Assembly (NCBI GenBank): GCA_049423385.1
Contig: JBMSQQ010000005.1
Coordinates: 1-64,000, forward strand
From: Silvanigrellaceae bacterium
GTDB lineage: Bacteria > Bdellovibrionota_B > Oligoflexia > Silvanigrellales > Silvanigrellaceae
Direction: 5' to 3'
DNA: 64,000 nucleotides
Shown here: in pieces, positions 1 to 64,000 of the stretch
Layout: each line of letters starts with the position of its first letter
Numbering within the stretch: position 1 is the stretch's first letter
Translations under genes and position numbers: made by a program
The notes under the pieces: generated by a model
What the model was told of the DNA's origin: nothing
The model's input: the letters and a program-made list of their open reading frames with translations, nothing else
The model's database searches: none

Positions 1-3000
1 CCAGGGCGCTGGGTGTTGGAGTGTTGGGGTTTGCCGATGCCACTGCCAATGCAATGTTGACTGCTCCGCCGCCGGCTGTCTCGGTGTGAATGACCAACGC
101 ATCACCACCTGAAAGGGTTGGAGTCGTATAGGTGGAGGTCCTCGTCAGGGTGACCGAGTATTCGACGGAGCAAACCGTTGGAGCAGATGTTCGGCAAGCA
201 CGGTATTTGAAGATTTCAGATCCATTCAAACCATCATTTGTAGGCGTGTAAGTCACGGTGCGGTCGTTGTCCGCACTCGACGTGGGAATTTTTCCAGTGA
301 GGGCAGTGACACGGCCACCCGGATTTTGTGTGACGTCATAGATTAAAGATGCAGACGCATTGGTTGGGTCTGTGAAACGTCCCAAAACAAACCCGATTGC
401 TGTTGTGGTCGGGGTTGAAACTGTGGATTCACCCTCCACGATCTGAATCGGATAGGTTGGAGTTCCGATATTAATCGTAATCTCTTTTTCCGCGGTGCAA
501 TTGGGCGAACCGAAGTTGTCGCAAACCTTGTAGGTCAGGGTCTGGACGCCACTTGTGCCGTTTGACACGAATGAAACATTTTCAGTTCCCGAGCTGGTGC
601 CTGGAACTGCAGGTGGGGTTCCAAGAGTTCCCAAAGACACAGGACTTAAGGTGTAACTCAAGGTCTGCGGCGTACCAAACAAATTGGCATCCGGATCGAT
701 TGCACCATCCAGGGTAATGTTCACCGTCGCACCTTCGGCGATGTTGTAGATGCTCGTTGTCGCTGCGCCATTGAGCATCGGGGTCGTGCCGACATTTTCG
801 ATTGTCATTGTTTGCACTGCAGTGCAGGCGTTTGTGGCACCCGAGTTGTCGCACAATTTGTAAGTGAACGAATCGGCACCCGGGCTGGCAGAAGGAGAAG
901 GTGAGTAGCGGACCGTCGCGGGAAGAACTGAATCTGCGGCAGTGTAGGTTGTCGATGAGTTTGACGGATCCGAAAGTGAGCCGTTGGTCGGCTGAGTGAC
1001 GAGTTTGGCTATAACAGTCTGCCCAGTGTCTGCGTCTGTTGCACTCGAGAGTGTGATGTCCTTGGGTGCCTGTGCACTTGCCTTGAACGACGTTGTGGCA
1101 GCGGGAACCAGAACCGGAGTGTCGTTGTCTGCGGTGACTGTGATGGGCACATGAACATTGGCAGAGCAGCTTGATGTCGCCGCCAAACCGGACGAATCGC
1201 AAACCTTGTAGATGAACTCATCTGGCCCATTGTAATTGAGATTTGGCGTGTACGTGATTGTGCGTGTTGCCGTCGAGGTTGCCGACACACCATTCATAAC
1301 ACCAAGCAAGTTCCCGGTGCTGAGTATTCCGTTCTGAGGAGCGAGGACAAGGTGGTATTGGAGTGTTTGCGGATTGCTGTTGAGCGTTGCATCTGTGTCC
1401 ACATCTTCGCCCAACATCAAAATGATTCCAGATGATATTGAGTCTTCTGTTGTGCTGAGAGAGGCGGGTAGGTTGTGTCTGTGCGCGACACTGATTCCAG
1501 AGATCGTTGTGCTGATGTCCGTTATTCCCGGAGTCGCACCGGACGCATTCAGCGTTGGCGTGTCGTTTGATTGCAAAACGGTGACCGTGAAACTCTGCTG
1601 AACGTTGCCACCGTCTGCGAGTGCAATGCTGAGAGTGACTGTCACTGGACCACCATTGCTGTTTACGGCAGGAGTCACTGTCACTGAGCAATTGTTGTTG
1701 GTTCCGCTGACTGCGATGTTGCCGTTGGGGATGATGTCTTCGTCACCTGAGCTTGCAGAAACCCCCGTGATTCCGCTTCCTGCAACACAGTCATAGCCAG
1801 TGCCGAAATCCAAGAGCTTGAATGAGAGCGCACCTGTGTTCGAGCCTTCATTGATGATTTGATTTTCAATTGAAGTCATGCGCCTTTGCGTCACTGTGAT
1901 GGTCACGGTCTTGATCTCGTCCGAACAGAGTCCACCCGTGTCGCAATATTGGTATGAGAATGTGTAAATTCCCGCTTGAATTGTGCCGGGCGTGTAGGTG
2001 ATGGGCGAAGTGATTGTGGCACCGGCCGCTGCTCCCGAGAGTGAACCTTGTGTGGGCGCAGTCACCAATGTTGCAACCGGCGCTAAAGATCCAGCTGCAC
2101 CTGCGGTCGTATCGATATCCGCTCCTCCACCAAGACTAATGCTGACGGTGTTTCCGACTTCCACAGTTGCAGAAGTGTCGCCAGCAGAGGTGAAGTAAGG
2201 TTTGTCATTCTGCGCCGAGATCGTAAGTGAGACGTAAATATTTTCGGTGCAGTTGTTCACAGCTCCGGAGTTGTCGCAAATTTTGTACACAAATCCATCA
2301 GAGCCATTTTCGTTTGGCAAAGGTGTGTATGTCACGGTGGCACCCGAAAGTGGCGACGCAGTCGATGAGATATTCATAACCCCAGAAATATTACCGCTGC
2401 TCAGGACTCCACGCGCAGGTGGAACAACAAGGTTGTAGTAAAGGTACTGGGGCGAACCATTGGCAGACCCGGTCACACTGGCATCGACATCTGTCGCGGT
2501 TGCCAGAGCAATGTTCTGAGTTCCTCCGTCTTCTGTGAGAGGAGTCGCAACTGTCTGGATGTGTGTATACGGTTGCGTACTGAAAGTGCCGGAGGAGGCG
2601 GTTGTCGCCGGGGTTCCGCTGGTTGAGACTATCGCAGGTTGATCATTCACCGCGTTGACGCTCACAAGGAAAGTGCGGTCGATGGTTGCGGATTTGTGGT
2701 TCAAAGACAAGGTTATCGCCACAGGTCCACCGTTACCGTCGGCAACCGGCGTCACGGTCACGTTGCAGCTTGTTCCGGAACCACCAATGTCGATATTATC
2801 AACTGGAATCAGGCTGATGTTGCTCGAGGCTTTGCTGACATTGCTACACGTAATGTTGTCGTCGATGTCGCCTATGGTGAACGAAATCGCACCCGTGTTT
2901 GAACCTTCCGAAAATGCGGCGGGGTTGGCAATCGCAGAAATTGTCGGTGCATTGTTGATGACATTGACGGTCACGGGTTTGGTTGCCGTGCAGTTTTGCG

Positions 3001-5281
3001 GTGTGGCATTGTCGCAAACTTTATAGGTGAATGTTGTCGTTTGATCTGCGGTTGTCGAAGAGCCTGCCGTCGGCGTGAAGACAATCGTTCCGTTTCCTGA
3101 TGATGGCACAGCCGATGCACTGGTCAAAGAGCCAACCCCGGAAGCTGGGCTGCTGTCGATCACGTACGTCAGGGTCTGCGGCGTGAGGAACAATCCTGCA
3201 TCCGCATCTGTCGCAGCATTCAAATACAAGGTGTTGGCACCAGAGTTTTTGTTGATGGTGAACGTTGTTGAGGTGGCGGGTGTTGCCCATTGCGGAGTTT
3301 TGTCGAGAACTGTGACATCAACTGTACTCGTGACTTGCGGATTGGTTCCGTCGTCCAGTTTAATTGTGAGCGTTGTTGTTCCCAGTCCTGCAGAACCTGC
3401 AGCCGGCGCAAGTTTCAGCTTGCAATAGGGAAAAGTTCCAGTGAGTTCGATGTTTGCGCTGGATTGTGGAAATCTGCTTGTATTACCGGAGGTGACAATG
3501 ACATTTGGAATTCCGCACGAAGAACCAACAATATCGTCGTCGTCGATGATGAATTGAATATTGCTCAGGGTTGAGTCACTGCTCATTTGAATGCCGCCAG
3601 CGATCGTGTTTTGCGCGGGGGCAACAATCCGGTCGAGGCGCGGTGGTTGATTTCCATCGACCACGTTCAAAGTGATGACTTTTTCAGATGAGCACATGTC
3701 ATCGAGGTTGCATGCCACGAATTTGAAAACGTCGGAACCGATATATGCCGGCAGCGGCTTGTAGTCGAAGGTTCCAATGTCGGTTTGCGTGACGACGCCA
3801 TGTTTGGGCAGCTCGACAATCCGATAAAACACATCCGTGTCGCTGATGGGATCCCTGACTGCAACTTTGTAGACGAATCCCACGGACTTTGGCGCCGAAA
3901 AAGTCTGTTCCTGGGGAGGTTCACCGGAAGTAAAAATGGGCGGCATTGAACGCACCGTGAACAACTCGGTGTTCAGCTCTGCCACTTTGATCCCGTCTAC
4001 ATAGACTCTCACAAAACATTGAGTCGAATCTTCGAGTGCAAACAATGAACCGGCAGAAGCAAGACGTTCGAAAGATTGGCTTGTCCAGTCCACAAGAGTG
4101 GCTCCATTTTTCTTCCATTTGAAGGAATAGGTGACCTTGGTGGTCGAAGATCCGGGCAAGGTGCAACCAGGAACAGTGTACGGACTGATGCTTTTTGTTG
4201 TGAATTTGGGTTGAGAAAAATATCCCTCACCTGCAGTTTTGTCGATCGAATCTATCAATCCGTTGATCAATATCACTGCATCTGATTTCGTCGCAGACGA
4301 CTGAACCTCTGTGATGAAATAGGACAAGAGCGGCGTGCGCAAAACCAGGGACTTTTTCAGTGCATCAAGTATCGCCGTTTTCAAGTCTGAAGCGCTGCTG
4401 GAAGTTGAATACTGCGAGAGAATGACATTGAATCCGCTGAGACTGTCTTCGGGGACCGCGTTCTGGACCTTGATGATGTTGCCAAGCTGAGAATCCGTGC
4501 TCGATAGCCCTCGCAGTCCTTCAAGGATTTTATTTTGAAGTTTGCCATCGATGGCACGCGTGATGAATTTTTCCAGGTCGTTGGCTGCAGTGAACGGTGC
4601 AATTTTCAGGACCGTAGATAGATACTCTGCTGCCACCGAGGTTTCACTTGGGATTTTGTCCCATCCTGCAGATGAATTGAAAACAAACTCGCCGCCCAAC
4701 GGAGGCAATCCTGCTTCAATGGCACCGAGGATGTTTGCGTCACTGGCGGAACGCTTTCCGACAGACTCTGCGAGGGTCAGGTAGAGGATTTTTGAATTGA
4801 CGGGGGCGAACTGAAGTCCGTCGGAAATGGCACGCATGGACGCATCGAGCGTCAACGAGATTGCCAGAAGGGAATCGATTGCACTTTTGACTTTGCCCTG
4901 CAGCGAGGACTCTTTTCGAACACTCTCGACACTGGTCAGAATGGACGCAACAGTTGCCTTTTTGTCCGCTTTCGACGGACTCCGATCGATCACCCGGGCG
5001 AGCAGAGTGTTCAGGGAATCGCGTTCTTCATCCGTAAGTTTTGCGGTGAGTTCCTTGTAATTTTTTGATGCATCGGGTCCACCGTCCAGCACGTTGATCT
5101 TGTCCTGCATGGCAACGCGATCGAGACTCTGAACCTGGATTTTTGCATTTGAACTGCATGCCGATTGCAGCACCAACAAAAAAGTCACAAGTGCGACAAA
5201 CACCAAGACAGAACGTCTCTTCACGTCCGTCCTGCAGTTGTGTTTGAAAAGCAACCTGGGCTGCCTCGAGCAGCTACGCAT
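1..5281 (-). CDS. Giant surface lipoprotein/adhesin with tandem Ig-like (cadherin-like/Big_9-type) repeats; 3' end lies outside the window
   Basis: Absent from the ORF track because there is no stop in the window: this minus frame has no listed ORF, and spot translations are in frame. ATG at 5281 follows GGGAGG (alternative GTG at 5224). N-terminus ...KRRSVLVFVALVTFLLVLQSAC is a lipobox. Repeated motifs include NGADSFTYKLCD, NYNGPDEFIYKVCD and DGFVYKICD. Confidence 0.85.
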   Translation of the reverse strand, partial: MRSCSRQPRLLFKHNCRTDVKRRSVLVFVALVTFLLVLQSACSSNAKIQVQSLDRVAMQDKINVLDGGPDASKNYKELTAKLTDEERDSLNTLLARVIDRSPSKADKKATVASILTSVESVRKESSLQGKVKSAIDSLLAISLTLDASMRAISDGLQFAPVNSKILYLTLAESVGKRSASDANILGAIEAGLPPLGGEFVFNSSAGWDKIPSETSVAAEYLSTVLKIAPFTAANDLEKFITRAIDGKLQNKILEGLRGLSSTDSQLGNIIKVQNAVPEDSLSGFNVILSQYSTSSSASDLKTAILDALKKSLVLRTPLLSYFITEVQSSATKSDAVILINGLIDSIDKTAGEGYFSQPKFTTKSISPYTVPGCTLPGSSTTKVTYSFKWKKNGATLVDWTSQSFERLASAGSLFALEDSTQCFVRVYVDGIKVAELNTELFTVRSMPPIFTSGEPPQEQTFSAPKSVGFVYKVAVRDPISDTDVFYRIVELPKHGVVTQTDIGTFDYKPLPAYIGSDVFKFVACNLDDMCSSEKVITLNVVDGNQPPRLDRIVAPAQNTIAGGIQMSSDSTLSNIQFIIDDDDIVGSSCGIPNVIVTSGNTSRFPQSSANIELTGTFPYCKLKLAPAAGSAGLGTTTLTIKLDDGTNPQVTSTVDVTVLDKTPQWATPATSTTFTINKNSGANTLYLNAATDADAGLFLTPQTLTYVIDSSPASGVGSLTSASAVPSSGNGTIVFTPTAGSSTTADQTTTFTYKVCDNATPQNCTATKPVTVNVINNAPTISAIANPAAFSEGSNTGAISFTIGDIDDNITCSNVSKASSNISLIPVDNIDIGGSGTSCNVTVTPVADGNGGPVAITLSLNHKSATIDRTFLVSVNAVNDQPAIVSTSGTPATTASSGTFSTQPYTHIQTVATPLTEDGGTQNIALATATDVDASVTGSANGSPQYLYYNLVVPPARGVLSSGNISGVMNISSTASPLSGATVTYTPLPNENGSDGFVYKICDNSGAVNNCTENIYVSLTISAQNDKPYFTSAGDTSATVEVGNTVSISLGGGADIDTTAGAAGSLAPVATLVTAPTQGSLSGAAAGATITSPITYTPGTIQAGIYTFSYQYCDTGGLCSDEIKTVTITVTQRRMTSIENQIINEGSNTGALSFKLLDFGTGYDCVAGSGITGVSASSGDEDIIPNGNIAVSGTNNNCSVTVTPAVNSNGGPVTVTLSIALADGGNVQQSFTVTVLQSNDTPTLNASGATPGITDISTTISGISVAHRHNLPASLSTTEDSISSGIILMLGEDVDTDATLNSNPQTLQYHLVLAPQNGILSTGNLLGVMNGVSATSTATRTITYTPNLNYNGPDEFIYKVCDSSGLAATSSCSANVHVPITVTADNDTPVLVPAATTSFKASAQAPKDITLSSATDADTGQTVIAKLVTQPTNGSLSDPSNSSTTYTAADSVLPATVRYSPSPSASPGADSFTYKLCDNSGATNACTAVQTMTIENVGTTPMLNGAATTSIYNIAEGATVNITLDGAIDPDANLFGTPQTLSYTLSPVSLGTLGTPPAVPGTSSGTENVSFVSNGTSGVQTLTYKVCDNFGSPNCTAEKEITINIGTPTYPIQIVEGESTVSTPTTTAIGFVLGRFTDPTNASASLIYDVTQNPGGRVTALTGKIPTSSADNDRTVTYTPTNDGLNGSEIFKYRACRTSAPTVCSVEYSVTLTRTSTYTTPTLSGGDALVIHTETAGGGAVNIALAVASANPNTPTPSAL

Positions 5282-5302
5282 CCGCAACCTCCCTTATGGG
5301 TG

Positions 5303-5330
5303 GTTTCGGCTTTTTTTCTTTGGAATTTGA
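5303..5330 (-). promoter_or_regulatory. FliA/sigma28-like promoter TCAA-N16-GCCGAAAC
   Basis: Minus strand reads tcaa attccaaagaaaaaaa gccgaaac, just upstream of the RBS of the giant lipoprotein. Confidence 0.65.
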
Positions 5331-5403
5331 GGACTTAATGAATTATTTTCAGGTCGTGTCCGGGATTTGACGTTCGAAATGCAAGATTCTGAATTCACGG
5401 CAT

Positions 5404-6183
5404 TTATTCAATCTGAAAATCCGGGTCGTTCTTCAGCTTGTTGATGAATTCGTTGTCTTCTTTGTTGGTTTTTTTGAATGTTTCCTTCGATTCCTTAATT
5501 TTCTTGATGGGATCTTTTGAGTTTTTGGGTTTCGGCGGGATGGCCGTGGCCGTAGGTGTCGGTTTGGCTGTCGCCTTGGACTTCGGGGCCGGAACTGGAG
5601 GCACTTTGGGAACCGGCGATGGCACCGGCGTTGGCACCGGCGTTGGCACCGGCGTTGGCACTGGTGTTGGCTCAGGCGTTGGCACTGGTGTTGGCTCAGG
5701 CGTTGGCATTGCAATCTTTGGCGGTTCTACAGGCTCTGCGGTTTTGGGGGCCGATGCCGCAGGTTGAACATTTGGAGCTTGTTGTTGTTCTGTCTGACTA
5801 TCCTGATTTGCAGTCCCGCTCTTTGCTTTCGGATGATGATAGGGAGCAATCAAAAAACCTTTCTCGATCGTCCAACCACCGCGCAATGGGCATTCCTTGA
5901 TTGGAATTTTCAATGTTGTTCCTGGAGGTATGTCTTTTCCCCTCAAATGCGACAGCGATGGGTTCAATGCCCAGGTTTTTTCAATCCAACCCCGCTTGCC
6001 GTAAACAGGTTCCGAGCCCAAATACCAGAGCGCCTCTGAAAGCGTATCTCCCTCGCGGAACACGAATGGTGCATGCTTTGGACATTTCGCAGCCTGCAGT
6101 TCATGAGGCGCGAAGACAGGCGATGCGAGCGCCAAAATGAGTGATGTGATTTTGAGGACCGACAAAATACGTTGACGGTTCAT
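5404..6183 (-). CDS. Secreted LysM-like domain protein with Pro/Thr-rich linker and Lys-rich tail
   Basis: Signal peptide; FREGDTLSEAL...WALNP...IPPGTTLKIP is LysM-like; (PTPE/PTPV)n linker. Confidence 0.75.
   Translation of the reverse strand: MNRQRILSVLKITSLILALASPVFAPHELQAAKCPKHAPFVFREGDTLSEALWYLGSEPVYGKRGWIEKTWALNPSLSHLRGKDIPPGTTLKIPIKECPLRGGWTIEKGFLIAPYHHPKAKSGTANQDSQTEQQQAPNVQPAASAPKTAEPVEPPKIAMPTPEPTPVPTPEPTPVPTPVPTPVPTPVPSPVPKVPPVPAPKSKATAKPTPTATAIPPKPKNSKDPIKKIKESKETFKKTNKEDNEFINKLKNDPDFQIE
5621..5707. repeat. Coding tandem repeat (12 bp x3, then 24 bp x2) encoding PTPV/PTPE
   Basis: ggcaccggcgtt x3, then ggcactggtgttggctcaggcgtt x2. Confidence 0.9.
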
Positions 6184-6220
6184 CTTGTTTCCCCTGATCC
6201 GCTTTCATATCATTTGCATA

Positions 6221-7933
6221 ATGACGAACACTGCTGTTCAAGCTTTCAGACAGTTTACCACATTCCGCGCCCGCCCTGGAAACAGGCTGCCGAATGCGCG
6301 AAGACTCACCGTTTTTGTCTTTGCTTCATGCGCACTTTTTTCCAATCGGGGAAAAGGCGCAGATGGTTTGCCGCGTTCTGGCAATCCTGTATCGGATGCG
6401 AGTGTCAGCTTTGATTCCATTCGTCTCAAGATCGATTTCGACTCCAGATTGTTCGATTCAGCGGGTGATGCAGTACAAAATGAACAAATGAACACCGCCT
6501 GCAAGGTATGGACGGAGGCCTTCAAGCGCGAGCAAGGGCCTTGGGGGTATGGCATTGCCTCGGATGTTGCGTGCCGCATCAAGAAGCCTGGTGACACGAA
6601 AGCATTCGATCAGCTCAAGAGCTTTGACAATTGGCTGCTGACGATTGCCAAGGACACCACCGACAACAACAACATCATCGTGGCGACAATCTGCCGATTG
6701 AAGAAAAACTATGCCCTTGCCAGCGGCAAGGATGAAAAACAAGAGGAACGCTGCGAAGCCAGGAAATCGATTCCATGGACTGATTTCAAGGTCAGGCTCC
6801 TGAGGCATCGCGCATTCGTCAGGCTTTTTGCAGCTTCCCTGGTCGATCAATTGCCATTCATGTCTGTGGTGACCCGCAATCTCATTCGTTTTGATGTTCT
6901 CGGGATCAAAGGTTTTCCGGAAGCTGCAAGTGTTGAAGTGGAATTTCCTCCGCCACCTGCGAGCACTGCTTTCTTCGATGTCAGGTTTGAACCCTATGAA
7001 AGCAAGTTCCGGATTAAGGAAGTCCCGATGAAAGAAGCGATTTATCGGGCCATGAATCAAAACGGTGTGACGTGGATTCTCAACAAGGCTGGGCGTGGTG
7101 AACGTGCCAATTTGTTCAGTCAGAAGTTGCAGGAAGCGTTCGTCACACTCACGACTCAATTTCAATTCGACGTTTTGAAATTTGAACGAGAAAGAATTAA
7201 GTCGGACGTGGAAAAATTGAAGGCAATTTCATCTATAGATTCGAGTTTTCGCGGTCAGTTTTTTGCGGGCGTTCCTTCGTTTTCGCAGAAATCAGCATAT
7301 GCAGGTGAAGTGGAAATTGCTTTCAAATCGGGGGCAGGTTACGGGGCGCGTTTGCAAATGGGCGGTCTTAAGTCAAAGCACGCTGTTGGCACCCTGGTGC
7401 AAGAGAATGATGATCCCAACAAGAGTGTCGTGGCACAAGTCAATCTCGATGAATTCGATTTTGTCCTGGAACCTGTCCTTTTTCGACGATGGAACAAGAA
7501 CTCTCCCTCGTCGATGATCTATCAATTGGGCTCGCGAATTGGATTTGTTACCAGTTCAGGCGATTTCGTAAGCGAAGGTAACCTTCCCCAGAATCAGTTG
7601 TCCCTCAGCATGAAAGAATTTGTTTTGGGGCTCGGCCTTGGAATTGAACTTCCGATCGGACAAAGCTTCGAAATCTCGACCTCGAGTGCCTTCGATTTCG
7701 GGCTGGCGGCAAAGTCGACGAAATTTGCAGCGTCTGCAGAGCTCAATTGGATTTTGTCGAAGATGCCTGTCTTCGTTGGCGGCACACGGCAGGCGCGTTG
7801 GAAGTTGGGAGCTGTTTCGCGTTTTCAATCCCTGGGCCGCAGGTTCGTGACTTCCGGGACATCCAGAAACGTCGAAACATTGGCGACCTTGAATGGAATC
7901 CAAGGTGGGCTTTTTCTCGAAAGAAACTTCTGA
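6221..7933 (+). CDS. Hypothetical exported protein with probable C-terminal outer-membrane beta-barrel
   Basis: Long ORF (start uncertain); amphipathic beta-strand pattern in the C-terminal half; terminal Phe (GGLFLERNF). Confidence 0.6.
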   Translation: MTNTAVQAFRQFTTFRARPGNRLPNARRLTVFVFASCALFSNRGKGADGLPRSGNPVSDASVSFDSIRLKIDFDSRLFDSAGDAVQNEQMNTACKVWTEAFKREQGPWGYGIASDVACRIKKPGDTKAFDQLKSFDNWLLTIAKDTTDNNNIIVATICRLKKNYALASGKDEKQEERCEARKSIPWTDFKVRLLRHRAFVRLFAASLVDQLPFMSVVTRNLIRFDVLGIKGFPEAASVEVEFPPPPASTAFFDVRFEPYESKFRIKEVPMKEAIYRAMNQNGVTWILNKAGRGERANLFSQKLQEAFVTLTTQFQFDVLKFERERIKSDVEKLKAISSIDSSFRGQFFAGVPSFSQKSAYAGEVEIAFKSGAGYGARLQMGGLKSKHAVGTLVQENDDPNKSVVAQVNLDEFDFVLEPVLFRRWNKNSPSSMIYQLGSRIGFVTSSGDFVSEGNLPQNQLSLSMKEFVLGLGLGIELPIGQSFEISTSSAFDFGLAAKSTKFAASAELNWILSKMPVFVGGTRQARWKLGAVSRFQSLGRRFVTSGTSRNVETLATLNGIQGGLFLERNF

Positions 7934-8042
7934 TTTTGGTGAGTTATGTCTGTAACGGAGATTCCTGGGGCGAGGAGAACAAGGGAAAAGCCTAAAACAT
8001 GTCGTGATTACGGGAAGCTTTACCGGTGTTTTAAAATTCCCC

Positions 8043-8070
8043 TCAAGTTTTGCCTGTCTGGATCCGAAGA
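8043..8070 (+). promoter_or_regulatory. FliA/sigma28-like promoter TCAA-N16-TCCGAAGA
   Basis: tcaa gttttgcctgtctgga tccgaaga, 60 bp before ATG 8131. Confidence 0.6.
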
Positions 8071-8130
8071 CTCTGCGAACATGCCCGAACTGCAGGATGC
8101 AGGTCTCGGTGGCGAATGGAGGTTAGGCTT

Positions 8131-9141
8131 ATGCTCTTTATTTCCAAACAGTCCGGTGGCCTTTTGGCGTTGAGCCTGATGGCGATTTCTGGATGCCAGC
8201 CGAGAAAATTCAACGAATCGGGCACGCAAGCGGTGGGTTCGGGTGGCAACAGTTTTGTTGAAGAGCTGTTGGTTTATCATCGCAATGCGATGTCGCCGGA
8301 ACTTGTGAGCAAGCTGTCTGACACCAGCTTTTACGTATTCAACCGGGGATGTGCGGTTGGTGTGGCTCCGGATGAAGTCGCTCGCAGACCATTGGATGGT
8401 GCGCGGGATCCGAGCTATGCAAACGACCCCGCTCCGTTTCCTCATCCCGACACATGCCAGAACGCATATATTGATCCTGCAAATTACGAAATGCGGGCCG
8501 TGGTTCGGCGAAAGTTTGATTCCACTCCAGGCTCCGGTTCGCCGGGAACGCCACGTGCAGAAAGCCAAGCCTCAGTCGTGGATGTTTTCCAAATCCCACC
8601 GAACAGTCCGCGTTACAGGAAGCGTTGCTACAACTCCCTTCCGAGCGGTCGCGCGATTTATCGCGTCTATTCGCGTGCCGGTTCACCGTTCAACAGCATC
8701 CCATATTACGAAGTTCGTTCGCACGACGTGACGGTTGGTGTGATTGTCGACATTCAGCGAGTTGTCACCGAGGGATTAGACAAAAGTCCATCTGATCAGC
8801 TCGACCTCGAGAGTGGTTTTTATCCCAAAGTCTATTTGATGCCAGGGCTGTGTGGTGTCGGATCACCTGTTGGATCAACCAAGGGCGGCATCACACCAGG
8901 TGGTTTGCCTGGTACACTGCCGAATCCAACGACGCAAAATCCGACCTCGCAGAATCCAACCTCGCAGAATCCACAAGGTGGTGGGGGAGTGATTCAGTCA
9001 CCATCGGGTTCGAATCCAACGGTTCAACAGCCAGGATCCACCTTTCCTGGAACGATACCCTCGAACCCAACCCAGCAACAGAATCCGACCCAGCAGGGGC
9101 CACTGGTGCCAAAGCCTTCGAATGGCACGACTCAACAGTAA
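8131..9141 (+). CDS. Hypothetical lipoprotein with Gln/Asn/Pro/Thr-rich disordered C-terminus
   Basis: GGAGG RBS before ATG 8131; MLFISKQSGGLLALSLMAISGC lipobox; QNPTS repeats. Confidence 0.75.
   Translation: MLFISKQSGGLLALSLMAISGCQPRKFNESGTQAVGSGGNSFVEELLVYHRNAMSPELVSKLSDTSFYVFNRGCAVGVAPDEVARRPLDGARDPSYANDPAPFPHPDTCQNAYIDPANYEMRAVVRRKFDSTPGSGSPGTPRAESQASVVDVFQIPPNSPRYRKRCYNSLPSGRAIYRVYSRAGSPFNSIPYYEVRSHDVTVGVIVDIQRVVTEGLDKSPSDQLDLESGFYPKVYLMPGLCGVGSPVGSTKGGITPGGLPGTLPNPTTQNPTSQNPTSQNPQGGGGVIQSPSGSNPTVQQPGSTFPGTIPSNPTQQQNPTQQGPLVPKPSNGTTQQ
8923..8976 (+). repeat. 15-bp coding tandem repeat (NPTSQ, about 3.5 copies)
   Basis: aatccaacgacgcaa aatccgacctcgcag aatccaacctcgcag aatccacaa. Confidence 0.85.
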
Positions 9142-9158
9142 AGCGGGAAATACCGTTC

Positions 9159-9201
9159 AAATGCAAAATGCCTGAGGGTTTTCCTCAGGCATTTTGCATT
9201 T
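9159..9201. terminator. Perfect 19-bp inverted repeat between convergent genes, likely a bidirectional terminator
   Basis: aaatgcaaaatgcctgagg-gtttt-cctcaggcattttgcattt; overlaps the htpG stop codon. Confidence 0.7.
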
Positions 9202-11053
9202 CGAGCATTTTGGTGAGCTTCTTGGCAAACACTCCCGGATTGCGGACTGGTGAGCCTTCCGCAAGCAGGGCGGTGTCATAAAGCACATCCACCCATTCCT
9301 CGATTGCAACGTCATTCGAATTCGCCTGAGCCTTTTTGGCGAGCGAAAGAATGATTGGATGCGAAGGGTTAACCTCAAGAATTCGTTTTGAGCCAGCGAA
9401 ATCCTTGTTGGTCGCCTTCATCAACCGTTCCATTTGGGCACTCAAGCCGTTTTCGTCTGCAACAAGACAACACGGGCTGTCGACGAGTCGACTCGAGATT
9501 TTCACATCCTTGAGGCTTTCAGCACATTTTCTGCGGAACACTTCCAGCAGCGGTGCAATTTGTTCTGGGCTGGCTTGTTCTTCGCTGATCTTCTTTTCGG
9601 GTTCCGTGCCCACTCCCGACAAATCGAGTTGCCCCTTCGAGATGGATTTCAATCCGGCTTCGCCGAATTTCGGATAGTCCATGACAAACCACTCGTCGAT
9701 AGGGTCGGTGAGGAAGAGCACTTCGATTCCGCGCGACGTCAGCGATTCGAGGTGGGGGCTCGCAGAAACGGCGTCATAAGCAGGACCAGTCAGATAATAG
9801 ATTTCCCTCTGACCTTCCGCTTTCCGTTCCCAATATTCCTTGAGTGACACCCAGCCTTCGCGACCGGTTTTGCTCGAACGGAAGCGAACAAGTTCAGCAA
9901 GAGCGTCGTGGTTGTCGTGGTCGAAGTGGAAACCTTCCTTCAGCACGGCACCGAATTGTGCATAGAAGCCAAGATATTTTTCCGAGTCTGATTTTGCGAG
10001 ATTCTGCAATGAGCCAAGAAGCTTCTTCACAACCTGCTTGCGGATTGTTGGCAGCTTGGTGTTTTGCTGCAGAATTTCACGCGATACATTCAGTGGAAGT
10101 TCGTCGGTTTCAACAACACCGCTGACGAACCTCAAATATTCGGGAATCAATTCCTTGCATTTGTCGGTGATGCTCACGCGCTTCACATAAAGATGAAGGC
10201 CGTGAGTGTCGCGTTGGTAGAGATCAAACGGAATGCCCGAAGGAATAAATGCAACAGCCTGGAACGACGTCAGGCCTTCCGCGTTGATGTGTTCCCAAAG
10301 AAGTGGTTCCTGCCAGTCGTTGCTCAACTGCTTATAAAGTTCCTTGTAGTCTTCAGTCGAGTTGTCTTTTTTGGCGCGTGCCCAGACCGGAGTCGACTTG
10401 TTCAGACGCTCTTCCTTGTTTTCCTTGTCTGTCCAAAGGATGGGGTAAGTGACGTAATCGGAATACTTTCGAACTATACCCTTCAATCGCCACTCTTCGA
10501 GGAATTCTTTTTCTTCTTCCTTGAGGATGAGTTCAATTCGCGTTCCCCGGTCTTCCTTGGTCCCTTGGGAGAGTGAATAAGTTCCGTTTCCTTCGCTTTC
10601 CCAAATCCAGGCGGACTCTCCGGATGCAGCCCTGGTTTCCACGATGATTTTTTCTGCAACCATGAATGCCGCGTAAAAACCAACACCGAATTGGCCAATC
10701 AACTGAGCGTCTTTTTTGTCGGATTCGCTCAACTTTTCGAGGAACTTCTTTGTCCCGGAATTGGCAATGGTTCCAAGATTTGCGATCAATTCGTCACGTG
10801 TCATGCCAATGCCCGTGTCTTCAATGATCAGCCTGCGCGTGTCGGGCTGCGTACTCAGGCGAATTCCGCTCTCGTGTTTTGCGGCCAGCAGATTTGGCTT
10901 GGTGATTTCCTCGAAACGCACCTTGTCGATGGCGTCGGATGAGTTTGAAATCAGTTCACGGAGAAAGATTTCCTTGTTTGAATACAAGGAGTGGATCATC
11001 AGGTTCAGAAGTTGCTGGGTTTCAGCCTGAAAGGAGTGAATTTCCTGCGTCAT
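9185..11053 (-). CDS. htpG: Molecular chaperone HtpG (Hsp90)
   Basis: FQAETQQLLNLMIHSLYSNKEIFLRELISN, DTGIGM, IGQFGVGFY, LPLNVSRE motifs. Confidence 0.98.
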   Translation of the reverse strand: MTQEIHSFQAETQQLLNLMIHSLYSNKEIFLRELISNSSDAIDKVRFEEITKPNLLAAKHESGIRLSTQPDTRRLIIEDTGIGMTRDELIANLGTIANSGTKKFLEKLSESDKKDAQLIGQFGVGFYAAFMVAEKIIVETRAASGESAWIWESEGNGTYSLSQGTKEDRGTRIELILKEEEKEFLEEWRLKGIVRKYSDYVTYPILWTDKENKEERLNKSTPVWARAKKDNSTEDYKELYKQLSNDWQEPLLWEHINAEGLTSFQAVAFIPSGIPFDLYQRDTHGLHLYVKRVSITDKCKELIPEYLRFVSGVVETDELPLNVSREILQQNTKLPTIRKQVVKKLLGSLQNLAKSDSEKYLGFYAQFGAVLKEGFHFDHDNHDALAELVRFRSSKTGREGWVSLKEYWERKAEGQREIYYLTGPAYDAVSASPHLESLTSRGIEVLFLTDPIDEWFVMDYPKFGEAGLKSISKGQLDLSGVGTEPEKKISEEQASPEQIAPLLEVFRRKCAESLKDVKISSRLVDSPCCLVADENGLSAQMERLMKATNKDFAGSKRILEVNPSHPIILSLAKKAQANSNDVAIEEWVDVLYDTALLAEGSPVRNPGVFAKKLTKMLEMQNA

Positions 11054-11143
11054 TTTAAGCCTCCGGACGTTGAATTCGCCGCTAAGTTAAGTCGGCGTGT
11101 GCAATCGTCAAGAGGTCTTGCTGGCAAATTTCGCTGACTTTCT

Positions 11144-12076
11144 TCAAATTTCCGATATCACCCAGAAAAATTGGGCAGTTGATTCGGCCTTGAGGTCGGC
11201 CGCCTTGAGGGTCAACACGGGGCCATCGGAGGGCAGGTTGGTTGGCTCAATCCCCACGGTGGAATGAGGTCTGCCATCTCCCCAACCATTGTGGCACCAC
11301 CAGACTCCAACCCAGGGAAGGCTGGAATCCTGCAACACGTCGATGCGCAAACCAAGACGTTTGCGGATCAACGACGTGGAGAAAATCTTTGTGGTATCAG
11401 TCTGCACATAAAATTTTGATGCGATGGGTTTGTCGTCTTCGGCAAAAATCATCGTTGAAAGAACTTCCCTGGCACCAGGATTCGTCAGCGCATTTTCCAG
11501 GTCTGTTGGGCCTGTCAGGATCGACCATTCGATGCGATCTCCTGGCTCGGCGGCAAAAAGTGCGTGTGAAGCATAAACCGCCTTGAGGGAGGCATCGTGT
11601 CGCGTCGAGTTGTCGGCAAATGCCAGAGGGGTGTTGGCCGGAAAAGTGACCTGTGTGCTGAAGGCGCCCAAAAGTTTGGCTTGTTCCGAAATCTTTCGTC
11701 CATTGATGAGGCGCTTGAACTGGGTCTTTCCTGATTGCCAGCCAACGAGACAGCCGTTTTCTTTTGCATAAAAAACCTGTGGGGTTTGTCCCCAGATGTC
11801 TCCATGATCACGCAGCTGCCAGAGCTCCGAACCACCAATGGTCGGGAAGCATTCATCCCCGCCCCAGGCATCCGTGCTCTGGAACGAGCGACGTGCATTG
11901 CTGATCAAAGCAGCAGGCAAATCCCGTTGCAACGGGGCAACAAGGAGATTCTCTCCCTTGACCTGCAAGCTTGTGATCTTGCCGATGCTGCGCGCCACCG
12001 TGAGCTTGGAAAGGCCCGATTCCAGAAGCAGTTCTTCAGTGTTTGAAAGCAGCATGTTGTTTCCTTTGAGAGTCAT
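11144..12076 (-). CDS. Galactose mutarotase-like (aldose 1-epimerase superfamily) protein
   Basis: GGDECFPTI, DHGDIW, HALF, WVGVW and GIEPT motifs; start overlaps the upstream stop (TGATG). Confidence 0.7.
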   Translation of the reverse strand: MTLKGNNMLLSNTEELLLESGLSKLTVARSIGKITSLQVKGENLLVAPLQRDLPAALISNARRSFQSTDAWGGDECFPTIGGSELWQLRDHGDIWGQTPQVFYAKENGCLVGWQSGKTQFKRLINGRKISEQAKLLGAFSTQVTFPANTPLAFADNSTRHDASLKAVYASHALFAAEPGDRIEWSILTGPTDLENALTNPGAREVLSTMIFAEDDKPIASKFYVQTDTTKIFSTSLIRKRLGLRIDVLQDSSLPWVGVWWCHNGWGDGRPHSTVGIEPTNLPSDGPVLTLKAADLKAESTAQFFWVISEI

Positions 12077-15000
12077 CAGGCCTGAGGCGCTTCGCCGGTG
12101 GGTTTCAGATCATTCATGATCTGCGCGAATATTCCTGAAATTTCGAAATTCGCGGCGAGGTCTTTTTTGGCTTTCATGATTCCTTGCTGGATTTTCACGC
12201 CATCACGGCAGCTGGGGCAACCACTCACAACGACATCGGCCGGCGCGCTGCGGATTTGTTCGAACAGGTTCTCTGCAATTTGAGTTCCAATTCTTGGATG
12301 TTTCAAGCGTGATGTACCCGAAAGTCCACAGCATTTGTCGTAGGCTTCGACTCCGGAATAATAAAGTTTGAGCAGTTCAATTTGAGCCGCCGTGGCCTGT
12401 TTGGTGTTGTGGCAGGGCACCTTGAGTCCAACGGTCATCGCGGACTTCGTCTCGGGCACGAGTTTCTGGATGTTCAACTTTTGCATTTGGGCCGTCTTCT
12501 TCAAAAGGTCCATGGCAATTTCAGCAGTATCCTGTGTGTCGTAGTCGAGATGCTTGAGATCGAATGAGCTTGGCAATCCAGCTTTGAGCTTGAGGATTTC
12601 AAGCTTTTCGGGCTGCTTGAGCAGGAGCTTGAAATCCCGAATGGCTTCGCAACATGTCGGGCAGTTCGAGAACATCACAAATTTTGGATCACCATGAAGA
12701 CCCTGGCTTCTCCACTCTCCCACCAGCCGATGGATGCATTTTGCAATCTCGACCATCGAATTGAAGTGAGCTTGTTTAGCCCGTTCATGAAGTCCTTCAG
12801 CCTCGAAGGGAAAGCCACAGCACATCTTCTTCTCAAGATCGACAATCCGCGCACCGAGAACATTCTTGAAATAGTCATCAACGGCGCGAGTGGCTTCCGG
12901 AACTCCGAAGGTGTCCATGCAACCGCGATAGCGAATGTAGATTGTATGAGAAGAACTCATATCGTGACCCGCAACTGCAGACCCCGGGTCTGCCTTCACC
13001 ACCACGAAGTTGTCGCCCGCTTTAAGTTTATGACCATGTTCAGATGGCTCATAGTGTTCGAGCGAGAGTGTTGGCGGAACGGTGTAGGTTTTGATCCAAT
13101 CTGGAAGTCGTCGCATTCCCCGCAAGATGTTCAATGCGGGCATGCCAACCTGGATGCACAAAGCGAACAGTTTATAGGTATACGCCTTGAAAAAATCCTC
13201 TCCCATGAGGCGATCGTAGAGAAAGCCCCACAAGCGCGAACCCATCGAGGGCAGTTTGCCCATCGTGTGATACGCACGCATGAGTGGATGTACGTCGATT
13301 TCCACCGGACACGCTTTGTCACATTTTCGGCAATAGAAACACTTTTTAAGCAAACTTGCGCTTTCCGCCAGCATCTTGTTCGTTGCTTGAACAACTCGCT
13401 CCAGCTGCGGTGAGTTTTTCGTTGACCTTGCAGATGCCCTGAGCACTGCAACCCGTTCCATGAACATCAGCACATTGCGTTTGCTGGGCAAAATGGGCGA
13501 CTTGCTTGCTCTTTGTCCTTTTCTTTCGAGCTGGTGTTCCGCGTCGATGACGGGACACACTTTGCAACTGTTGCAGCGCGTACACTTCTGCCCTTCGCCG
13601 ATGGCGAGGCGTTCTGCTGCAAGTGAGGCCTCGTCGGCCAAGGGAGAACCGGATTTGAGTGCATCCTGGATTTGCCGGGAACTTATGTTCAGCAGTCGGG
13701 CCCTGAGCGAACGGGAAAGGCTGGTGCGAAGGAAAAGAGTTTCCGGATTGAAAAGATCATCCGGGTCGAGAATGTCCTTGATGCGGCACATGCGGTCGAA
13801 ATCTTCTTTGGGAATATGGTTGATCCACAAAAAAGCCGCCTTGCCTGCGACTCCGTGTTCGCCGGTGAACCTTGCGCTGCCGTGTTTGTCGTTGGAGGGC
13901 GCGAGGTTTTGTGCTTCCGCGATGACGCGTTCAAGGTAATCCCATGCGAGGGAAGCCTGTTCTTCGTCGTAGAGATCGAAGCCACCAATGTTCCAGTGGA
14001 TGATCGCCGTGTGACGAGGCGTGAGATGGCCAAACATTACATCCTGTTTTTGCTCGGCCCGCCGGGCCGGCTGCGTCTGATCGACAATCCGCAGGACCTC
14101 GGGAAGATATTCGCTTCGAATCTCCATGTCGGTCTTGCACTTGGTTCGGAGCTTTTTGGGCAACTCCTCTCGGGGTTTTTTCATTCGTTCGAATTCTTGA
14201 ACACCATGCAATCCGTCCAGGACTTCGGTCTTCTCGAGGTGACGAATGTGGTCCGTGGGGGTCAGGCCGGAATCGGCCAATGCAATGTATGCTGTCGCTT
14301 CGCAGCGCTGCATTCTTGCTCGACAGCTCGTGGGATCGTTTTCTTCCACGGACATGATGATGACGGCTTCATCTGCAGAGCTGAAAACGTTCGGAAAATC
14401 CTGGATCAGGAATTTGCGGATGCTCTGACCGGTGATGATTTCAAAGTATTCAGGATGGTCCTTTTGCGGGAGTGCCTTGATCGCACGTGTCACCCGGGTG
14501 GCTGCTTCCATGGTGTTGAAGTGCCATCGGCTGCCCATCAGGTAATTTTTCGGTTTTTCGATTTCAAAGGTGACTTCGTAGATGAAACCGGTAGTGCCTT
14601 CTGCACCCACGAAGGCGGAAATCGGCAGCTTGGGTGCATCTGCCATGCTGTCAGTCGTGGGAAAGTCATCGACCTTTTGCGCGCGGGTAGCTTTTTGCGC
14701 CAGCATGTTTGCAGCCGCTTTCATGCCACGCAACGGCACGTCGATGTTGTCTGGAGAGCTTTCGCAAACCGCCTTGAGTTCGCGTTTTGAAATTGCCTTG
14801 AAATCTTTTTCAAACTGAACTGCATCGTGGATGCTGAAAAATTTTCTTGCAAGAAGAAATGGCTCGGTTTCGATATCGCGAACTTCACGTTCGTCGGGTG
14901 CAAAACAGGCCGCAGCTCCGCGTGCCGTGACGGCCCTTCCGTGAATAATGACTTCAAATGCCTTGCGTCCACCGTTGCTGCCTGTGGCGGCAATACCGCC

Positions 15001-15726
15001 TGTCGCTGCACGCGGGGTATTGGGATCGCAGCGGAGAACGAATCCACGTTTGCCGAGGTAAGCAACGAGATCCTTGAATGGCACTCCGGCGCCCACAGTG
15101 ACTTCAAAATTTCCATTGCAGCGTCTGCTTGGTCTGACATCAGAGATGTGGTCGATGCCGCGCAGGCTGACGGTGACGGCGGGTGCCATGGGAGTCACTC
15201 CCATGTTGTAACCACCACCTTCACCGTAGGGAATCATGGGGACTTTGTGGGTGTAAAAAAGCTTGACGAGCTTTTGCAAAGCCGAGGGAGAATAGACATG
15301 AATGACAGCTTCAGTGACCAAAGCCCGATGTTCCATGCTGTCGGCGGAGAATGCCTCCCTGTCGAGCCAGAGTGCGGAAAAGTTTCCGACTCCAACGATT
15401 TCCTCGATTCGCGGAGCGAGCTCGGCGAGCTTCTTGCGCAGCATAAATGTTTTGGAAATGCGGGTGACAATGAATTTGATGATGTCTGGCGCAACGTTTC
15501 GCTGCAATTGCGGCAATACGTGGGTGTAAAAATCAGTTTCCGTGAGGAGGTTCGGTATGAATGTATGCGACCCGGATGTGTCGCCACCTGTTTTTGCAAA
15601 CAATTTGTTAGAAACATCTGCGGGAAGGGGAGGCATCAAGCCCGCAACATCCAGCCATTGATCCAATCCGTCCATTGTTTTCCTCGGTTTTGCCGTCGTT
15701 CCATGAGGGGGATACGATGCACTCAA
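12076..15726 (-). CDS. FAD-binding and Fe-S oxidoreductase (GlcD-like FAD domain + FAD-oxidase C-terminus + 2x4Fe-4S + CCG domains; 2-hydroxyacid dehydrogenase-like)
   Basis: PYGEGGGY, TGGIAATGSNG, GAEGTTGFI, GEHGV, LDPDDLFNP; CTRCNSCKVCP and CFYCRKCDKACP; CCG and CPTC/CPSC motifs. Confidence 0.85.
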   Translation of the reverse strand: MSASYPPHGTTAKPRKTMDGLDQWLDVAGLMPPLPADVSNKLFAKTGGDTSGSHTFIPNLLTETDFYTHVLPQLQRNVAPDIIKFIVTRISKTFMLRKKLAELAPRIEEIVGVGNFSALWLDREAFSADSMEHRALVTEAVIHVYSPSALQKLVKLFYTHKVPMIPYGEGGGYNMGVTPMAPAVTVSLRGIDHISDVRPSRRCNGNFEVTVGAGVPFKDLVAYLGKRGFVLRCDPNTPRAATGGIAATGSNGGRKAFEVIIHGRAVTARGAAACFAPDEREVRDIETEPFLLARKFFSIHDAVQFEKDFKAISKRELKAVCESSPDNIDVPLRGMKAAANMLAQKATRAQKVDDFPTTDSMADAPKLPISAFVGAEGTTGFIYEVTFEIEKPKNYLMGSRWHFNTMEAATRVTRAIKALPQKDHPEYFEIITGQSIRKFLIQDFPNVFSSADEAVIIMSVEENDPTSCRARMQRCEATAYIALADSGLTPTDHIRHLEKTEVLDGLHGVQEFERMKKPREELPKKLRTKCKTDMEIRSEYLPEVLRIVDQTQPARRAEQKQDVMFGHLTPRHTAIIHWNIGGFDLYDEEQASLAWDYLERVIAEAQNLAPSNDKHGSARFTGEHGVAGKAAFLWINHIPKEDFDRMCRIKDILDPDDLFNPETLFLRTSLSRSLRARLLNISSRQIQDALKSGSPLADEASLAAERLAIGEGQKCTRCNSCKVCPVIDAEHQLERKGQRASKSPILPSKRNVLMFMERVAVLRASARSTKNSPQLERVVQATNKMLAESASLLKKCFYCRKCDKACPVEIDVHPLMRAYHTMGKLPSMGSRLWGFLYDRLMGEDFFKAYTYKLFALCIQVGMPALNILRGMRRLPDWIKTYTVPPTLSLEHYEPSEHGHKLKAGDNFVVVKADPGSAVAGHDMSSSHTIYIRYRGCMDTFGVPEATRAVDDYFKNVLGARIVDLEKKMCCGFPFEAEGLHERAKQAHFNSMVEIAKCIHRLVGEWRSQGLHGDPKFVMFSNCPTCCEAIRDFKLLLKQPEKLEILKLKAGLPSSFDLKHLDYDTQDTAEIAMDLLKKTAQMQKLNIQKLVPETKSAMTVGLKVPCHNTKQATAAQIELLKLYYSGVEAYDKCCGLSGTSRLKHPRIGTQIAENLFEQIRSAPADVVVSGCPSCRDGVKIQQGIMKAKKDLAANFEISGIFAQIMNDLKPTGEAPQA

Positions 15727-17006
15727 TAGTCCTGTGTCTGCAAGCGCGACTCTGAAAAGTTCAAGAGACTGCCAAGAATGCGCTTGCGAACCGTTTGGAG
15801 CTGACTTGATTTGTATTGCTCATGGGAAGCGGGGCCAAATTGCGCAACCTGGAAGCTGTTTTTGTCAAAAATCTGAATTTCCAGGGGAAAAAATCTCGCA
15901 TTTTCTTCAGGAATAAGGCCCATCAACAGGGGGTCGTCCTCTGGCTCAAGTCCTCGAGCGTGGCGGAGCTGTCCCGCCAGCGAACTGAGGACCAGAAAAG
16001 CGGGATTTGGGGTTCGCACCAGGTGTCGGACGGTCAATTGGATCGATTTGTAGCGGGTGCTCGAATGGACGTTTTGTTTTGAACCCGGGAGCGAGTGATC
16101 GTGTGGAAATGACCAATTGACCCGATCGCACATTTCCAGGAATTCCTCCGGGGACGCTGTGCCGGTTTGAAGGAGGTCATAGGCCAAATCGAGTTGCCTC
16201 TGGGCACCTCGCAAATTGAGCAAGGAATTTCTGGTTCGGAGATTCAAGACCTGGTGCGGGATGATGATGTCGGACTCAATCAGAATTCGCAGCAACCGCG
16301 CGATGTCCTGGGGTTGGTTTACAACGAACCGGACGCCCAGATAGTCAAAGACTTCCTCTGCCATGGCTTCGGGTTTATGGATCAGTTTCAACAGAACACT
16401 GTGACGCGTTTTGGCTTCTTTCCATTCGACGTTTTCAATGTTCAGTTCGAGATTGTTCGAATTGGCGCGCCAGCCTCCCATGGGGTTGTGCGACACCACG
16501 GAACGAATCCTGTTGAAAATTTGTTCCCGCGCGGAATCCAGCTCACGCAATTTTCCGTTGAATTCGAGATGCGAAATGGCGTTCATCACTTTCAGAATGG
16601 AACATGCCCAAAGGCGCAGGTATCTGCGGCGTGGCATTCGTTGACTGGCGTAGACGAACAGGATTCTGGGATCGTCGAGAGACAGGAGATCCGATGGTAC
16701 TGGAAACTTTTCCCGCTCGTCGGCCGAAAGAAGACAGTGGCGGATGAAGAAGATTGCCTCGCCGAAAAACTGCTCAACCTGTTTGCGATGTTCAAAGCGG
16801 GAGAGGTCGAAACCGCAGTGCCTCAAAAATTCGAGTGCCCTTGCCCGATGGGGGATGTTGAGACTTCGGTGGGTCAGGATATTTTGCTGACCCAGAATTA
16901 CAGCCAGTTCCTGCCACGGCATCGCCCAGATGTTTTCGGCAAGTCGCTTGTTGCCTAATTGGTCAGCATGCAGTTCCCGTTTGGCGGATGCGTCAACCTG
17001 TTCCAA
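15723..17006 (-). CDS. TIGR04552-like protein (RelA/SpoT-type nucleotidyltransferase fold)
   Basis: KEAKTRHSVLLKLIHKPEAMAEEVFDYLGVRFV, YKSIQLTVR, FPLEIQI, GPASHEQYK. Confidence 0.75.
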   Translation of the reverse strand: MEQVDASAKRELHADQLGNKRLAENIWAMPWQELAVILGQQNILTHRSLNIPHRARALEFLRHCGFDLSRFEHRKQVEQFFGEAIFFIRHCLLSADEREKFPVPSDLLSLDDPRILFVYASQRMPRRRYLRLWACSILKVMNAISHLEFNGKLRELDSAREQIFNRIRSVVSHNPMGGWRANSNNLELNIENVEWKEAKTRHSVLLKLIHKPEAMAEEVFDYLGVRFVVNQPQDIARLLRILIESDIIIPHQVLNLRTRNSLLNLRGAQRQLDLAYDLLQTGTASPEEFLEMCDRVNWSFPHDHSLPGSKQNVHSSTRYKSIQLTVRHLVRTPNPAFLVLSSLAGQLRHARGLEPEDDPLLMGLIPEENARFFPLEIQIFDKNSFQVAQFGPASHEQYKSSQLQTVRKRILGSLLNFSESRLQTQDY

Positions 17007-17128
17007 GCTTCCCCCGTGTGTTCGACAGCCAATCAGTGGATAATCATACCGAGTCTGCCCGAGGAGTCATCCACGGCATTGGACTTCCGAAGAATTTTTC
17101 AAACCGACGAGAAACCGAGGGTTGGAAT

Positions 17129-17722
17129 ATGGGCTTTTTTTCATATTTGGGTCGTTGCCTGGTTGTGATTGTGGTCTGCATGGAAATCCAAAATATTGAA
17201 GCTTCTTCACCCGCGCCCGCAGCTTCTCCCGCCAATGCGCCAGCTTCGGGCTCGGTTCCTGTGGGCGAAAAAGCAACCCCCAATCCGGAGCCGTTTCGCA
17301 GACGCATCGGATTGCCATTTTTAAAATTGCTCGCTCCAGGCATGAAGCAGTCAGTCGGTTTTGAACCGCGTGACTGGAGATTCTCGCATGTTTGCATTCT
17401 GGGGTCGTGGAACAAGCAATCTCAGGTTGTCCACGATTATTTTCAAAACAAAATTGATTTCTTCAGCCGCTACAAAATTGCCGCGGTCGGGGCATTTTCC
17501 CATGACACCATCGAAAATCTGACAGCCTGGGCCGAGAAAATGAAACCGCGGTATCTTTTTGGATTAGCTCAAACAGAATTTGTGGATAGCCTAAAAAATC
17601 CGAAGGTGCCGACCTGTTGGTTGTTGACCCGCGAAGGACAGATCATCATGAAACATGAAACACCAACTGAGCAGGTTTTGGGTTCTGTTTACGATAAGTT
17701 GAAACAGTGGACTGATTTTTGA
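17129..17722 (+). CDS. Exported thioredoxin-fold-like hypothetical protein (no CXXC)
   Basis: Hydrophobic N-terminus after ATG 17129; LGSWN and VPTCWLLTREGQI resemble a redoxin fold. Confidence 0.5.
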   Translation: MGFFSYLGRCLVVIVVCMEIQNIEASSPAPAASPANAPASGSVPVGEKATPNPEPFRRRIGLPFLKLLAPGMKQSVGFEPRDWRFSHVCILGSWNKQSQVVHDYFQNKIDFFSRYKIAAVGAFSHDTIENLTAWAEKMKPRYLFGLAQTEFVDSLKNPKVPTCWLLTREGQIIMKHETPTEQVLGSVYDKLKQWTDF

Positions 17723-17739
17723 CGGCCAATTAAGTAACA

Positions 17740-17769
17740 TTGACTCCCGCCTTCCAACCTCCCTAAACT
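17740..17769 (+). promoter_or_regulatory. Candidate sigma70-type promoter for the agl-glt-like operon
   Basis: TTGACT-N18-TAAACT, about 40 bp before ATG 17808. Confidence 0.45.
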
Positions 17770-17807
17770 TTTAAACGAAATTGAATTTGTGCATCGGGGG
17801 ACATCGC

Positions 17808-18467
17808 ATGGACTTTATTCAGCGCGCATTTATGGCTGGTGGCTTTATCATGTACGTGATTCTCTTCTTCTTCATTTGCGTTTGCGCATTGGGGCTGTGG
17901 AGAACCTGGCTGCTTTATTTTGTATTCGACACTCCTAACGCCCGGGGCATGTGGGCGGAAATCTACAAGCAGGTTGCCAACAACCAGATTGAAGGTGCGA
18001 TTCGTCTTTGTGAGCGCCAGCCTGCAAAACAAATCCTGCCAAGGGTTTGGAAAAAAGGTCTGCAAAGTGCGAGCCGCACTGCCGACGAAACACAGAATGC
18101 AATCGAGAGTGCGACGCTGGAACGCTTGCCACTCGTCAACCGTTATCTTTCCTATTTCGGAACTTTGGCAAACATCACGACGCTTCTGGGTTTGTTGGGG
18201 ACGATTGCCGGGTTGATCACCTCGTTTGGTGCGGTTGCAACACTGACCGGTGCTGCAAAGCAAACTCGTCTTGCTGAAGGTATTTCGCATGCGCTTTACG
18301 CGACGGGATTTGGTTTGGGAACAGCTCTTGTCGCCATGGTTCTGCATGGCGTGCTCACGTTCAAGGCCAACCAGACAACAGAGACGACCGACGAGTTTGC
18401 TGCGAAGCTGGTTGAGCTCTTGCAGATGAGAAGAACAAACCTTGCTTCCAAGTCGTCCGGCGAATGA
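17808..18467 (+). CDS. MotA/TolQ/ExbB proton-channel protein (AglR-like)
   Basis: TLLGLLGTIAGLI and GISHALYATGFGL TM motifs. Confidence 0.92.
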   Translation: MDFIQRAFMAGGFIMYVILFFFICVCALGLWRTWLLYFVFDTPNARGMWAEIYKQVANNQIEGAIRLCERQPAKQILPRVWKKGLQSASRTADETQNAIESATLERLPLVNRYLSYFGTLANITTLLGLLGTIAGLITSFGAVATLTGAAKQTRLAEGISHALYATGFGLGTALVAMVLHGVLTFKANQTTETTDEFAAKLVELLQMRRTNLASKSSGE

Positions 18468-18483
18468 TTGAAAGGACGGAAAG

Positions 18484-19044
18484 ATGAGCGGGTTCAGACT
18501 GAAAAAAAGAAAACAGGTTGCGACAGCGTTCGATGTCAACGTGACTCCGATGCTTGACCTGTTCTCCGTGCTCATTATCTTTCTTTTGGCAACCTCCGTT
18601 TTCTCTGCAACCGGAGAGCTTCGAATTGAGGTCCCCTTCCTTTCGAGTCAACCCCCTCCGAAGCAGGAAGAAATAGAAAAAAATCCTGAGAAAACGGTCA
18701 ACATCACAATCGATGTGAACAAGGTCAAATACCAGCAGGCAACAACGGCAAAGTCGACAGTCCAGGATGAAATCGAAGTTCCGCTCACCGAAGAGGGACT
18801 CGATAAAATACAGGCGAAAATCTATGACATTCGCAAAGAGAATCCGAAGTTCGACAAAGTGACCGTGTTTACCCAGCAGGAAGTGAACTACGAAAAATTG
18901 ATCATGGTTCTGGATGCGGTTCGCGAATTGCGTGCAGGTCGCACTCCTATTCCATGGCCGGCAGATTACAAGTTACCTTCGGGAGTTGAGGCGACAAATC
19001 TTGTAACGAAAATCGTTCTTGGCAACGTTATTTTTGCTGATTGA
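18484..19044 (+). CDS. ExbD/TolR family protein (AglQ/S-like)
   Basis: NVTPMLDLFSVLIIFLL with the conserved TM Asp. Confidence 0.9.
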   Translation: MSGFRLKKRKQVATAFDVNVTPMLDLFSVLIIFLLATSVFSATGELRIEVPFLSSQPPPKQEEIEKNPEKTVNITIDVNKVKYQQATTAKSTVQDEIEVPLTEEGLDKIQAKIYDIRKENPKFDKVTVFTQQEVNYEKLIMVLDAVRELRAGRTPIPWPADYKLPSGVEATNLVTKIVLGNVIFAD

Positions 19045-19051
19045 GGTTTGA

Positions 19052-19570
19052 ATGGCTGGTGTAGATAGCGGCGGCAAAGATTCCTTTTCATTGAACCTTT
19101 ACCCGATGCTGGATGTGTTCAGCATCTTGATTGTGTTTTTGCTGATGAACTTTTCCGTCAGCGGAGAGAGCTCTGAAGCAAGCGCCAATCTTGAATTGCC
19201 GGTGTCTGCCGTAAAGCTGAGTCTGGATTCGGCTGCGACAGTTTCGGTCACCAAATCAGAAATTCTGCTTCAGGGTGGGATCAGTATTCCTCTGACTGCA
19301 AACAATCAGGATGTGGTTGAAGCATACAAAAAAGACGGTCAGGGCGCGATTCGAAAAGCTTATGATGAATTCAAGCGGTTGAAGGCTCAAAATGAAACGC
19401 TCAAGAACAGGCAGAAGAACCTCGGACTGAGCAACGCAGATGTGTCGACACTTATCATGGAATCCGACAAGGTGATTCCATACCGAATTATCAAACGCAT
19501 TCTCGCTTCAGCTCAGCAGGCTGAATTCATCGCGTGGAAGTTCGCTGTTCAAAAGAGGGATGTGAACTGA
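19052..19570 (+). CDS. ExbD/TolR family protein (AglQ/S-like)
   Basis: NLYPMLDVFSILIVFLLMNFS; SDKVIPYRIIKRIL. Confidence 0.9.
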   Translation: MAGVDSGGKDSFSLNLYPMLDVFSILIVFLLMNFSVSGESSEASANLELPVSAVKLSLDSAATVSVTKSEILLQGGISIPLTANNQDVVEAYKKDGQGAIRKAYDEFKRLKAQNETLKNRQKNLGLSNADVSTLIMESDKVIPYRIIKRILASAQQAEFIAWKFAVQKRDVN

Positions 19571-19571
19571 A

Positions 19572-20261
19572 ATGAGCATTTTGCGGCGCATCTTTTGTTC
19601 GTCGATGGTTCTGCTGGCTGCAGTTCCACTTGCGTCCCGTGCAGCCGATGAAAGTGCGCAATTCCAGAACGTGGAAATTCGCGTCATCAGACCCAAGTTC
19701 TTTCAAAAGTCGTTGCGCTTCGAGTTCGGTGCCAGCATTGCCGCTGTGATGAACAAATCATTCACATACACCTATCTTCCCACCGCCCGCCTCAGCGTGC
19801 ACTTCACTGAATGGCTGGAGCTCTTTGGCGAAGGCGCCGTCGGCCTGACCATCAACAAGTCCGACTGTACCGAATTGGGCAGCAAATTTTCGATCGAGCC
19901 GGTGGTCGATGAATTTGACAAGCTTTTTGGTGGGGGGATCGCAGTCACGCCAATCTACGGCAAATACCAGCTTGGCAGTGGTGATGTGGTTTACTTCGAT
20001 TGGTTCTTGATTGGCGGTGGTGGGATGGCCAACATGAACAGGCGCGAGCAGGGTTGCAAACCCAGGGCTGCGGATGAGCCGCTCAAAAGACCCGAACCTT
20101 ATTCACCGGTGCAGTTCAATTTTGGCACAGGACAAAGATTTTTCCTGAACAAGAACTCGTCGGTCAACTGGTATGTTCGTGATTTTGTGGTCGGGTTGCC
20201 GAAAAATGCTGGATTCAACCAAAACGTGACGTTGTCCTTCGGGGCAAGCTACTACTTTTGA
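19572..20261 (+). CDS. Outer-membrane beta-barrel protein (GltA/B/H-like)
   Basis: Signal peptide; IRVIRPKFFQK...FEF; TPIYGKY...YFDW; GTGQRFF; terminal YYF. Confidence 0.8.
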   Translation: MSILRRIFCSSMVLLAAVPLASRAADESAQFQNVEIRVIRPKFFQKSLRFEFGASIAAVMNKSFTYTYLPTARLSVHFTEWLELFGEGAVGLTINKSDCTELGSKFSIEPVVDEFDKLFGGGIAVTPIYGKYQLGSGDVVYFDWFLIGGGGMANMNRREQGCKPRAADEPLKRPEPYSPVQFNFGTGQRFFLNKNSSVNWYVRDFVVGLPKNAGFNQNVTLSFGASYYF

Positions 20262-21847
20262 TTGGAATGGGAATGAGTGCTGTTAGATTCAAAAGAAAAG
20301 GTCAACCGGGTTATCGCCGTGGACTAAGCTGCGCGATTGCCATGTTGATCTCGATATCGCTGGTTCCTGCCGCCCATTCCGCAGGTCCGTTGGATGCCGC
20401 CATCCGTGCGCAGCGAAGCGGCGACAACATCACTGCAGCAAAAATCTTTTATCAGGCAGTGACTTCCTCGCAGGGTGAATTGAAACAAGACGCAGAGATG
20501 GGACTCGCCCAGTCCCTCAAACTCGCCGGCTTTCCATATGCCTCGGCTTATTTTTTCAGCCGTTTGGTCAGCCTTGGGCCGAGAGGAAAATACTTCAAGG
20601 CCGGACTCGATGCGCTGAGCGAATTGAATTCACGGGTTCCGCTCGGTCGCGCAAGCATCGCCGGGCTTTTCCAGGTGAGGGCCGATCAGATCGAGATCCC
20701 TGGCGGCGCAAAAGGCTTTTACCACTATTACAAGGGTTTGGAAGCGTTTGACGCGGGTCCGCAAAATCCGAGCAACCTGATTCGGGCAAAAGCTGAATTG
20801 GAGAGGGTGCCTGCCGGCAACACCTATTTCAATCTTGCTCAGTTTTATCTCGGAGTGATTTTTTCAATTCTCAAAAACTCCGACTCCGCGCTCGATTCGT
20901 TCAAGCGTGCACAACGCACAACGAGCGACAACATTCGGCAATTGGCAACAATCAACCTGGCTCGTGTTTACTATGAGCGTCGCGAGTTCAGAGCTTCCTT
21001 TGATTCCTATTCCAAGATTCCACGTGATTCGGATCTCTGGCTGCAGAGCATCTTCGAAGGCGCTTATGGTTTCTTCATGATTCAAAAACACAACAATACC
21101 CTGGGTAACCTGCACACCATCACATCCCCGTTTTTTGAACGGCGATTTTACCCTGAAACATATATTCTGCAGGCCATCACCTATCTTCGCCTCTGCAGGG
21201 TCGCTGAAGTTGATCGTGCGCTGAAACAGTTTCAGGACAGGTACAAACCAAAATTTTCCGATTTGAACCGCCTTCTGAAAACCTACAAAGGTCAGGCAAC
21301 AGCGTTTTATGATGTGGTGGCCCGATATCGGAACACAAAAACGATGAAGGAATTCACTGCGGCAGTTGATATTGTTGACGCTGTCAGCCGTACAGAAGGT
21401 TTCAAGGAAGGTCAGACCGTTGTCAGGAATGTCGAACGCGAGCGTTCGTTGATGCGCACCCGCGGCGCAAAGTTGGATGCTTTGTCTGAAGTGCTGAAGA
21501 AGTATTATTCCGACATGCGTGAAGCAACTGCGGAAAGAACGGGGCAGCAATCGTTCGATCACGCGCTTCAGCTGTTTCGTTATCTGCAAGACCTCAGCAA
21601 CCAGACCCGGCTTATCAATCTGGAACGACAGGCTGTCGTGACGGACACCATCCGGGATGAATACCAGGGCGATCCGGGCGGAGCCGACAAGACGGATTGG
21701 GGCGAGGGAATGAAGCCTCTCAACCTCAAGCAGCAGCTTGAGTACTGGCCGTTTGAAGGTGAATATTGGGAAGATGAGTTGGGAGCGTACATATACAACA
21801 TTGACTCGAAATGTGGTGGCGCTCCCAAGAAGGGCAAGTCGAAATGA
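20258..21847 (+). CDS. TPR protein, GltC-like
   Basis: TPRs; LGNLHTITSPFF; C-terminal EYWPFEGEYWEDELG...SKC. The true start may be a few codons downstream. Confidence 0.8.
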   Translation: MIGMGMSAVRFKRKGQPGYRRGLSCAIAMLISISLVPAAHSAGPLDAAIRAQRSGDNITAAKIFYQAVTSSQGELKQDAEMGLAQSLKLAGFPYASAYFFSRLVSLGPRGKYFKAGLDALSELNSRVPLGRASIAGLFQVRADQIEIPGGAKGFYHYYKGLEAFDAGPQNPSNLIRAKAELERVPAGNTYFNLAQFYLGVIFSILKNSDSALDSFKRAQRTTSDNIRQLATINLARVYYERREFRASFDSYSKIPRDSDLWLQSIFEGAYGFFMIQKHNNTLGNLHTITSPFFERRFYPETYILQAITYLRLCRVAEVDRALKQFQDRYKPKFSDLNRLLKTYKGQATAFYDVVARYRNTKTMKEFTAAVDIVDAVSRTEGFKEGQTVVRNVERERSLMRTRGAKLDALSEVLKKYYSDMREATAERTGQQSFDHALQLFRYLQDLSNQTRLINLERQAVVTDTIRDEYQGDPGGADKTDWGEGMKPLNLKQQLEYWPFEGEYWEDELGAYIYNIDSKCGGAPKKGKSK

Positions 21848-24800
21848 TGCAGTCGATGGGTGTCAGTTCCGTGTTGTTCTTGGCTCTTGGGGCGGGCATT
21901 GCTTCTGCCTCACCAGGTTCACTTGGCGGTTCAGGACAAAACAAATTGAACTCGGCTCCGCAGCAGGTTCAGGTGAAGGAAAGAACCGACAACGAAGTTG
22001 AGAACAAGAAAAAGCGTGGAAAATCCGAGCGCGAAAAAAGAGAAGAACGCGGTGGAGGCCTCAACCGCAGCGATTATGAAACTGCTGCCATAGAAAAAAA
22101 TCTGGGAGCCGCGCTGGACAATGAAATCAGGGCGATGGAACCCCTGGTGGGACGGCTGCCGAGAAAGTCTGAGCAGCGACCTGAAATCATGAAGCGACTC
22201 ATCGAGAGCCTTCACCAAAAGGCAACCCTGACATTCTTCAATGAGACGCGCACTTACGATACTGCGTGGAAAAAATGGGATGAAGGTGGTCGACGTGGAA
22301 TAGAGCCAAAGTTCAGCATGAGCGTCAGCAAGATGTGGACGAGCAAGGTGATTCAGCGCTGTCAGCAGTTCATCACTGAATATCCGGAAGGTCGTGGAAT
22401 CGACGAAGTCTACTTCCAGCTCGCATACGCATTCGACCAGTTGGGGCAGAACAAAGAGGCTGCTCAGTATTATAGCCGCCTTGTTCAAAAGTTTCCCAAC
22501 AGCAGGCGCATCGCTGATGCCCATTACGCACTGGGTGAATTTTATTTTGCCAAGCTCGACTTCAACAAGGCATTGGTTTCTTTCACCGAAGTTGTTCGAT
22601 TCACACGGGCGGCCATCCGTCCTTACGCCGAATTCAAGATTGGTTGGTGTCACTACAATCTTCAGGCATACGGCAAGGCACTTGAAAAGTGGAAATTGGT
22701 TGTCAATCTTGCCAATACCTCCGATACTGCATCAAAAGGGACTCGTGTTCGACTGAAGGACGAAGCTGTTCGCGACATGATTCTTGCTTTTGTCGAACTC
22801 AAGCAAGTGAATCCGGCGATGGATTACATCAGCAAGAACGCAAGCGACAAGAGTGTCGGGGATCTTTACAACAAGCTCTCAACACTGCTGCAGGACAAAG
22901 GCGAATATGATGAAAGTGTCCGTGTTCTCAAGACATTCATTGCCCGAAAACCCAACGATTTGCGCTCGGCTGAATTGCAGATTCAAATTGTCGACACCGC
23001 CAACCTGAAAAATGACAAGACTCTCCTCTGGAAAGAGGTCATGGAGTTGAATCGCGCATTTGGTGCCGACTCTGCATGGGCAAAAGCAAATGCGCAATCG
23101 CCTGACTTCAAAGAGCTGAACGAGAAAATGCACAACGTTGGATATACCTATTCCAAGAAGATGCACTTCCTTGGTCAAAAAGAGAAAAGCGCGTATTACA
23201 TTGAACAGGCAATCAAGGGATACAAGATCTATCTTTCCGCCTATGGCAACCGCAAAGAGGCCACAGAAGTTCGTTTCCTACTCGGCGAGCTCCAGTACAT
23301 GCGTGACCAATACAAGGACGCCGAAAAGACTTTTGCAGGATTCACCTCCAACAAAGAGCTCAAGAACAGCGATCCGCAGCGCTATGAAAAGGCTTTTGAA
23401 TACCAGCGGACCTCGGCATATTTTCTTGTGCAAAAAGACATGTCGGCTTTTCGCGCAGTACAGTTCAAGCCCGAGCAACCATCCAAACCGCTGAGCAGGG
23501 AATTGCAGGATTACGTCACCGTTTGTGACAATTACATGGCTGCGTTTCCGAAAAAGCCAGGCACTCTCGACTGTCAAATCGACACAGCAGAGATCTTCCT
23601 GAAAACCAATAATTTGCCGCAGGCAGAAAAACGTCTGACTGTGCTTGCAAAAGAGCGTTCAAATCGCAAGGAAGGATCGCTGGCTGCTGAGTTTTTGCTT
23701 CTGATGGCCAAGAATGACAAAAAGAAACTTGCAACAGTCACCAATGACCTGCTTACAGTTCCAGCCCTGGCGAACGGCGAAATTGGAAAACGCCTTGTGG
23801 AAATCAAGCGTGCCAATCGTTTTGATGAGGTCAAGGATCTCGAGACGGGCGGTAAATTCGAACAGGCAGCGCAGGAGTTCGAAAGGCTTGGCAGCGACAG
23901 AAGCTACTCCAAGGCAGATGCTGCGTGGTTCAATGCGGGAGTCAACTACCGCAAAGCGAACAAACTGGACAAGTCGGTTCAGTCTTACCAAAGGCTCATT
24001 TCCGATTTCCCGAAAAGCACATTGATTGGCGATGCCATGCTCGAGATTATCGACCTCTCCGCAGGCAGGCTTCAGCTGCAAACTGCCGTGAATTATGTTC
24101 GGATGTATTTGACCCGATTTCCGACATCACCCAAGGCAGCAAAGCTCTATGCCGGAGCTTGCGCATATTATGAAGCTTTGTCCCAGGCAGAGCGTGCGCG
24201 CGAAGTGTGTCCCAAAGTCATTGCGGTGGGTGGGGCGGCGGCAGGAGCAGCGGCTGAATCTTTGGGCAGTGCCCTTGAGAGGTCTGGCCGTTATCAAGAG
24301 TTCATCGAGTTTGCAGAAAAGACAATGGTTCGCTTGGCAGGGAACGCGTCCGAGAAAATCGAGATTTACCACCGCATTGAAGAGGCGGCAAAGCGGATGG
24401 GAAATTCTGCCAAGGCCGGAGCGGCAGTGCAGCAAATCCTCAGTGTCTATGAGTCGAACAAGAAATCCGTTTCCGGACCAGCTTTGTCGTTCGTAGCTGC
24501 CATCAAGTTTGCCAGGGAATATCCGCTCCTCGAAAAGTTCCGCAAGGAGCCCTTGGCAGCTGGGAAATCGGGTGCCGAGTTGGGTCAGAATATTGCCAAA
24601 CGCAACCAGGCTCTGACCGCCCTGAAGGAAAAGTTCAGTGCCATGGCGCAGAGCCTTGGCGATGCGGAATGGTCTGTCGCCAGTTTGTATGTGATTGGTT
24701 ACGCGCACGAGCTGGTTGCTGCAGAGCTTTTCAATCCCCCGCAGCCTCCCGGAATTTCTGGCGACGCGTGGCAAAAAGTGAAGGCCAAATTCGCAGAATT

Positions 24801-25032
24801 CGGTGCCGACTTTCAAAAGAAGGGTAAGGACTTTTACGCGAGTGCAGCGGTTCTGGTCTCGAAATTCGGGATTTACACCGAGTACGGTCAAAAAGTCATT
24901 GGAGCCATGGCACGTCTTGAGCCAACGAAATTCAGTAAACCTGATGATTGGGTTCCGGAAGCAGTCTTTGTCGGAACAGAGGTCATGGATGTCTCGAAAG
25001 TGCGAACTGCGCTTGAGTTGAAAGGAGAGTGA
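21844..25032 (+). CDS. Large TPR protein, GltD (AgmU)-like
   Basis: Signal peptide; many TPRs (DEVYFQLA, YAEFKIGWCHYN); ATG overlaps the upstream stop. Confidence 0.8.
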   Translation: MMQSMGVSSVLFLALGAGIASASPGSLGGSGQNKLNSAPQQVQVKERTDNEVENKKKRGKSEREKREERGGGLNRSDYETAAIEKNLGAALDNEIRAMEPLVGRLPRKSEQRPEIMKRLIESLHQKATLTFFNETRTYDTAWKKWDEGGRRGIEPKFSMSVSKMWTSKVIQRCQQFITEYPEGRGIDEVYFQLAYAFDQLGQNKEAAQYYSRLVQKFPNSRRIADAHYALGEFYFAKLDFNKALVSFTEVVRFTRAAIRPYAEFKIGWCHYNLQAYGKALEKWKLVVNLANTSDTASKGTRVRLKDEAVRDMILAFVELKQVNPAMDYISKNASDKSVGDLYNKLSTLLQDKGEYDESVRVLKTFIARKPNDLRSAELQIQIVDTANLKNDKTLLWKEVMELNRAFGADSAWAKANAQSPDFKELNEKMHNVGYTYSKKMHFLGQKEKSAYYIEQAIKGYKIYLSAYGNRKEATEVRFLLGELQYMRDQYKDAEKTFAGFTSNKELKNSDPQRYEKAFEYQRTSAYFLVQKDMSAFRAVQFKPEQPSKPLSRELQDYVTVCDNYMAAFPKKPGTLDCQIDTAEIFLKTNNLPQAEKRLTVLAKERSNRKEGSLAAEFLLLMAKNDKKKLATVTNDLLTVPALANGEIGKRLVEIKRANRFDEVKDLETGGKFEQAAQEFERLGSDRSYSKADAAWFNAGVNYRKANKLDKSVQSYQRLISDFPKSTLIGDAMLEIIDLSAGRLQLQTAVNYVRMYLTRFPTSPKAAKLYAGACAYYEALSQAERAREVCPKVIAVGGAAAGAAAESLGSALERSGRYQEFIEFAEKTMVRLAGNASEKIEIYHRIEEAAKRMGNSAKAGAAVQQILSVYESNKKSVSGPALSFVAAIKFAREYPLLEKFRKEPLAAGKSGAELGQNIAKRNQALTALKEKFSAMAQSLGDAEWSVASLYVIGYAHELVAAELFNPPQPPGISGDAWQKVKAKFAEFGADFQKKGKDFYASAAVLVSKFGIYTEYGQKVIGAMARLEPTKFSKPDDWVPEAVFVGTEVMDVSKVRTALELKGE

Positions 25033-26171
25033 CGATGTTTCAAGGGAATCGGTCGCTTTTCCTCACTTCGATTGTTGCAGTCGGCCTGATGGCCGGTTGT
25101 GCTTCAACTCCACCGTCTTCCGAGTCGGCATCGTCGTCGGAGCCGGCTGAGTCCCCGGCATCAAAAAATGGAAAATCAAAAGCCGCTGCATCCGAAAAGA
25201 CTTCGCCCGCAGCTCCGGCCGCAGCGAAGCCCACGGGTCAACAGTCGAGTGTTTCATTTGCAATAACCACTTTGGCCAATGAAGAAACTTTTGCGGGTCA
25301 GATTCCCCAACCAAAACTGGAAGACGTGTTGCGTGAACTCGAGCAAGCCGTGCGGGAACGCAATGATGATGGTGGTGCCCTGATTTCCTATCTTGTCTTT
25401 CGCAGAATGTCGGGAGCAAGCAGGGACTTTTTGAGTGTACTTGAGAAACGGGGTTCAACCGCATCATCGCGAGACCCATGGATCTTGATCGAATGCGCCT
25501 ATACAGCCTTGCTGCGTCGGGATTTCGGAATGGTTCAATATCTGCTGGACACTGCGGATGCCGTGGGCAAGGGCAAAGACAAGGTGGCCGCAGCTGTTCT
25601 GCACGCACGCGGGGTGATGTTTTACATCGAGAAGAAAACCGTTCTTGCAATGGCTGCATTCCGGGAAGCTGCAAAACAGAATTATGAGCCTTCTGCACTG
25701 ACGTTGGCGTTGTTGGCAATTCGCACTGGTGATCATGAAGGCGCATTGGGCCAGTTGAATCGACTGAAAGATTCGGCTTCCCGGAATCTAAACGTCAAGG
25801 CCGCATTGGGCATCGCCTATCGCCAGGCGGGAAAAGCCGAAGAGGCGCTTGAGTATCTTCGCGCTGTTCAAAAGGCAAAGCCCGGCGACAAAAGACTTCT
25901 GTGGAATGTGGCACTCGCGATGGGCTCGATTCCAGCCCGGCGCAAGGAAGCTATCGGTCTTCTGGAGAAGTACAACGAGGCGCCAGGTTCAAATTTCGAG
26001 ATTGACACCCGAGCCAGAAATTTTTTGAGCAAATTGCAAAGCCAGGAAGAAGCGGCGCGCGCTGAAGCGGCAAAAGCCAAGGCACCTGCTCCTGCAGCCG
26101 GCGAAAAGTCTGCAAGTTCGACACAAGCCACACCACCTGCAGGTGGAACTGGCGCAACAGGTAATGAGTAA
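25029..26171 (+). CDS. TPR lipoprotein, GltE (AglT)-like
   Basis: LMAGC lipobox; TPRs; position between gltD-like and gltG-like genes. Confidence 0.7.
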   Translation: MTMFQGNRSLFLTSIVAVGLMAGCASTPPSSESASSSEPAESPASKNGKSKAAASEKTSPAAPAAAKPTGQQSSVSFAITTLANEETFAGQIPQPKLEDVLRELEQAVRERNDDGGALISYLVFRRMSGASRDFLSVLEKRGSTASSRDPWILIECAYTALLRRDFGMVQYLLDTADAVGKGKDKVAAAVLHARGVMFYIEKKTVLAMAAFREAAKQNYEPSALTLALLAIRTGDHEGALGQLNRLKDSASRNLNVKAALGIAYRQAGKAEEALEYLRAVQKAKPGDKRLLWNVALAMGSIPARRKEAIGLLEKYNEAPGSNFEIDTRARNFLSKLQSQEEAARAEAAKAKAPAPAAGEKSASSTQATPPAGGTGATGNE

Positions 26172-26193
26172 AAAACTGGAAGGGAATTGACTT

Positions 26194-28173
26194 ATGGCTC
26201 TGTTGCTTGTCGCAAACAAGGTGATGACCGGATATCCCGATTCCGTTGTTCTTGAAGCGGGGCAAATCATCATTGGTCGCCTTACGACGAATCACTTTGT
26301 GTTGTCGGGAGGTGCGATCGAGCCCATTCATGCGATGATCGAAACCGATCCTGAAACAGGCACAACAACAGTCGTCGACATGGCCAGCGACGTGGGTGTG
26401 ATGCTGAATGGTCGCAAGATTGATGTAAGTGCAAACATCAAGGTTGGCGACCGCATTTCGATTGGCGATGTGACAATTGAAGTCAAACCTGCCGCAGACT
26501 CGTCGAATTCGAAAGCTCAGGCGCGCGAAGATACCGGACCCGACACACGCGAGGAAGCTCAAAAAGGCCAACAGCCTCGTGTTGTCAACTCGAGGTTGTT
26601 GTTCACCGCCGAGAAGGATCGTCGTTCTGGGGCGACTCTGGAAGTCGTTGCCTTTTGGGATCAAAGCATCCTCGACGTGCGTCACTACGGTGGAGAGCAA
26701 ATTGCCGGAGATGAACCACGCAGCAATAAAGTGATTCTGGGCAACGAACACGAAGGCGACCTGATTGGCGTGGGCCCCAAAGCAAATACCCGCAACCTTC
26801 GGCTTGCCGACATCAAAGGGTCAAAAACAGTCGTTTACCTCAACGATGAGATGCGGGCCCGCGTTCGTCGCGGCGCGCGCTTTGAGCAGGTCAAGGGACC
26901 TTCGGAAGTTCAATTGGCTTCAAATGACATGGCTCTCGTGCAGCATGGCACCATCAGCTATTTCATGACCCGGGTTGCCCTGCCCAACCCCGTCCTGCGC
27001 AAGGTTGAAGAACTCGATGGCAAGCCCATCATCTTTTCATACGCCGCTGTTCTTTATCTCGTGCTGGCCTTGCTGATTGGAATAGCAAATGCAAACAATC
27101 CGCCACAAGAAGGTCCAAGCGACGAGGCCTGGGCGACTCAATTCACGGTTCGAACGCCGACACCCAAACCTACCGAGAAGTCGGAACCACCGGCACCAAA
27201 ACCGACAGTCGCGATAAAGACTCCTGCACCCGAGAAAAAATCGACGCCTCCGCCAACACCAAAACCAAAATCCACCCCCGCTCCGAAGGTGGAGACTCCA
27301 AAGCCTGCAATCAATACCAACATACAAAGGGCGACTCCAAAGCCCGAGTCACCTGCCAAGAATCAAGGACCCGTGACCGGTGAAAAGAAGACAACCAAGG
27401 ATCCATTCCTGGGACCTCAGAACAACAAGGCCAGCGCAGGCAATGGCGGTGGACCCAAGGGCGGAACTTCGGGAGCTTTTGCAGGACAACGCCAAGGCAA
27501 CGACAAAGCCAGCATGATGGGTGTTGAAGGCGGAAAGAAGGACGAGCTGGGTGGATTGAACCTCGACTCTCTCGGCAGTGACATTGGCAAAACCATCAAC
27601 GCAGAGGGAGCCGGCAAAATCGCAATTGGCGTGAAGGCCAACGGCGGTGGATTGGGCGGCGGCAGCGGCAGCGGAAAACGGGGAAGTATGGGCTTGGGTG
27701 GTATTGGCGAAGGCAATTCAATTTCGGCGGGTGGCCCAGGCAATGCCCTGAATGGCCTTGGTGCTGGAGGATTCGGTGCAGGCGGAAGTGGAGCCGGCGG
27801 ACGCAGGGACAGCGGTGGTGGTGGCAAAATTCGTGTCGGATCGGTGGCCGCCCCATCGGGCGACAGCGTTCTTGAAGGAAACCTGAGCAAAGAAGAAATC
27901 GAAGCGGTCATTCGCGCCAATCTCGCAAAAATCAAAGCCTGCTATGAGCGGCGATTGCAGGCCAAGCGCGGGTTGCAGGGGCGCGTGACTTCTAAGTTCA
28001 TCATCACGCCAGACGGCCGGGTTTCGACGGCAAACATTACCCAAAGCGATTTGAGCGATGGACCAACCGAGAGCTGTATTGCAAGCGAAATCAAACGGTG
28101 GAAGTTCCCGTTGCCACGGGGTGGTGGGCAAGTCTCGGTATCCTATCCATTCGTGTTCACGCCGAGTACATAA
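26194..28173 (+). CDS. FHA + TM + Pro/Gly-rich linker + TonB-C (AgmX/PglI C-terminal) protein, GltG-like
   Basis: IIIGR...HAMI...GVMLNG FHA-like domain; one TM; IKACYERRL...WKFPLPRGGGQVSVSYPFVF. Confidence 0.88.
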   Translation: MALLLVANKVMTGYPDSVVLEAGQIIIGRLTTNHFVLSGGAIEPIHAMIETDPETGTTTVVDMASDVGVMLNGRKIDVSANIKVGDRISIGDVTIEVKPAADSSNSKAQAREDTGPDTREEAQKGQQPRVVNSRLLFTAEKDRRSGATLEVVAFWDQSILDVRHYGGEQIAGDEPRSNKVILGNEHEGDLIGVGPKANTRNLRLADIKGSKTVVYLNDEMRARVRRGARFEQVKGPSEVQLASNDMALVQHGTISYFMTRVALPNPVLRKVEELDGKPIIFSYAAVLYLVLALLIGIANANNPPQEGPSDEAWATQFTVRTPTPKPTEKSEPPAPKPTVAIKTPAPEKKSTPPPTPKPKSTPAPKVETPKPAINTNIQRATPKPESPAKNQGPVTGEKKTTKDPFLGPQNNKASAGNGGGPKGGTSGAFAGQRQGNDKASMMGVEGGKKDELGGLNLDSLGSDIGKTINAEGAGKIAIGVKANGGGLGGGSGSGKRGSMGLGGIGEGNSISAGGPGNALNGLGAGGFGAGGSGAGGRRDSGGGGKIRVGSVAAPSGDSVLEGNLSKEEIEAVIRANLAKIKACYERRLQAKRGLQGRVTSKFIITPDGRVSTANITQSDLSDGPTESCIASEIKRWKFPLPRGGGQVSVSYPFVFTPST

Positions 28174-28267
28174 AAACGCCTATTTTTTGGGCCTTTCATG
28201 CGCTTGACTTTCAGGTTTTTCGCATTCCAGGCCGCCAAAAATTTATAACACACCAAAATTGCAGTCC

Positions 28268-28435
28268 ATTCGTTGGGTTGCATCAGCCGAAGAATCAGAC
28301 TAGGGTTTTAATGTTGACTGAGCAACCAAGAGGACCCTTCAGTGGCTGCCTCTGTGTTGTGTTCCTAGTTTGACGCGAACCGTTCAAGGCTCGGCCTCTG
28401 CAGGCCGAGTTATATCGAACAGCACCTTCGTTTGA
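28268..28435. ncRNA. Candidate structured intergenic RNA (unassigned)
   Basis: TCAGACTAGG/CCTAGTTTGA stem enclosing GAGCAACCA/TGGCTGCCTC; CTCGGCCT-CTGC-AGGCCGAG hairpin. No family confirmed. Confidence 0.3.
28384..28411 (+). promoter_or_regulatory. FliA/sigma28-like promoter TCAA-N16-GCCGAGTT (overlaps a hairpin)
   Basis: tcaa ggctcggcctctgcag gccgagtt, upstream of the M23 gene. Confidence 0.5.
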
Positions 28436-28488
28436 CAGGTTGCGGGGAGAGCATCGGTTCGGTTGCGTCCAGATGATGGGAGTGGGGA

Positions 28489-29247
28489 ATGTTTTTGTTT
28501 CGTGTGAGTGGATGTTTGCTTTCAGTTGCCATGTTGGCAACCGTGGGCTGCATCGCAAAGCGCGAGTCTTCCGAATTGTTTTTGCGGGGATCCATCGCAG
28601 AGTCATCGGAAGTCGTGCAACTTGATCCGGTTTTCCTGTCGCGCCAACGCCTGGTGGAGAGCCGCTTCTTTGGATTTGACGACCAGGCCTCCGCCGAGAA
28701 GGCATCTGGTCGCGATGGTGCAGACGAGTCTGCCGATGAATCACCGGAGAATGAAATCGATGTCGCGATAGAGATGCCTGCGCAAGGCCTCAGCGGCAAT
28801 AGCGTCATGAAGACCATTTTTCCAGTCGACCTCAGCTGGCCGCTCGACGGTCACATCACGAGTCCCTTTGGGATGAGGCATGGCCGTTTGCATGCCGGAG
28901 TTGACATCAAGGGATTGAAGGGTGACCCGATTGTTGCTGCTGCCGATGGCCAGGTGCTTCTCTCAAAGAGGAAGCGAGCCTATGGACTGGTTGCCATAGT
29001 GGGTCATGATCACGACACGCAAACGCTTTACGCGCACATGTTGCGCTTGGCCGTTCGTGAAGGTCAATTTGTCAGAACCGGTGAATTGTTGGGTTATGTT
29101 GGAAGGTCTGGCCGAGCCACTGGCTATCATCTTCACTTTGAAACGAGGGTTTCAGGAGGAGTTCCTCAGGACCCTCTTCGTTTTCTTCCCTCGGGTCGAC
29201 CGGCAAAGGTTGGTTTCGCAGATAAAACCGGCTCTTTCTTGCGCTGA
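28489..29247 (+). CDS. M23 family metallopeptidase, probable lipoprotein
   Basis: HAGVDI, YAHM and HLHFE zinc motifs; ATVGC possible lipobox. Confidence 0.92.
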   Translation: MFLFRVSGCLLSVAMLATVGCIAKRESSELFLRGSIAESSEVVQLDPVFLSRQRLVESRFFGFDDQASAEKASGRDGADESADESPENEIDVAIEMPAQGLSGNSVMKTIFPVDLSWPLDGHITSPFGMRHGRLHAGVDIKGLKGDPIVAAADGQVLLSKRKRAYGLVAIVGHDHDTQTLYAHMLRLAVREGQFVRTGELLGYVGRSGRATGYHLHFETRVSGGVPQDPLRFLPSGRPAKVGFADKTGSFLR

Positions 29248-30005
29248 GTTTGCCGCGAATATTCATTCAGCAGAATGGCTGTAGCACTGGCCACGTTGAG
29301 GCTCTCAACGTGGCCAGTGCCGTTGATGCAAAGTTTCAGTTGTGATTCTTCAATCAACTTTGGGCTCACACCATCGTTTTCCGAGCCCATCACCAATGCC
29401 AGGCGACCTGGAAGTGTCGTGTTGTTCAGGGGAGAGCTTTTGACGTGACTTGAAGTCGCCGCAACGGTGAACGCAAATTCCCTGCGCAGCCTTTGCAGGA
29501 AAATGAGTGGTTCCCTGATTTCATACAGGTGGATGTGGACAGCACCTCCCTCGGCAGTCCGATGATATGCACCCGAGACCAGAGCCTTGAGCTGGTCGTT
29601 GTTCAGATTGAACAGGGCAATTCGTTGAACACCGAAATGCGCCGCCGTGCGTGCTATCGAGCCAAGGTTGTGTGGATTGGAAACACCATCCAGACAAAGA
29701 ACGCATTCTGGCGCCTTGGGTTGTCCCGCTGCGAGTTGCTCGAAGAGTTCCTGCTCGGAAAGGAGTGCGGGTCGCTCAATCAGAAGGAGCACTCCTTCAT
29801 GATGTTCAGAGCCTGAAAGTTTTGCGAGCTCAGCTTCTGTCACGATGTGGTAGGCGCGTTTTTGTTGAGCAAGATATTTAAGCAGAAAACCAAGTTTTTT
29901 TTGTTGGGTGGTCGTGCAATACGCGCGAACCACTTTGTCGGGAGCGGACTTGGAAAAGGCCAGGCAGGCATTGATGCCATAAATTTTCTGTTCAGATGGC
30001 TTCAT
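29166..30005 (-). CDS. TrmH/SpoU family RNA methyltransferase (YfiF-like)
   Basis: LDGVSNPHNLGSIART, MGSENDGV, ESLNVASA. Confidence 0.93.
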   Translation of the reverse strand: MKPSEQKIYGINACLAFSKSAPDKVVRAYCTTTQQKKLGFLLKYLAQQKRAYHIVTEAELAKLSGSEHHEGVLLLIERPALLSEQELFEQLAAGQPKAPECVLCLDGVSNPHNLGSIARTAAHFGVQRIALFNLNNDQLKALVSGAYHRTAEGGAVHIHLYEIREPLIFLQRLRREFAFTVAATSSHVKSSPLNNTTLPGRLALVMGSENDGVSPKLIEESQLKLCINGTGHVESLNVASATAILLNEYSRQTQRKKEPVLSAKPTFAGRPEGRKRRGS

Positions 30006-30514
30006 TTTTCTCCCAGGAGTCTATCAACCTGGGCAAAATAACTTTCTTCCAGCGCGTCAAACTGCAACTCCTCCCCGCAGCTGTGAATCAATTGGGGAGC
30101 ACGCTTTTCAAGAAGCCTCTTTTTGTGCGTTGCAACCGACAATTTGCAATTCAGTTCCAGATTGCACTTTGGACAAAAATAGGGAGCGAAAAAAGTTGTC
30201 ACTTTTGCATTGCCCAGGATTTGCGGCACGATGTTCGCCTGGTCGATAAAAACCACCGAGCAATCCTCAAGAGTCACATCCGATTTTCGACAGAGGTTAT
30301 TGATGAAGGATGACCATTCGCGAATCCCGAGCGAGTTGATGGAGCGGAGACCTGCGAGATTGATGAGATAGGCCTTGCATTCAGGCAGTGGAATCAACTT
30401 TGATTTGAAATTTTCATGAATTTCGCCATCCACGAATACACTCAAACACTCATCCTTGTTGCCTTCAATGCGGAGCTGGAGATTGTCATAATTGAGATTG
30501 CTCAGGTGACTCAT
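30002..30514 (-). CDS. STAS-like domain protein with C-terminal zinc-ribbon-like motif
   Basis: INLAGLRSINSLGIREW; APYFCPKC...IHSCG. Confidence 0.7.
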   Translation of the reverse strand: MSHLSNLNYDNLQLRIEGNKDECLSVFVDGEIHENFKSKLIPLPECKAYLINLAGLRSINSLGIREWSSFINNLCRKSDVTLEDCSVVFIDQANIVPQILGNAKVTTFFAPYFCPKCNLELNCKLSVATHKKRLLEKRAPQLIHSCGEELQFDALEESYFAQVDRLLGEK

Positions 30515-30654
30515 TGATGCCTCGCGGATAGTCAAACCGTAGACTTAAGTTTCTCACGTTGTTGAAGGTTTGCAAGCCTCGAGGCGTGCATATTAACGTG
30601 GCAAAACGGAGAGATGCCCAAATATCAAGGACAAGCCGTGTGGAGTTTGACTGG

Positions 30655-30677
30655 TTATCAACTTTTTGTGTGGATAA
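30655..30677. promoter_or_regulatory. Inverted pair of DnaA-box-like sites
   Basis: TTATCAACT (2 mismatches) at 30655 and a perfect TGTGGATAA at 30669-30677, next to an AT-rich tract. Confidence 0.5.
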
Positions 30678-30891
30678 GTGCCAAGAATAAATTTTTATAT
30701 TTTTGTAACATTCCGTTATTATTTTGATTTTTCTTTCGTCGTTTAAATGGTTCATATTTAAAAACAATACTCAAGCTAGCGCTACATATGATGTTTCTTT
30801 TGGTGATAAAGCACTATCTGTGGTGCCTGTACCGAAGGGCGGCTCTGTGTTTTAACAATCCGGCCGCGCAATGACGGAGGAGGGACATCTC

Positions 30892-31425
30892 ATGAGCCTT
30901 CGTGATCAATTTTTGAAAGCTGGTCTTGTTTCCAAGAAACAGGCCAAGCAGGCCGAGACTCAGGCCAAACAAAAAGAGCACCAGGCAAAGAAGAACAAGG
31001 CAGTTGCCGAGGAAGTTGCTGCAACAAAAGCCGAAGAGCTGCATGAGATCGAAAAAAGCAAGTTCGAAAAGCAGCAGCGGGATTTCGAGTTGAACATGCA
31101 GCGCGAACAGTTGCGCATGCAGCGTGAGAATTTTCTGCGTTGTCAGCAATTGATGAAATCGAATGCTGTCAACGAGTCAAAAGCAGTCGAAGTCTATTTT
31201 TTTCTGGAGCAGGAGAGATTCGTTCGCAAGGTTCTTGTGACGCCCTGGCAGCGTGAAATGCTGGCACGGGGAAAAATGGCCATTGGAAGGCTCAGTGAGC
31301 AGGTGGATGAATTTTTGATTCTGCCTTACAATACCGCCCGTACAGTCATGGACCTGCATTCTGGCTTCATCATCACGCTGCACTCCGAGGTTTCGGACGA
31401 CAGGGAAGTTCAGTCTGGAGAATGA
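30892..31425 (+). CDS. DUF2058 family protein
   Basis: MSLRDQFLKAGLVSKKQAK N-terminus; coiled coil; LARGKMAI. Confidence 0.8.
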   Translation: MSLRDQFLKAGLVSKKQAKQAETQAKQKEHQAKKNKAVAEEVAATKAEELHEIEKSKFEKQQRDFELNMQREQLRMQRENFLRCQQLMKSNAVNESKAVEVYFFLEQERFVRKVLVTPWQREMLARGKMAIGRLSEQVDEFLILPYNTARTVMDLHSGFIITLHSEVSDDREVQSGE

Positions 31426-31446
31426 CGTTTCAGAGAAAGGATCTTT

Positions 31447-32583
31447 ATGTCGAACGGAAAGATGATTGGTTTTCTTGTGGGCGGTGTTTGTATGGGGCTT
31501 GTGGCAGGAACTGTCGTCACCATGGCGATGGTCAAAACACCTTCGGCCCAGTCGTCGTCTGTCGGCGCTGCAGATGCCTTGTCAGCAGGAAACACTCCCA
31601 TCTTTGAAGTGGATGGCAAGCGTTTGACTCGTGAAGATCTCCCCTCGGAAGTGCAGGATCAACTTTTCCAGATGCAGAGCCAGATGCACGAAGCAACCTT
31701 GGCTTCGCTCAAGGAAGTTGGATTGCGCATGGCACTGGCTGCCGACAAGAAGGTGGACACCAAGGGAGGAAAATCCCTTCCCGAGCTCAGAACTTTGCTC
31801 GAGGGCAAGACGATATCCGAAGCAGAGATGAGGGCATTTTTCGATGCCAACCAAAAGAGCTTGCCCCCTGGTACCACATTTGAACAGGTTCGGCCGCAGT
31901 TGGAGCAATTCATGCAACAACAGCAATCGGGAGATCAGGTTCGCCAGGAAGTAGCCAAGCTCGAGGAAAAGGGCCGATTGAAGGTGTTATTGAAAGCTCC
32001 TGTCGCGCCGTTTGTGCAGCTCGATCTCACGGGATTGCCTTTCCGTGGCAGCGAATCGGCCAAGGTTGTCGTGGTTGAAGCCTCCGACTATCTTTGTCCA
32101 CACTGTCGACATGCCAATGAAGATGTCGAAAAAGTGCTCAAGGAATACGGTTCAAAGGTCAAATTCGTTCAGGCCAACTTTGCTCTTCGCCCAACAGGTT
32201 TGAGTGGTGTTCTGGTTCGCGGTGCGTATTGCGCCAACAAGCAGGGGAATGATCAATTTTGGAAATATCACGAGAAGGCTTTTGCTGTGCCACTGGAAGC
32301 GGCGAACCCAATTTCTCCCAATACAGATAAAGCTTTTGCAGACACAGCCATCAAGGCTGCGCAGGATGCGGGCTTGAATGCTGCTGAATTTGAGAAATGC
32401 CTCGCAGCCGAAGAAACAAAGAAGAGTGTCGAAGCAGCCAATGCCAAGCTGACATCCGTTGGGGTCACGGGCACGCCAACCTTCTTCGTGAACAACCGCA
32501 AGATTGGTGCTCCGCAGAACCTGGCGAGCGCTGTTGCTGCCGAGTTGGAACGCCTGAGCTCGAATCCATCCAAAGCAAACTGA
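31447..32583 (+). CDS. DsbA-family thioredoxin-like oxidoreductase with N-terminal helical domain
   Basis: N-terminal TM; SDYLCPHC; GVTGTPTFFVN. Confidence 0.9.
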   Translation: MSNGKMIGFLVGGVCMGLVAGTVVTMAMVKTPSAQSSSVGAADALSAGNTPIFEVDGKRLTREDLPSEVQDQLFQMQSQMHEATLASLKEVGLRMALAADKKVDTKGGKSLPELRTLLEGKTISEAEMRAFFDANQKSLPPGTTFEQVRPQLEQFMQQQQSGDQVRQEVAKLEEKGRLKVLLKAPVAPFVQLDLTGLPFRGSESAKVVVVEASDYLCPHCRHANEDVEKVLKEYGSKVKFVQANFALRPTGLSGVLVRGAYCANKQGNDQFWKYHEKAFAVPLEAANPISPNTDKAFADTAIKAAQDAGLNAAEFEKCLAAEETKKSVEAANAKLTSVGVTGTPTFFVNNRKIGAPQNLASAVAAELERLSSNPSKAN

Positions 32584-32618
32584 TCTGACTTGTTCTTGTT
32601 TAGCTCCGCGCTTCAATG

Positions 32619-32648
32619 AAAAGAGCGACCTTCATGCGAAGGTCGCTC
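32619..32648 (-). terminator. Intrinsic terminator
   Basis: gagcgaccttc-atgc-gaaggtcgctc 11-bp stem with a U-tract on the minus strand, between convergent genes. Confidence 0.75.
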
Positions 32649-32683
32649 CAAGTTTGTCTGGGGAAGACAGAATCACTTCGGGA

Positions 32684-33724
32684 TCAATTGCTGCTTTTGC
32701 ATGTCTCCAACCTATAGTTGATGGAATCCACTTTTTCCTCGGTGCCGCCATTCTTCGAGACCCATGCTTCGCCATCCTTGAACTGAATGCTGAGCACGTT
32801 TGAAGAAGCTGCGGCAGGATCAACCTTGGCAACCTGCAGCGTTCCCGAAACAGGCTTGCAGTTTTCGGAGAACTTGACGTTTGCGTAAGTCAAATTGATT
32901 TGCATTCCACTGGTGCGCACGATCTTGATTTGACCGCTTTTGATCGTTTTTGAAATCAGTTTCTGGGAACCCGATTCGCGCACTGTTTCGATCTGCAATG
33001 GAGCGTCTGCAAGGCTCTCGTAGCTGTGTGATTCGCTGGTCTCTTTGCCGTCTTTCGTGATCTTCACATTGCCGCTCGACTTGATTGCCAGCGACTTTTG
33101 AAGGGTCAGTTTGCCATCGGCAAGCGAAGCTTCACCAAACGTGGCGGAACGGCTGCCACTGTGTTCAGACTCGCGAGAGTGGACCACAACCGAATCCTTT
33201 TTGACCACAATACTGTGAGAGCGGCTGCTGGAGGCGGCCATTGTCATGCCTTCATAAGAAGACAGTTTGCCTTCGAGAATACCGACAGGGCCTTGCGCAG
33301 TTTTGCATTCGAGGGGCAGTTCGGACCCCTCAAGTGGCTTGAAGATCCGTTCAAAGGAAGAGTCGAGCGAGACGCTTCTCTCAAAGCTGCCTTTTTTGGT
33401 GGTACGTTGGCTGTTTTTGTCAAGTGACTTTGACTTCTTCAAGGTCAGCACTCCGTTTGCGACCGCGCATGACTTCGCATGGGTCTTGTTGCTGCTCGCG
33501 ACGAGACCGAGAGCGGAATTGGAACCCGCTGAGTCATCCACCGACAATTCCAATGCAACGTCCTCTAAATGATCGGCAACGACTTCATCGGATTCGTCGG
33601 ATGCAATCATCAGATTTGAATTGATTGCAGATGAATCGTTGGTGTTCAGTGGTGATTTGCCGCACGCAACTGCAAGAATGGAAAGGGGAGCCAGAACGAG
33701 AAGATTGTTGATACGGTTTTTCAT
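32684..33724 (-). CDS. Hypothetical beta-rich lipoprotein
   Basis: GGGAGG before ATG 33724; LAVAC lipobox; Ser/Lys/Thr-rich beta pattern. Confidence 0.8.
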   Translation of the reverse strand: MKNRINNLLVLAPLSILAVACGKSPLNTNDSSAINSNLMIASDESDEVVADHLEDVALELSVDDSAGSNSALGLVASSNKTHAKSCAVANGVLTLKKSKSLDKNSQRTTKKGSFERSVSLDSSFERIFKPLEGSELPLECKTAQGPVGILEGKLSSYEGMTMAASSSRSHSIVVKKDSVVVHSRESEHSGSRSATFGEASLADGKLTLQKSLAIKSSGNVKITKDGKETSESHSYESLADAPLQIETVRESGSQKLISKTIKSGQIKIVRTSGMQINLTYANVKFSENCKPVSGTLQVAKVDPAAASSNVLSIQFKDGEAWVSKNGGTEEKVDSINYRLETCKSSN

Positions 33725-33759
33725 AAAGACCTCCCATCGCGGAATTGCGATTAGTCTTC

Positions 33760-33787
33760 TTAACGGCATTTTGTTTTCTGCACTTGA
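33760..33787 (-). promoter_or_regulatory. FliA/sigma28-like promoter TCAA-N16-GCCGTTAA
   Basis: Minus strand tcaa gtgcagaaaacaaaat gccgttaa, with an AT-rich upstream element. Confidence 0.6.
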
Positions 33788-33863
33788 ATTGAAAATTATA
33801 CAGTATTAAATTCAATTAGTTATAAAATTCAAAAAGATGCAAGAGATATTTTTTTGCACATTT

Positions 33864-36029
33864 TCAGGTCTGCGTCGTCGTGATTTCCGCGATGAAGGCT
33901 GAGCGTCCCGGAACCATGAGTGAATCATGAGAAGGGTTCTCAACAACCTCAAAGGTTGCATCCAGATTCCGGGACAATCCAATGTTCACGACTCGTGTCA
34001 AGCGCGTGGATGAATCCAGCAGTACAGACGTTGGGTTGGACCCGAAGTGAACTCCTGTCAGGAATGCACGCTCTCCATCCTGAAGAGTTTGCAATTGCAG
34101 GTTCGATGATTGCGCTTGTGCAACCGTTGCAAGTTCAAGAACCTTCCGCAACAAGCTCCAGGTTTCCTTGGAACCGATCGGACAGGTGGCAACGTGAACA
34201 TGACTCCCGTGATTTGAGGTTTCTTTCAACTTCAAAAGTGCGGGTGAATGGCTGTAAATGGAGTTTGCGGAAAAGTGGGCTTCAATCTGCCATGCGGGAT
34301 TCACAACCTTGATCTTTTCTGCCCAAAGATGTCCTTCAAATCCTTGACCCGAATTGATGTCGGTGCATTCGCAAGACTCCTTTTCATTTTCGAGCATGGC
34401 CCCGTAGTCTTCAAGGAAAAAATCCTGTTCGGAATAAAAGACCGCGGGCATTGGGCTCAATTTGTTGTTGCGAGTCTTGTACCCGGTGCGCGGAAAGCTC
34501 AAGACTTTGCCGCCATTTTTGCGGAATTCGCTCAATGTTTTTCGTTCTTCGCTTGTCAGTTCAAAAGCATGTCCAGGAAGAATAATGAGTTTGTAATTGG
34601 AAATGTTTTTTTGCTCTGATGCAATGCTTCGCGCAAACCAGAGTCCCCAGGCGTGGCGATGACAGAATTGCGCGACGAGGTCGAGTTGCTTGCGGGTGGA
34701 GTAGTTCACGCTTTGTGAGGTGATCTCGTGGCTCCACAGGCTCTCGGAATCGTGAATGCATAGAACATCGCGAGCGGGCAAGGGAAGGTTGTTTTTGAAT
34801 CCGAATGCATTTCCAAGCCCTGCAAAGACTTGGTTCTTTGCATCGATGAGCTTTTCCTGTTGTGATTTTTCAATTCTCACATCGTGAGGAACGACGCCGT
34901 CGTGATATTGCTCGCAACCACCTGGCATCCGTTGCCAACTGAAATAGAGCATTCCGTCAGCACCCTGGAATGCGGATTGCATGCCCCACAGAAGGAGCCA
35001 GTCGAAATTGAATCGTCGATTTGTTGGCTGCCAGTTCACCTGCAGTGGTTGCTGCTCAAGAATTGTAAAGTGTTTCTGTCTGGCCGAGCGCATCAGTGCA
35101 AATTGCCATGCGGATGTTGTCGGGTGAGGCTCCGATTCCATTTGGTAGTGATCAAATCCCACATAGTCGAGGTCTTCTGACGCCTGCCACGGACACAGGT
35201 CGGTGAACAAGGTCATGAGATTGTGGGTGATGGGGCGGCCGGGGCTGTGCTTGCGGATGATCTCGATCTGGTCTCGTTGAAATTGGCAAAGAGCATCGTT
35301 GCTGAACCTGCGAAAATCGAGTTCCATATGCGGGTTTTGATCTGCCCAGGAAGCAAATGGCAAATCGATTTCCTCAAAGCCGCGATAACGCTGCGACCAG
35401 AAACAGGTGAACCAGTCGTCATTCAGGGTGTCGATTTCTCCGTTGTATTTTTTTGCAAGCCACTGTTGGAAATTCCGGCGTGCGTGTTTCGTGTAAAGGA
35501 AGACGGAATTGTGGCAACCGAATTCATTGTCTGTCTGCCAGGACTTCACTGCGGGGTGTGCGCCAAAGGTTCGGGCGTAAAGTTCGGAAATGCGCTTGTT
35601 TTCGGATTGGTAAACAGGGTGATGAAAATCATAATGACGGCGTGAACCAAACGGAATCTGTTGTCCGTTGCGTGTGACCGGCAGAATGTCGGGGTGTTTG
35701 TCGATGAGCCATTTGGGTGGCGTTGCAGTGGGTGTGCAAAAAATAACATCGATTGCATGCATTTGGGCGAGGTCAAGCGCCTGCAGGAAAATGTCGGATT
35801 TGCAATCGCCAGGAGTGGGTTCAACCGTGGCCCAGCTGAATTCTCCCATGCGGATTGTGTGTATGTTTTGTTTTGCCATGCGTTTGAAATCTTCCGCAAG
35901 GCGTTCCTTGGTTGACAGCCATTCCGTTTTTCCGCTGTCGACCCTGCGTGTGAGCGTTGGGCGTTGGGAGATGTAATCCGGATAGTAGGCAGCTCCCAGC
36001 TTGAAAAGGTTTTGTTTTTGATTTGTCAT
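33864..36029 (-). CDS. Beta-galactosidase, GH42
   Basis: RMGEFSW, TPTATPPKW, WQTDNE (acid/base), FWSQRY, LEQQ (nucleophile), EQYHDG. Confidence 0.93.
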   Translation of the reverse strand: MTNQKQNLFKLGAAYYPDYISQRPTLTRRVDSGKTEWLSTKERLAEDFKRMAKQNIHTIRMGEFSWATVEPTPGDCKSDIFLQALDLAQMHAIDVIFCTPTATPPKWLIDKHPDILPVTRNGQQIPFGSRRHYDFHHPVYQSENKRISELYARTFGAHPAVKSWQTDNEFGCHNSVFLYTKHARRNFQQWLAKKYNGEIDTLNDDWFTCFWSQRYRGFEEIDLPFASWADQNPHMELDFRRFSNDALCQFQRDQIEIIRKHSPGRPITHNLMTLFTDLCPWQASEDLDYVGFDHYQMESEPHPTTSAWQFALMRSARQKHFTILEQQPLQVNWQPTNRRFNFDWLLLWGMQSAFQGADGMLYFSWQRMPGGCEQYHDGVVPHDVRIEKSQQEKLIDAKNQVFAGLGNAFGFKNNLPLPARDVLCIHDSESLWSHEITSQSVNYSTRKQLDLVAQFCHRHAWGLWFARSIASEQKNISNYKLIILPGHAFELTSEERKTLSEFRKNGGKVLSFPRTGYKTRNNKLSPMPAVFYSEQDFFLEDYGAMLENEKESCECTDINSGQGFEGHLWAEKIKVVNPAWQIEAHFSANSIYSHSPALLKLKETSNHGSHVHVATCPIGSKETWSLLRKVLELATVAQAQSSNLQLQTLQDGERAFLTGVHFGSNPTSVLLDSSTRLTRVVNIGLSRNLDATFEVVENPSHDSLMVPGRSAFIAEITTTQT

Positions 36030-36060
36030 GATGGCCTCGTTCTATCTCGCTGAGTGGAAT

Positions 36061-37449
36061 TTAGTCTATGGTTTCGAGTCCGGTTGAAAAACCCGTTGAG
36101 GGTTGGCAAACGTAAAGTTTTGGCAAAATTCCCGTGGCCTGAGTGTAGGGATTCGAGGTGGATGCGAATCTCTCAACCAGTGCATCGCAGATTCCGCGAT
36201 GCACGAGCTGGATGGTAGAGCCACCGAAGCCTCCGCCCGTCATGCGTGAGCCGACCAGTGCTTCAGTCGCGAGTGCGGGCTGAGTCCGACACAATTCGCG
36301 GACGACAGCTTCCATTGAGGAGCAGGCCGAGTTGAGTTCAGGACAAGTGACCTCATAGAGTTGATCAAGAGACTTGTGACTGGCGCGCATTGCGTTTGCA
36401 AGGCTCAGAAGATCACCTGACGAAAGAGCCTTGGCCGCAGCCATCACCCTTGAATTCTCCAACATGGCGTGGCAGGCCCGTTTGGCCAGCGTTTTCGACT
36501 CCGGGTTGTCTTCCAGTAAAGTCTCCAGCTGGATGAGATATTCAGCTTCCGTGGCAATCGCCTGAAATCTTGGAAGTCGTGCGAGTTCGCCAAGGGAGTG
36601 TGCTCCCAGGCCCAGTTTTTTATTGAGCTGCTTGAGAGCATTTTCGCAACTTGCCCGTCGTTCGTTGTAAGCGCTTTCCGCCAAGGAGTGGTTCACACCG
36701 GTTTTGAAAATCACAAGGCTGTGGTTGTGAAACGCTTCATGTGCTTTTGCATAGCTGATGTGGAAGCCTTGGGACACCGGGAACTCGAGAAAATCAATGC
36801 GGGTAAAGTGGTCGGCTCGCGAACATAAAACCGCCAGTTGATCCATCAGCCCACACTTTGTACCGGCGAATCTGTGTTCGACGTACATTGCGAGCCGCGC
36901 AATGATCGCGGCATCAAGAGGTACGCCGGCCAATGTGTTCAGTTGACCCAGGATTGAAATGCAAAGCGCAGCTGAGCTGCTGAGTCCAGCTCCTTGGGGC
37001 AGGTCGGAGTCGAGAATGATGCTCAGGCTGTGATCGTGCCACGGCATCCGTTCGAACTGACGCGTTCTCAATGTTGCTTCGAAAATCGCGAAACATCCGA
37101 CGAGGTATTTTGACCAGCCGTGTGCATCGAGTTCGTTCAATCGAACTGCATCACTCTTTTCGACACCCGTGTCCAACAATTGATTTGCAATCAACCTGAT
37201 GTCATTGCCGGTCAAATGCAGGGTTGCATTTGAACTGCGCGAGGCTACAAAAACTTCACTGACTCGTCCTGTCAGCAGCTTCAGGCTGGAATGGATTCCC
37301 AGGTTGAGCGCTGCCGGCATCACCATCCCGCCATTGTAGTCGGTGTGTTCACCTATCAGGTTGACCCGACCCGGCGCGAAGCTCACCAGGTTTTGAACTG
37401 TTGAGCCGGGATCAATGGGAAGCGGATGTACGCCTTGTGTGATTTGCAT
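36061..37449 (-). CDS. galK: Galactokinase
   Basis: APGRVNLIGEHTDYNGG, GAGLSSSA, CGLMDQ, RMTGGGFGG. Confidence 0.96.
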   Translation of the reverse strand: MQITQGVHPLPIDPGSTVQNLVSFAPGRVNLIGEHTDYNGGMVMPAALNLGIHSSLKLLTGRVSEVFVASRSSNATLHLTGNDIRLIANQLLDTGVEKSDAVRLNELDAHGWSKYLVGCFAIFEATLRTRQFERMPWHDHSLSIILDSDLPQGAGLSSSAALCISILGQLNTLAGVPLDAAIIARLAMYVEHRFAGTKCGLMDQLAVLCSRADHFTRIDFLEFPVSQGFHISYAKAHEAFHNHSLVIFKTGVNHSLAESAYNERRASCENALKQLNKKLGLGAHSLGELARLPRFQAIATEAEYLIQLETLLEDNPESKTLAKRACHAMLENSRVMAAAKALSSGDLLSLANAMRASHKSLDQLYEVTCPELNSACSSMEAVVRELCRTQPALATEALVGSRMTGGGFGGSTIQLVHRGICDALVERFASTSNPYTQATGILPKLYVCQPSTGFSTGLETID

Positions 37450-37494
37450 CGGAGAAAATTCCTTTTTTCTTCCTGGCGGGAATATTGGGTTGAT

Positions 37495-38589
37495 TCAGCT
37501 TTCGAAGTTGCCGACCTCGACTTCCATTTTTCTGAGTTCAGCAGCCTTTTCTTCCGGAAAAGTATCATTGATGAAAAAACCGGTTCCGCTTTCAACACCG
37601 GCCAGGTACTTGAGTTTCTGTGCGGTTCGATAGGGTGGATAAAGTTCGATGTGCCAATGGTAGCTTGGGCAGTCTGCATCGTTCGCGCGCGCCTGGTGAT
37701 GCGCCATGATGTAAGGCATGGGGAAATTGAAAAGCTTGTCGTATTTGAGCAGAACGGTCTTGAGGACCAACGCCAAATCTCGTCTCTCGCGTGCATCCAG
37801 TTGGTGAATCAGGGGACGATGTTTCCGGGTCGTGATGTGCACTTCGTATGGGTAGCGGGCCGCAAACGGAACCCAGGCAACGACAGATTCAGTTTCAAAG
37901 ACGATGCGATGCTTGTCTTGAATTTCCTCTTTTGCCATAGAGCAAACCAGGCATTCACCTGTTTTCTCATGATGTGCAGCTGCGGCCCGGTGTTCCGCGG
38001 CAACAAAAGGAGGAACATGATTGAACGAGTAAATTTGTCCATGGGGATGGTGCAGGGTGACTCCTATCTCTGTCCCCTTGTTTTCGAAAGGAAAAATGAA
38101 TTCAATCTTTGGGTCCTTGGCAATCTCGAGACAACGGTCCTGCCAGACTGCGACCAGTCCTTCAATTTGCGACAGAGGTTCATTGGCGAGTGTGGAATCA
38201 TGTCTCGGAGAATACAGCACCACTTCGCAACGTCCCGTGTGCTTTCCATCCGCCTGTGAGAGTCCAGGAAACATGTTTTCGAAGACGGCCCAGGAATAAA
38301 GTTCCGGGCTTGGTGGAACTTCGGTTGCAAAGGTTGATCCATCGTTGACAGGTTTCACCGGGCAGAGTGGGCAGTATTCGCGGGGAGGCAGGAAAGGGCG
38401 ATCCTGCCGACTGGCCGAGATGCTGACAAATTCGCCGCGCATGGCATTCCAGCGCAAGTGCGGAGGAGTCCAGGTTTGTGGGCGCACCAGGCCCGATTCC
38501 ACGGGCTCAAAGTCCCGCGCAAATGGCCTGCGGCTGTATTGAATCCAAACACGGCCATCCGGCTTGCGCCATTCGAATTTGTGCAGCAT
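37495..38589 (-). CDS. galT: Galactose-1-phosphate uridylyltransferase
   Basis: RQDRP, CPLC, FENKG...HPHGQ, KYLAGVE. Confidence 0.96.
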   Translation of the reverse strand: MLHKFEWRKPDGRVWIQYSRRPFARDFEPVESGLVRPQTWTPPHLRWNAMRGEFVSISASRQDRPFLPPREYCPLCPVKPVNDGSTFATEVPPSPELYSWAVFENMFPGLSQADGKHTGRCEVVLYSPRHDSTLANEPLSQIEGLVAVWQDRCLEIAKDPKIEFIFPFENKGTEIGVTLHHPHGQIYSFNHVPPFVAAEHRAAAAHHEKTGECLVCSMAKEEIQDKHRIVFETESVVAWVPFAARYPYEVHITTRKHRPLIHQLDARERRDLALVLKTVLLKYDKLFNFPMPYIMAHHQARANDADCPSYHWHIELYPPYRTAQKLKYLAGVESGTGFFINDTFPEEKAAELRKMEVEVGNFES

Positions 38590-38661
38590 GGGTTTGAGTC
38601 TCCTGGTTCAGACGACAATTCTAGCCTGAATTGCGCTGAACGACAAAGATTCACACATGTT

Positions 38662-41600
38662 TCATGGAATGCTGTAACGGCTGCACATGCGCGGGCGTGG
38701 AGTCGTGAGTTGTCCTGAATTGGTGCACGGCGAGGAACCACTGCAGACCGAAGCAGGACTCGAAACTTGACTTTTGTTCGAGGTTCCCAACTGACCGTCT
38801 GTATTTGCTCCCCAGCAGTAGACATTTCCCTCGAGTGTCATCATGCAAGTGTGAAGGTCTCCAGCTGAAATAGACATGGCAGTTGTTGTTGGAGCGGGAT
38901 CGATGATGGTTGGCGATTGTTTGCAGAAGGTGATGTTGGCGATTCCGGTTCCCGGGTTGCAATCTTCTCCGCTGGCCTGGTCGGTTGTCGTGACTTTTCC
39001 AACGCCGAGCTGCCCTGAAGTGCCCAATCCCCAGCAATAGACCTGGGAGTCCTCTGTGAGGGCGCAGGTGTGATTTGAACCAGCCGAAATTTGAACGTAC
39101 TTCAAGGCCGGGCTCGTGAGCTTGACTGGAGTGGTCGAAGAGGTGGTGTTCCCCAATCCAAGCTGTCCCACCGAGTTGTCGCCCCAGCAGTATATTTCAC
39201 CGCCTTTTGTCAGGACACAGGAGTGGTTGTCTCCGGACGTGATTTGCGACACATCCTCATTGAATCCCAGTGAGACTGGAAGGGATGAGTCGGTCGTGCT
39301 TGAATTTCCAAGTTGTCCGGAGTTGTTTTTACCCCAGCAAAAGGCTTGTGTGGTGGTGCTGGAGGATTGGAACTGCAGCGCGCATGTGTGACTCTTTCCC
39401 GCTGCCACAGAGAAGATTTTCGAATTCTGATCACTCAGGTCGCCTTTGCCAACGGCATACACTGAGCCAGAGCTTCCCGAGGACGTGTTGTTGCCGGTGC
39501 CGAGCTGACCCGAGTCGTTGTTGCCCCAGCAGTAGAGTTTTCCAAGCACGCTGCCCGAATTCGATATCGCGCAGGCGTGTGTTCCGGTTTTGCTGACGGC
39601 GATTCCGATCGGGATGTCACCTGCGGGAAATCCAACAGGGTTGTTGAATGCAGTTTGATTTCCTGCCAATCCCAATTGGCCGGAAGAATTGTTACCAACA
39701 CATCGGACCTGTGCCGTGCCCGATGCAGTTCCAAGTGCGCAGGTGAAGTTGGAACCAGATGCCAGCTGGACAAAAGTGAATCCAGCAGTTGTTTGGGTTG
39801 TTGAACTCGTTGAACTGGTTTGTGGATATGTGTACGTCGCCTGACTCAACGTGTTGGCAAGACCCAAACGACCATCACTCCGCCCCCAACATTTGCTCAC
39901 TCCATTGTCGACAAGGCAGGTGTGCAATGCGCCCGCTGAAATTGATGCATATGTTGACGAGGTGCATTGTCGACAGATTGAGGGCGTGGAGGCGTATTCG
40001 GGTTGGAGACCATCAACGGACATCTCGGACGTGTTGAATGAACCTGGAAGTGCAAACCATCGCAAATTCAATTTTTCGAGTTTTCGTTCAAATGTAAAAT
40101 TTGCAGAACTGACCGTATTGGTGATTGTGTTGCCTGTGCCGGAGCCTCCCTGTGTTGGACTCGAAAAGCTTCCAGTTGTGACAGCAAAGACAGATTTGAA
40201 TGTTGATGATGTGTCCTTTGCGGGTGTGCTTGGAATCAAAAATGAAGATGTCACGGCAGAACTGAATGAGACACTGTCGTTTGAAGAACTTATCGTTTTC
40301 GCTGCCGATGTGACGCTCAGTCCGGCGGGGGAACCGACGACGTCTTGTTGCACAACCGTGGCGGTATAGTTGAAACTGGAAATATTGCTCGAAATAGCAA
40401 AGCTTGCAGTGTTTGACACGTTGCAAGACGAACTCAAAGAAGGTTTCGACAACGCATTCAGGTTCAGCTGATAACTCGTGATCTCAATGAATTTAACAGT
40501 GTCGCTTGTGCAAGAACCGGATGCGTCGCAAGCACGCGCCTTGTATTTGCAGGTCCCGTATTCAGTGGTGGAAAATGCCTGGCTGATATTGGAACCCGTA
40601 ATTGGATTGGCGCAAGAGAAACCGCTGGATTTGTTGAAAGGCGATGAAGCATCGCGCACGAGGCTGTATGTGAGCGTCTCGCCATCGACGTCGGAAGCAC
40701 CAGTACAAGAGAGCGTCCAGTTTCCTGTTCGACCAGCCTTGACGATGTCGGTTGTTGAGTTTGAATCGCATATGACCGTACCTGTTGGCGGGTCATTTTG
40801 CGCGGTGATGTTCAACTGAAATGTTTTGGATGCAGACAGACCTCCGGGATCTGTAACTGTGAACGTGATGTTCAAGATACCGTTCGCATTCGCGTTCGGA
40901 GAAATTGTTCCGGTACAGTTTGGCCAGGTTCCGCTCCAGGTGACCCTCGAGCTTCCCGAGACAAGAGTTGAATTTCCGGTTGTGTAAGACAAACGGTCTG
41001 ACGTGCAGACATACTGGGACGCATTCCCTGCGTTTTTGTCGATGTCATCAACGACGAATGCAACTGCGACAGAGGAGTCTTCATTGACCGTTTGGGAATT
41101 GATGGTCGAAGTGATTTCGGGAGCATGATTGGAGCCAAGAACTGTCAATTTGAAGGTCTGCTCCGCCGTCGCAGCCGGATTTCCATCGTTGAACGAAAAC
41201 TTGATGTGGATGGTACCGGACTGCAGATTCTTTGGTGTCAACGTCGCGGAACAGTAGGGCCAGGTTCCACCCCAGGCAACAGCTCCTGTTGGCTCAACAA
41301 GGCTGGAATTGTCACCCGCCAATGTTGACACTGAATAACTCAAGTTCGGGGAATTGCATTCCAATGGCCCATCAATATCAGTCATCTTGAATTCTATGAA
41401 TTTTGCTGCCGCCTCGCTTGTGGTTTGATCTGCAATCGGCTCCATTTCCGGAAAGTCATTGACCGGACGAATATTCAAGACAACGGTTTGTTCTGAAGAA
41501 CACTTGTTTATCCCCGGATCATTGTCACAAACTTTGTATGAAAACGAATCGATGCCATTGAGGTTCGGTTTGGGCTTGTAGGTGCCGTATGCAGGCGAGC

Positions 41601-42381
41601 CCAAACTGGGAACATTAACAGGAAACGTAAAATCCCCGAGGGTAGGACTCGCGGTCCATTCATATTTCAACGCATGATTGATACGCTTTGTATTGTCGTC
41701 GAATGCTGCCATCAGAATGCTTGTTCCGATGGAATCTTCGTCCAATGTCTCCGACGCGGCACCATTGGAACTGATGTATGGTTCAGTGTTTGTAGAGTTC
41801 ACCGTGACTGAAAATGACGATTTGCTGACTTTTGAATCGTCCGATGGATCCTTGAGGCTCAACGTGATTGTTGCTGGAGTTTGGCTCGCATATTTCGTTT
41901 TTATGCTGATTCCACATTCAGTCGTTTCACCTCCTGTGACTGTTGCGTCACCCCAGGTCTTGCTTTCCACAGTTCCGCTGGAAGTTGTGCTGATGTAAAC
42001 AGCAGCGTCGTTGCTGCTGGATGGAACGACGTTCATGCATTTCACGGAATCATCGAAATCAAAAATACGAAAGCTTATGGGGTTGAGTTGGGTATCTTCG
42101 TTCGCCGTCTGATCGCCAATCTGCATGATCAGCGGAGCATTGTTTGGCCGCTCGGGAGTTGGTGCTGGAGTTGGAGTTGGAGTTGCTGCCGTGATTGCCT
42201 TTGGAGTTGTCCTTGGTGAAGATGTGGAAATAGGAGTTGGGATATCGACAGAATTTGTTTCGGCGGGCGTCTCGGATTGAACTTCGTCCTCTTCCAATGG
42301 CGGTGCGGCGCGAAAGCATGCGCTGACGCACAAGAGCATCAGCATGGAAATGGTCGATTTTTTTACTGAACTTGCCCGCAT
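38662..42381 (-). CDS. Surface lipoprotein with Ig/cadherin-like repeats and a C-terminal RCC1-like beta-propeller
   Basis: CVSAC lipobox; NEDT/NEDS Ig repeats; repeated AGxxHTC...YCWGxNxxGQLG. Confidence 0.9.
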   Translation of the reverse strand: MRASSVKKSTISMLMLLCVSACFRAAPPLEEDEVQSETPAETNSVDIPTPISTSSPRTTPKAITAATPTPTPAPTPERPNNAPLIMQIGDQTANEDTQLNPISFRIFDFDDSVKCMNVVPSSSNDAAVYISTTSSGTVESKTWGDATVTGGETTECGISIKTKYASQTPATITLSLKDPSDDSKVSKSSFSVTVNSTNTEPYISSNGAASETLDEDSIGTSILMAAFDDNTKRINHALKYEWTASPTLGDFTFPVNVPSLGSPAYGTYKPKPNLNGIDSFSYKVCDNDPGINKCSSEQTVVLNIRPVNDFPEMEPIADQTTSEAAAKFIEFKMTDIDGPLECNSPNLSYSVSTLAGDNSSLVEPTGAVAWGGTWPYCSATLTPKNLQSGTIHIKFSFNDGNPAATAEQTFKLTVLGSNHAPEITSTINSQTVNEDSSVAVAFVVDDIDKNAGNASQYVCTSDRLSYTTGNSTLVSGSSRVTWSGTWPNCTGTISPNANANGILNITFTVTDPGGLSASKTFQLNITAQNDPPTGTVICDSNSTTDIVKAGRTGNWTLSCTGASDVDGETLTYSLVRDASSPFNKSSGFSCANPITGSNISQAFSTTEYGTCKYKARACDASGSCTSDTVKFIEITSYQLNLNALSKPSLSSSCNVSNTASFAISSNISSFNYTATVVQQDVVGSPAGLSVTSAAKTISSSNDSVSFSSAVTSSFLIPSTPAKDTSSTFKSVFAVTTGSFSSPTQGGSGTGNTITNTVSSANFTFERKLEKLNLRWFALPGSFNTSEMSVDGLQPEYASTPSICRQCTSSTYASISAGALHTCLVDNGVSKCWGRSDGRLGLANTLSQATYTYPQTSSTSSTTQTTAGFTFVQLASGSNFTCALGTASGTAQVRCVGNNSSGQLGLAGNQTAFNNPVGFPAGDIPIGIAVSKTGTHACAISNSGSVLGKLYCWGNNDSGQLGTGNNTSSGSSGSVYAVGKGDLSDQNSKIFSVAAGKSHTCALQFQSSSTTTQAFCWGKNNSGQLGNSSTTDSSLPVSLGFNEDVSQITSGDNHSCVLTKGGEIYCWGDNSVGQLGLGNTTSSTTPVKLTSPALKYVQISAGSNHTCALTEDSQVYCWGLGTSGQLGVGKVTTTDQASGEDCNPGTGIANITFCKQSPTIIDPAPTTTAMSISAGDLHTCMMTLEGNVYCWGANTDGQLGTSNKSQVSSPASVCSGSSPCTNSGQLTTPRPRMCSRYSIP

Positions 42382-42406
42382 CTTGTCGCTGCCTTTCCAT
42401 AAAAAC

Positions 42407-42434
42407 AGATCGGCAGAAAGCTTCAAGAATTTGA
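42407..42434 (-). promoter_or_regulatory. FliA/sigma28-like promoter TCAA-N16-GCCGATCT
   Basis: Minus strand tcaa attcttgaagctttct gccgatct, 25 bp before ATG 42381. Confidence 0.65.
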
Positions 42435-42536
42435 AACATTACAGGGTCAAGCGTCGAATTATTGATGCTTTATTTCAGAGAAAAAGTGATGTTATTCGGA
42501 AGAAATTGTCACTTCTGTCAAGATGTTGATTCGCAA

Positions 42537-42563
42537 TCAATTTTTAAATCATTTATCCGAAAA
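42537..42563 (+). promoter_or_regulatory. FliA/sigma28-like promoter TCAA-N15-TCCGAAAA
   Basis: tcaa tttttaaatcattta tccgaaaa, followed by a GGGAGG RBS. Confidence 0.55.
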
Positions 42564-42582
42564 CCTCCTTGGGAGGTATTGA

Positions 42583-43227
42583 GTGAAATTGGGCTCATGC
42601 CATAAATGCCGGACAAATATCCGATATTGCCTGGTAAAAATGACGACAGTCACGCTGACTGCGGTTTCCGCAATTTGTGCGATGGGGCAGGCAATTGCTT
42701 CCGAGGGAGATATCGCGGTTGTGCAAAGAGGCGGAACTTCCTACAACAAGGGAAACCTGTCCCGGGATTATCGTTACCCGACATATTCTCTTGCAGTGTC
42801 TCATTCATTCTATACAAACCTCGGCAAGTCGGGGCTTGAACTGTCGAACAGCGTCAGCTTGAGCCACTCGACATTTTACACACTCAAGACTCCGGAACTT
42901 GCATTCAATGTTGTAGCCAAGGCTCCGCATCAGCTTTTCGAACCAGCATTTTTCTACAATGCCTGCTTTTTTGTCTACTCACGCCTGCGTCCCTGCGCTG
43001 CGGCTGGTATTTCAGCTGTTTATTTGAGGCACAATGCTCAAAACTACATCATGACTTCCGCTTTTCCAGCTCAAGCCAAACTCCAGATTGTGGGTCCGAA
43101 CGGAATTTTTGTGGAGGGTGGGGCCACGTGGCGGCGATTCTCTCAAAGGACCCAGGGAAATGTTGCATGGAATCAGGATACAACGGCCTTTTTTGGCTTT
43201 GGGCTGATCTTCCTCAGTCAGTTTTGA
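42583..43227 (+). CDS. Hypothetical small outer-membrane beta-barrel protein
   Basis: GGGAGG + GTG start; signal-like segment; amphipathic strands; ends AFFGFGLIFLSQF. Confidence 0.55.
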   Translation: MKLGSCHKCRTNIRYCLVKMTTVTLTAVSAICAMGQAIASEGDIAVVQRGGTSYNKGNLSRDYRYPTYSLAVSHSFYTNLGKSGLELSNSVSLSHSTFYTLKTPELAFNVVAKAPHQLFEPAFFYNACFFVYSRLRPCAAAGISAVYLRHNAQNYIMTSAFPAQAKLQIVGPNGIFVEGGATWRRFSQRTQGNVAWNQDTTAFFGFGLIFLSQF

Positions 43228-43263
43228 GAAATTTTTCTTTCCCTTGAATATCGAATCCTCAAT

Positions 43264-43749
43264 TCATGCGACGGAGGCGAACGAAACAGAGCCGGTCAAC
43301 TCATCGGCCGTAAGAATCAAGCTGGGTTCCACGAGAATAACGACCCTGTCAGTCAGCTTTCCAATCCCAATCAGGCAATGAGTGTGACTGTGTCCACCGA
43401 TATCAGGAGAGGGCTCGATGTTGTTGATTTTGAAGTCGAGCACCTCACGGACGGTATCCACGATAAGGCCAACCTTGCGTGACCAGATGTCGACGATGAT
43501 GATGCAGGTCTCCCTGTTGTACTCGGTAGTGGGCAGGGAAAATTTTCGACGAAGATCCATGACCGGCAATACTTTCCCACGCAGGTTGATGATTCCCTTC
43601 ATGTAGACCGGCAAATTGGGAACATGGGTGATCTCACCCAGACCGATGATCTCCGAAACAGTTCGAATCGGGACTGCGTAGGTCTCACTGGCAAGCTGAA
43701 AACTCAGATATCTTCCTTCTTCAGCTGTTTTGCGCATACTTCGTTCCAC
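43264..43749 (-). CDS. cheW: Chemotaxis coupling protein CheW (divergent from cheR)
   Basis: YLSFQL...ITHVPNLPVYMKGIINLRGKVLPVMDL; GAGGAGG before GTG 43749. Confidence 0.93.
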   Translation of the reverse strand: MERSMRKTAEEGRYLSFQLASETYAVPIRTVSEIIGLGEITHVPNLPVYMKGIINLRGKVLPVMDLRRKFSLPTTEYNRETCIIIVDIWSRKVGLIVDTVREVLDFKINNIEPSPDIGGHSHTHCLIGIGKLTDRVVILVEPSLILTADELTGSVSFASVA

Positions 43750-43896
43750 CGGATGACCTCCTCGTTCACTTCGCATGGACGTATCGGCAAATCTGAGAAA
43801 ATTTTCCGTGTCGTCTTTGGACTCAGGTCGGGATTTTGACATGATTTTTTTCCAACAGACACCGATATCTCCAAAGACACCATAGGAGGTTTGCGC

Positions 43897-44787
43897 GTGT
43901 CGGCCAATCGTGAGGAGATGACACTCAAACAGCTTGAAGAAGACGTCGTCGGATTCGGGAGAATTGCCGAACTGTTGCGGCGTGATGCCGGTATCAACTT
44001 GAGCTTGTCTGCAAAGAACAAGACACTGCTTGCGAGCCGAATGTTCAAGATCATGCCACAGCTCGGACTGCAGAGTTACCAGGATTTGTATTTGGCATTG
44101 AATTCTGGACAGCAACAGATCCGTGAAGCATTCATCAGTGCGATAACCACAAATACAACTCATTTTTTTCGAGAGCCAGCACATTTTTCGGCTTTGGGAA
44201 GTCTTGTTTGCGAACTTCGCAACAGGCAAGACATCAAGAGATCTCGTGAAATCAGAATCTGGTGCGCAGCCTGCAGCACCGGTGAAGAAGCGTATTCGAT
44301 CGCCATGATTGCGCGTAAGCATCTGCCAGTCACGGATAACTGGAAAATCAGGATCTTGGCATCCGACATTGATCGTGAGGTGTTGTCTGTTGCTGCCCGT
44401 GGGGTTTATCCGGCGACAGCGCTCGAAAGTGTGCCACAGGACTGCAGACAGCAGTTTTTTGATCGAGGTACCGGCAATTCTGCCGAATTTGTCAGGGTCA
44501 AGCGTGAGATTCGTGATTTGGTGACATTCGCCCAATTCAACCTGATGACCACGAGTTATCCATTCCAGGGCAAATTCGACATTATATTTTGCAGGAATGT
44601 GATGATCTATTTTGATCGTCCTGAAATCCACATGACGCTTGAAAAGCTGACATCGGTTTTGGCCGTTGGTGGATTCCTGTTCCTGGGTCATTCGGAAACA
44701 ATCATGGGCGGATCGCCCTCGCTCAAATCGCGGGCAGCAGCGGTCTATGAACGACTTCCGCCTGGCCGAAAAGGAGAAGCGGCATGA
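43897..44787 (+). CDS. cheR: Chemotaxis methyltransferase CheR
   Basis: TTNTTHFFRE, WCAACSTGEEAYS, IFCRNVMIYFD, LGHSE. Confidence 0.96.
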   Translation: MSANREEMTLKQLEEDVVGFGRIAELLRRDAGINLSLSAKNKTLLASRMFKIMPQLGLQSYQDLYLALNSGQQQIREAFISAITTNTTHFFREPAHFSALGSLVCELRNRQDIKRSREIRIWCAACSTGEEAYSIAMIARKHLPVTDNWKIRILASDIDREVLSVAARGVYPATALESVPQDCRQQFFDRGTGNSAEFVRVKREIRDLVTFAQFNLMTTSYPFQGKFDIIFCRNVMIYFDRPEIHMTLEKLTSVLAVGGFLFLGHSETIMGGSPSLKSRAAAVYERLPPGRKGEAA

Positions 44788-46928
44788 ACAGCAATTTCAA
44801 AGTCAACGAGTATCTTTTGGTGGTGGAGGATGACTTTGAACTCCGCGAAGCGATTTGCGAAACGCTTGATGCGGCAGGATGTCCCATCCATGCCGTGGCG
44901 ACCGCAGAGGATGCCTTGACGTTTGTTCGCAACAACACGTGTTTCGCGATTGTCAGCGATTTCAGAATGCCGGGAATGAATGGAATTCAGCTTTGCAAAC
45001 TGGTCAAGGAAGAGCTTCCGCGAGTCAAGTTTGTGATTCTGACGGGATATGCAGACAAGCAAACAGTGCTTGATGGATTTCGCGTCGGAATCGATGATTT
45101 GCTTGAGAAACCACAGGACCTCGTGCGTCTCAGGGAAATGGCGGATGGTTTTGTCTCCAAGCGTGCTGCTGAGGTTTTGCAGGAACAGGAAGAGCTGAAA
45201 GTCATCAGAAAGATTTTCTGTGATGAGGCCAATGATCTTCTCAGGGACATCGAGAGTTACATCTTCAAGCTTGAGGACTCTTCTGGCCAGTCTGATGTTG
45301 TCGATGTTCTATTCAGGAAAGCACACACCTTGAAAGGCTCTGCAGGAGCCTTTCAAGGCGCAGAAAAAATTGGCGCAGTGACCCACGCTTACGAAAATTT
45401 GCTGCAAGCAATCAAGAAGGGGAAATTGGTTCCTTCCCAGGCATTGACCCAGGTACTTCTGCAGGCAGCCGACGTGATCAAAAACCTCGTCAAGGATTTC
45501 GAAAATTTCAAAGAGACCAGAATCAATCTTCAGCCCTTTATCGACGCACTCAATCAGTGGACAGAAGGTCGTGCCGGCGGAATGGTTCAGTCCGCACAGG
45601 ATGATTCGAGCCGAGGGATTGAGTCCCGGACGGATATTCCACTCATCAATATTGCTGCTCCGGAACAGCTGTCTGCCCTGGGGTCTGGACATGAGGCAAC
45701 CACGACTTCCGAAGAGGAAGAGGATGGAATTCTTGTCAGCATCGACAAATTGAACTCGTTCATGGAACTTTCAGGTGAACTGGTTGTTCTCAAGAATGCA
45801 TATCATGCGACCATCAAACATGTTTCCAAGCTTTCGATACCTTCGGAGCAAAAGCAGCGCCTTGAGGAGATGAATCAATCCCTGGACAAAATCTCGGAAC
45901 AGATACAGGGCCAAATCATGGAAGTCCGAAAGGTGCAGTTGAAAGTCGCTTTTCAGAAGTTCCCCAGAATCGTTCGGCAGGCCTCGCAGGATTTGAGAAA
46001 ATTTGTCCGACTGGAGATGAGTGGAATCGATCTTGGCGTCGACAAAAGTATTGCAAAATCGCTTTCAAGTTCGCTTGTTCACGTTTTGAGGAATTCGGTT
46101 GATCATGGGATAGAAAATGCTCCCGCCCGCCTCGAGGCTGGAAAGCCCGAGCAGGGTACAATTCGAATTGTTGCCAACCAGGTTGGTGAAAGGATTCTCA
46201 TCACGATTGAGGATGATGGCGCTGGTATCGATCCCGATGTCATCCGTAGAAAGGCCGTTGAAAAGGGAGTTGTCGATCGGGAGACTGCCTACACCATGAG
46301 TGCTGCCGAAGCGCTTGATCTGATCTTCAAGGCTGGATTTTCGACTGCTGAAAAGGTTTCGAATGTTTCCGGCCGTGGTGTTGGAATGGATGTGGTCAGA
46401 ACCGAAATTTCCAAATTTGGCGGCACGGTGACTGTGGATTCCACAGCAAAGAAGGGAACAATCATCACGTTGATGATTCCGGTCCCAAAGACGGTGCTGG
46501 TGGAAAATACGCTTCTTGCAGAGAGCGGCGGACATCAATTGGTGATTCCATTGATAAGTATTTCGAAAATCGCTCCTGTCAAGGATTTGATACTTTCAAA
46601 GGTCGAAGGTCGCATGACGTGTCAGCATGACGGCGTGACAATCCCCTTGGGTGACTATCGCAGCTTCATTGAATCTCCGTTGCACGGCAGTCCGCTCGAG
46701 AAAACCGATTTTTCGCCCGAATCTCTCGTGTTGATCATTTCACACAAAGGACATTCGCTTGCACTTGTCGTCGACAAGGTGATTGACCAGATGGAAGCTG
46801 TGGTTCGCCCGTTTGACAATGTGGTTGAGCGGCTTCCTGGTTTCAAGGGAACGAGTCTACTGGATTCTGAAAGAGTGGCTTTTGTTTTGGATGCCGAATC
46901 CCTTGTCACTGAAGCCTACGCGAGCTGA
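44784..46928 (+). CDS. cheA: CheA histidine kinase with N-terminal receiver domain (REC-Hpt-dimer-HATPase-CheW)
   Basis: VVEDD...SDFRMPG...LEKP REC; FRKAHTLKG Hpt; HVLRNSVDHG; SGRGVGMDVV. Confidence 0.93.
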   Translation: MNSNFKVNEYLLVVEDDFELREAICETLDAAGCPIHAVATAEDALTFVRNNTCFAIVSDFRMPGMNGIQLCKLVKEELPRVKFVILTGYADKQTVLDGFRVGIDDLLEKPQDLVRLREMADGFVSKRAAEVLQEQEELKVIRKIFCDEANDLLRDIESYIFKLEDSSGQSDVVDVLFRKAHTLKGSAGAFQGAEKIGAVTHAYENLLQAIKKGKLVPSQALTQVLLQAADVIKNLVKDFENFKETRINLQPFIDALNQWTEGRAGGMVQSAQDDSSRGIESRTDIPLINIAAPEQLSALGSGHEATTTSEEEEDGILVSIDKLNSFMELSGELVVLKNAYHATIKHVSKLSIPSEQKQRLEEMNQSLDKISEQIQGQIMEVRKVQLKVAFQKFPRIVRQASQDLRKFVRLEMSGIDLGVDKSIAKSLSSSLVHVLRNSVDHGIENAPARLEAGKPEQGTIRIVANQVGERILITIEDDGAGIDPDVIRRKAVEKGVVDRETAYTMSAAEALDLIFKAGFSTAEKVSNVSGRGVGMDVVRTEISKFGGTVTVDSTAKKGTIITLMIPVPKTVLVENTLLAESGGHQLVIPLISISKIAPVKDLILSKVEGRMTCQHDGVTIPLGDYRSFIESPLHGSPLEKTDFSPESLVLIISHKGHSLALVVDKVIDQMEAVVRPFDNVVERLPGFKGTSLLDSERVAFVLDAESLVTEAYAS

Positions 46929-46937
46929 GGAGTTATT

Positions 46938-47390
46938 ATGCTGAATATTGTTCAGGATGCCCTCGATGAAAAAAAATCAAAAGGCCCGCAAAAGGGCTAT
47001 CTCTTGATTCAGGTGGGTGAGCAAAAATTTGGAATTCCAATGGATCAGGTGGTGGAAGTTCTCGAGTCGCGCCGCTGGAATCCACTGCCAGTGAGACGAA
47101 AGAATCTGCTGGGCGTCGTCAATCTGCGCGGCATCGTTTTTACCATTTATGATTTGGCGGCATTGCTCGGCAAAGGCGCCACCACGTCGGCCGAGTCGGG
47201 ACAAGGGTGTATCATTGTGGTCAATGACAATCGCAGGAAATTCGGTCTGTGGGTCGAGAAGATGCTTTATGTGCAAGAATTCCCGCTCGAGGATTTGCAT
47301 ACTCTCGATGATTCGCAGTTGCTTGTGAGTCATCTTTGCGTTGTCGAGAATGAATCCATTCTGATGATGGACGTCAAAAGAGTCGCCTGA
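46938..47390 (+). CDS. cheW: CheW
   Basis: LLGVVNLRGIVFTIYDL. Confidence 0.9.
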   Translation: MLNIVQDALDEKKSKGPQKGYLLIQVGEQKFGIPMDQVVEVLESRRWNPLPVRRKNLLGVVNLRGIVFTIYDLAALLGKGATTSAESGQGCIIVVNDNRRKFGLWVEKMLYVQEFPLEDLHTLDDSQLLVSHLCVVENESILMMDVKRVA

Positions 47391-48953
47391 ATGAAGACAC
47401 ATTATCTTTTTCCCGGCCAGCTCGTGGTTTATCAAGAGCCCTGCATGGTGACCACAATTCTCGGGTCATGTGTCGCAATCGCCATGTTCGATCCCGTCGA
47501 GCGCATTGCAGGATTGAATCATTTTTTGCTTCCGAATCCTTCAACAACAGGCGGTGCGTCGAGCCCGAGGTATGGAAGTGTTTCAACTCCAATGATGCTT
47601 GATCAGTTGCTCGCTGCCGGTGCCGTTCCTGAGAGGTTGCAGGCCAAGATTTTTGGTGGCGCAAGAGTTCTCGACGACCTGAACCTTGGCGAAAGCATTG
47701 GCCGACAAAACGTCGAATTCGCAAAATCCTTTCTGGCTTCGAGGAGAATACCTGTTGTTGAAGAACAAACAGGTGGCAACGTGGGGCGGAAAATCATTCT
47801 CGACACATCCAACTTCAACGTGACCCATCAATTGATGGGTGGACATTCGAAAGTATCCCTTTCAGGCGTGGAATCGTCTCTGTTGACAAGAACTGTCCGC
47901 GTCGTGGTTGTTGATGATTCCGCTTCCGTAAGGACAGTTTTCAGCCGTGTTCTTGATCAGTCTGGAAGGGTGAAGGTTGTCGGTGCTGCCCGTGATGCCT
48001 TCGAGGCGCGGGAAGTCATTGTGAAGGAAAATCCGGATGTCATTTTGCTGGATATCGAAATGCCGGGAATGTCGGGAGTCAAGTTCCTCGAAAAGCTGAT
48101 GCAGCATTTTCCCATTCCCACAATCATGGTTTCATCCTTGAATCCCGAAGATGATGCAGCCGTGCGCGCTCTTGAAATCGGAGCTCTCGAATTTGTCCAC
48201 AAGCCGGATCAATTTGATCCCGCAACATTGAGATTTTTTGCAGAGCATCTCGTGCAAAAAGTTGTTGCAGCCGCAAGTTCCGCCGACCGCGTGAAGTCTG
48301 CAAAGCGGGCACCTGGAAATGTTTCTCATGCTTCGGCATCAAATGCATCGGCCCTGTCGGGAGGCATCGAGATGATTCTGGTCGGAGGAAATGGTGGAGC
48401 CCACTCCGAACTTGAGCAGTTTTTGTCCTCGTTGCCGAACGACACTCCACCTGTGTTGGTGGCTGTAAGTTCGGTATCTGAGCATCTGAAAGTTTTCATC
48501 AACAAATGGAAAGTCAATTGTCGCGTGCAAATCAAGGAGGCGGTCGACGGCCTTGTTCCGATGCGTGGCTGTGTGTACATTTCCCCCGCGCGTCGGCACC
48601 TTTCCCTGGAAAACAGGGGAGGGCAAACTGTGATGTGTCTTCGCGATGGACCACCTGTTTGCTTGCAGACACCATCTTCAGAAGTATTGTTTGATTCCGC
48701 TTCAAAATCGCTTTCAGAAAAGCAATTTCAAGGTTTGGTTGCCGTCCTGTTGAGTGGATTCGGTTCCGATGGTGTTCAAGCCTTGCTTCGTCTCCGTGAA
48801 AAAGGGACGAGAACTCTTGTCACTCATCCCGAATCGAGCGTGTTCGCATTTGCCCCAAAAGCCGCAATTGAGGCTGGTGCCGCAGATGAAGTGCTTTTGC
48901 CCGAGGAATTTGCGAAGGCGCTGATGAAGCTCAGAAGTCGTGCGGCGGTGTAA
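47391..48953 (+). CDS. CheD-REC-CheB-like fusion with a degenerate methylesterase domain
   Basis: TILGSCVA and NHFLLP (CheD); VVDD...LLDIEMPG...HKP (REC); esterase has GGNGG and AVSSV instead of STGG and QHM. Confidence 0.88.
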   Translation: MKTHYLFPGQLVVYQEPCMVTTILGSCVAIAMFDPVERIAGLNHFLLPNPSTTGGASSPRYGSVSTPMMLDQLLAAGAVPERLQAKIFGGARVLDDLNLGESIGRQNVEFAKSFLASRRIPVVEEQTGGNVGRKIILDTSNFNVTHQLMGGHSKVSLSGVESSLLTRTVRVVVVDDSASVRTVFSRVLDQSGRVKVVGAARDAFEAREVIVKENPDVILLDIEMPGMSGVKFLEKLMQHFPIPTIMVSSLNPEDDAAVRALEIGALEFVHKPDQFDPATLRFFAEHLVQKVVAAASSADRVKSAKRAPGNVSHASASNASALSGGIEMILVGGNGGAHSELEQFLSSLPNDTPPVLVAVSSVSEHLKVFINKWKVNCRVQIKEAVDGLVPMRGCVYISPARRHLSLENRGGQTVMCLRDGPPVCLQTPSSEVLFDSASKSLSEKQFQGLVAVLLSGFGSDGVQALLRLREKGTRTLVTHPESSVFAFAPKAAIEAGAADEVLLPEEFAKALMKLRSRAAV

Positions 48954-48956
48954 TCA

Positions 48957-50003
48957 ATGGGACAGCCAACGGGACAGAAAATCAGGATTGTTGTTGTGGA
49001 TGACTCGATAGTCTCACGCAGCTGGATAGCCAACGCTCTCGCTGCCGATCCTGTTTTTGAAATTGTCGCAGTTGCAACGAGCTCGAAACTCGCATTTGAG
49101 GTTGTTGTAAGTCAGGCGCCACAGATCTTGATATTGAATGGAGAGTCCGAGCGGTTGAATGGCCTGGCTCTTTTGGAAAAGGTCATGATGCGGTTTCCCA
49201 CGCGGACCATCGTTGTCAGCGAATTTTGTGGAAGTTCATCCAAAGCAGGGTTGAAGGCCTTGTCATTCGGTGCTGTTGACGTTTTTTCACGTGTCGAGAT
49301 TTCTTCCGGTCGGAGGATCAATGTGGATCCGGCCAAATTTCGGGCGTGCATCACTTCTGCAATTCGGGCGAGACTTCCGATGGCAAACTCCTCAATTACA
49401 GTTGCCCACACTCCCACGGTGGTTTTGGCAATTGCTGCATCAACAGGAGGTCCGGATGCGCTTCAGGCCCTGTTGAGCCGCCTTCCGGCAAACATTCCGC
49501 CAATGCTGATCGTTCAACACATGCCTGCGTTCTACACGCGAAGCTTTGCCCGGCGACTGAATGAAGAGTGTTCTTTTGAAGTTCGCGAGGCGCGCGACGG
49601 AGATTCACTTCAGGAGGGTCTTGCCCTGATTGCTCCGGGTGGATTCCATATGACCGTGGAAAAAAATTCGAACCGATTTTCCATTGCATTGGACCAGTCT
49701 CCGCCTTTGCACGGAGTCAGGCCTGCAGCTGACCCTCTTTTTGAGTCGATTGCCAGGAATTTTGGGGCTCGGGCAATTGGTGTTGTCCTGACAGGCATGG
49801 GGCGAGACGGAGCTGAAGGATTGGCAAAAATGCGCAAGTCCGGGAGTTTCAATATTGCCCAGGACGAACAAAGCAGCGTCGTTTTTGGGATGGCCCGCGA
49901 GGCCGTGGCCGCAGGAGCTGTGCAAATTGTCTGTCCTCTCGATAAGATAGCCGGGACGATAATCGCCGAATTGGCAAGAAGAACTGTTGCAAAGGTCGGC
50001 TGA
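48957..50003 (+). CDS. cheB: CheB methylesterase with a degenerate receiver domain
   Basis: ASTGG, VQHMP and LTGMGRDG intact; REC has ILILNGE (Asp->Asn) and FSR in place of KP. Confidence 0.92.
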   Translation: MGQPTGQKIRIVVVDDSIVSRSWIANALAADPVFEIVAVATSSKLAFEVVVSQAPQILILNGESERLNGLALLEKVMMRFPTRTIVVSEFCGSSSKAGLKALSFGAVDVFSRVEISSGRRINVDPAKFRACITSAIRARLPMANSSITVAHTPTVVLAIAASTGGPDALQALLSRLPANIPPMLIVQHMPAFYTRSFARRLNEECSFEVREARDGDSLQEGLALIAPGGFHMTVEKNSNRFSIALDQSPPLHGVRPAADPLFESIARNFGARAIGVVLTGMGRDGAEGLAKMRKSGSFNIAQDEQSSVVFGMAREAVAAGAVQIVCPLDKIAGTIIAELARRTVAKVG

Positions 50004-50054
50004 CCCGGCTAGCGTGCGAACAGTCCGGGAGGTCCCCCTGCGGGAGGATTCCCC

Positions 50055-51515
50055 GTGAATCAGGTGTCTTGCCGAGGTTTGCGAGTGATTCGGGAACAAA
50101 AAAACTGGAAACCAGATTCCTGGTTGCGTCACCCTGCGCAACAGATTCCAGTTTATCCCGATGATCAGGAATTCAAGAAAGTGGTTGTTCAATTGGAGCA
50201 TCGACCACCCTTGGTGCACCATTCCGAAATTGAAAAGCTCAAGTCTTTGATCGGTTCCGCAGGACAAGGCTACCGCTTTGTCCTCCAGGCAGGTGAGTGT
50301 GCGGAACGTTTTATTGATTGCCAGTCCGACGTCATATCCGAAAAATTGAAAATTCTGATGCAGATGAGTTTGATGGCGGCATATGGGCTTCGACGTCCAG
50401 TGGTTTCGATGGGCCGTCTCGCGGGTCAGTATGGCAAGCCGAGGTCGGATGAATGGGAAACCCGAGAGGGACAAACCCTGCCAAGTTACCGCGGTGACAT
50501 CATCAATGGATTTGAGTTTTCACCCGCAGCACGTCGCCCGGATCCTCATCGCATGCTGGATGCGTATCAATGTGCATGTGCCACCCTCAACTGGATTCGC
50601 GCACTGGGCGAAAGTGGTTGGTCCGATATCGGCAGTTTGAGGCGTTGGTCTCTGCATCAGCAGACTCCCGAGGCGTCGCTGGTTTTTGATGAAATCAAGG
50701 AACGTCTGGAGGATGCACTTTCAATCATCGATGTCTGGTCCAGGGATCGCCAGGGGGCTTTTCACCCCGACAGGCACCCGGTGTTCACCTCTCACGAAGC
50801 CCTCTTGCTGCCCTACGAAGCTGCTCTAACCCGGTATGTTGAAGAATCTGGAGCCTGGTTCAATCAGGGAGCACATTTTCTTTGGCTGGGTGAGCGAACT
50901 CGCGATCTGAATGGAGCACATGTGGAGTACCTGAGTGGTATCGCCAATCCCATCGGCATCAAGGTGGGGCCCTCAACTTCTCCTACCGAGCTGATCAACC
51001 TTGTCAGGCGCCTGAACCCAACCAATGAATGGGGACGAATCACGCTGATCACCCGTTTGGGTGCTGCAAAAGCGGCTGATTTTTTGCCAGCCCTCATTGG
51101 CGCGATACAAGGTGCGGACCTCAGGGTCACCTGGTCTTGTGATCCCATGCACGGCAATATCGTCAGAATGTCTGACGGTTTGAAAACCAGATATTTTGAT
51201 AACATCATGTCCGAAGTTCTGGTGTCACAGCGTATCCACCATGAAAGAGGTTCATGGCTGGGTGGCTTGCATCTCGAGATTACGGCCGAAGACGTTACGG
51301 AATGTGTTGGTGGAGATGTCGGTGTTCAGGAAAATCATCTGACCTTGAATTACCAGTCCTATTGCGATCCGCGATTGAATTATGGCCAAAGTCTCGAGGT
51401 GATGCTGAGATTCTGTGATGCATTCAAGAAACTCGCACATCGTGAGGTTGGAAGTGCTGTTGGCTCATTGCAGACGCGTCAAGTTGAAACAGCTGTTGAA
51501 GATTTCCTCGGTTAG
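50055..51515 (+). CDS. Class II DAHP synthase (3-deoxy-7-phosphoheptulonate synthase)
   Basis: GRLAGQYGKPRS, SYRGDIING, WLGERTR, CDPMHGN, CDPRLN. Confidence 0.95.
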   Translation: MNQVSCRGLRVIREQKNWKPDSWLRHPAQQIPVYPDDQEFKKVVVQLEHRPPLVHHSEIEKLKSLIGSAGQGYRFVLQAGECAERFIDCQSDVISEKLKILMQMSLMAAYGLRRPVVSMGRLAGQYGKPRSDEWETREGQTLPSYRGDIINGFEFSPAARRPDPHRMLDAYQCACATLNWIRALGESGWSDIGSLRRWSLHQQTPEASLVFDEIKERLEDALSIIDVWSRDRQGAFHPDRHPVFTSHEALLLPYEAALTRYVEESGAWFNQGAHFLWLGERTRDLNGAHVEYLSGIANPIGIKVGPSTSPTELINLVRRLNPTNEWGRITLITRLGAAKAADFLPALIGAIQGADLRVTWSCDPMHGNIVRMSDGLKTRYFDNIMSEVLVSQRIHHERGSWLGGLHLEITAEDVTECVGGDVGVQENHLTLNYQSYCDPRLNYGQSLEVMLRFCDAFKKLAHREVGSAVGSLQTRQVETAVEDFLG

Positions 51516-52032
51516 TCCGCTGGTGTCCCTTTCGTGCGGTGCCTTTGCAGGCCCTGCAAATATCGATTCCCACTCTGAATCCAGCAAGTATTCGGTCATC
51601 GGCCCATGGTCTGTTTCTGCGGGTTTTCCGCAGGGTGGATCGATTTGGGGTAGCCCGGCACTGGGGCTGCGCAATGAGATTTTCAACGGCGAATTCGTCA
51701 GTGTAGGTTTGAATTTGGCATCGGACAAAATCCAGAAGTCCGAGTCGACGGGGATTTTTGCGAAGTGGAATCATATGCTCTCGCCAGGATGGGGCAAAAG
51801 CTTTCCCTATGCATTTGTGCAGTCTGGCTACGTTTCCCAAAAGGCAAATGAGGCGGCCAAAAAAGAATCGGTTGCAAATTTTGCGTTTGGACTGGGAGTT
51901 GAAGTTTCGTTGCTGCGGGAAATTTCAACGTCACTGGAAACAGGTTTGGGAGGAGTTTTGTGGCCATCAAGTCAGATGAGCTACACTTCGGCAACAACCC
52001 AATTGGCTGTTCATTATCATTTCGAATTTTGA
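51484..52032 (+). CDS. Small outer-membrane beta-barrel protein
   Basis: Probable TTG start with signal peptide; FPYAFVQSGY, FGLGVEV, terminal HYHFEF. Confidence 0.6.
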   Translation: MKQLLKISSVSPLVSLSCGAFAGPANIDSHSESSKYSVIGPWSVSAGFPQGGSIWGSPALGLRNEIFNGEFVSVGLNLASDKIQKSESTGIFAKWNHMLSPGWGKSFPYAFVQSGYVSQKANEAAKKESVANFAFGLGVEVSLLREISTSLETGLGGVLWPSSQMSYTSATTQLAVHYHFEF

Positions 52033-52049
52033 ATCGGCCAGGACATTCA

Positions 52050-52898
52050 ATGAGAAATCCACTGACATTCTTTGTTGCCGTTTTGACTTTTGTCGTGCAC
52101 CTCTCCTGCGGAAAGTCTTCGAACAGTCCAGTAACAGCTGGTGGCGGTCATTCGTGGCAGCTTTCGCTTCAGTTGCCTGGCGGTTATCAGCTCACCGACA
52201 ACAGCACGATGTTGTTGGACACCTTGAAGGCTCAATTGGACAGGATAAGTATTGGACGAACATTTTTTCGGGATCCTGTTGAATTGTCTGAAAAATCACC
52301 GTTCGGTAGAGCGCAGATGCTGGTTTTTGGTGACGATTCGCGAGTGTCATTGTCATGGAAGAGCGCTTCATTGACCGGCTCTTCCTGGAGGTTTGGCACG
52401 TGCGGCGGAGAGGAACATGTCACCGCTTGCGAATATCAGTCACTTTTGAAGTGTTTGCAGGATCGGTCACGTGAGGATGTGCTGGGGCAAGAATCCGCGG
52501 GCACCCTGGGTTCCAATCCGTCGCGCAGCCTCCTGCTCGAATGGTTCCGGCGCTGTGGCGTGAGCAGTGCTTTTGGTTCTGCTCTTCAATCACAAACCAG
52601 CTTCGCAATGCGTAACAACAATCTCTATTTTGAACCCTCACCCTTGCTCAGTCTGTTGATTTATCCTGGAGCATGGACAGGTTATGAAGATGCGGTGATC
52701 CAGTCGACTCCGGTAGCAACTGTTCCTGCCTTGGTGCCTTGTTCCCGCGGCGACGGAGCATGCCTCGAAAGTCCACTTCCGGTCGGTTCGTGCAATGGAT
52801 GCGCGAACCTGCAGACGGGAAAACTCTACACCGTGTTCTTCGTTGAGGCACTCAGACAGGATTATTCAACTGTCCGCAGCATCGTCTATGTTCCTTGA
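52050..52898 (+). CDS. Hypothetical Cys-rich lipoprotein
   Basis: MRNPLTFFVAVLTFVVHLSC lipobox. Confidence 0.7.
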   Translation: MRNPLTFFVAVLTFVVHLSCGKSSNSPVTAGGGHSWQLSLQLPGGYQLTDNSTMLLDTLKAQLDRISIGRTFFRDPVELSEKSPFGRAQMLVFGDDSRVSLSWKSASLTGSSWRFGTCGGEEHVTACEYQSLLKCLQDRSREDVLGQESAGTLGSNPSRSLLLEWFRRCGVSSAFGSALQSQTSFAMRNNNLYFEPSPLLSLLIYPGAWTGYEDAVIQSTPVATVPALVPCSRGDGACLESPLPVGSCNGCANLQTGKLYTVFFVEALRQDYSTVRSIVYVP

Positions 52899-52916
52899 GC
52901 AGAACGTACAGAATGT

Positions 52917-53798
52917 TCAGCGGTGGAACGACAGAAACAGCAAATGCGCCAGTGGAACTCCAAAAAGCAGCGAATCGATCCGGTCGAGCATTCCTCCATG
53001 TCCCGGAAGTAGGCTTCCACTGTCCTTGACGTTTGCGGCTCGCTTGAGGGCGCTCTCCGCAAGGTCTCCAACTTGTCCGGCAGCTCCAACGATTAAAGCG
53101 GTGAGCATCCCCCAAACGGGATGAAAATCCTTCATGAAGTAGATCGAGAAAAGCAAGCCAGTCAGCGAGCTGCAGAGCAATCCACCGAGGGCTCCTTCGA
53201 CGGTCTTTTTCGGAGAAACGCGCGGAATCAATTTCCTTCGGCCCAAAGACCTGCCGACAAAGTAAGCGCCCGAATCGCCCAAAAGGATGCAGGCGAGCGC
53301 AAAATAGAGAGCTATGCCTTTGGGGGCCTGATCAATGTGGATTTGGCTGAGTCGCAGCATGATGACGCCTGGGATCGAAATGTACACGAACCCGGCGAGT
53401 ACATTCATCAGCTTGTGGGTTGAGTGCTCGAGGTCGAGTTCACGGCGATAGAAAAAGGCGGAGCCACAAATGGTGCAAAGCGCGATCCATGCGAAAACCA
53501 ATGATGTTCCGTATTCGGAGGGGTGCCCCAACAGCCGCGGGCCGTAAAATTCAATTGGCACACACAGTGCATAACAGGCAGCGATACCCCAATGCTCGCG
53601 GCGAATGATTGGGTGGGGGCGTTCGGAAGTGGCCTGACCGTCAATCACATGCCAACGCATGGCAATAAATTCGGCGCCTGCAAAAATTGTCCCGAACATG
53701 AAGAAAAGGACCGGCACAATTTCATGCGTGCTGAAGGTGACACTCCAAAAAACCACGAAAATAAAAACAAATGCAGTCAGCAGTCGGACCCTCAGCAT
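52917..53798 (-). CDS. cdsA: Phosphatidate cytidylyltransferase
   Basis: SPKKTVEG, GDLAESALKR, KDSGSLLPGHGGMLDRIDS. Confidence 0.96.
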   Translation of the reverse strand: MLRVRLLTAFVFIFVVFWSVTFSTHEIVPVLFFMFGTIFAGAEFIAMRWHVIDGQATSERPHPIIRREHWGIAACYALCVPIEFYGPRLLGHPSEYGTSLVFAWIALCTICGSAFFYRRELDLEHSTHKLMNVLAGFVYISIPGVIMLRLSQIHIDQAPKGIALYFALACILLGDSGAYFVGRSLGRRKLIPRVSPKKTVEGALGGLLCSSLTGLLFSIYFMKDFHPVWGMLTALIVGAAGQVGDLAESALKRAANVKDSGSLLPGHGGMLDRIDSLLFGVPLAHLLFLSFHR

Positions 53799-54025
53799 TT
53801 CTGTCCTTTTCCTTTGGTTTGAATCTCCATCTTTACAAAAACTACAGCAAACTCCTCAATTTGCATAGCCCTTGTTGGGCGTTTTCTGGGCAATCGAGAT
53901 TTGCCCGTCTGCGATTTGGATTGCGCATCGACCGGCAAGAACTTGCACGGCGGGAAGGTGTCACCGGATGCGTTATCAAAGTGCAAAAAAAAGATAAAAT
54001 AGCCCTATTGAAGGAGATCCGGAAT

Positions 54026-54562
54026 ATGCCCAGGAAAACCGCTGCACCTGCGCGGAGCCGCAACGCTTCGTCCCGTGGAACTCCAGCCGAGATTTATCGG
54101 CAAATGGAGGAATTGCAGAAAGAACTTTTGCTTCTGGCCAAGCGGGCCGAGGATGAAATGGAATCAATGCTGCGTTCGCAGCCTGAACCCATCCTCGAAA
54201 TGCTTCGGGATTTTGCAAGAAAAGTGAAAGCGACCGACGCGTTGATCTGTCTTGATATGAGACAACGAAACTTTGTTCCATTGTCGGGTCTGCCGGAGAT
54301 TCCGATGCTCGAAACGGATCGGTTTCAATGCGATTTGGCACTCTCGGGCAGGGAGATGGCAATGGATTTCTCAATCAGTCGGGTCTATTTGCCGGTGGTT
54401 GTTTTCGAAAATCCCATTGCTGTAGGCGTTTTTACGGTGCCGAAATTGGGATGCAACAACTACGAAAATGTTTGCAGCGCGGCGAGTGAGGGGATTTGCA
54501 GACTGCGACATGAGCTCAAGATGACACGTTCCCCAGGAACAGCCGACGAAGCAGCATCATGA
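54026..54562 (+). CDS. Hypothetical protein: coiled coil + degenerate GAF-like domain
   Basis: AAGGAG before ATG 54026; YLPVVVFENPIAVGVF resembles GAF C-terminal strands. Confidence 0.5.
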   Translation: MPRKTAAPARSRNASSRGTPAEIYRQMEELQKELLLLAKRAEDEMESMLRSQPEPILEMLRDFARKVKATDALICLDMRQRNFVPLSGLPEIPMLETDRFQCDLALSGREMAMDFSISRVYLPVVVFENPIAVGVFTVPKLGCNNYENVCSAASEGICRLRHELKMTRSPGTADEAAS

Positions 54563-54590
54563 ATTCAAGTGAAAATTGAGGATAACCTTC

Positions 54591-55361
54591 ATGAGAATCG
54601 ACATGAAGAAAGCATTTCAGAGCATCCTTTTGGGCACGGGAGCGAAAGTTCGGGTTGCTGTCATCGACAGTGGCGTCAATCCGCAATTTCCAGGGTTGCG
54701 TGGGCGCTCGGGCAGAACAATAGATTGTTCCTATGGACCGAAGGGGCTTTCGTTGGTTGATCTGCCATCCTCTTCCAATTCAGATCGCACCGGACATGGC
54801 AGTCTCGTCCAAAGTTGTCTTGTTTCTGTTGCTCCAGAAGCTCAGGTTGATCATTTTCGGGTACTCGATGAAAACAACGTGACCGACAGCTCATTGCTTT
54901 GTTACGTTCTGGATCACGCGATCGATCAAAAGTACAACATCATCAATGTCAGTTTGGGAACGTCAAGTGAGCACCACCTTCCATGGCTCGTTGCCCTGAT
55001 GAAGCGCGCCTATGAGTCGAACGTGGTTGTTGTGGCTGCCTGCAGCAACGTCGGCAATTGGCTTTATCCCGCCACCTTCACCTACTGTGTGAGTGTGAGT
55101 GCCATGCCTGCAACCCACGCGATGCAGGTGAGATTTCATCCCGGAAGCGTTGTTGAATTTTCTGGGCTTGGTGTGAACGTTCCAATTGCTGGTCCATCAG
55201 ATCAATCTATTTTTGTGACCGGATCGAGCTATGCAGCAGCCCATATCAGTGGTCTTTGTGCAAGAATCCTTGAAATACGACCGGATTCGAGTCCTTTGGA
55301 CGTCAAATTGATACTGCGCGAATATGCCATTTCGATGGGTGGGGGAAGTCAGGTCGCCTGA
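54591..55361 (+). CDS. Small S8 (subtilisin-like) serine peptidase without signal or pro-peptide
   Basis: VAVIDSG (Asp), GHG (His), INVSLG, AACSN, GSSYAA (Ser). Confidence 0.9.
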   Translation: MRIDMKKAFQSILLGTGAKVRVAVIDSGVNPQFPGLRGRSGRTIDCSYGPKGLSLVDLPSSSNSDRTGHGSLVQSCLVSVAPEAQVDHFRVLDENNVTDSSLLCYVLDHAIDQKYNIINVSLGTSSEHHLPWLVALMKRAYESNVVVVAACSNVGNWLYPATFTYCVSVSAMPATHAMQVRFHPGSVVEFSGLGVNVPIAGPSDQSIFVTGSSYAAAHISGLCARILEIRPDSSPLDVKLILREYAISMGGGSQVA

Positions 55362-56110
55362 AGTTTTCCCGGCCTGGGTCCGAACAGGGCGCTGCCAATC
55401 CGCAACATGTTTGAACCGCTCCGCAAGGCGATCTCCAGGTCATCGCTCATACCCAGTGAAATTCTTGATTCCCTTGTTTTTCGCGTCGGATCGCGCAGCG
55501 AATACTGTTCCCAAAGAAATTGAGCGGTTTCGGAAAATCTCTCGTACAGCCATTTGAGTTGTTCATGATCATCAATATCGGGACCGATGCCCATGAATCC
55601 TTCCAACGAAATGCCTGGGATGTTTGCGATGCGTTTGCAGAGTTCATCTGCATCAGGGCGAATGCATCCGGATTTGTTGACGTCGGTCGAATCGACCTGC
55701 AGCTGCAATAGAACCTTGATAGGCTCTGCGGGATCGGCGAATTTGCAAAGTTCATCCAGCAGTGAGACGCGGTCGAGTGCGTGTATCGTTGGTTTGCACG
55801 ACATGATTTTTCTGACCTTGTTCGATTGCAGGTGGCCAATAAAATGCCATCTGAGGTCTTTCAGGTCGCTCAGTTCTTCTGCTTTTTTGACAAACTCCTG
55901 AGCGTAACTTTCGCCAAAATCACGCAGTCCCAGTTCATAGAATTGTCGAATCGATTTGGCTGGATGGCCTTTGCTGACTGCAACTATGGTGATGTCGTCC
56001 GGCTTGTTTTGGCCACCCATCAGTGCCGTGGCAATTCGTGAGCGGAGAGCCATCAGGCGTTCTTTGGCGGCGTTCAGGCAATCTGTGTTGTTCTGCAAAT
56101 CATTGGTCAT
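55349..56110 (-). CDS. yggS: PLP homeostasis protein YggS
   Basis: VAVSK, FGESYAQE, WHFIGHLQSNK, SLGMSDD, RIGSALFG. Confidence 0.96.
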   Translation of the reverse strand: MTNDLQNNTDCLNAAKERLMALRSRIATALMGGQNKPDDITIVAVSKGHPAKSIRQFYELGLRDFGESYAQEFVKKAEELSDLKDLRWHFIGHLQSNKVRKIMSCKPTIHALDRVSLLDELCKFADPAEPIKVLLQLQVDSTDVNKSGCIRPDADELCKRIANIPGISLEGFMGIGPDIDDHEQLKWLYERFSETAQFLWEQYSLRDPTRKTRESRISLGMSDDLEIALRSGSNMLRIGSALFGPRPGKLQAT

Positions 56111-56708
56111 CGGATTGAGGCAACCATTGTCTGAGAGCAACAACGACTTGTGCCATGGGAAGCCCCACGACGTTCGTGTAACTTCCCTCTATGGATTCAA
56201 CAAATGTCAGGGCGTGTCCCTGGATGCCATAGGAGCCTGCTTTGTCGAACGGTTCTCCGCTGGCTATGTAACGCTCAATTTCATCGGCAAACAAGGTTCT
56301 GAAAAGAACCTGTGTCTGAATAGTCTTGCATTCCATGATTTCGCCAGTGGTTCCGTTGCAGACGGCGAATCCTGTCATTACGCGATGCGTTCTCGCAGAC
56401 AACTTGCCGAGCATTCTTCTGGCTTCATCAGCGTCCGAAGGTTTCTCCAAAACTTCATTGTCGTATGCGACCACGATGGTGTCGGCTGCCAAAACAAGGG
56501 CTTTCGCAACCGCAACAGGCTGCGTATTGCAGACAGCAAGTGCTTTTTCTTTGGCGTTCCGTTGAACGTAGTCCTCAGGTCGCTCATCGTGTCTTCTCTT
56601 TTCCTCGATGTTCGACACGATGACTTCGTGGCGGTACCCGGCCTGTGTCAAAAGCTCCCGGCGTCTCGGCGACGCGCTTGCCAAAATGATCTTTTCAAAC
56701 ATGAGCAT
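56100..56708 (-). CDS. maf: Maf family nucleoside triphosphate pyrophosphatase
   Basis: ILASASPRRRELL, ADTIV, DKAGSYGIQ, NVVGLP. Confidence 0.96.
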   Translation of the reverse strand: MLMFEKIILASASPRRRELLTQAGYRHEVIVSNIEEKRRHDERPEDYVQRNAKEKALAVCNTQPVAVAKALVLAADTIVVAYDNEVLEKPSDADEARRMLGKLSARTHRVMTGFAVCNGTTGEIMECKTIQTQVLFRTLFADEIERYIASGEPFDKAGSYGIQGHALTFVESIEGSYTNVVGLPMAQVVVALRQWLPQSDDQ

Positions 56709-56864
56709 AACTCTCCCTCAGCAGGTTTTGCCCACAGCGGCATGCGAGTCAAGCGAAAGGATGGGCAGATTAAGCCTGCAACGACAAATTCACGGCCCAG
56801 TGGGCGAGGCATGACCAGAGGGGACTCGGATAGATGCCTAAAATAGAGTCAGGAGCAAGACAAT

Positions 56865-59474
56865 ATGGAATTGACTCAAGATATGCTCAGCGAGCTGAAG
56901 GCGGAAAGCATCGAGCTCGTTGAACGCTTTGCCGGCATCTGGATGCTCATCAACACCTCTGTTGAGCAGGGCAAGGCCGTTGCGCGCGAAAATATCGACG
57001 AATTGTTCCGAACGCTTCATACCCTCAAAGGTTTGTCCGAGATTATCAACAATCCGCGCCTCGTTTCTGCCTTGCATCTGATGGAAGATCGCTTGACCCA
57101 GGTGCGAGAAGGCAACTCCACCCTCGACGCCGAGGATATGGCGACCCTGGTTGAAGCAGAACTGACACTTGAAAAGATTTTCAATGCCGATTTTCGTTCG
57201 AGCGATGATGTTCTTCTTTCAACCTTGGAACATCATGCGCAGATGTTTTGTGCGCGGTCATTGAACACTCGGCAATCCGGGTCAAACAGACCCTTGGTAA
57301 ACCAAACAAGACTTGAATTGACCTCTGATGAAGCCAAAAACTGGGAAAAATATTGTTCCCGCGAGGAGTTTCTTTTTGCTCTGACGACTTTGTCGGCGAA
57401 TGTTGACGATTTCCGTGGAAGAATCGTTCCAATTGGTGATATTATTGTCGAACGAAGCAGCGGTGAATCATGCTTGTTCGTATTTGCTGCTGAACTCGAT
57501 CAATCCCTTGTCGAGGCGATTGTCGAACAGCCGGTGAAGTTGTTGCGCAAAGACCTTCAAGCATTGCTCGCGCTTGAATTTTCCACGACTTCCACCCAAT
57601 CGGCAACCGAGGAGTCTAAATCAAAAGAACTCATCCCGGTTGGCCAAACGGATAATGTTGATCAACTGCTTGAGGCAGAACCGTCCTCAGTGTTTGAAAA
57701 TGGAAAAAGCAATAAAGATGTTTCTGGCGAGCGTGCAGAGTCGCAGAATCTGGCGTCGGCTGATCCCGAGATGGTCAAGGATTTTCTGAGCAATGCACGT
57801 GAACTTCTGGACTCGCTGACAAACTCTCTTCTTGATCTCGAAAGCAATCCATCCGATCCGACAACCATAGAATTCATCTTCAGGGCCGCGCATACCATCA
57901 AGGGCACTGCAGGGATGCTCGGATTCACGACCATCGAAACTCTTTGCCATGCACTTGAAAACACCTTCGATCGCATCCGGAAGGGAAATCTGGCTGCGAC
58001 TCCGGTCTTGGTCGACAATCTACTTGTTGGATGGGATTTGGTGCGAAGTTTGTTCGACTTGCTTGAACAGGGCAAACCTCCTTTCCTTGAAATCACCAAT
58101 TTTCTTGCGCAGCTATCTGCAGCGGAACGTGGAGTGTCGAAAACTTCCACGGTTCCCCGTGAAGCCGTTGCCAAGCAAGTTTCCGCTCAAAACCCGACCC
58201 AGACGCAATCCAAAAACGATACGCAGGGGACAATACGCGTCGATCTCAAGCGGCTTGACAACCTCGTCAATCTAGTTGGCGAGCTTGTGATTGATCGTAC
58301 CCGATTTGCAAGAATCGAGGAGGCAATGCGCACACGCGGTGCAAGCGCCGACTTGAGTCATCAGATGGCCGAAAGTGTGCTGCTTTTTGGTCGGCATATG
58401 AATGAAGTGCAAAACATCATCATGAAAGTTCGAATGGTTGCCATTGGCACGGTGTTCTACAAGTTCGCCAGGATGGTTCGGGATTTGTCCCGACAGGTTG
58501 GCAAGGAAGTTGAGCTCGTCATTGAAGGCGGAGAAACAGAACTGGATAAAACGCTCGTTGAAGAAATCGGCGATCCTCTAGTTCATCTGATCAGAAACAG
58601 TATTGACCATGGAATTGAACCTCCTGAACTGCGCGAAAGCCTGGGCAAGTCGAGAAAAGGAATTGTCCGGCTTTCGGCGAGCCAGCAAGGCAACAGTATT
58701 GCAATTTCCGTCAAGGATGACGGCAAGGGACTCGATGTTGAACGGATTCGTGCCAAAGCGATAAAAAATGGACTATTGAGCGAACATGAAAATCCACCGG
58801 TGAAAGAGATATTCAACCTGATTTTTGAACCTGGATTTTCGACTGCCGAGGCGGTCACGAATATTTCGGGTCGCGGTGTTGGAATGGATGTTGTCAAAAA
58901 GAATATTCAAAAGCTGAAAGGCGTGATTGAGCTGGATTCAACACCTGGTCAGGGGACGAACACAGTCATCAAGCTGCCCATCACTCTCGCTATTGTGCCG
59001 AGCTTGATGGTGGAGTCCAGCGGAGAGACGTATGCCATCCCGATTGTAAACGTCATCGAAAGCATCCGCATCTCGCCTTCCGATATTCAGCGCATGGGTG
59101 CTTCTCAATTTGTAAAATTGCGCGAGCAGGTCATTCCACTTGTCAATTTTGCGGATGTTCTTGGAATCCATCACATCGAAAACGACTTCTGGTATCGGGA
59201 GTCAGCAAGAAACTCAACATTGCAGCGCCGCAGGGAGCGTTTGGTGTTCGTCGTCATTGGCGTGGGACATGAGCGTATCGGATTGATTGTCGATCGTTTG
59301 ATTGGCCAACAGGAAATCGTCATCAAGCCCCTGGGCCGATTGTTGCGCGACCGCTCCGGATTGGCGGGTGGTTGCTTGTTGGGCGACGGGCGAGTTGCAT
59401 TGGTTTTGGACGTGGCTGAGGTCTTCAGCAACGAGGCTATCAACAGGGGGCTGCATGCTCGAAGAGCTTCGTAA
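56865..59474 (+). CDS. cheA: CheA histidine kinase with two Hpt domains
   Basis: FRTLHTLKG and FRAAHTIKG; HLIRNSIDHG; SGRGVGMDVV; C-terminal CheW-like domain. Confidence 0.93.
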   Translation: MELTQDMLSELKAESIELVERFAGIWMLINTSVEQGKAVARENIDELFRTLHTLKGLSEIINNPRLVSALHLMEDRLTQVREGNSTLDAEDMATLVEAELTLEKIFNADFRSSDDVLLSTLEHHAQMFCARSLNTRQSGSNRPLVNQTRLELTSDEAKNWEKYCSREEFLFALTTLSANVDDFRGRIVPIGDIIVERSSGESCLFVFAAELDQSLVEAIVEQPVKLLRKDLQALLALEFSTTSTQSATEESKSKELIPVGQTDNVDQLLEAEPSSVFENGKSNKDVSGERAESQNLASADPEMVKDFLSNARELLDSLTNSLLDLESNPSDPTTIEFIFRAAHTIKGTAGMLGFTTIETLCHALENTFDRIRKGNLAATPVLVDNLLVGWDLVRSLFDLLEQGKPPFLEITNFLAQLSAAERGVSKTSTVPREAVAKQVSAQNPTQTQSKNDTQGTIRVDLKRLDNLVNLVGELVIDRTRFARIEEAMRTRGASADLSHQMAESVLLFGRHMNEVQNIIMKVRMVAIGTVFYKFARMVRDLSRQVGKEVELVIEGGETELDKTLVEEIGDPLVHLIRNSIDHGIEPPELRESLGKSRKGIVRLSASQQGNSIAISVKDDGKGLDVERIRAKAIKNGLLSEHENPPVKEIFNLIFEPGFSTAEAVTNISGRGVGMDVVKKNIQKLKGVIELDSTPGQGTNTVIKLPITLAIVPSLMVESSGETYAIPIVNVIESIRISPSDIQRMGASQFVKLREQVIPLVNFADVLGIHHIENDFWYRESARNSTLQRRRERLVFVVIGVGHERIGLIVDRLIGQQEIVIKPLGRLLRDRSGLAGGCLLGDGRVALVLDVAEVFSNEAINRGLHARRAS

Positions 59475-60000
59475 GAAACTCGAAGCACAATTGGCTTCGA
59501 ATGTGGATGAACTGCCGGTCGCCTTGAACCGAGGTCGGCAGTTTCTGGCATGCAGGGTTGCAGAACAGGAACTTCTTGTGGCCGTTGATGATATTCGTGA
59601 AATCATCATGCCGCTGCCGATTGCCTTTTTGCCCAAGGGGCATGGGCAGGTGGAAGGCGTCATTGCTGTGCGTGGCGAGATTATGCCCGTTTTGAACTTG
59701 CGAAGAATGCTGTCCTTCAGCAAGGGGCAATTGACCCCGATGACTCGCATTTTGATTGTCTGTCCCGAAGAGGACGATTTCGGACTCATTGTCGACGAGA
59801 TTGTCGAGTTTGTCTGGCTCGAGGACAAGGATTTGGATCCGGTTGCGCAGAGCTATCTTTCCAATGAATTCAGGGTCGTGTCGGGGCTGGCGAAAAATTC
59901 CAGCGCGGTGAGGCCGATCCTGGATGTCAGACTTATTCTGAATTCCGTATTTTCGAAGGGAGATCGTGATGAAAAACACATCGTTCAGACTGCATCTTGA
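59455..60000 (+). CDS. cheW: CheW
   Basis: VEGVIAVRGEIMPVLNL, FGLIVDEI; ATG 59455 overlaps the cheA end. Confidence 0.9.
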   Translation: MLEELRKKLEAQLASNVDELPVALNRGRQFLACRVAEQELLVAVDDIREIIMPLPIAFLPKGHGQVEGVIAVRGEIMPVLNLRRMLSFSKGQLTPMTRILIVCPEEDDFGLIVDEIVEFVWLEDKDLDPVAQSYLSNEFRVVSGLAKNSSAVRPILDVRLILNSVFSKGDRDEKHIVQTAS

Positions 60001-60361
60001 GCAGGCGATTTTTTCACGTCTTTCAGCACTGATTGTGGGAGTCTGGTGTTCCAGTCTCTTTGTATCGTGCGTTCCCCAGTCTCGAGCACCCACCAAAATC
60101 AAGGTTCTCAGCTTGAACCCTGATGAGTACGTTGGCTCGCGGGTCCACTTGAGCGGCCGGGTCCAGGGGGTGGGGCCCGCGGATTCATATCTATTGGTTG
60201 AAGATGATACCGGCAGGATCATGGTCGGAACCGAGCAGATTGCCCAAAAGACCAGCTGTCCCTCCAATTCAAAAATTGAGCTCATCGGCACCTTGCGGCG
60301 CCTGAAAAGTGTTCCTCAGCCTTACTTCTCGATGGATTCTTTGTTAGAATGCACACCTTGA
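59969..60361 (+). CDS. Small probable OB-fold lipoprotein
   Basis: FVSC lipobox-like; VHLSGRV...YLLVEDDTGRIMV OB-like pattern. Confidence 0.55.
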   Translation: MKNTSFRLHLEQAIFSRLSALIVGVWCSSLFVSCVPQSRAPTKIKVLSLNPDEYVGSRVHLSGRVQGVGPADSYLLVEDDTGRIMVGTEQIAQKTSCPSNSKIELIGTLRRLKSVPQPYFSMDSLLECTP

Positions 60362-60385
60362 GGAAATCTTTCGCAAGGCTGAGGC

Positions 60386-62128
60386 ATGAAACATCGTTTT
60401 GTGTGGGTTGTCTTTCTTGGACTGCTCACCGGCTGCAAATACATGACGTTTCTTCGCAAGCAATCGCTGACCTTGGATGCACCCAAGGAGATGGAACTCG
60501 TTGTCTATAAACAGATTGGCAAACCCAACGAAAAAGTCATGAGTCCGGTGGGACTGATTCGTGGTGGGGAAAGCATCGAGCTCGAAGCGGGTGATTACAT
60601 CGTTGCCAACGAGTGTTCAGGATACGAATTCAAACAATCGAAAGATCGACCGACAAAAATTCCAGTGCGTCGCTTGACCCTGACTTTGCACGGCGAGTCG
60701 ACCGACAGCGAGCCAATCGACAGCAACAACCCTCAGCAAACAAAAGAGGCCTCAAACCCCGAACCGGCCAAAGAAGACGAGACGGTGGTTGAACCGAAAA
60801 CTGCAACTGCGCCGGATTCCGGGCTCAAAGCCGAAGATTCCACGCAGGTTCAGGTCAATACGCCTCCGGAAAGAGGAATTGTTCACACCATGTGTGTTGA
60901 TCCCCTCGACCAGCAAAGGAATCAGTGGACCCGACGCCGCGAGTTCGACATTTTGCCTGGCACAACCGAGATGCGCATTGGTGGCCGACTGATCAAACTC
61001 GAAAATCATGGTGAAACCAGCGATCCCATCAAGCTTGACCTCTATCCGGTGGCAATCAACTCCAGCTTTCCCGAAATTCAAGCCAGATTTTATTTGAATC
61101 CGGAAGAGAAGGAACCAAAGAATGAAGCCTCGGTGGTTGCCGTTGAGGCCAATGCTCCCACATGGCTGTTGCCTGGAAATTACACCCTGGAGGTCAACGG
61201 AACCCGCAGAAAAGTGACTGTTGAACAGGGCGCCCGGACAGATATTTCTGTTGGTGTTTTGCGGGTCGAAATGCCGGAAAACTTTCCGTTGGACGATAGG
61301 CTCAAGGCGGGTGGTCAGCCCGTGTTTGTGTATCTTGATTTCGGTGCGCTGCTGAACATGGATACCGACTACGTTGTTTTTCCGGGCAGCTACAATGTGT
61401 CAATTGAGGGTTCGGAAGTTCAGGATTTGTTCCAGGTCGAAGGCGGAGAAAAGACCGTGGTGAAAACATTCGCGGCCCGGGTCGATGCGCCTCCTTGTCC
61501 TGACAACCTGAAATCCTGCAAAGGTGCGCCTCGCGTGACAATTCACCGCGAACAAAAACCCTATGCCTTGATGATTGTCGAACCACGATTGCCTTTCCTT
61601 CTGTTGGAAGGTTCTTACGAATACGGAGTCGAGGGATTGCGTGGAATCAAGCGCAGCCTGCAGAAGAAATCCGGAAATCTTGCCGGTGAACCGCTTGCTC
61701 GTGTGCGCATCAAGTGGGATGTCCGACAGGCGCAAGGACGATATCGGACCGACTTGGTCCGAATTGAAAGCCGCGGACAAAACACCTTCGGCCGTTCGCT
61801 CGATCTTCTCTTCCACAGGCCCGATGAAGTTTACGTGCCTGCGGGGAATTATGACCTTACCTATTTCGTGGGAGACCCGGTGCTCGAACGCAGCAAGTCG
61901 CGGCTTGCATTGCATCTGGAGCCAGGTCAAACGCGCGAAGTTGTGGTTCCCATCTTCGTCGAAAAAGTCAACCGAACAGATGATAATCAGTCATCATCTC
62001 CGCTCAAGAGCGCCGGACTTCAGGACAATGCTGGAGGAAAGAATTCATCGGCCAATAAAAAAGAAACCGAAGCTGCCGATGGCGCTCCGGTTGTTTTGCC
62101 GCGAAGCCTCACGCCATTGCGGCGGTGA
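60386..62128 (+). CDS. Hypothetical lipoprotein with repeated small beta-sandwich (PEGA-like) modules
   Basis: LLTGC lipobox; repeated LEAGDY / LLPGNY / VFPGSY / LLEGSY / VPAGNY. Confidence 0.7.
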   Translation: MKHRFVWVVFLGLLTGCKYMTFLRKQSLTLDAPKEMELVVYKQIGKPNEKVMSPVGLIRGGESIELEAGDYIVANECSGYEFKQSKDRPTKIPVRRLTLTLHGESTDSEPIDSNNPQQTKEASNPEPAKEDETVVEPKTATAPDSGLKAEDSTQVQVNTPPERGIVHTMCVDPLDQQRNQWTRRREFDILPGTTEMRIGGRLIKLENHGETSDPIKLDLYPVAINSSFPEIQARFYLNPEEKEPKNEASVVAVEANAPTWLLPGNYTLEVNGTRRKVTVEQGARTDISVGVLRVEMPENFPLDDRLKAGGQPVFVYLDFGALLNMDTDYVVFPGSYNVSIEGSEVQDLFQVEGGEKTVVKTFAARVDAPPCPDNLKSCKGAPRVTIHREQKPYALMIVEPRLPFLLLEGSYEYGVEGLRGIKRSLQKKSGNLAGEPLARVRIKWDVRQAQGRYRTDLVRIESRGQNTFGRSLDLLFHRPDEVYVPAGNYDLTYFVGDPVLERSKSRLALHLEPGQTREVVVPIFVEKVNRTDDNQSSSPLKSAGLQDNAGGKNSSANKKETEAADGAPVVLPRSLTPLRR

Positions 62129-63214
62129 TTATTTTTTACATTTCATATAGCGGTCGAGAATCTCAGAAACACTCTTGTTCAGATTGTTTGACTTGACCTG
62201 GATGTAGTCGTCGCGGACTTCATTTGATTGCGGTATTGCAAGCAAAGCACTCCAATAGGATGAGAATGTGCTGTGTTCCTCTTTGCCCCAATCCATTCGG
62301 TTGAACAAATCGGAAAGCGAGGATTTTGCAGCAGCGTTCTGAACCTCGTCGTTGATGTCAGCGCCGTTTGAATCGTAGTACGAAACCAAGACCACACGTG
62401 CGTCCGTTCCAAGTGCTTTGCGGGCGGCCTTGATGGCGCTTGGAGTGCGGTCGGTCGGCAATCCATCGGTGATGAAAAGCATCAATGCCTGACGTGTGTC
62501 ACCCGATTTCTTTTCAGTCACAAGCAGCGAATTGGCGGCGCTGAAGGCTGTAACGTAGGGAGTCAGGCCTTTCGCATCGTGTGTAAATTTGAGCATATCC
62601 CAGATTTTCTGATTGAAAGCGGTGTCACTCGCGATTTGCGAGATGTCTGTCATTTTGGACGGCAAACCGGTATTTCCACCATTGTAGAAGACAGGTTCCT
62701 TCATTTCTTCTTCAGTGGGTGTGTCGCTCGATGCCTTGGGAAAGAGTGCAACACCAATGTCGATGCCTTGGTAGTTTGCATTTGCCTGTCTGGAGGCAAT
62801 ACCTGCTTTTTGAAGTTTCAAAATTGATTTGTAAACGGTGTATTGACGATAGGTGTAGATGTTTGACGTGTTCAATCCAGCGAAATCGGCATCCTTCAGT
62901 AGATACTTGTCATCGTCAAAAGTTTTGACCGCGTCCGAGCCCACGTAATCTGGTGCGCGTTGAACATCGTTTGGTTTGGCACCATTGGAACCTGTATTGT
63001 CGACAACGAACGCAACTCGCAAAGGTCGAAACTCATCTGGGCAGGCAACCAGTTCTTTGGCAAGGGCTCTGGCTCCAAAAGGTGTTGGAACTGTGTTGGC
63101 GCTTTTGAACTCAGTCTCTTTTTCTGAGCTGCAGGAGATTGTTCCAACTGCAATCCCGGCCAATGTGAGCAGCAATGTGCCATTGAACCAAGTCAGCGAA
63201 TTCATTTGCGCCAT
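62129..63214 (-). CDS. VWA-domain lipoprotein
   Basis: TISC lipobox; MIDAS DNTGS...LTP...FITDG. Confidence 0.85.
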   Translation of the reverse strand: MAQMNSLTWFNGTLLLTLAGIAVGTISCSSEKETEFKSANTVPTPFGARALAKELVACPDEFRPLRVAFVVDNTGSNGAKPNDVQRAPDYVGSDAVKTFDDDKYLLKDADFAGLNTSNIYTYRQYTVYKSILKLQKAGIASRQANANYQGIDIGVALFPKASSDTPTEEEMKEPVFYNGGNTGLPSKMTDISQIASDTAFNQKIWDMLKFTHDAKGLTPYVTAFSAANSLLVTEKKSGDTRQALMLFITDGLPTDRTPSAIKAARKALGTDARVVLVSYYDSNGADINDEVQNAAAKSSLSDLFNRMDWGKEEHSTFSSYWSALLAIPQSNEVRDDYIQVKSNNLNKSVSEILDRYMKCKK

Positions 63215-63241
63215 ACCCCAACCCCCTGGTTTAACCCTTTA

Positions 63242-63269
63242 CTATCGGAATTATTTTCCAGGGACTTGA
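63242..63269 (-). promoter_or_regulatory. FliA/sigma28-like promoter TCAA-N16-TCCGATAG
   Basis: Minus strand tcaa gtccctggaaaataat tccgatag; overlaps the end of the upstream gene. Confidence 0.65.
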
Positions 63270-64000
63270 GGGACAAGTTCGGTAAACCCAATCCCTTCAG
63301 AGGGTTGTTGGTTTTTTGAAGTGCCAATGCTGCCGGCTGCAAACCAGCGCGCCCGGGTGCTTCCTTCCCAATAGACCCGCGATTGCCCGAACCCTGGATT
63401 TGAAATTTCCTGATTTGCGAACGCGGCAGACGTTTCGACTTTTTCCAAACGACCCGATTGTGGATTTCGGAAGCTGATGGAAAAGCTCTGCGGATAGCAA
63501 TTTTTGGAGGCCAGACAAACCTCCTTGCCCGGCACGATGGCAACGTTTTCCAGCGAAAATGACTTGCCCGTGGATTCATCCCAAAGTTCACCTTTGGGCT
63601 GCACACGTTCTTTGCTGGATTGAATTTCATAAAACATCAGTGCTTTTTTGTTGGAAAAAGACAATCCAAACCAACGCCAGCCAACGTCCAGAACATTTTC
63701 AACGTGAATTTCGTGATCAAACCAAAGTCTGCCACACACATTCTCGCCCACCGGAAGTCCCATTGCGTTGCGTGACACACGCATGCCGCGGGCAACAACA
63801 AATGGCACACTGTAATAAAAATTACCGGTGGAATTTGTCTTTTGCAGCCAGCCGTCCTTGCCGTGAAACCAGATTTTGTTGGTTGGAAATTCGAGCTGCA
63901 AAAGATATTCTGTCCCGCGAACGTCGAAACGCAAATCCCACTGGACTGCCCTTTCGCTCAATCCCATTTGGTTCAGTCGCCAGTGCCCCAACGCAACGTT
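63251..64000 (-). CDS. CrtC/AttH-like lipocalin-domain protein (5' end outside the window)
   Basis: NFYYSVP, LWFDHE, GWRWF, YPQSF, YWEG, GFTEL; frame open to the window end. Confidence 0.8.
   Translation of the reverse strand, partial: NVALGHWRLNQMGLSERAVQWDLRFDVRGTEYLLQLEFPTNKIWFHGKDGWLQKTNSTGNFYYSVPFVVARGMRVSRNAMGLPVGENVCGRLWFDHEIHVENVLDVGWRWFGLSFSNKKALMFYEIQSSKERVQPKGELWDESTGKSFSLENVAIVPGKEVCLASKNCYPQSFSISFRNPQSGRLEKVETSAAFANQEISNPGFGQSRVYWEGSTRARWFAAGSIGTSKNQQPSEGIGFTELVPQVPGK

Follow-up and report, generated by a model that had tools for sequence, protein, structure and literature searches.

In the textbook account of chemotactic adaptation, feedback operates through phosphorylation of the methylesterase CheB. 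Receiver-less forms of this methylesterase are known as well, namely the CheBc truncation of Escherichia coli and the CheB of Campylobacter jejuni; a passage supporting the Campylobacter form was not found in the searchable literature. In canonical CheB from Salmonella and E. coli (PDB-ID: 1a2o and 6ymz), a receiver with the phospho-acceptor Asp56 is followed by a CheB_methylest fold that carries the triad Ser164, His190, and Asp286. A second arrangement is the CheC/CheD/CheY~P branch of Bacillus subtilis and Thermotoga maritima (PDB-ID: 2f9z), for which PMC3513319 describes that CheD binds receptors and that the binding of CheC to CheD is strengthened by CheY-P. A cheD gene followed by cheB is a common arrangement, which also occurs in the family of the organism studied here (L019-L021). 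Among 80 loci from many phyla, CheD and the esterase share one ORF in two, both from Bdellovibrio; in the rest, where both were found, they are different ORFs that are mostly adjacent. Finally, aspartate-less receivers (ALRs; PMC4395418, PMC12632262) keep the receiver fold without the phospho-acceptor Asp. Asn accounts for 16% of the substitutions at this site in PMC4395418, which also raises the idea of a latent acceptor unmasked by deamidation for Asn-type ALRs. The terms “CheB” and “methylesterase” have no occurrence in the main text of either ALR paper.

The locus described here lies in a 64,000-nucleotide stretch of a Silvanigrellaceae genome (contig JBMSQQ010000005.1), referred to as the window. 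In its chemosensory operon, cheR (43891..44787, forward strand; Pfam CheR 199.6 bits) overlaps the start of cheA by 4 nt. CheA (44784..46928, forward) has an N-terminal receiver and takes on the Pfam architecture REC-Hpt-dimerisation-HATPase-CheW. It is followed by cheW (46938..47390, forward; Pfam CheW 83.6 bits), the TGA stop of which abuts the ATG of gene 1 (47391..48953, forward; 520 aa), a fusion of CheD, a receiver, and a pseudo-CheB that thus sits directly after cheA-cheW. Gene 2 (48957..50003, forward; 348 aa), a CheB with a pseudo-receiver and a predicted active esterase, starts 3 nt past the TAA of gene 1. Both ORFs are intact and tightly packed. A further cheW (43264..43737, reverse; 157 aa from a Met preceded by AGGAGG) diverges from the operon; here the Pfam CheW match of 123.3 bits was obtained on an over-long 475-aa ORF spanning the gene. 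An ORF and Pfam scan with reading of the junctions revealed no cheY-sized ORF within the tightly packed operon.

Three domains of gene 1 are recognized by Pfam: CheD (83.9 bits, aa 46-145; cut-off of PF03975, 25), Response_reg (80.5 bits, aa 171-273), and CheB_methylest (112.7 bits, aa 330-511; cut-off of PF01339, 24). The CheD deamidase domain (aa 1-150, 47391..47840, forward) retains T22, C27, and H44 when aligned to T. maritima CheD (2f9z_C), and these match the Thr, Cys, and His that we take to be the CheD catalytic residues. Domain score and residues together place the N-terminal part with CheD; all NCBIfam CheD equivalogs stay under their cut-off (best 119 versus 223), as expected for a CheD domain that sits inside a fusion. 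The remaining residues were mapped by alignment to the solved CheB structures 1a2o_A and 6ymz_A. The receiver (aa 168-285, 47892..48245, forward) keeps everything that characterizes a response regulator, i.e., the acidic pair D175/D176, the phospho-Asp D221 equivalent to Asp56, S248, and K271. The C-terminal pseudo-esterase (aa 326-512, 48366..48926, forward) has the CheB_methylest fold without its triad. Ser164 is replaced by N334 (codon 48390-48392; GGNGGA versus GASTGG) and His190 by S360 (48468-48470), while Asp286 is retained as D460 (48768-48770). The full-length CheB model NF001965 reaches 241.2 bits, below its cut-off of 293. With its lost triad and this score, the C-terminal part of gene 1 does not qualify for annotation as an active CheB.

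Gene 2 shows the opposite pattern. Its esterase domain (aa 156-340, 49422..49976, forward; CheB_methylest 209.9 bits) is predicted to be active, with S162, H188, and D284 aligning to Ser164, His190, and Asp286 of 1a2o_A, and NF001965 scores 322 bits, above the cut-off of 293. Domain, full-length model, and triad therefore identify gene 2 as a CheB, but one without a phosphorylatable receiver. The N-terminal domain (aa 8-118, 48978..49310, forward) matches PF00072 (Response_reg) at 30.2 bits, exactly the cut-off of 30.2. It retains the acidic pair D15/D16, whereas Asp56 is replaced by N61 (ILILNGE; codon 49137-49139) and the conserved Lys by R112 (49290-49292). By its residues, this receiver is predicted to be incapable of conventional phosphorylation, and as a receiver fold that lacks the acceptor Asp it agrees with the ALR description. 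In a bolder side-reading, drawn by analogy to the ALR proposal, N61 could be a latent acceptor that is unmasked by deamidation. In contrast to canonical CheB, a phosphorylatable receiver and an active esterase are not united in either protein, be it gene 1, which additionally carries the N-terminal CheD, or gene 2. These alignments bear out the initial annotation, which had described an intact-looking CheD and an intact receiver joined to an esterase that has lost Ser and His and kept Asp, beside a CheB with a complete triad and a receiver devoid of phospho-Asp and Lys. In this genome the two proteins do form such a complementary pair.

The predicted structures follow the same division. The AF2 model of gene 1 (pLDDT 84.4, pTM 0.82) places the CheD part on 2f9z_C (Foldseek, TMt 0.85) and the pseudo-esterase on the CheB catalytic domains 1chd and 3sft (TMt 0.87 and 0.91, rmsd 1.9 and 1.8 Å). 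Its receiver and pseudo-esterase together superpose on closed full-length CheB (6ymz, TMt 0.83-0.86; 1a2o, TMt 0.79; rmsd 4.1-5.5 Å). In the model of gene 2, the pseudo-receiver (AF2 pLDDT about 85-91) takes on a REC fold (TMt 0.84 to 3t8y_A) and the esterase matches 1chd and 3sft closely (TMt 0.92 and 0.94, rmsd 0.9 and 1.0 Å), but the whole fails to superpose on closed full-length CheB (TMt 0.53-0.56, rmsd about 16 Å, pTM 0.60).

We infer, with a probability of roughly 0.55, that feedback from CheA gates CheD or receptor binding through the receiver of the fusion and that demethylation is independent of CheB phosphorylation. The CheA~P signal would then reach the adaptation system through the fusion receiver instead of CheB. 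In its unphosphorylated state this receiver would pack on the CheB-like domain, as it does in CheB; phosphorylation would release it and alter the access of the attached CheD to receptors or its exit from them. The CheB-like domain would serve as a noncatalytic module for receptor binding or targeting that is gated by phosphorylation. Demethylation by gene 2 would proceed without phospho-control, which matches sister species in which the same gene has lost its entire receiver. The closed CheB-like packing that is modeled for gene 1 but not for gene 2 weakly supports this explanation.

Gene 1 belongs to an old and strongly conserved Bdellovibrionota family that spans Bdellovibrio and Oligoflexia. 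All three Pfam domains were found in each of its 120 best relatives. Among these, D221, S248, and K271 are invariant (whole receiver set, 118-120 of 120), and the CheD Cys and His are present in 119 and 120, respectively. The pseudo-esterase carries Asn and Asp at the former Ser and Asp positions in 120/120 and Ser at the former His position in 114/120. The conservation of the substitutions in these relatives rules out chance, and likewise a sequencing error or strain-specific decay in gene 1, which the initial annotation had named as pitfalls. Asn-type CheB domains are tied to the CheD-REC-CheB architecture: they occur in 21 of 150 representatives, 15 of which are 507-545 aa long and six shorter. 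The cheA-cheW-fusion module is common to the window and Bdellovibrio sp. HCB288. The B. bacteriovorus protein P0027 may be locus Bd2829, which is reported as a detected “CheD” in PMC12546842. In the searchable literature, neither a CheD-REC-CheB fusion nor a pseudo-CheB was found to be described.

The dead domain of this family is under strong purifying selection, and both its fold and the former active-site motif positions are preserved. In the pair L004-L005, dN/dS is 0.040 for CheD, 0.046 for the receiver, 0.031 for the pseudo-esterase, and 0.148 for the linker; the other nine of ten pairs are saturated (dS undefined or >1.5). For gene 2 every pair is saturated by this measure, and a single pair with dS near saturation gives about 0.13 for the pseudo-receiver and 0.12 for the esterase. 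With saturation this widespread, selection was estimated from a single pair for gene 1 and, for gene 2, from the near-saturated one. Within these bounds neither dead domain looks neutrally decaying, which bears on the concern about relaxed selection raised at the outset. The pseudo-receiver of gene 2, being still constrained, probably has some role, which a purely “constitutive” reading leaves unexplained.

In the dead domain, invariant residues occupy the motifs GGNxG, PP...S, QxPS, and GxGxDG, the positions of which line the active site in CheB. Together with the Asn at the nucleophile position and the modeled fold, they could be accounted for by a phospho-gated decoy or reader, in which phosphorylation opens a dead cleft that binds receptor methylation sites and either shields them from the free esterase and CheR or presents them to these enzymes, with CheD in a secondary part. 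Simple shielding, however, would produce positive feedback by the E. coli sign convention, and the CheD catalytic residues are as invariant as those of the dead domain, so CheD is no passenger. A primary decoy or reader is thus improbable, and gating of CheD through the fusion receiver is preferred.

The relationship between the two genes does not follow the initial proposal of reciprocal subfunctionalization after duplication. In a 57-row tree, the Asn-type fusions form a single clade (SH-aLRT 100) that a long branch sets apart from all active CheBs, and gene 2 groups with the ordinary CheBs of its genus (100). The tree rules out a recent duplication and makes the fusion family far older than the receiver decay of gene 2; the two losses are thus far apart in time, one phylum-wide and the other in a genus sub-lineage. 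Moreover, in most genomes with the fusion a CheB of the canonical, phosphorylatable type persists (Bdellovibrio sp. HCB288, loci L012-L016, L006, and L007). Its presence beside the fusion in Bdellovibrio and L012-L016 indicates that the fusion is not a general replacement for CheB phospho-control.

The initial annotation had also offered a heteromer that regulates the esterase in trans. Here gene 2, or the orthologue without a receiver, would be bound by the fusion, whose phosphorylated receiver would switch the partner esterase on or off. The tight coupling of the genes would fit it, with the 3 nt gap in the window and a 4 nt stop/start overlap in L008-L010, where the counterpart of gene 2 is esterase-only; the constrained pseudo-receiver could likewise be a docking surface. 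The adjacency, however, is not conserved. In two Bdellovibrio loci, the 5 kb around the fusion contain no CheB; G110, G113, and G114 have none in the interval from the fusion to DAHP synthase, and in L012-L016 the neighboring CheB sits on the opposite strand. The receiver decay is also far younger than the fusion family. Complex prediction with full-length proteins and supplied alignments scored 0.00 twice, which carries no weight for or against a heteromer. With no positive evidence found for it, trans-regulation is unlikely.

The receiver decay of gene 2 is recent and limited to a sub-lineage of one genus. Of the 25 relatives that were aligned, three have Asn at the phospho-site, namely the window protein, in which Gly follows it, and P0122 and P0123, in which Val does. 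Since these sequences have diverged (the window receiver is 63-65% identical to the others) and the domain is constrained, sequencing error or strain-specific decay is largely rejected for gene 2 as well. The Asn lineage shows 41-44% identity in the receiver versus 65-71% in the esterase, and canonical pairs at comparable esterase distance show 68-81% in the receiver; the divergence of the Asn-lineage receiver is accelerated about 2-fold. In the sister species, the fusion is adjoined by a canonical CheB, a receiver-less 208-aa CheB, or no CheB. The Asn/Arg receiver is found in the window, G111, and P0123, and receiver-less 208-aa forms in G108, G109, G115, and six metagenomic proteins; across the sister species, orthologues of gene 2 that consist of the esterase alone measure 205-208 aa. 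P0135 and P0137 are degenerate. On an esterase-only tree the phosphorylatable state changed at least three times. Canonical, Asn-type, and receiver-less CheB coexist in one genus, each of them in a fusion-bearing genome, and the latter two types directly adjoin the fusion, unlike the known receiver-less enzymes. The arrangement that the initial annotation singled out, a fusion beside an Asp-less CheB, recurs in part: the fusion is widespread in Bdellovibrionota, whereas the Asp-less CheB stays within this sub-lineage. A single clade of genus rank underlies the association of fusion and receiver decay, which leaves a small number of mutually related events.

Such losses could also reflect erosion without a new circuit, in which the chemosensory pathway of the genus degenerates and the receiver of gene 2 is en route to loss, or in which a canonical CheB has escaped assembly. 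G107 (93% complete) has zero CheB domains, G114 (86% complete) has the fusion only, and in G112 the copy (L023) is heavily degenerate. At another site, four of the sister genomes (G109, G110, G113, and G117) encode a second CheB of 347 aa that is canonical. In the window's 90.6%-complete assembly, the only CheB domains are those of genes 1 and 2, the only CheD is that of gene 1, the single CheR match is the operon's cheR, and the operon cheA is one of three CheA matches, the others lying at 56865..59474 of the window and on contig C25; the genome also encodes six MCPs. No CheB, CheD, or CheC beyond genes 1 and 2 was found in it, with no match to CheC (PF04509), which was detected in control genomes. 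Judged by its residues, gene 2 is the only methylesterase detected in this 90.6%-complete assembly that is predicted to be catalytically competent. The assembly could conceal a canonical CheB, against which synteny gives moderate evidence: in G000, matches to the flanking genes (55% and 45% identity) sit on separate contigs next to non-CheB genes, and neither candidate syntenic site holds a CheB. Purifying selection on every measured domain of both genes, with only the linkers more relaxed, also speaks against erosion, as do the Asn state in three diverged sequences and the intact ORFs of the packed operon. Erosion or a missing CheB is therefore quite unlikely.

Gating of CheD by the fusion receiver would make gene 1 a one-protein analogue of the Bacillus CheC/CheD/CheY~P branch in a genome without detectable CheC. 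Both systems share the conserved CheD Thr/Cys/His and, as proposed, control of CheD availability by a phosphorylated receiver. Here, however, the receiver is covalently joined to CheD, and a dead CheB domain would take the place of CheC. The system may work like the CheC/CheD/CheY-P branch, yet without a CheC match it is not a member. Active CheD-REC-CheB fusions with intact Ser/His/Asp occur as five single ORFs of the same class and domain order (L022, L024-L027). These form their own clade (SH-aLRT 98), in contrast to the triad-less family of the window, and the two examined follow cheR instead of cheA-cheW. More tentatively, cheA-cheW-(CheD-REC-pseudoCheB) might represent an undescribed Bdellovibrionota branch in which a phospho-gated deamidase reads the kinase feedback and uses the dead CheB as a receptor-site reader or targeting module; the receiver of the adjoining CheB would be dispensable, repeatedly disabled (Asn/Arg) or deleted, and its esterase, on which methylation-based adaptation relies, unregulated.

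Existing annotations label the fusion “CheB” or “CheD”, so that its esterase function is overstated. The protein is Bdellovibrionota-wide and couples a phospho-switch to another receptor-modifying enzyme and to a preserved dead esterase. The dead CheB domain is a candidate pseudoenzyme, i.e., a reader, tether, or autoinhibitor, whose role is approachable in tractable Bdellovibrio. The genus with canonical, Asp-less, and receiver-less CheB offers a natural experiment on the weight of CheB phospho-control. Together, these features suggest that sensory feedback is wired unlike the textbook circuit.

The che genes on the + strand form one tightly packed operon, which ORF and Pfam analyses resolve into cheR (43891-44787), a cheA whose product carries a receiver (REC) at its N-terminus (44784-46928), cheW (46938-47390), gene 1 (47391-48953), and gene 2 (48957-50003). 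cheR and cheA overlap by 4 nt, the ATG of gene 1 directly abuts the cheW stop, and gene 2 starts 3 nt past the TAA of gene 1. Another cheW is divergent from the operon (43264-43737, - strand), a class-II DAHP synthase gene follows gene 2 from 50055, and the ORF scan found no cheY-sized ORF within the cluster. A predicted lipoprotein of 1254 aa with cadherin/Ig-like repeats and a C-terminal RCC1 beta-propeller (38662-42426, - strand) appears unrelated to the operon.

Gene 1 encodes a fusion in which Pfam recognizes CheD, Response_reg, and CheB_methylest domains. The initial annotation had reported intact-looking CheD and intact receiver domains joined to a dead esterase in gene 1, and an intact esterase behind a dead receiver in gene 2; Pfam and alignments to solved CheB (1a2o_A/6ymz_A) and T. 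maritima CheD (2f9z_C) bear out these residues in full. T22, C27, and H44 of gene 1 match positions in T. maritima CheD and are presumably the CheD catalytic residues. The receiver retains D175, D176, D221 (Asp56), S248, and K271. In the esterase triad, Ser164 is replaced by N334 and His190 by S360, and Asp286 is kept as D460.

The same three Pfam domains occur in all 120 best database relatives of gene 1, which include NCBI-named Bdellovibrio bacteriovorus and several Bdellovibrio species at 42-45% identity. Asn at the nucleophile position, the catalytic Asp of the pseudo-esterase, D221, S248, and K271 of the receiver, and the CheD His are each present in 120/120, and the CheD Cys in 119/120; the esterase His position holds Ser in 114, Ala in 3, Gly in 2, and Pro in 1. 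A search with the dead domain gave 125 Ser/His/Asp sequences among the 150 best 50%-identity representatives, next to 21 with Asn (15 of 507-545 aa and six shorter, perhaps fragments) and four otherwise degenerate ones. For L004-L005, the sole orthologue pair with unsaturated synonymous change, dN/dS is 0.040 in CheD, 0.046 in REC, 0.148 in the linker, and 0.031 in the dead esterase; with the invariant Asn, this last value speaks against the decay or relaxed selection that had been considered for this domain. AF2 models gene 1 with confidence (pLDDT 84.4, pTM 0.82). In this model REC and the CheB-like domain together overlay full-length CheB in its closed form (TMt 0.79-0.86), and the dead domain alone fits CheB catalytic domains with an rmsd of 1.8-1.9 Å. 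The conserved domains and residues, the low dN/dS, and the kept fold mark the dead esterase as a maintained pseudoenzyme in an old, conserved family.

The distribution was surveyed in 131 genomes of the window's phylum-level set, from which 30 loci were fetched. Fusions with the nucleophile Asn (Asn-type) occupy 18 of the 30, in 11 of 13 genomes of the window's genus and in seven genomes from two other families. In five loci (L022, L024-L027) one ORF encodes CheD-REC-CheB and keeps the Ser/His/Asp triad; cheR precedes it in L022 and L024. Three loci (L019-L021) carry adjacent but separate cheD and cheB. A family alignment scan with one genome per species retained 80 loci with two fusions, both from Bdellovibrio; wherever the remaining loci yielded both, CheD and the active-scoring esterase occupy separate ORFs, mostly adjacent and in many phyla. 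The separate-gene order cheD then cheB (L032-L110), seen in Bacteroidota, Burkholderiales, Alteromonadales, Rhizobiales, Nitrospirota, Acidobacteriota, and Clostridium, is a likely substrate of the fusion event. In Bdellovibrio sp. HCB288 the fusion lies downstream of cheA-cheW, as in the window, and the complete genome holds one further CheB, which is canonical. The CheA upstream of that fusion (L031:2513-4240) is without the receiver of the operon CheA, and Pfam reports no H-kinase_dim in it.

Several other loci vary the architecture. Genome G089 apparently has, besides the Asn-type fusion L017, another match of fusion length. The 415-aa fusion copy L023, at a contig end (G112:C275), is strongly degenerate: replacements affect both acidic residues of its receiver, the phospho-Asp and the Lys, the His motif of its CheD domain, and even the Asn. 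It may be a decaying paralogue in the 70%-complete genome G112. Many CheB matches in the window's class sit in open frames of 620-860 aa, which suggests frequent fusion of CheB to other modules there; one 757-aa CheB ORF (L030) has an N-terminus that is not CheD.

A quick IQ-TREE of the REC and esterase parts (57 rows) places all Asn-type fusions in a single clade (SH-aLRT 100) and the active-triad fusions in a separate one (98). Gene 2 groups with CheBs of genus loci and of close relatives from the database in a 12-member clade (100), which is sister (90) to the cheB behind separate cheD in L019-L021. Because genes 1 and 2 lie in different clades, they are not recent duplicates, and the proposed reciprocal subfunctionalisation after duplication is not supported.

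Gene 2 combines a strong CheB_methylest match with a borderline Response_reg match (30.2 bits, at the cut-off). Its esterase triad is present (S162, H188, D284), and in its receiver Asn (N61) replaces the phospho-Asp and Arg (R112) the conserved Lys. The ATG at 48957 is backed by the orthologues P0122 and P0123 and restores receiver strand 1; the database call (P0121) is 335 aa long with the esterase as its sole Pfam domain. The initial annotation had proposed a genome search for the fusion beside an Asp-less CheB, and among the 13 genus genomes such an Asn/Arg, active-type CheB was found in G000, the window's own assembly, and G111. The adjacent CheB is canonical in G106 and G116; in G108, G109, and G115 it is receiver-less (208 aa) and shares 4 nt with the end of the fusion, stop codon included. 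None lies next to the fusion in G110, G113, and G114, and G117, where the contig ends, is excluded from this count. A separate canonical CheB of 347 aa occurs elsewhere in G109, G110, G113, and G117, no CheB domain was found in G107, and G112 holds only a fragment and L023. Among database relatives, P0123 is a third sequence with the Asn, P0135 (DE, N, R) and P0137 (AE) have otherwise degenerate receivers, and six further forms are receiver-less. The phosphorylatable state changes at least three times on an esterase-only tree, and judging by these sequences the receiver decay is recent and recurrent.

Between the Asn lineage and canonical relatives, identity is 41-44% in REC and 65-71% in the esterase, compared with 68-81% in REC for canonical pairs at like esterase distance; the Asn-lineage receiver thus diverges at about double the rate of its esterase. 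For the window-G111 pair, the pseudo-receiver has dN 0.249, dS 1.94, and dN/dS of ~0.13, the esterase ~0.12, and the linker 0.48, all with dS near saturation. These ratios point to a pseudo-receiver that is still constrained. In the AF2 model of gene 2 both domains are well folded with an uncertain mutual arrangement (pTM 0.60), and it gives no match to closed CheB (TMt 0.53-0.56, rmsd ~16 Å), a weak hint that the autoinhibitory packing may be lost. Gly directly follows the phospho-Asp replacement (N61-G62, window 49137-49142), and no sequence is more prone to deamidate spontaneously than Asn-Gly. The site reads Asn-Val in P0122 and P0123, so Asn-Gly is not conserved. PMC4395418 raises the idea that Asn-type receivers return to Asp by deamidation.

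The 90.6%-complete assembly contains CheB domains in genes 1 and 2 only, CheD in gene 1 only, one CheR, three CheAs, and six MCPs; no CheC was found in it. The second CheA (56865-59474, + strand; 869 aa) has two Hpt stretches, a dimerisation domain, HATPase, and CheW, and appears to stand without other che genes; the ORFs beside it (59440-60291, 60386-62128, 62129-63214) gave no Pfam match. Since sister genomes have a second CheB, its flanking genes were sought in G000. Their best matches, at 55% and 45% identity, fall on two contigs (C16 and C19), and the genes next to them do not encode CheB; this gives moderate support for the absence of a second CheB.

No description of a CheD-REC-CheB fusion or a pseudo-CheB was found in the searchable literature, including passages from PMC2829493, PMC12546842, PMC10767990, and PMC2577667; the second of these records Bd2829, a 'CheD' and a candidate for the fusion protein, in the attack-phase proteome of B. 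bacteriovorus. In the main text of PMC4395418 and PMC12632262, both on pseudo-receivers, 'CheB' and 'methylesterase' have zero occurrences. The fusion family is thus real and conserved, with known parts in a combination for which this literature yielded no description.

Gene 1 thus fuses an intact receiver and an intact-looking CheD to a conserved dead CheB fold, and gene 2 supplies an active-type esterase whose receiver is without the acceptor Asp and Lys. Most likely, feedback from CheA~P would enter via the fusion, which once phosphorylated may gate CheD or the dead domain's binding to receptors. The fusion would then be a cis analogue of CheC/CheD/CheY~P, and the gene 2 esterase would be free of phospho-control, as in the receiver-less sister species. 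Less likely rivals are a heteromer of the two gene products regulated in trans, a fusion that serves as phospho-gated decoy or reader of methylation sites, and plain erosion or a canonical CheB left unassembled. Against the circuit, genomes elsewhere in the phylum have a canonical CheB beside the fusion, and the link between fusion and receiver decay comes from one clade. The complementary intact and dead domains proposed for this genome stand, and their proposed interpretation holds in part: the split-function pair is a late, lineage-specific add-on to the fusion family.
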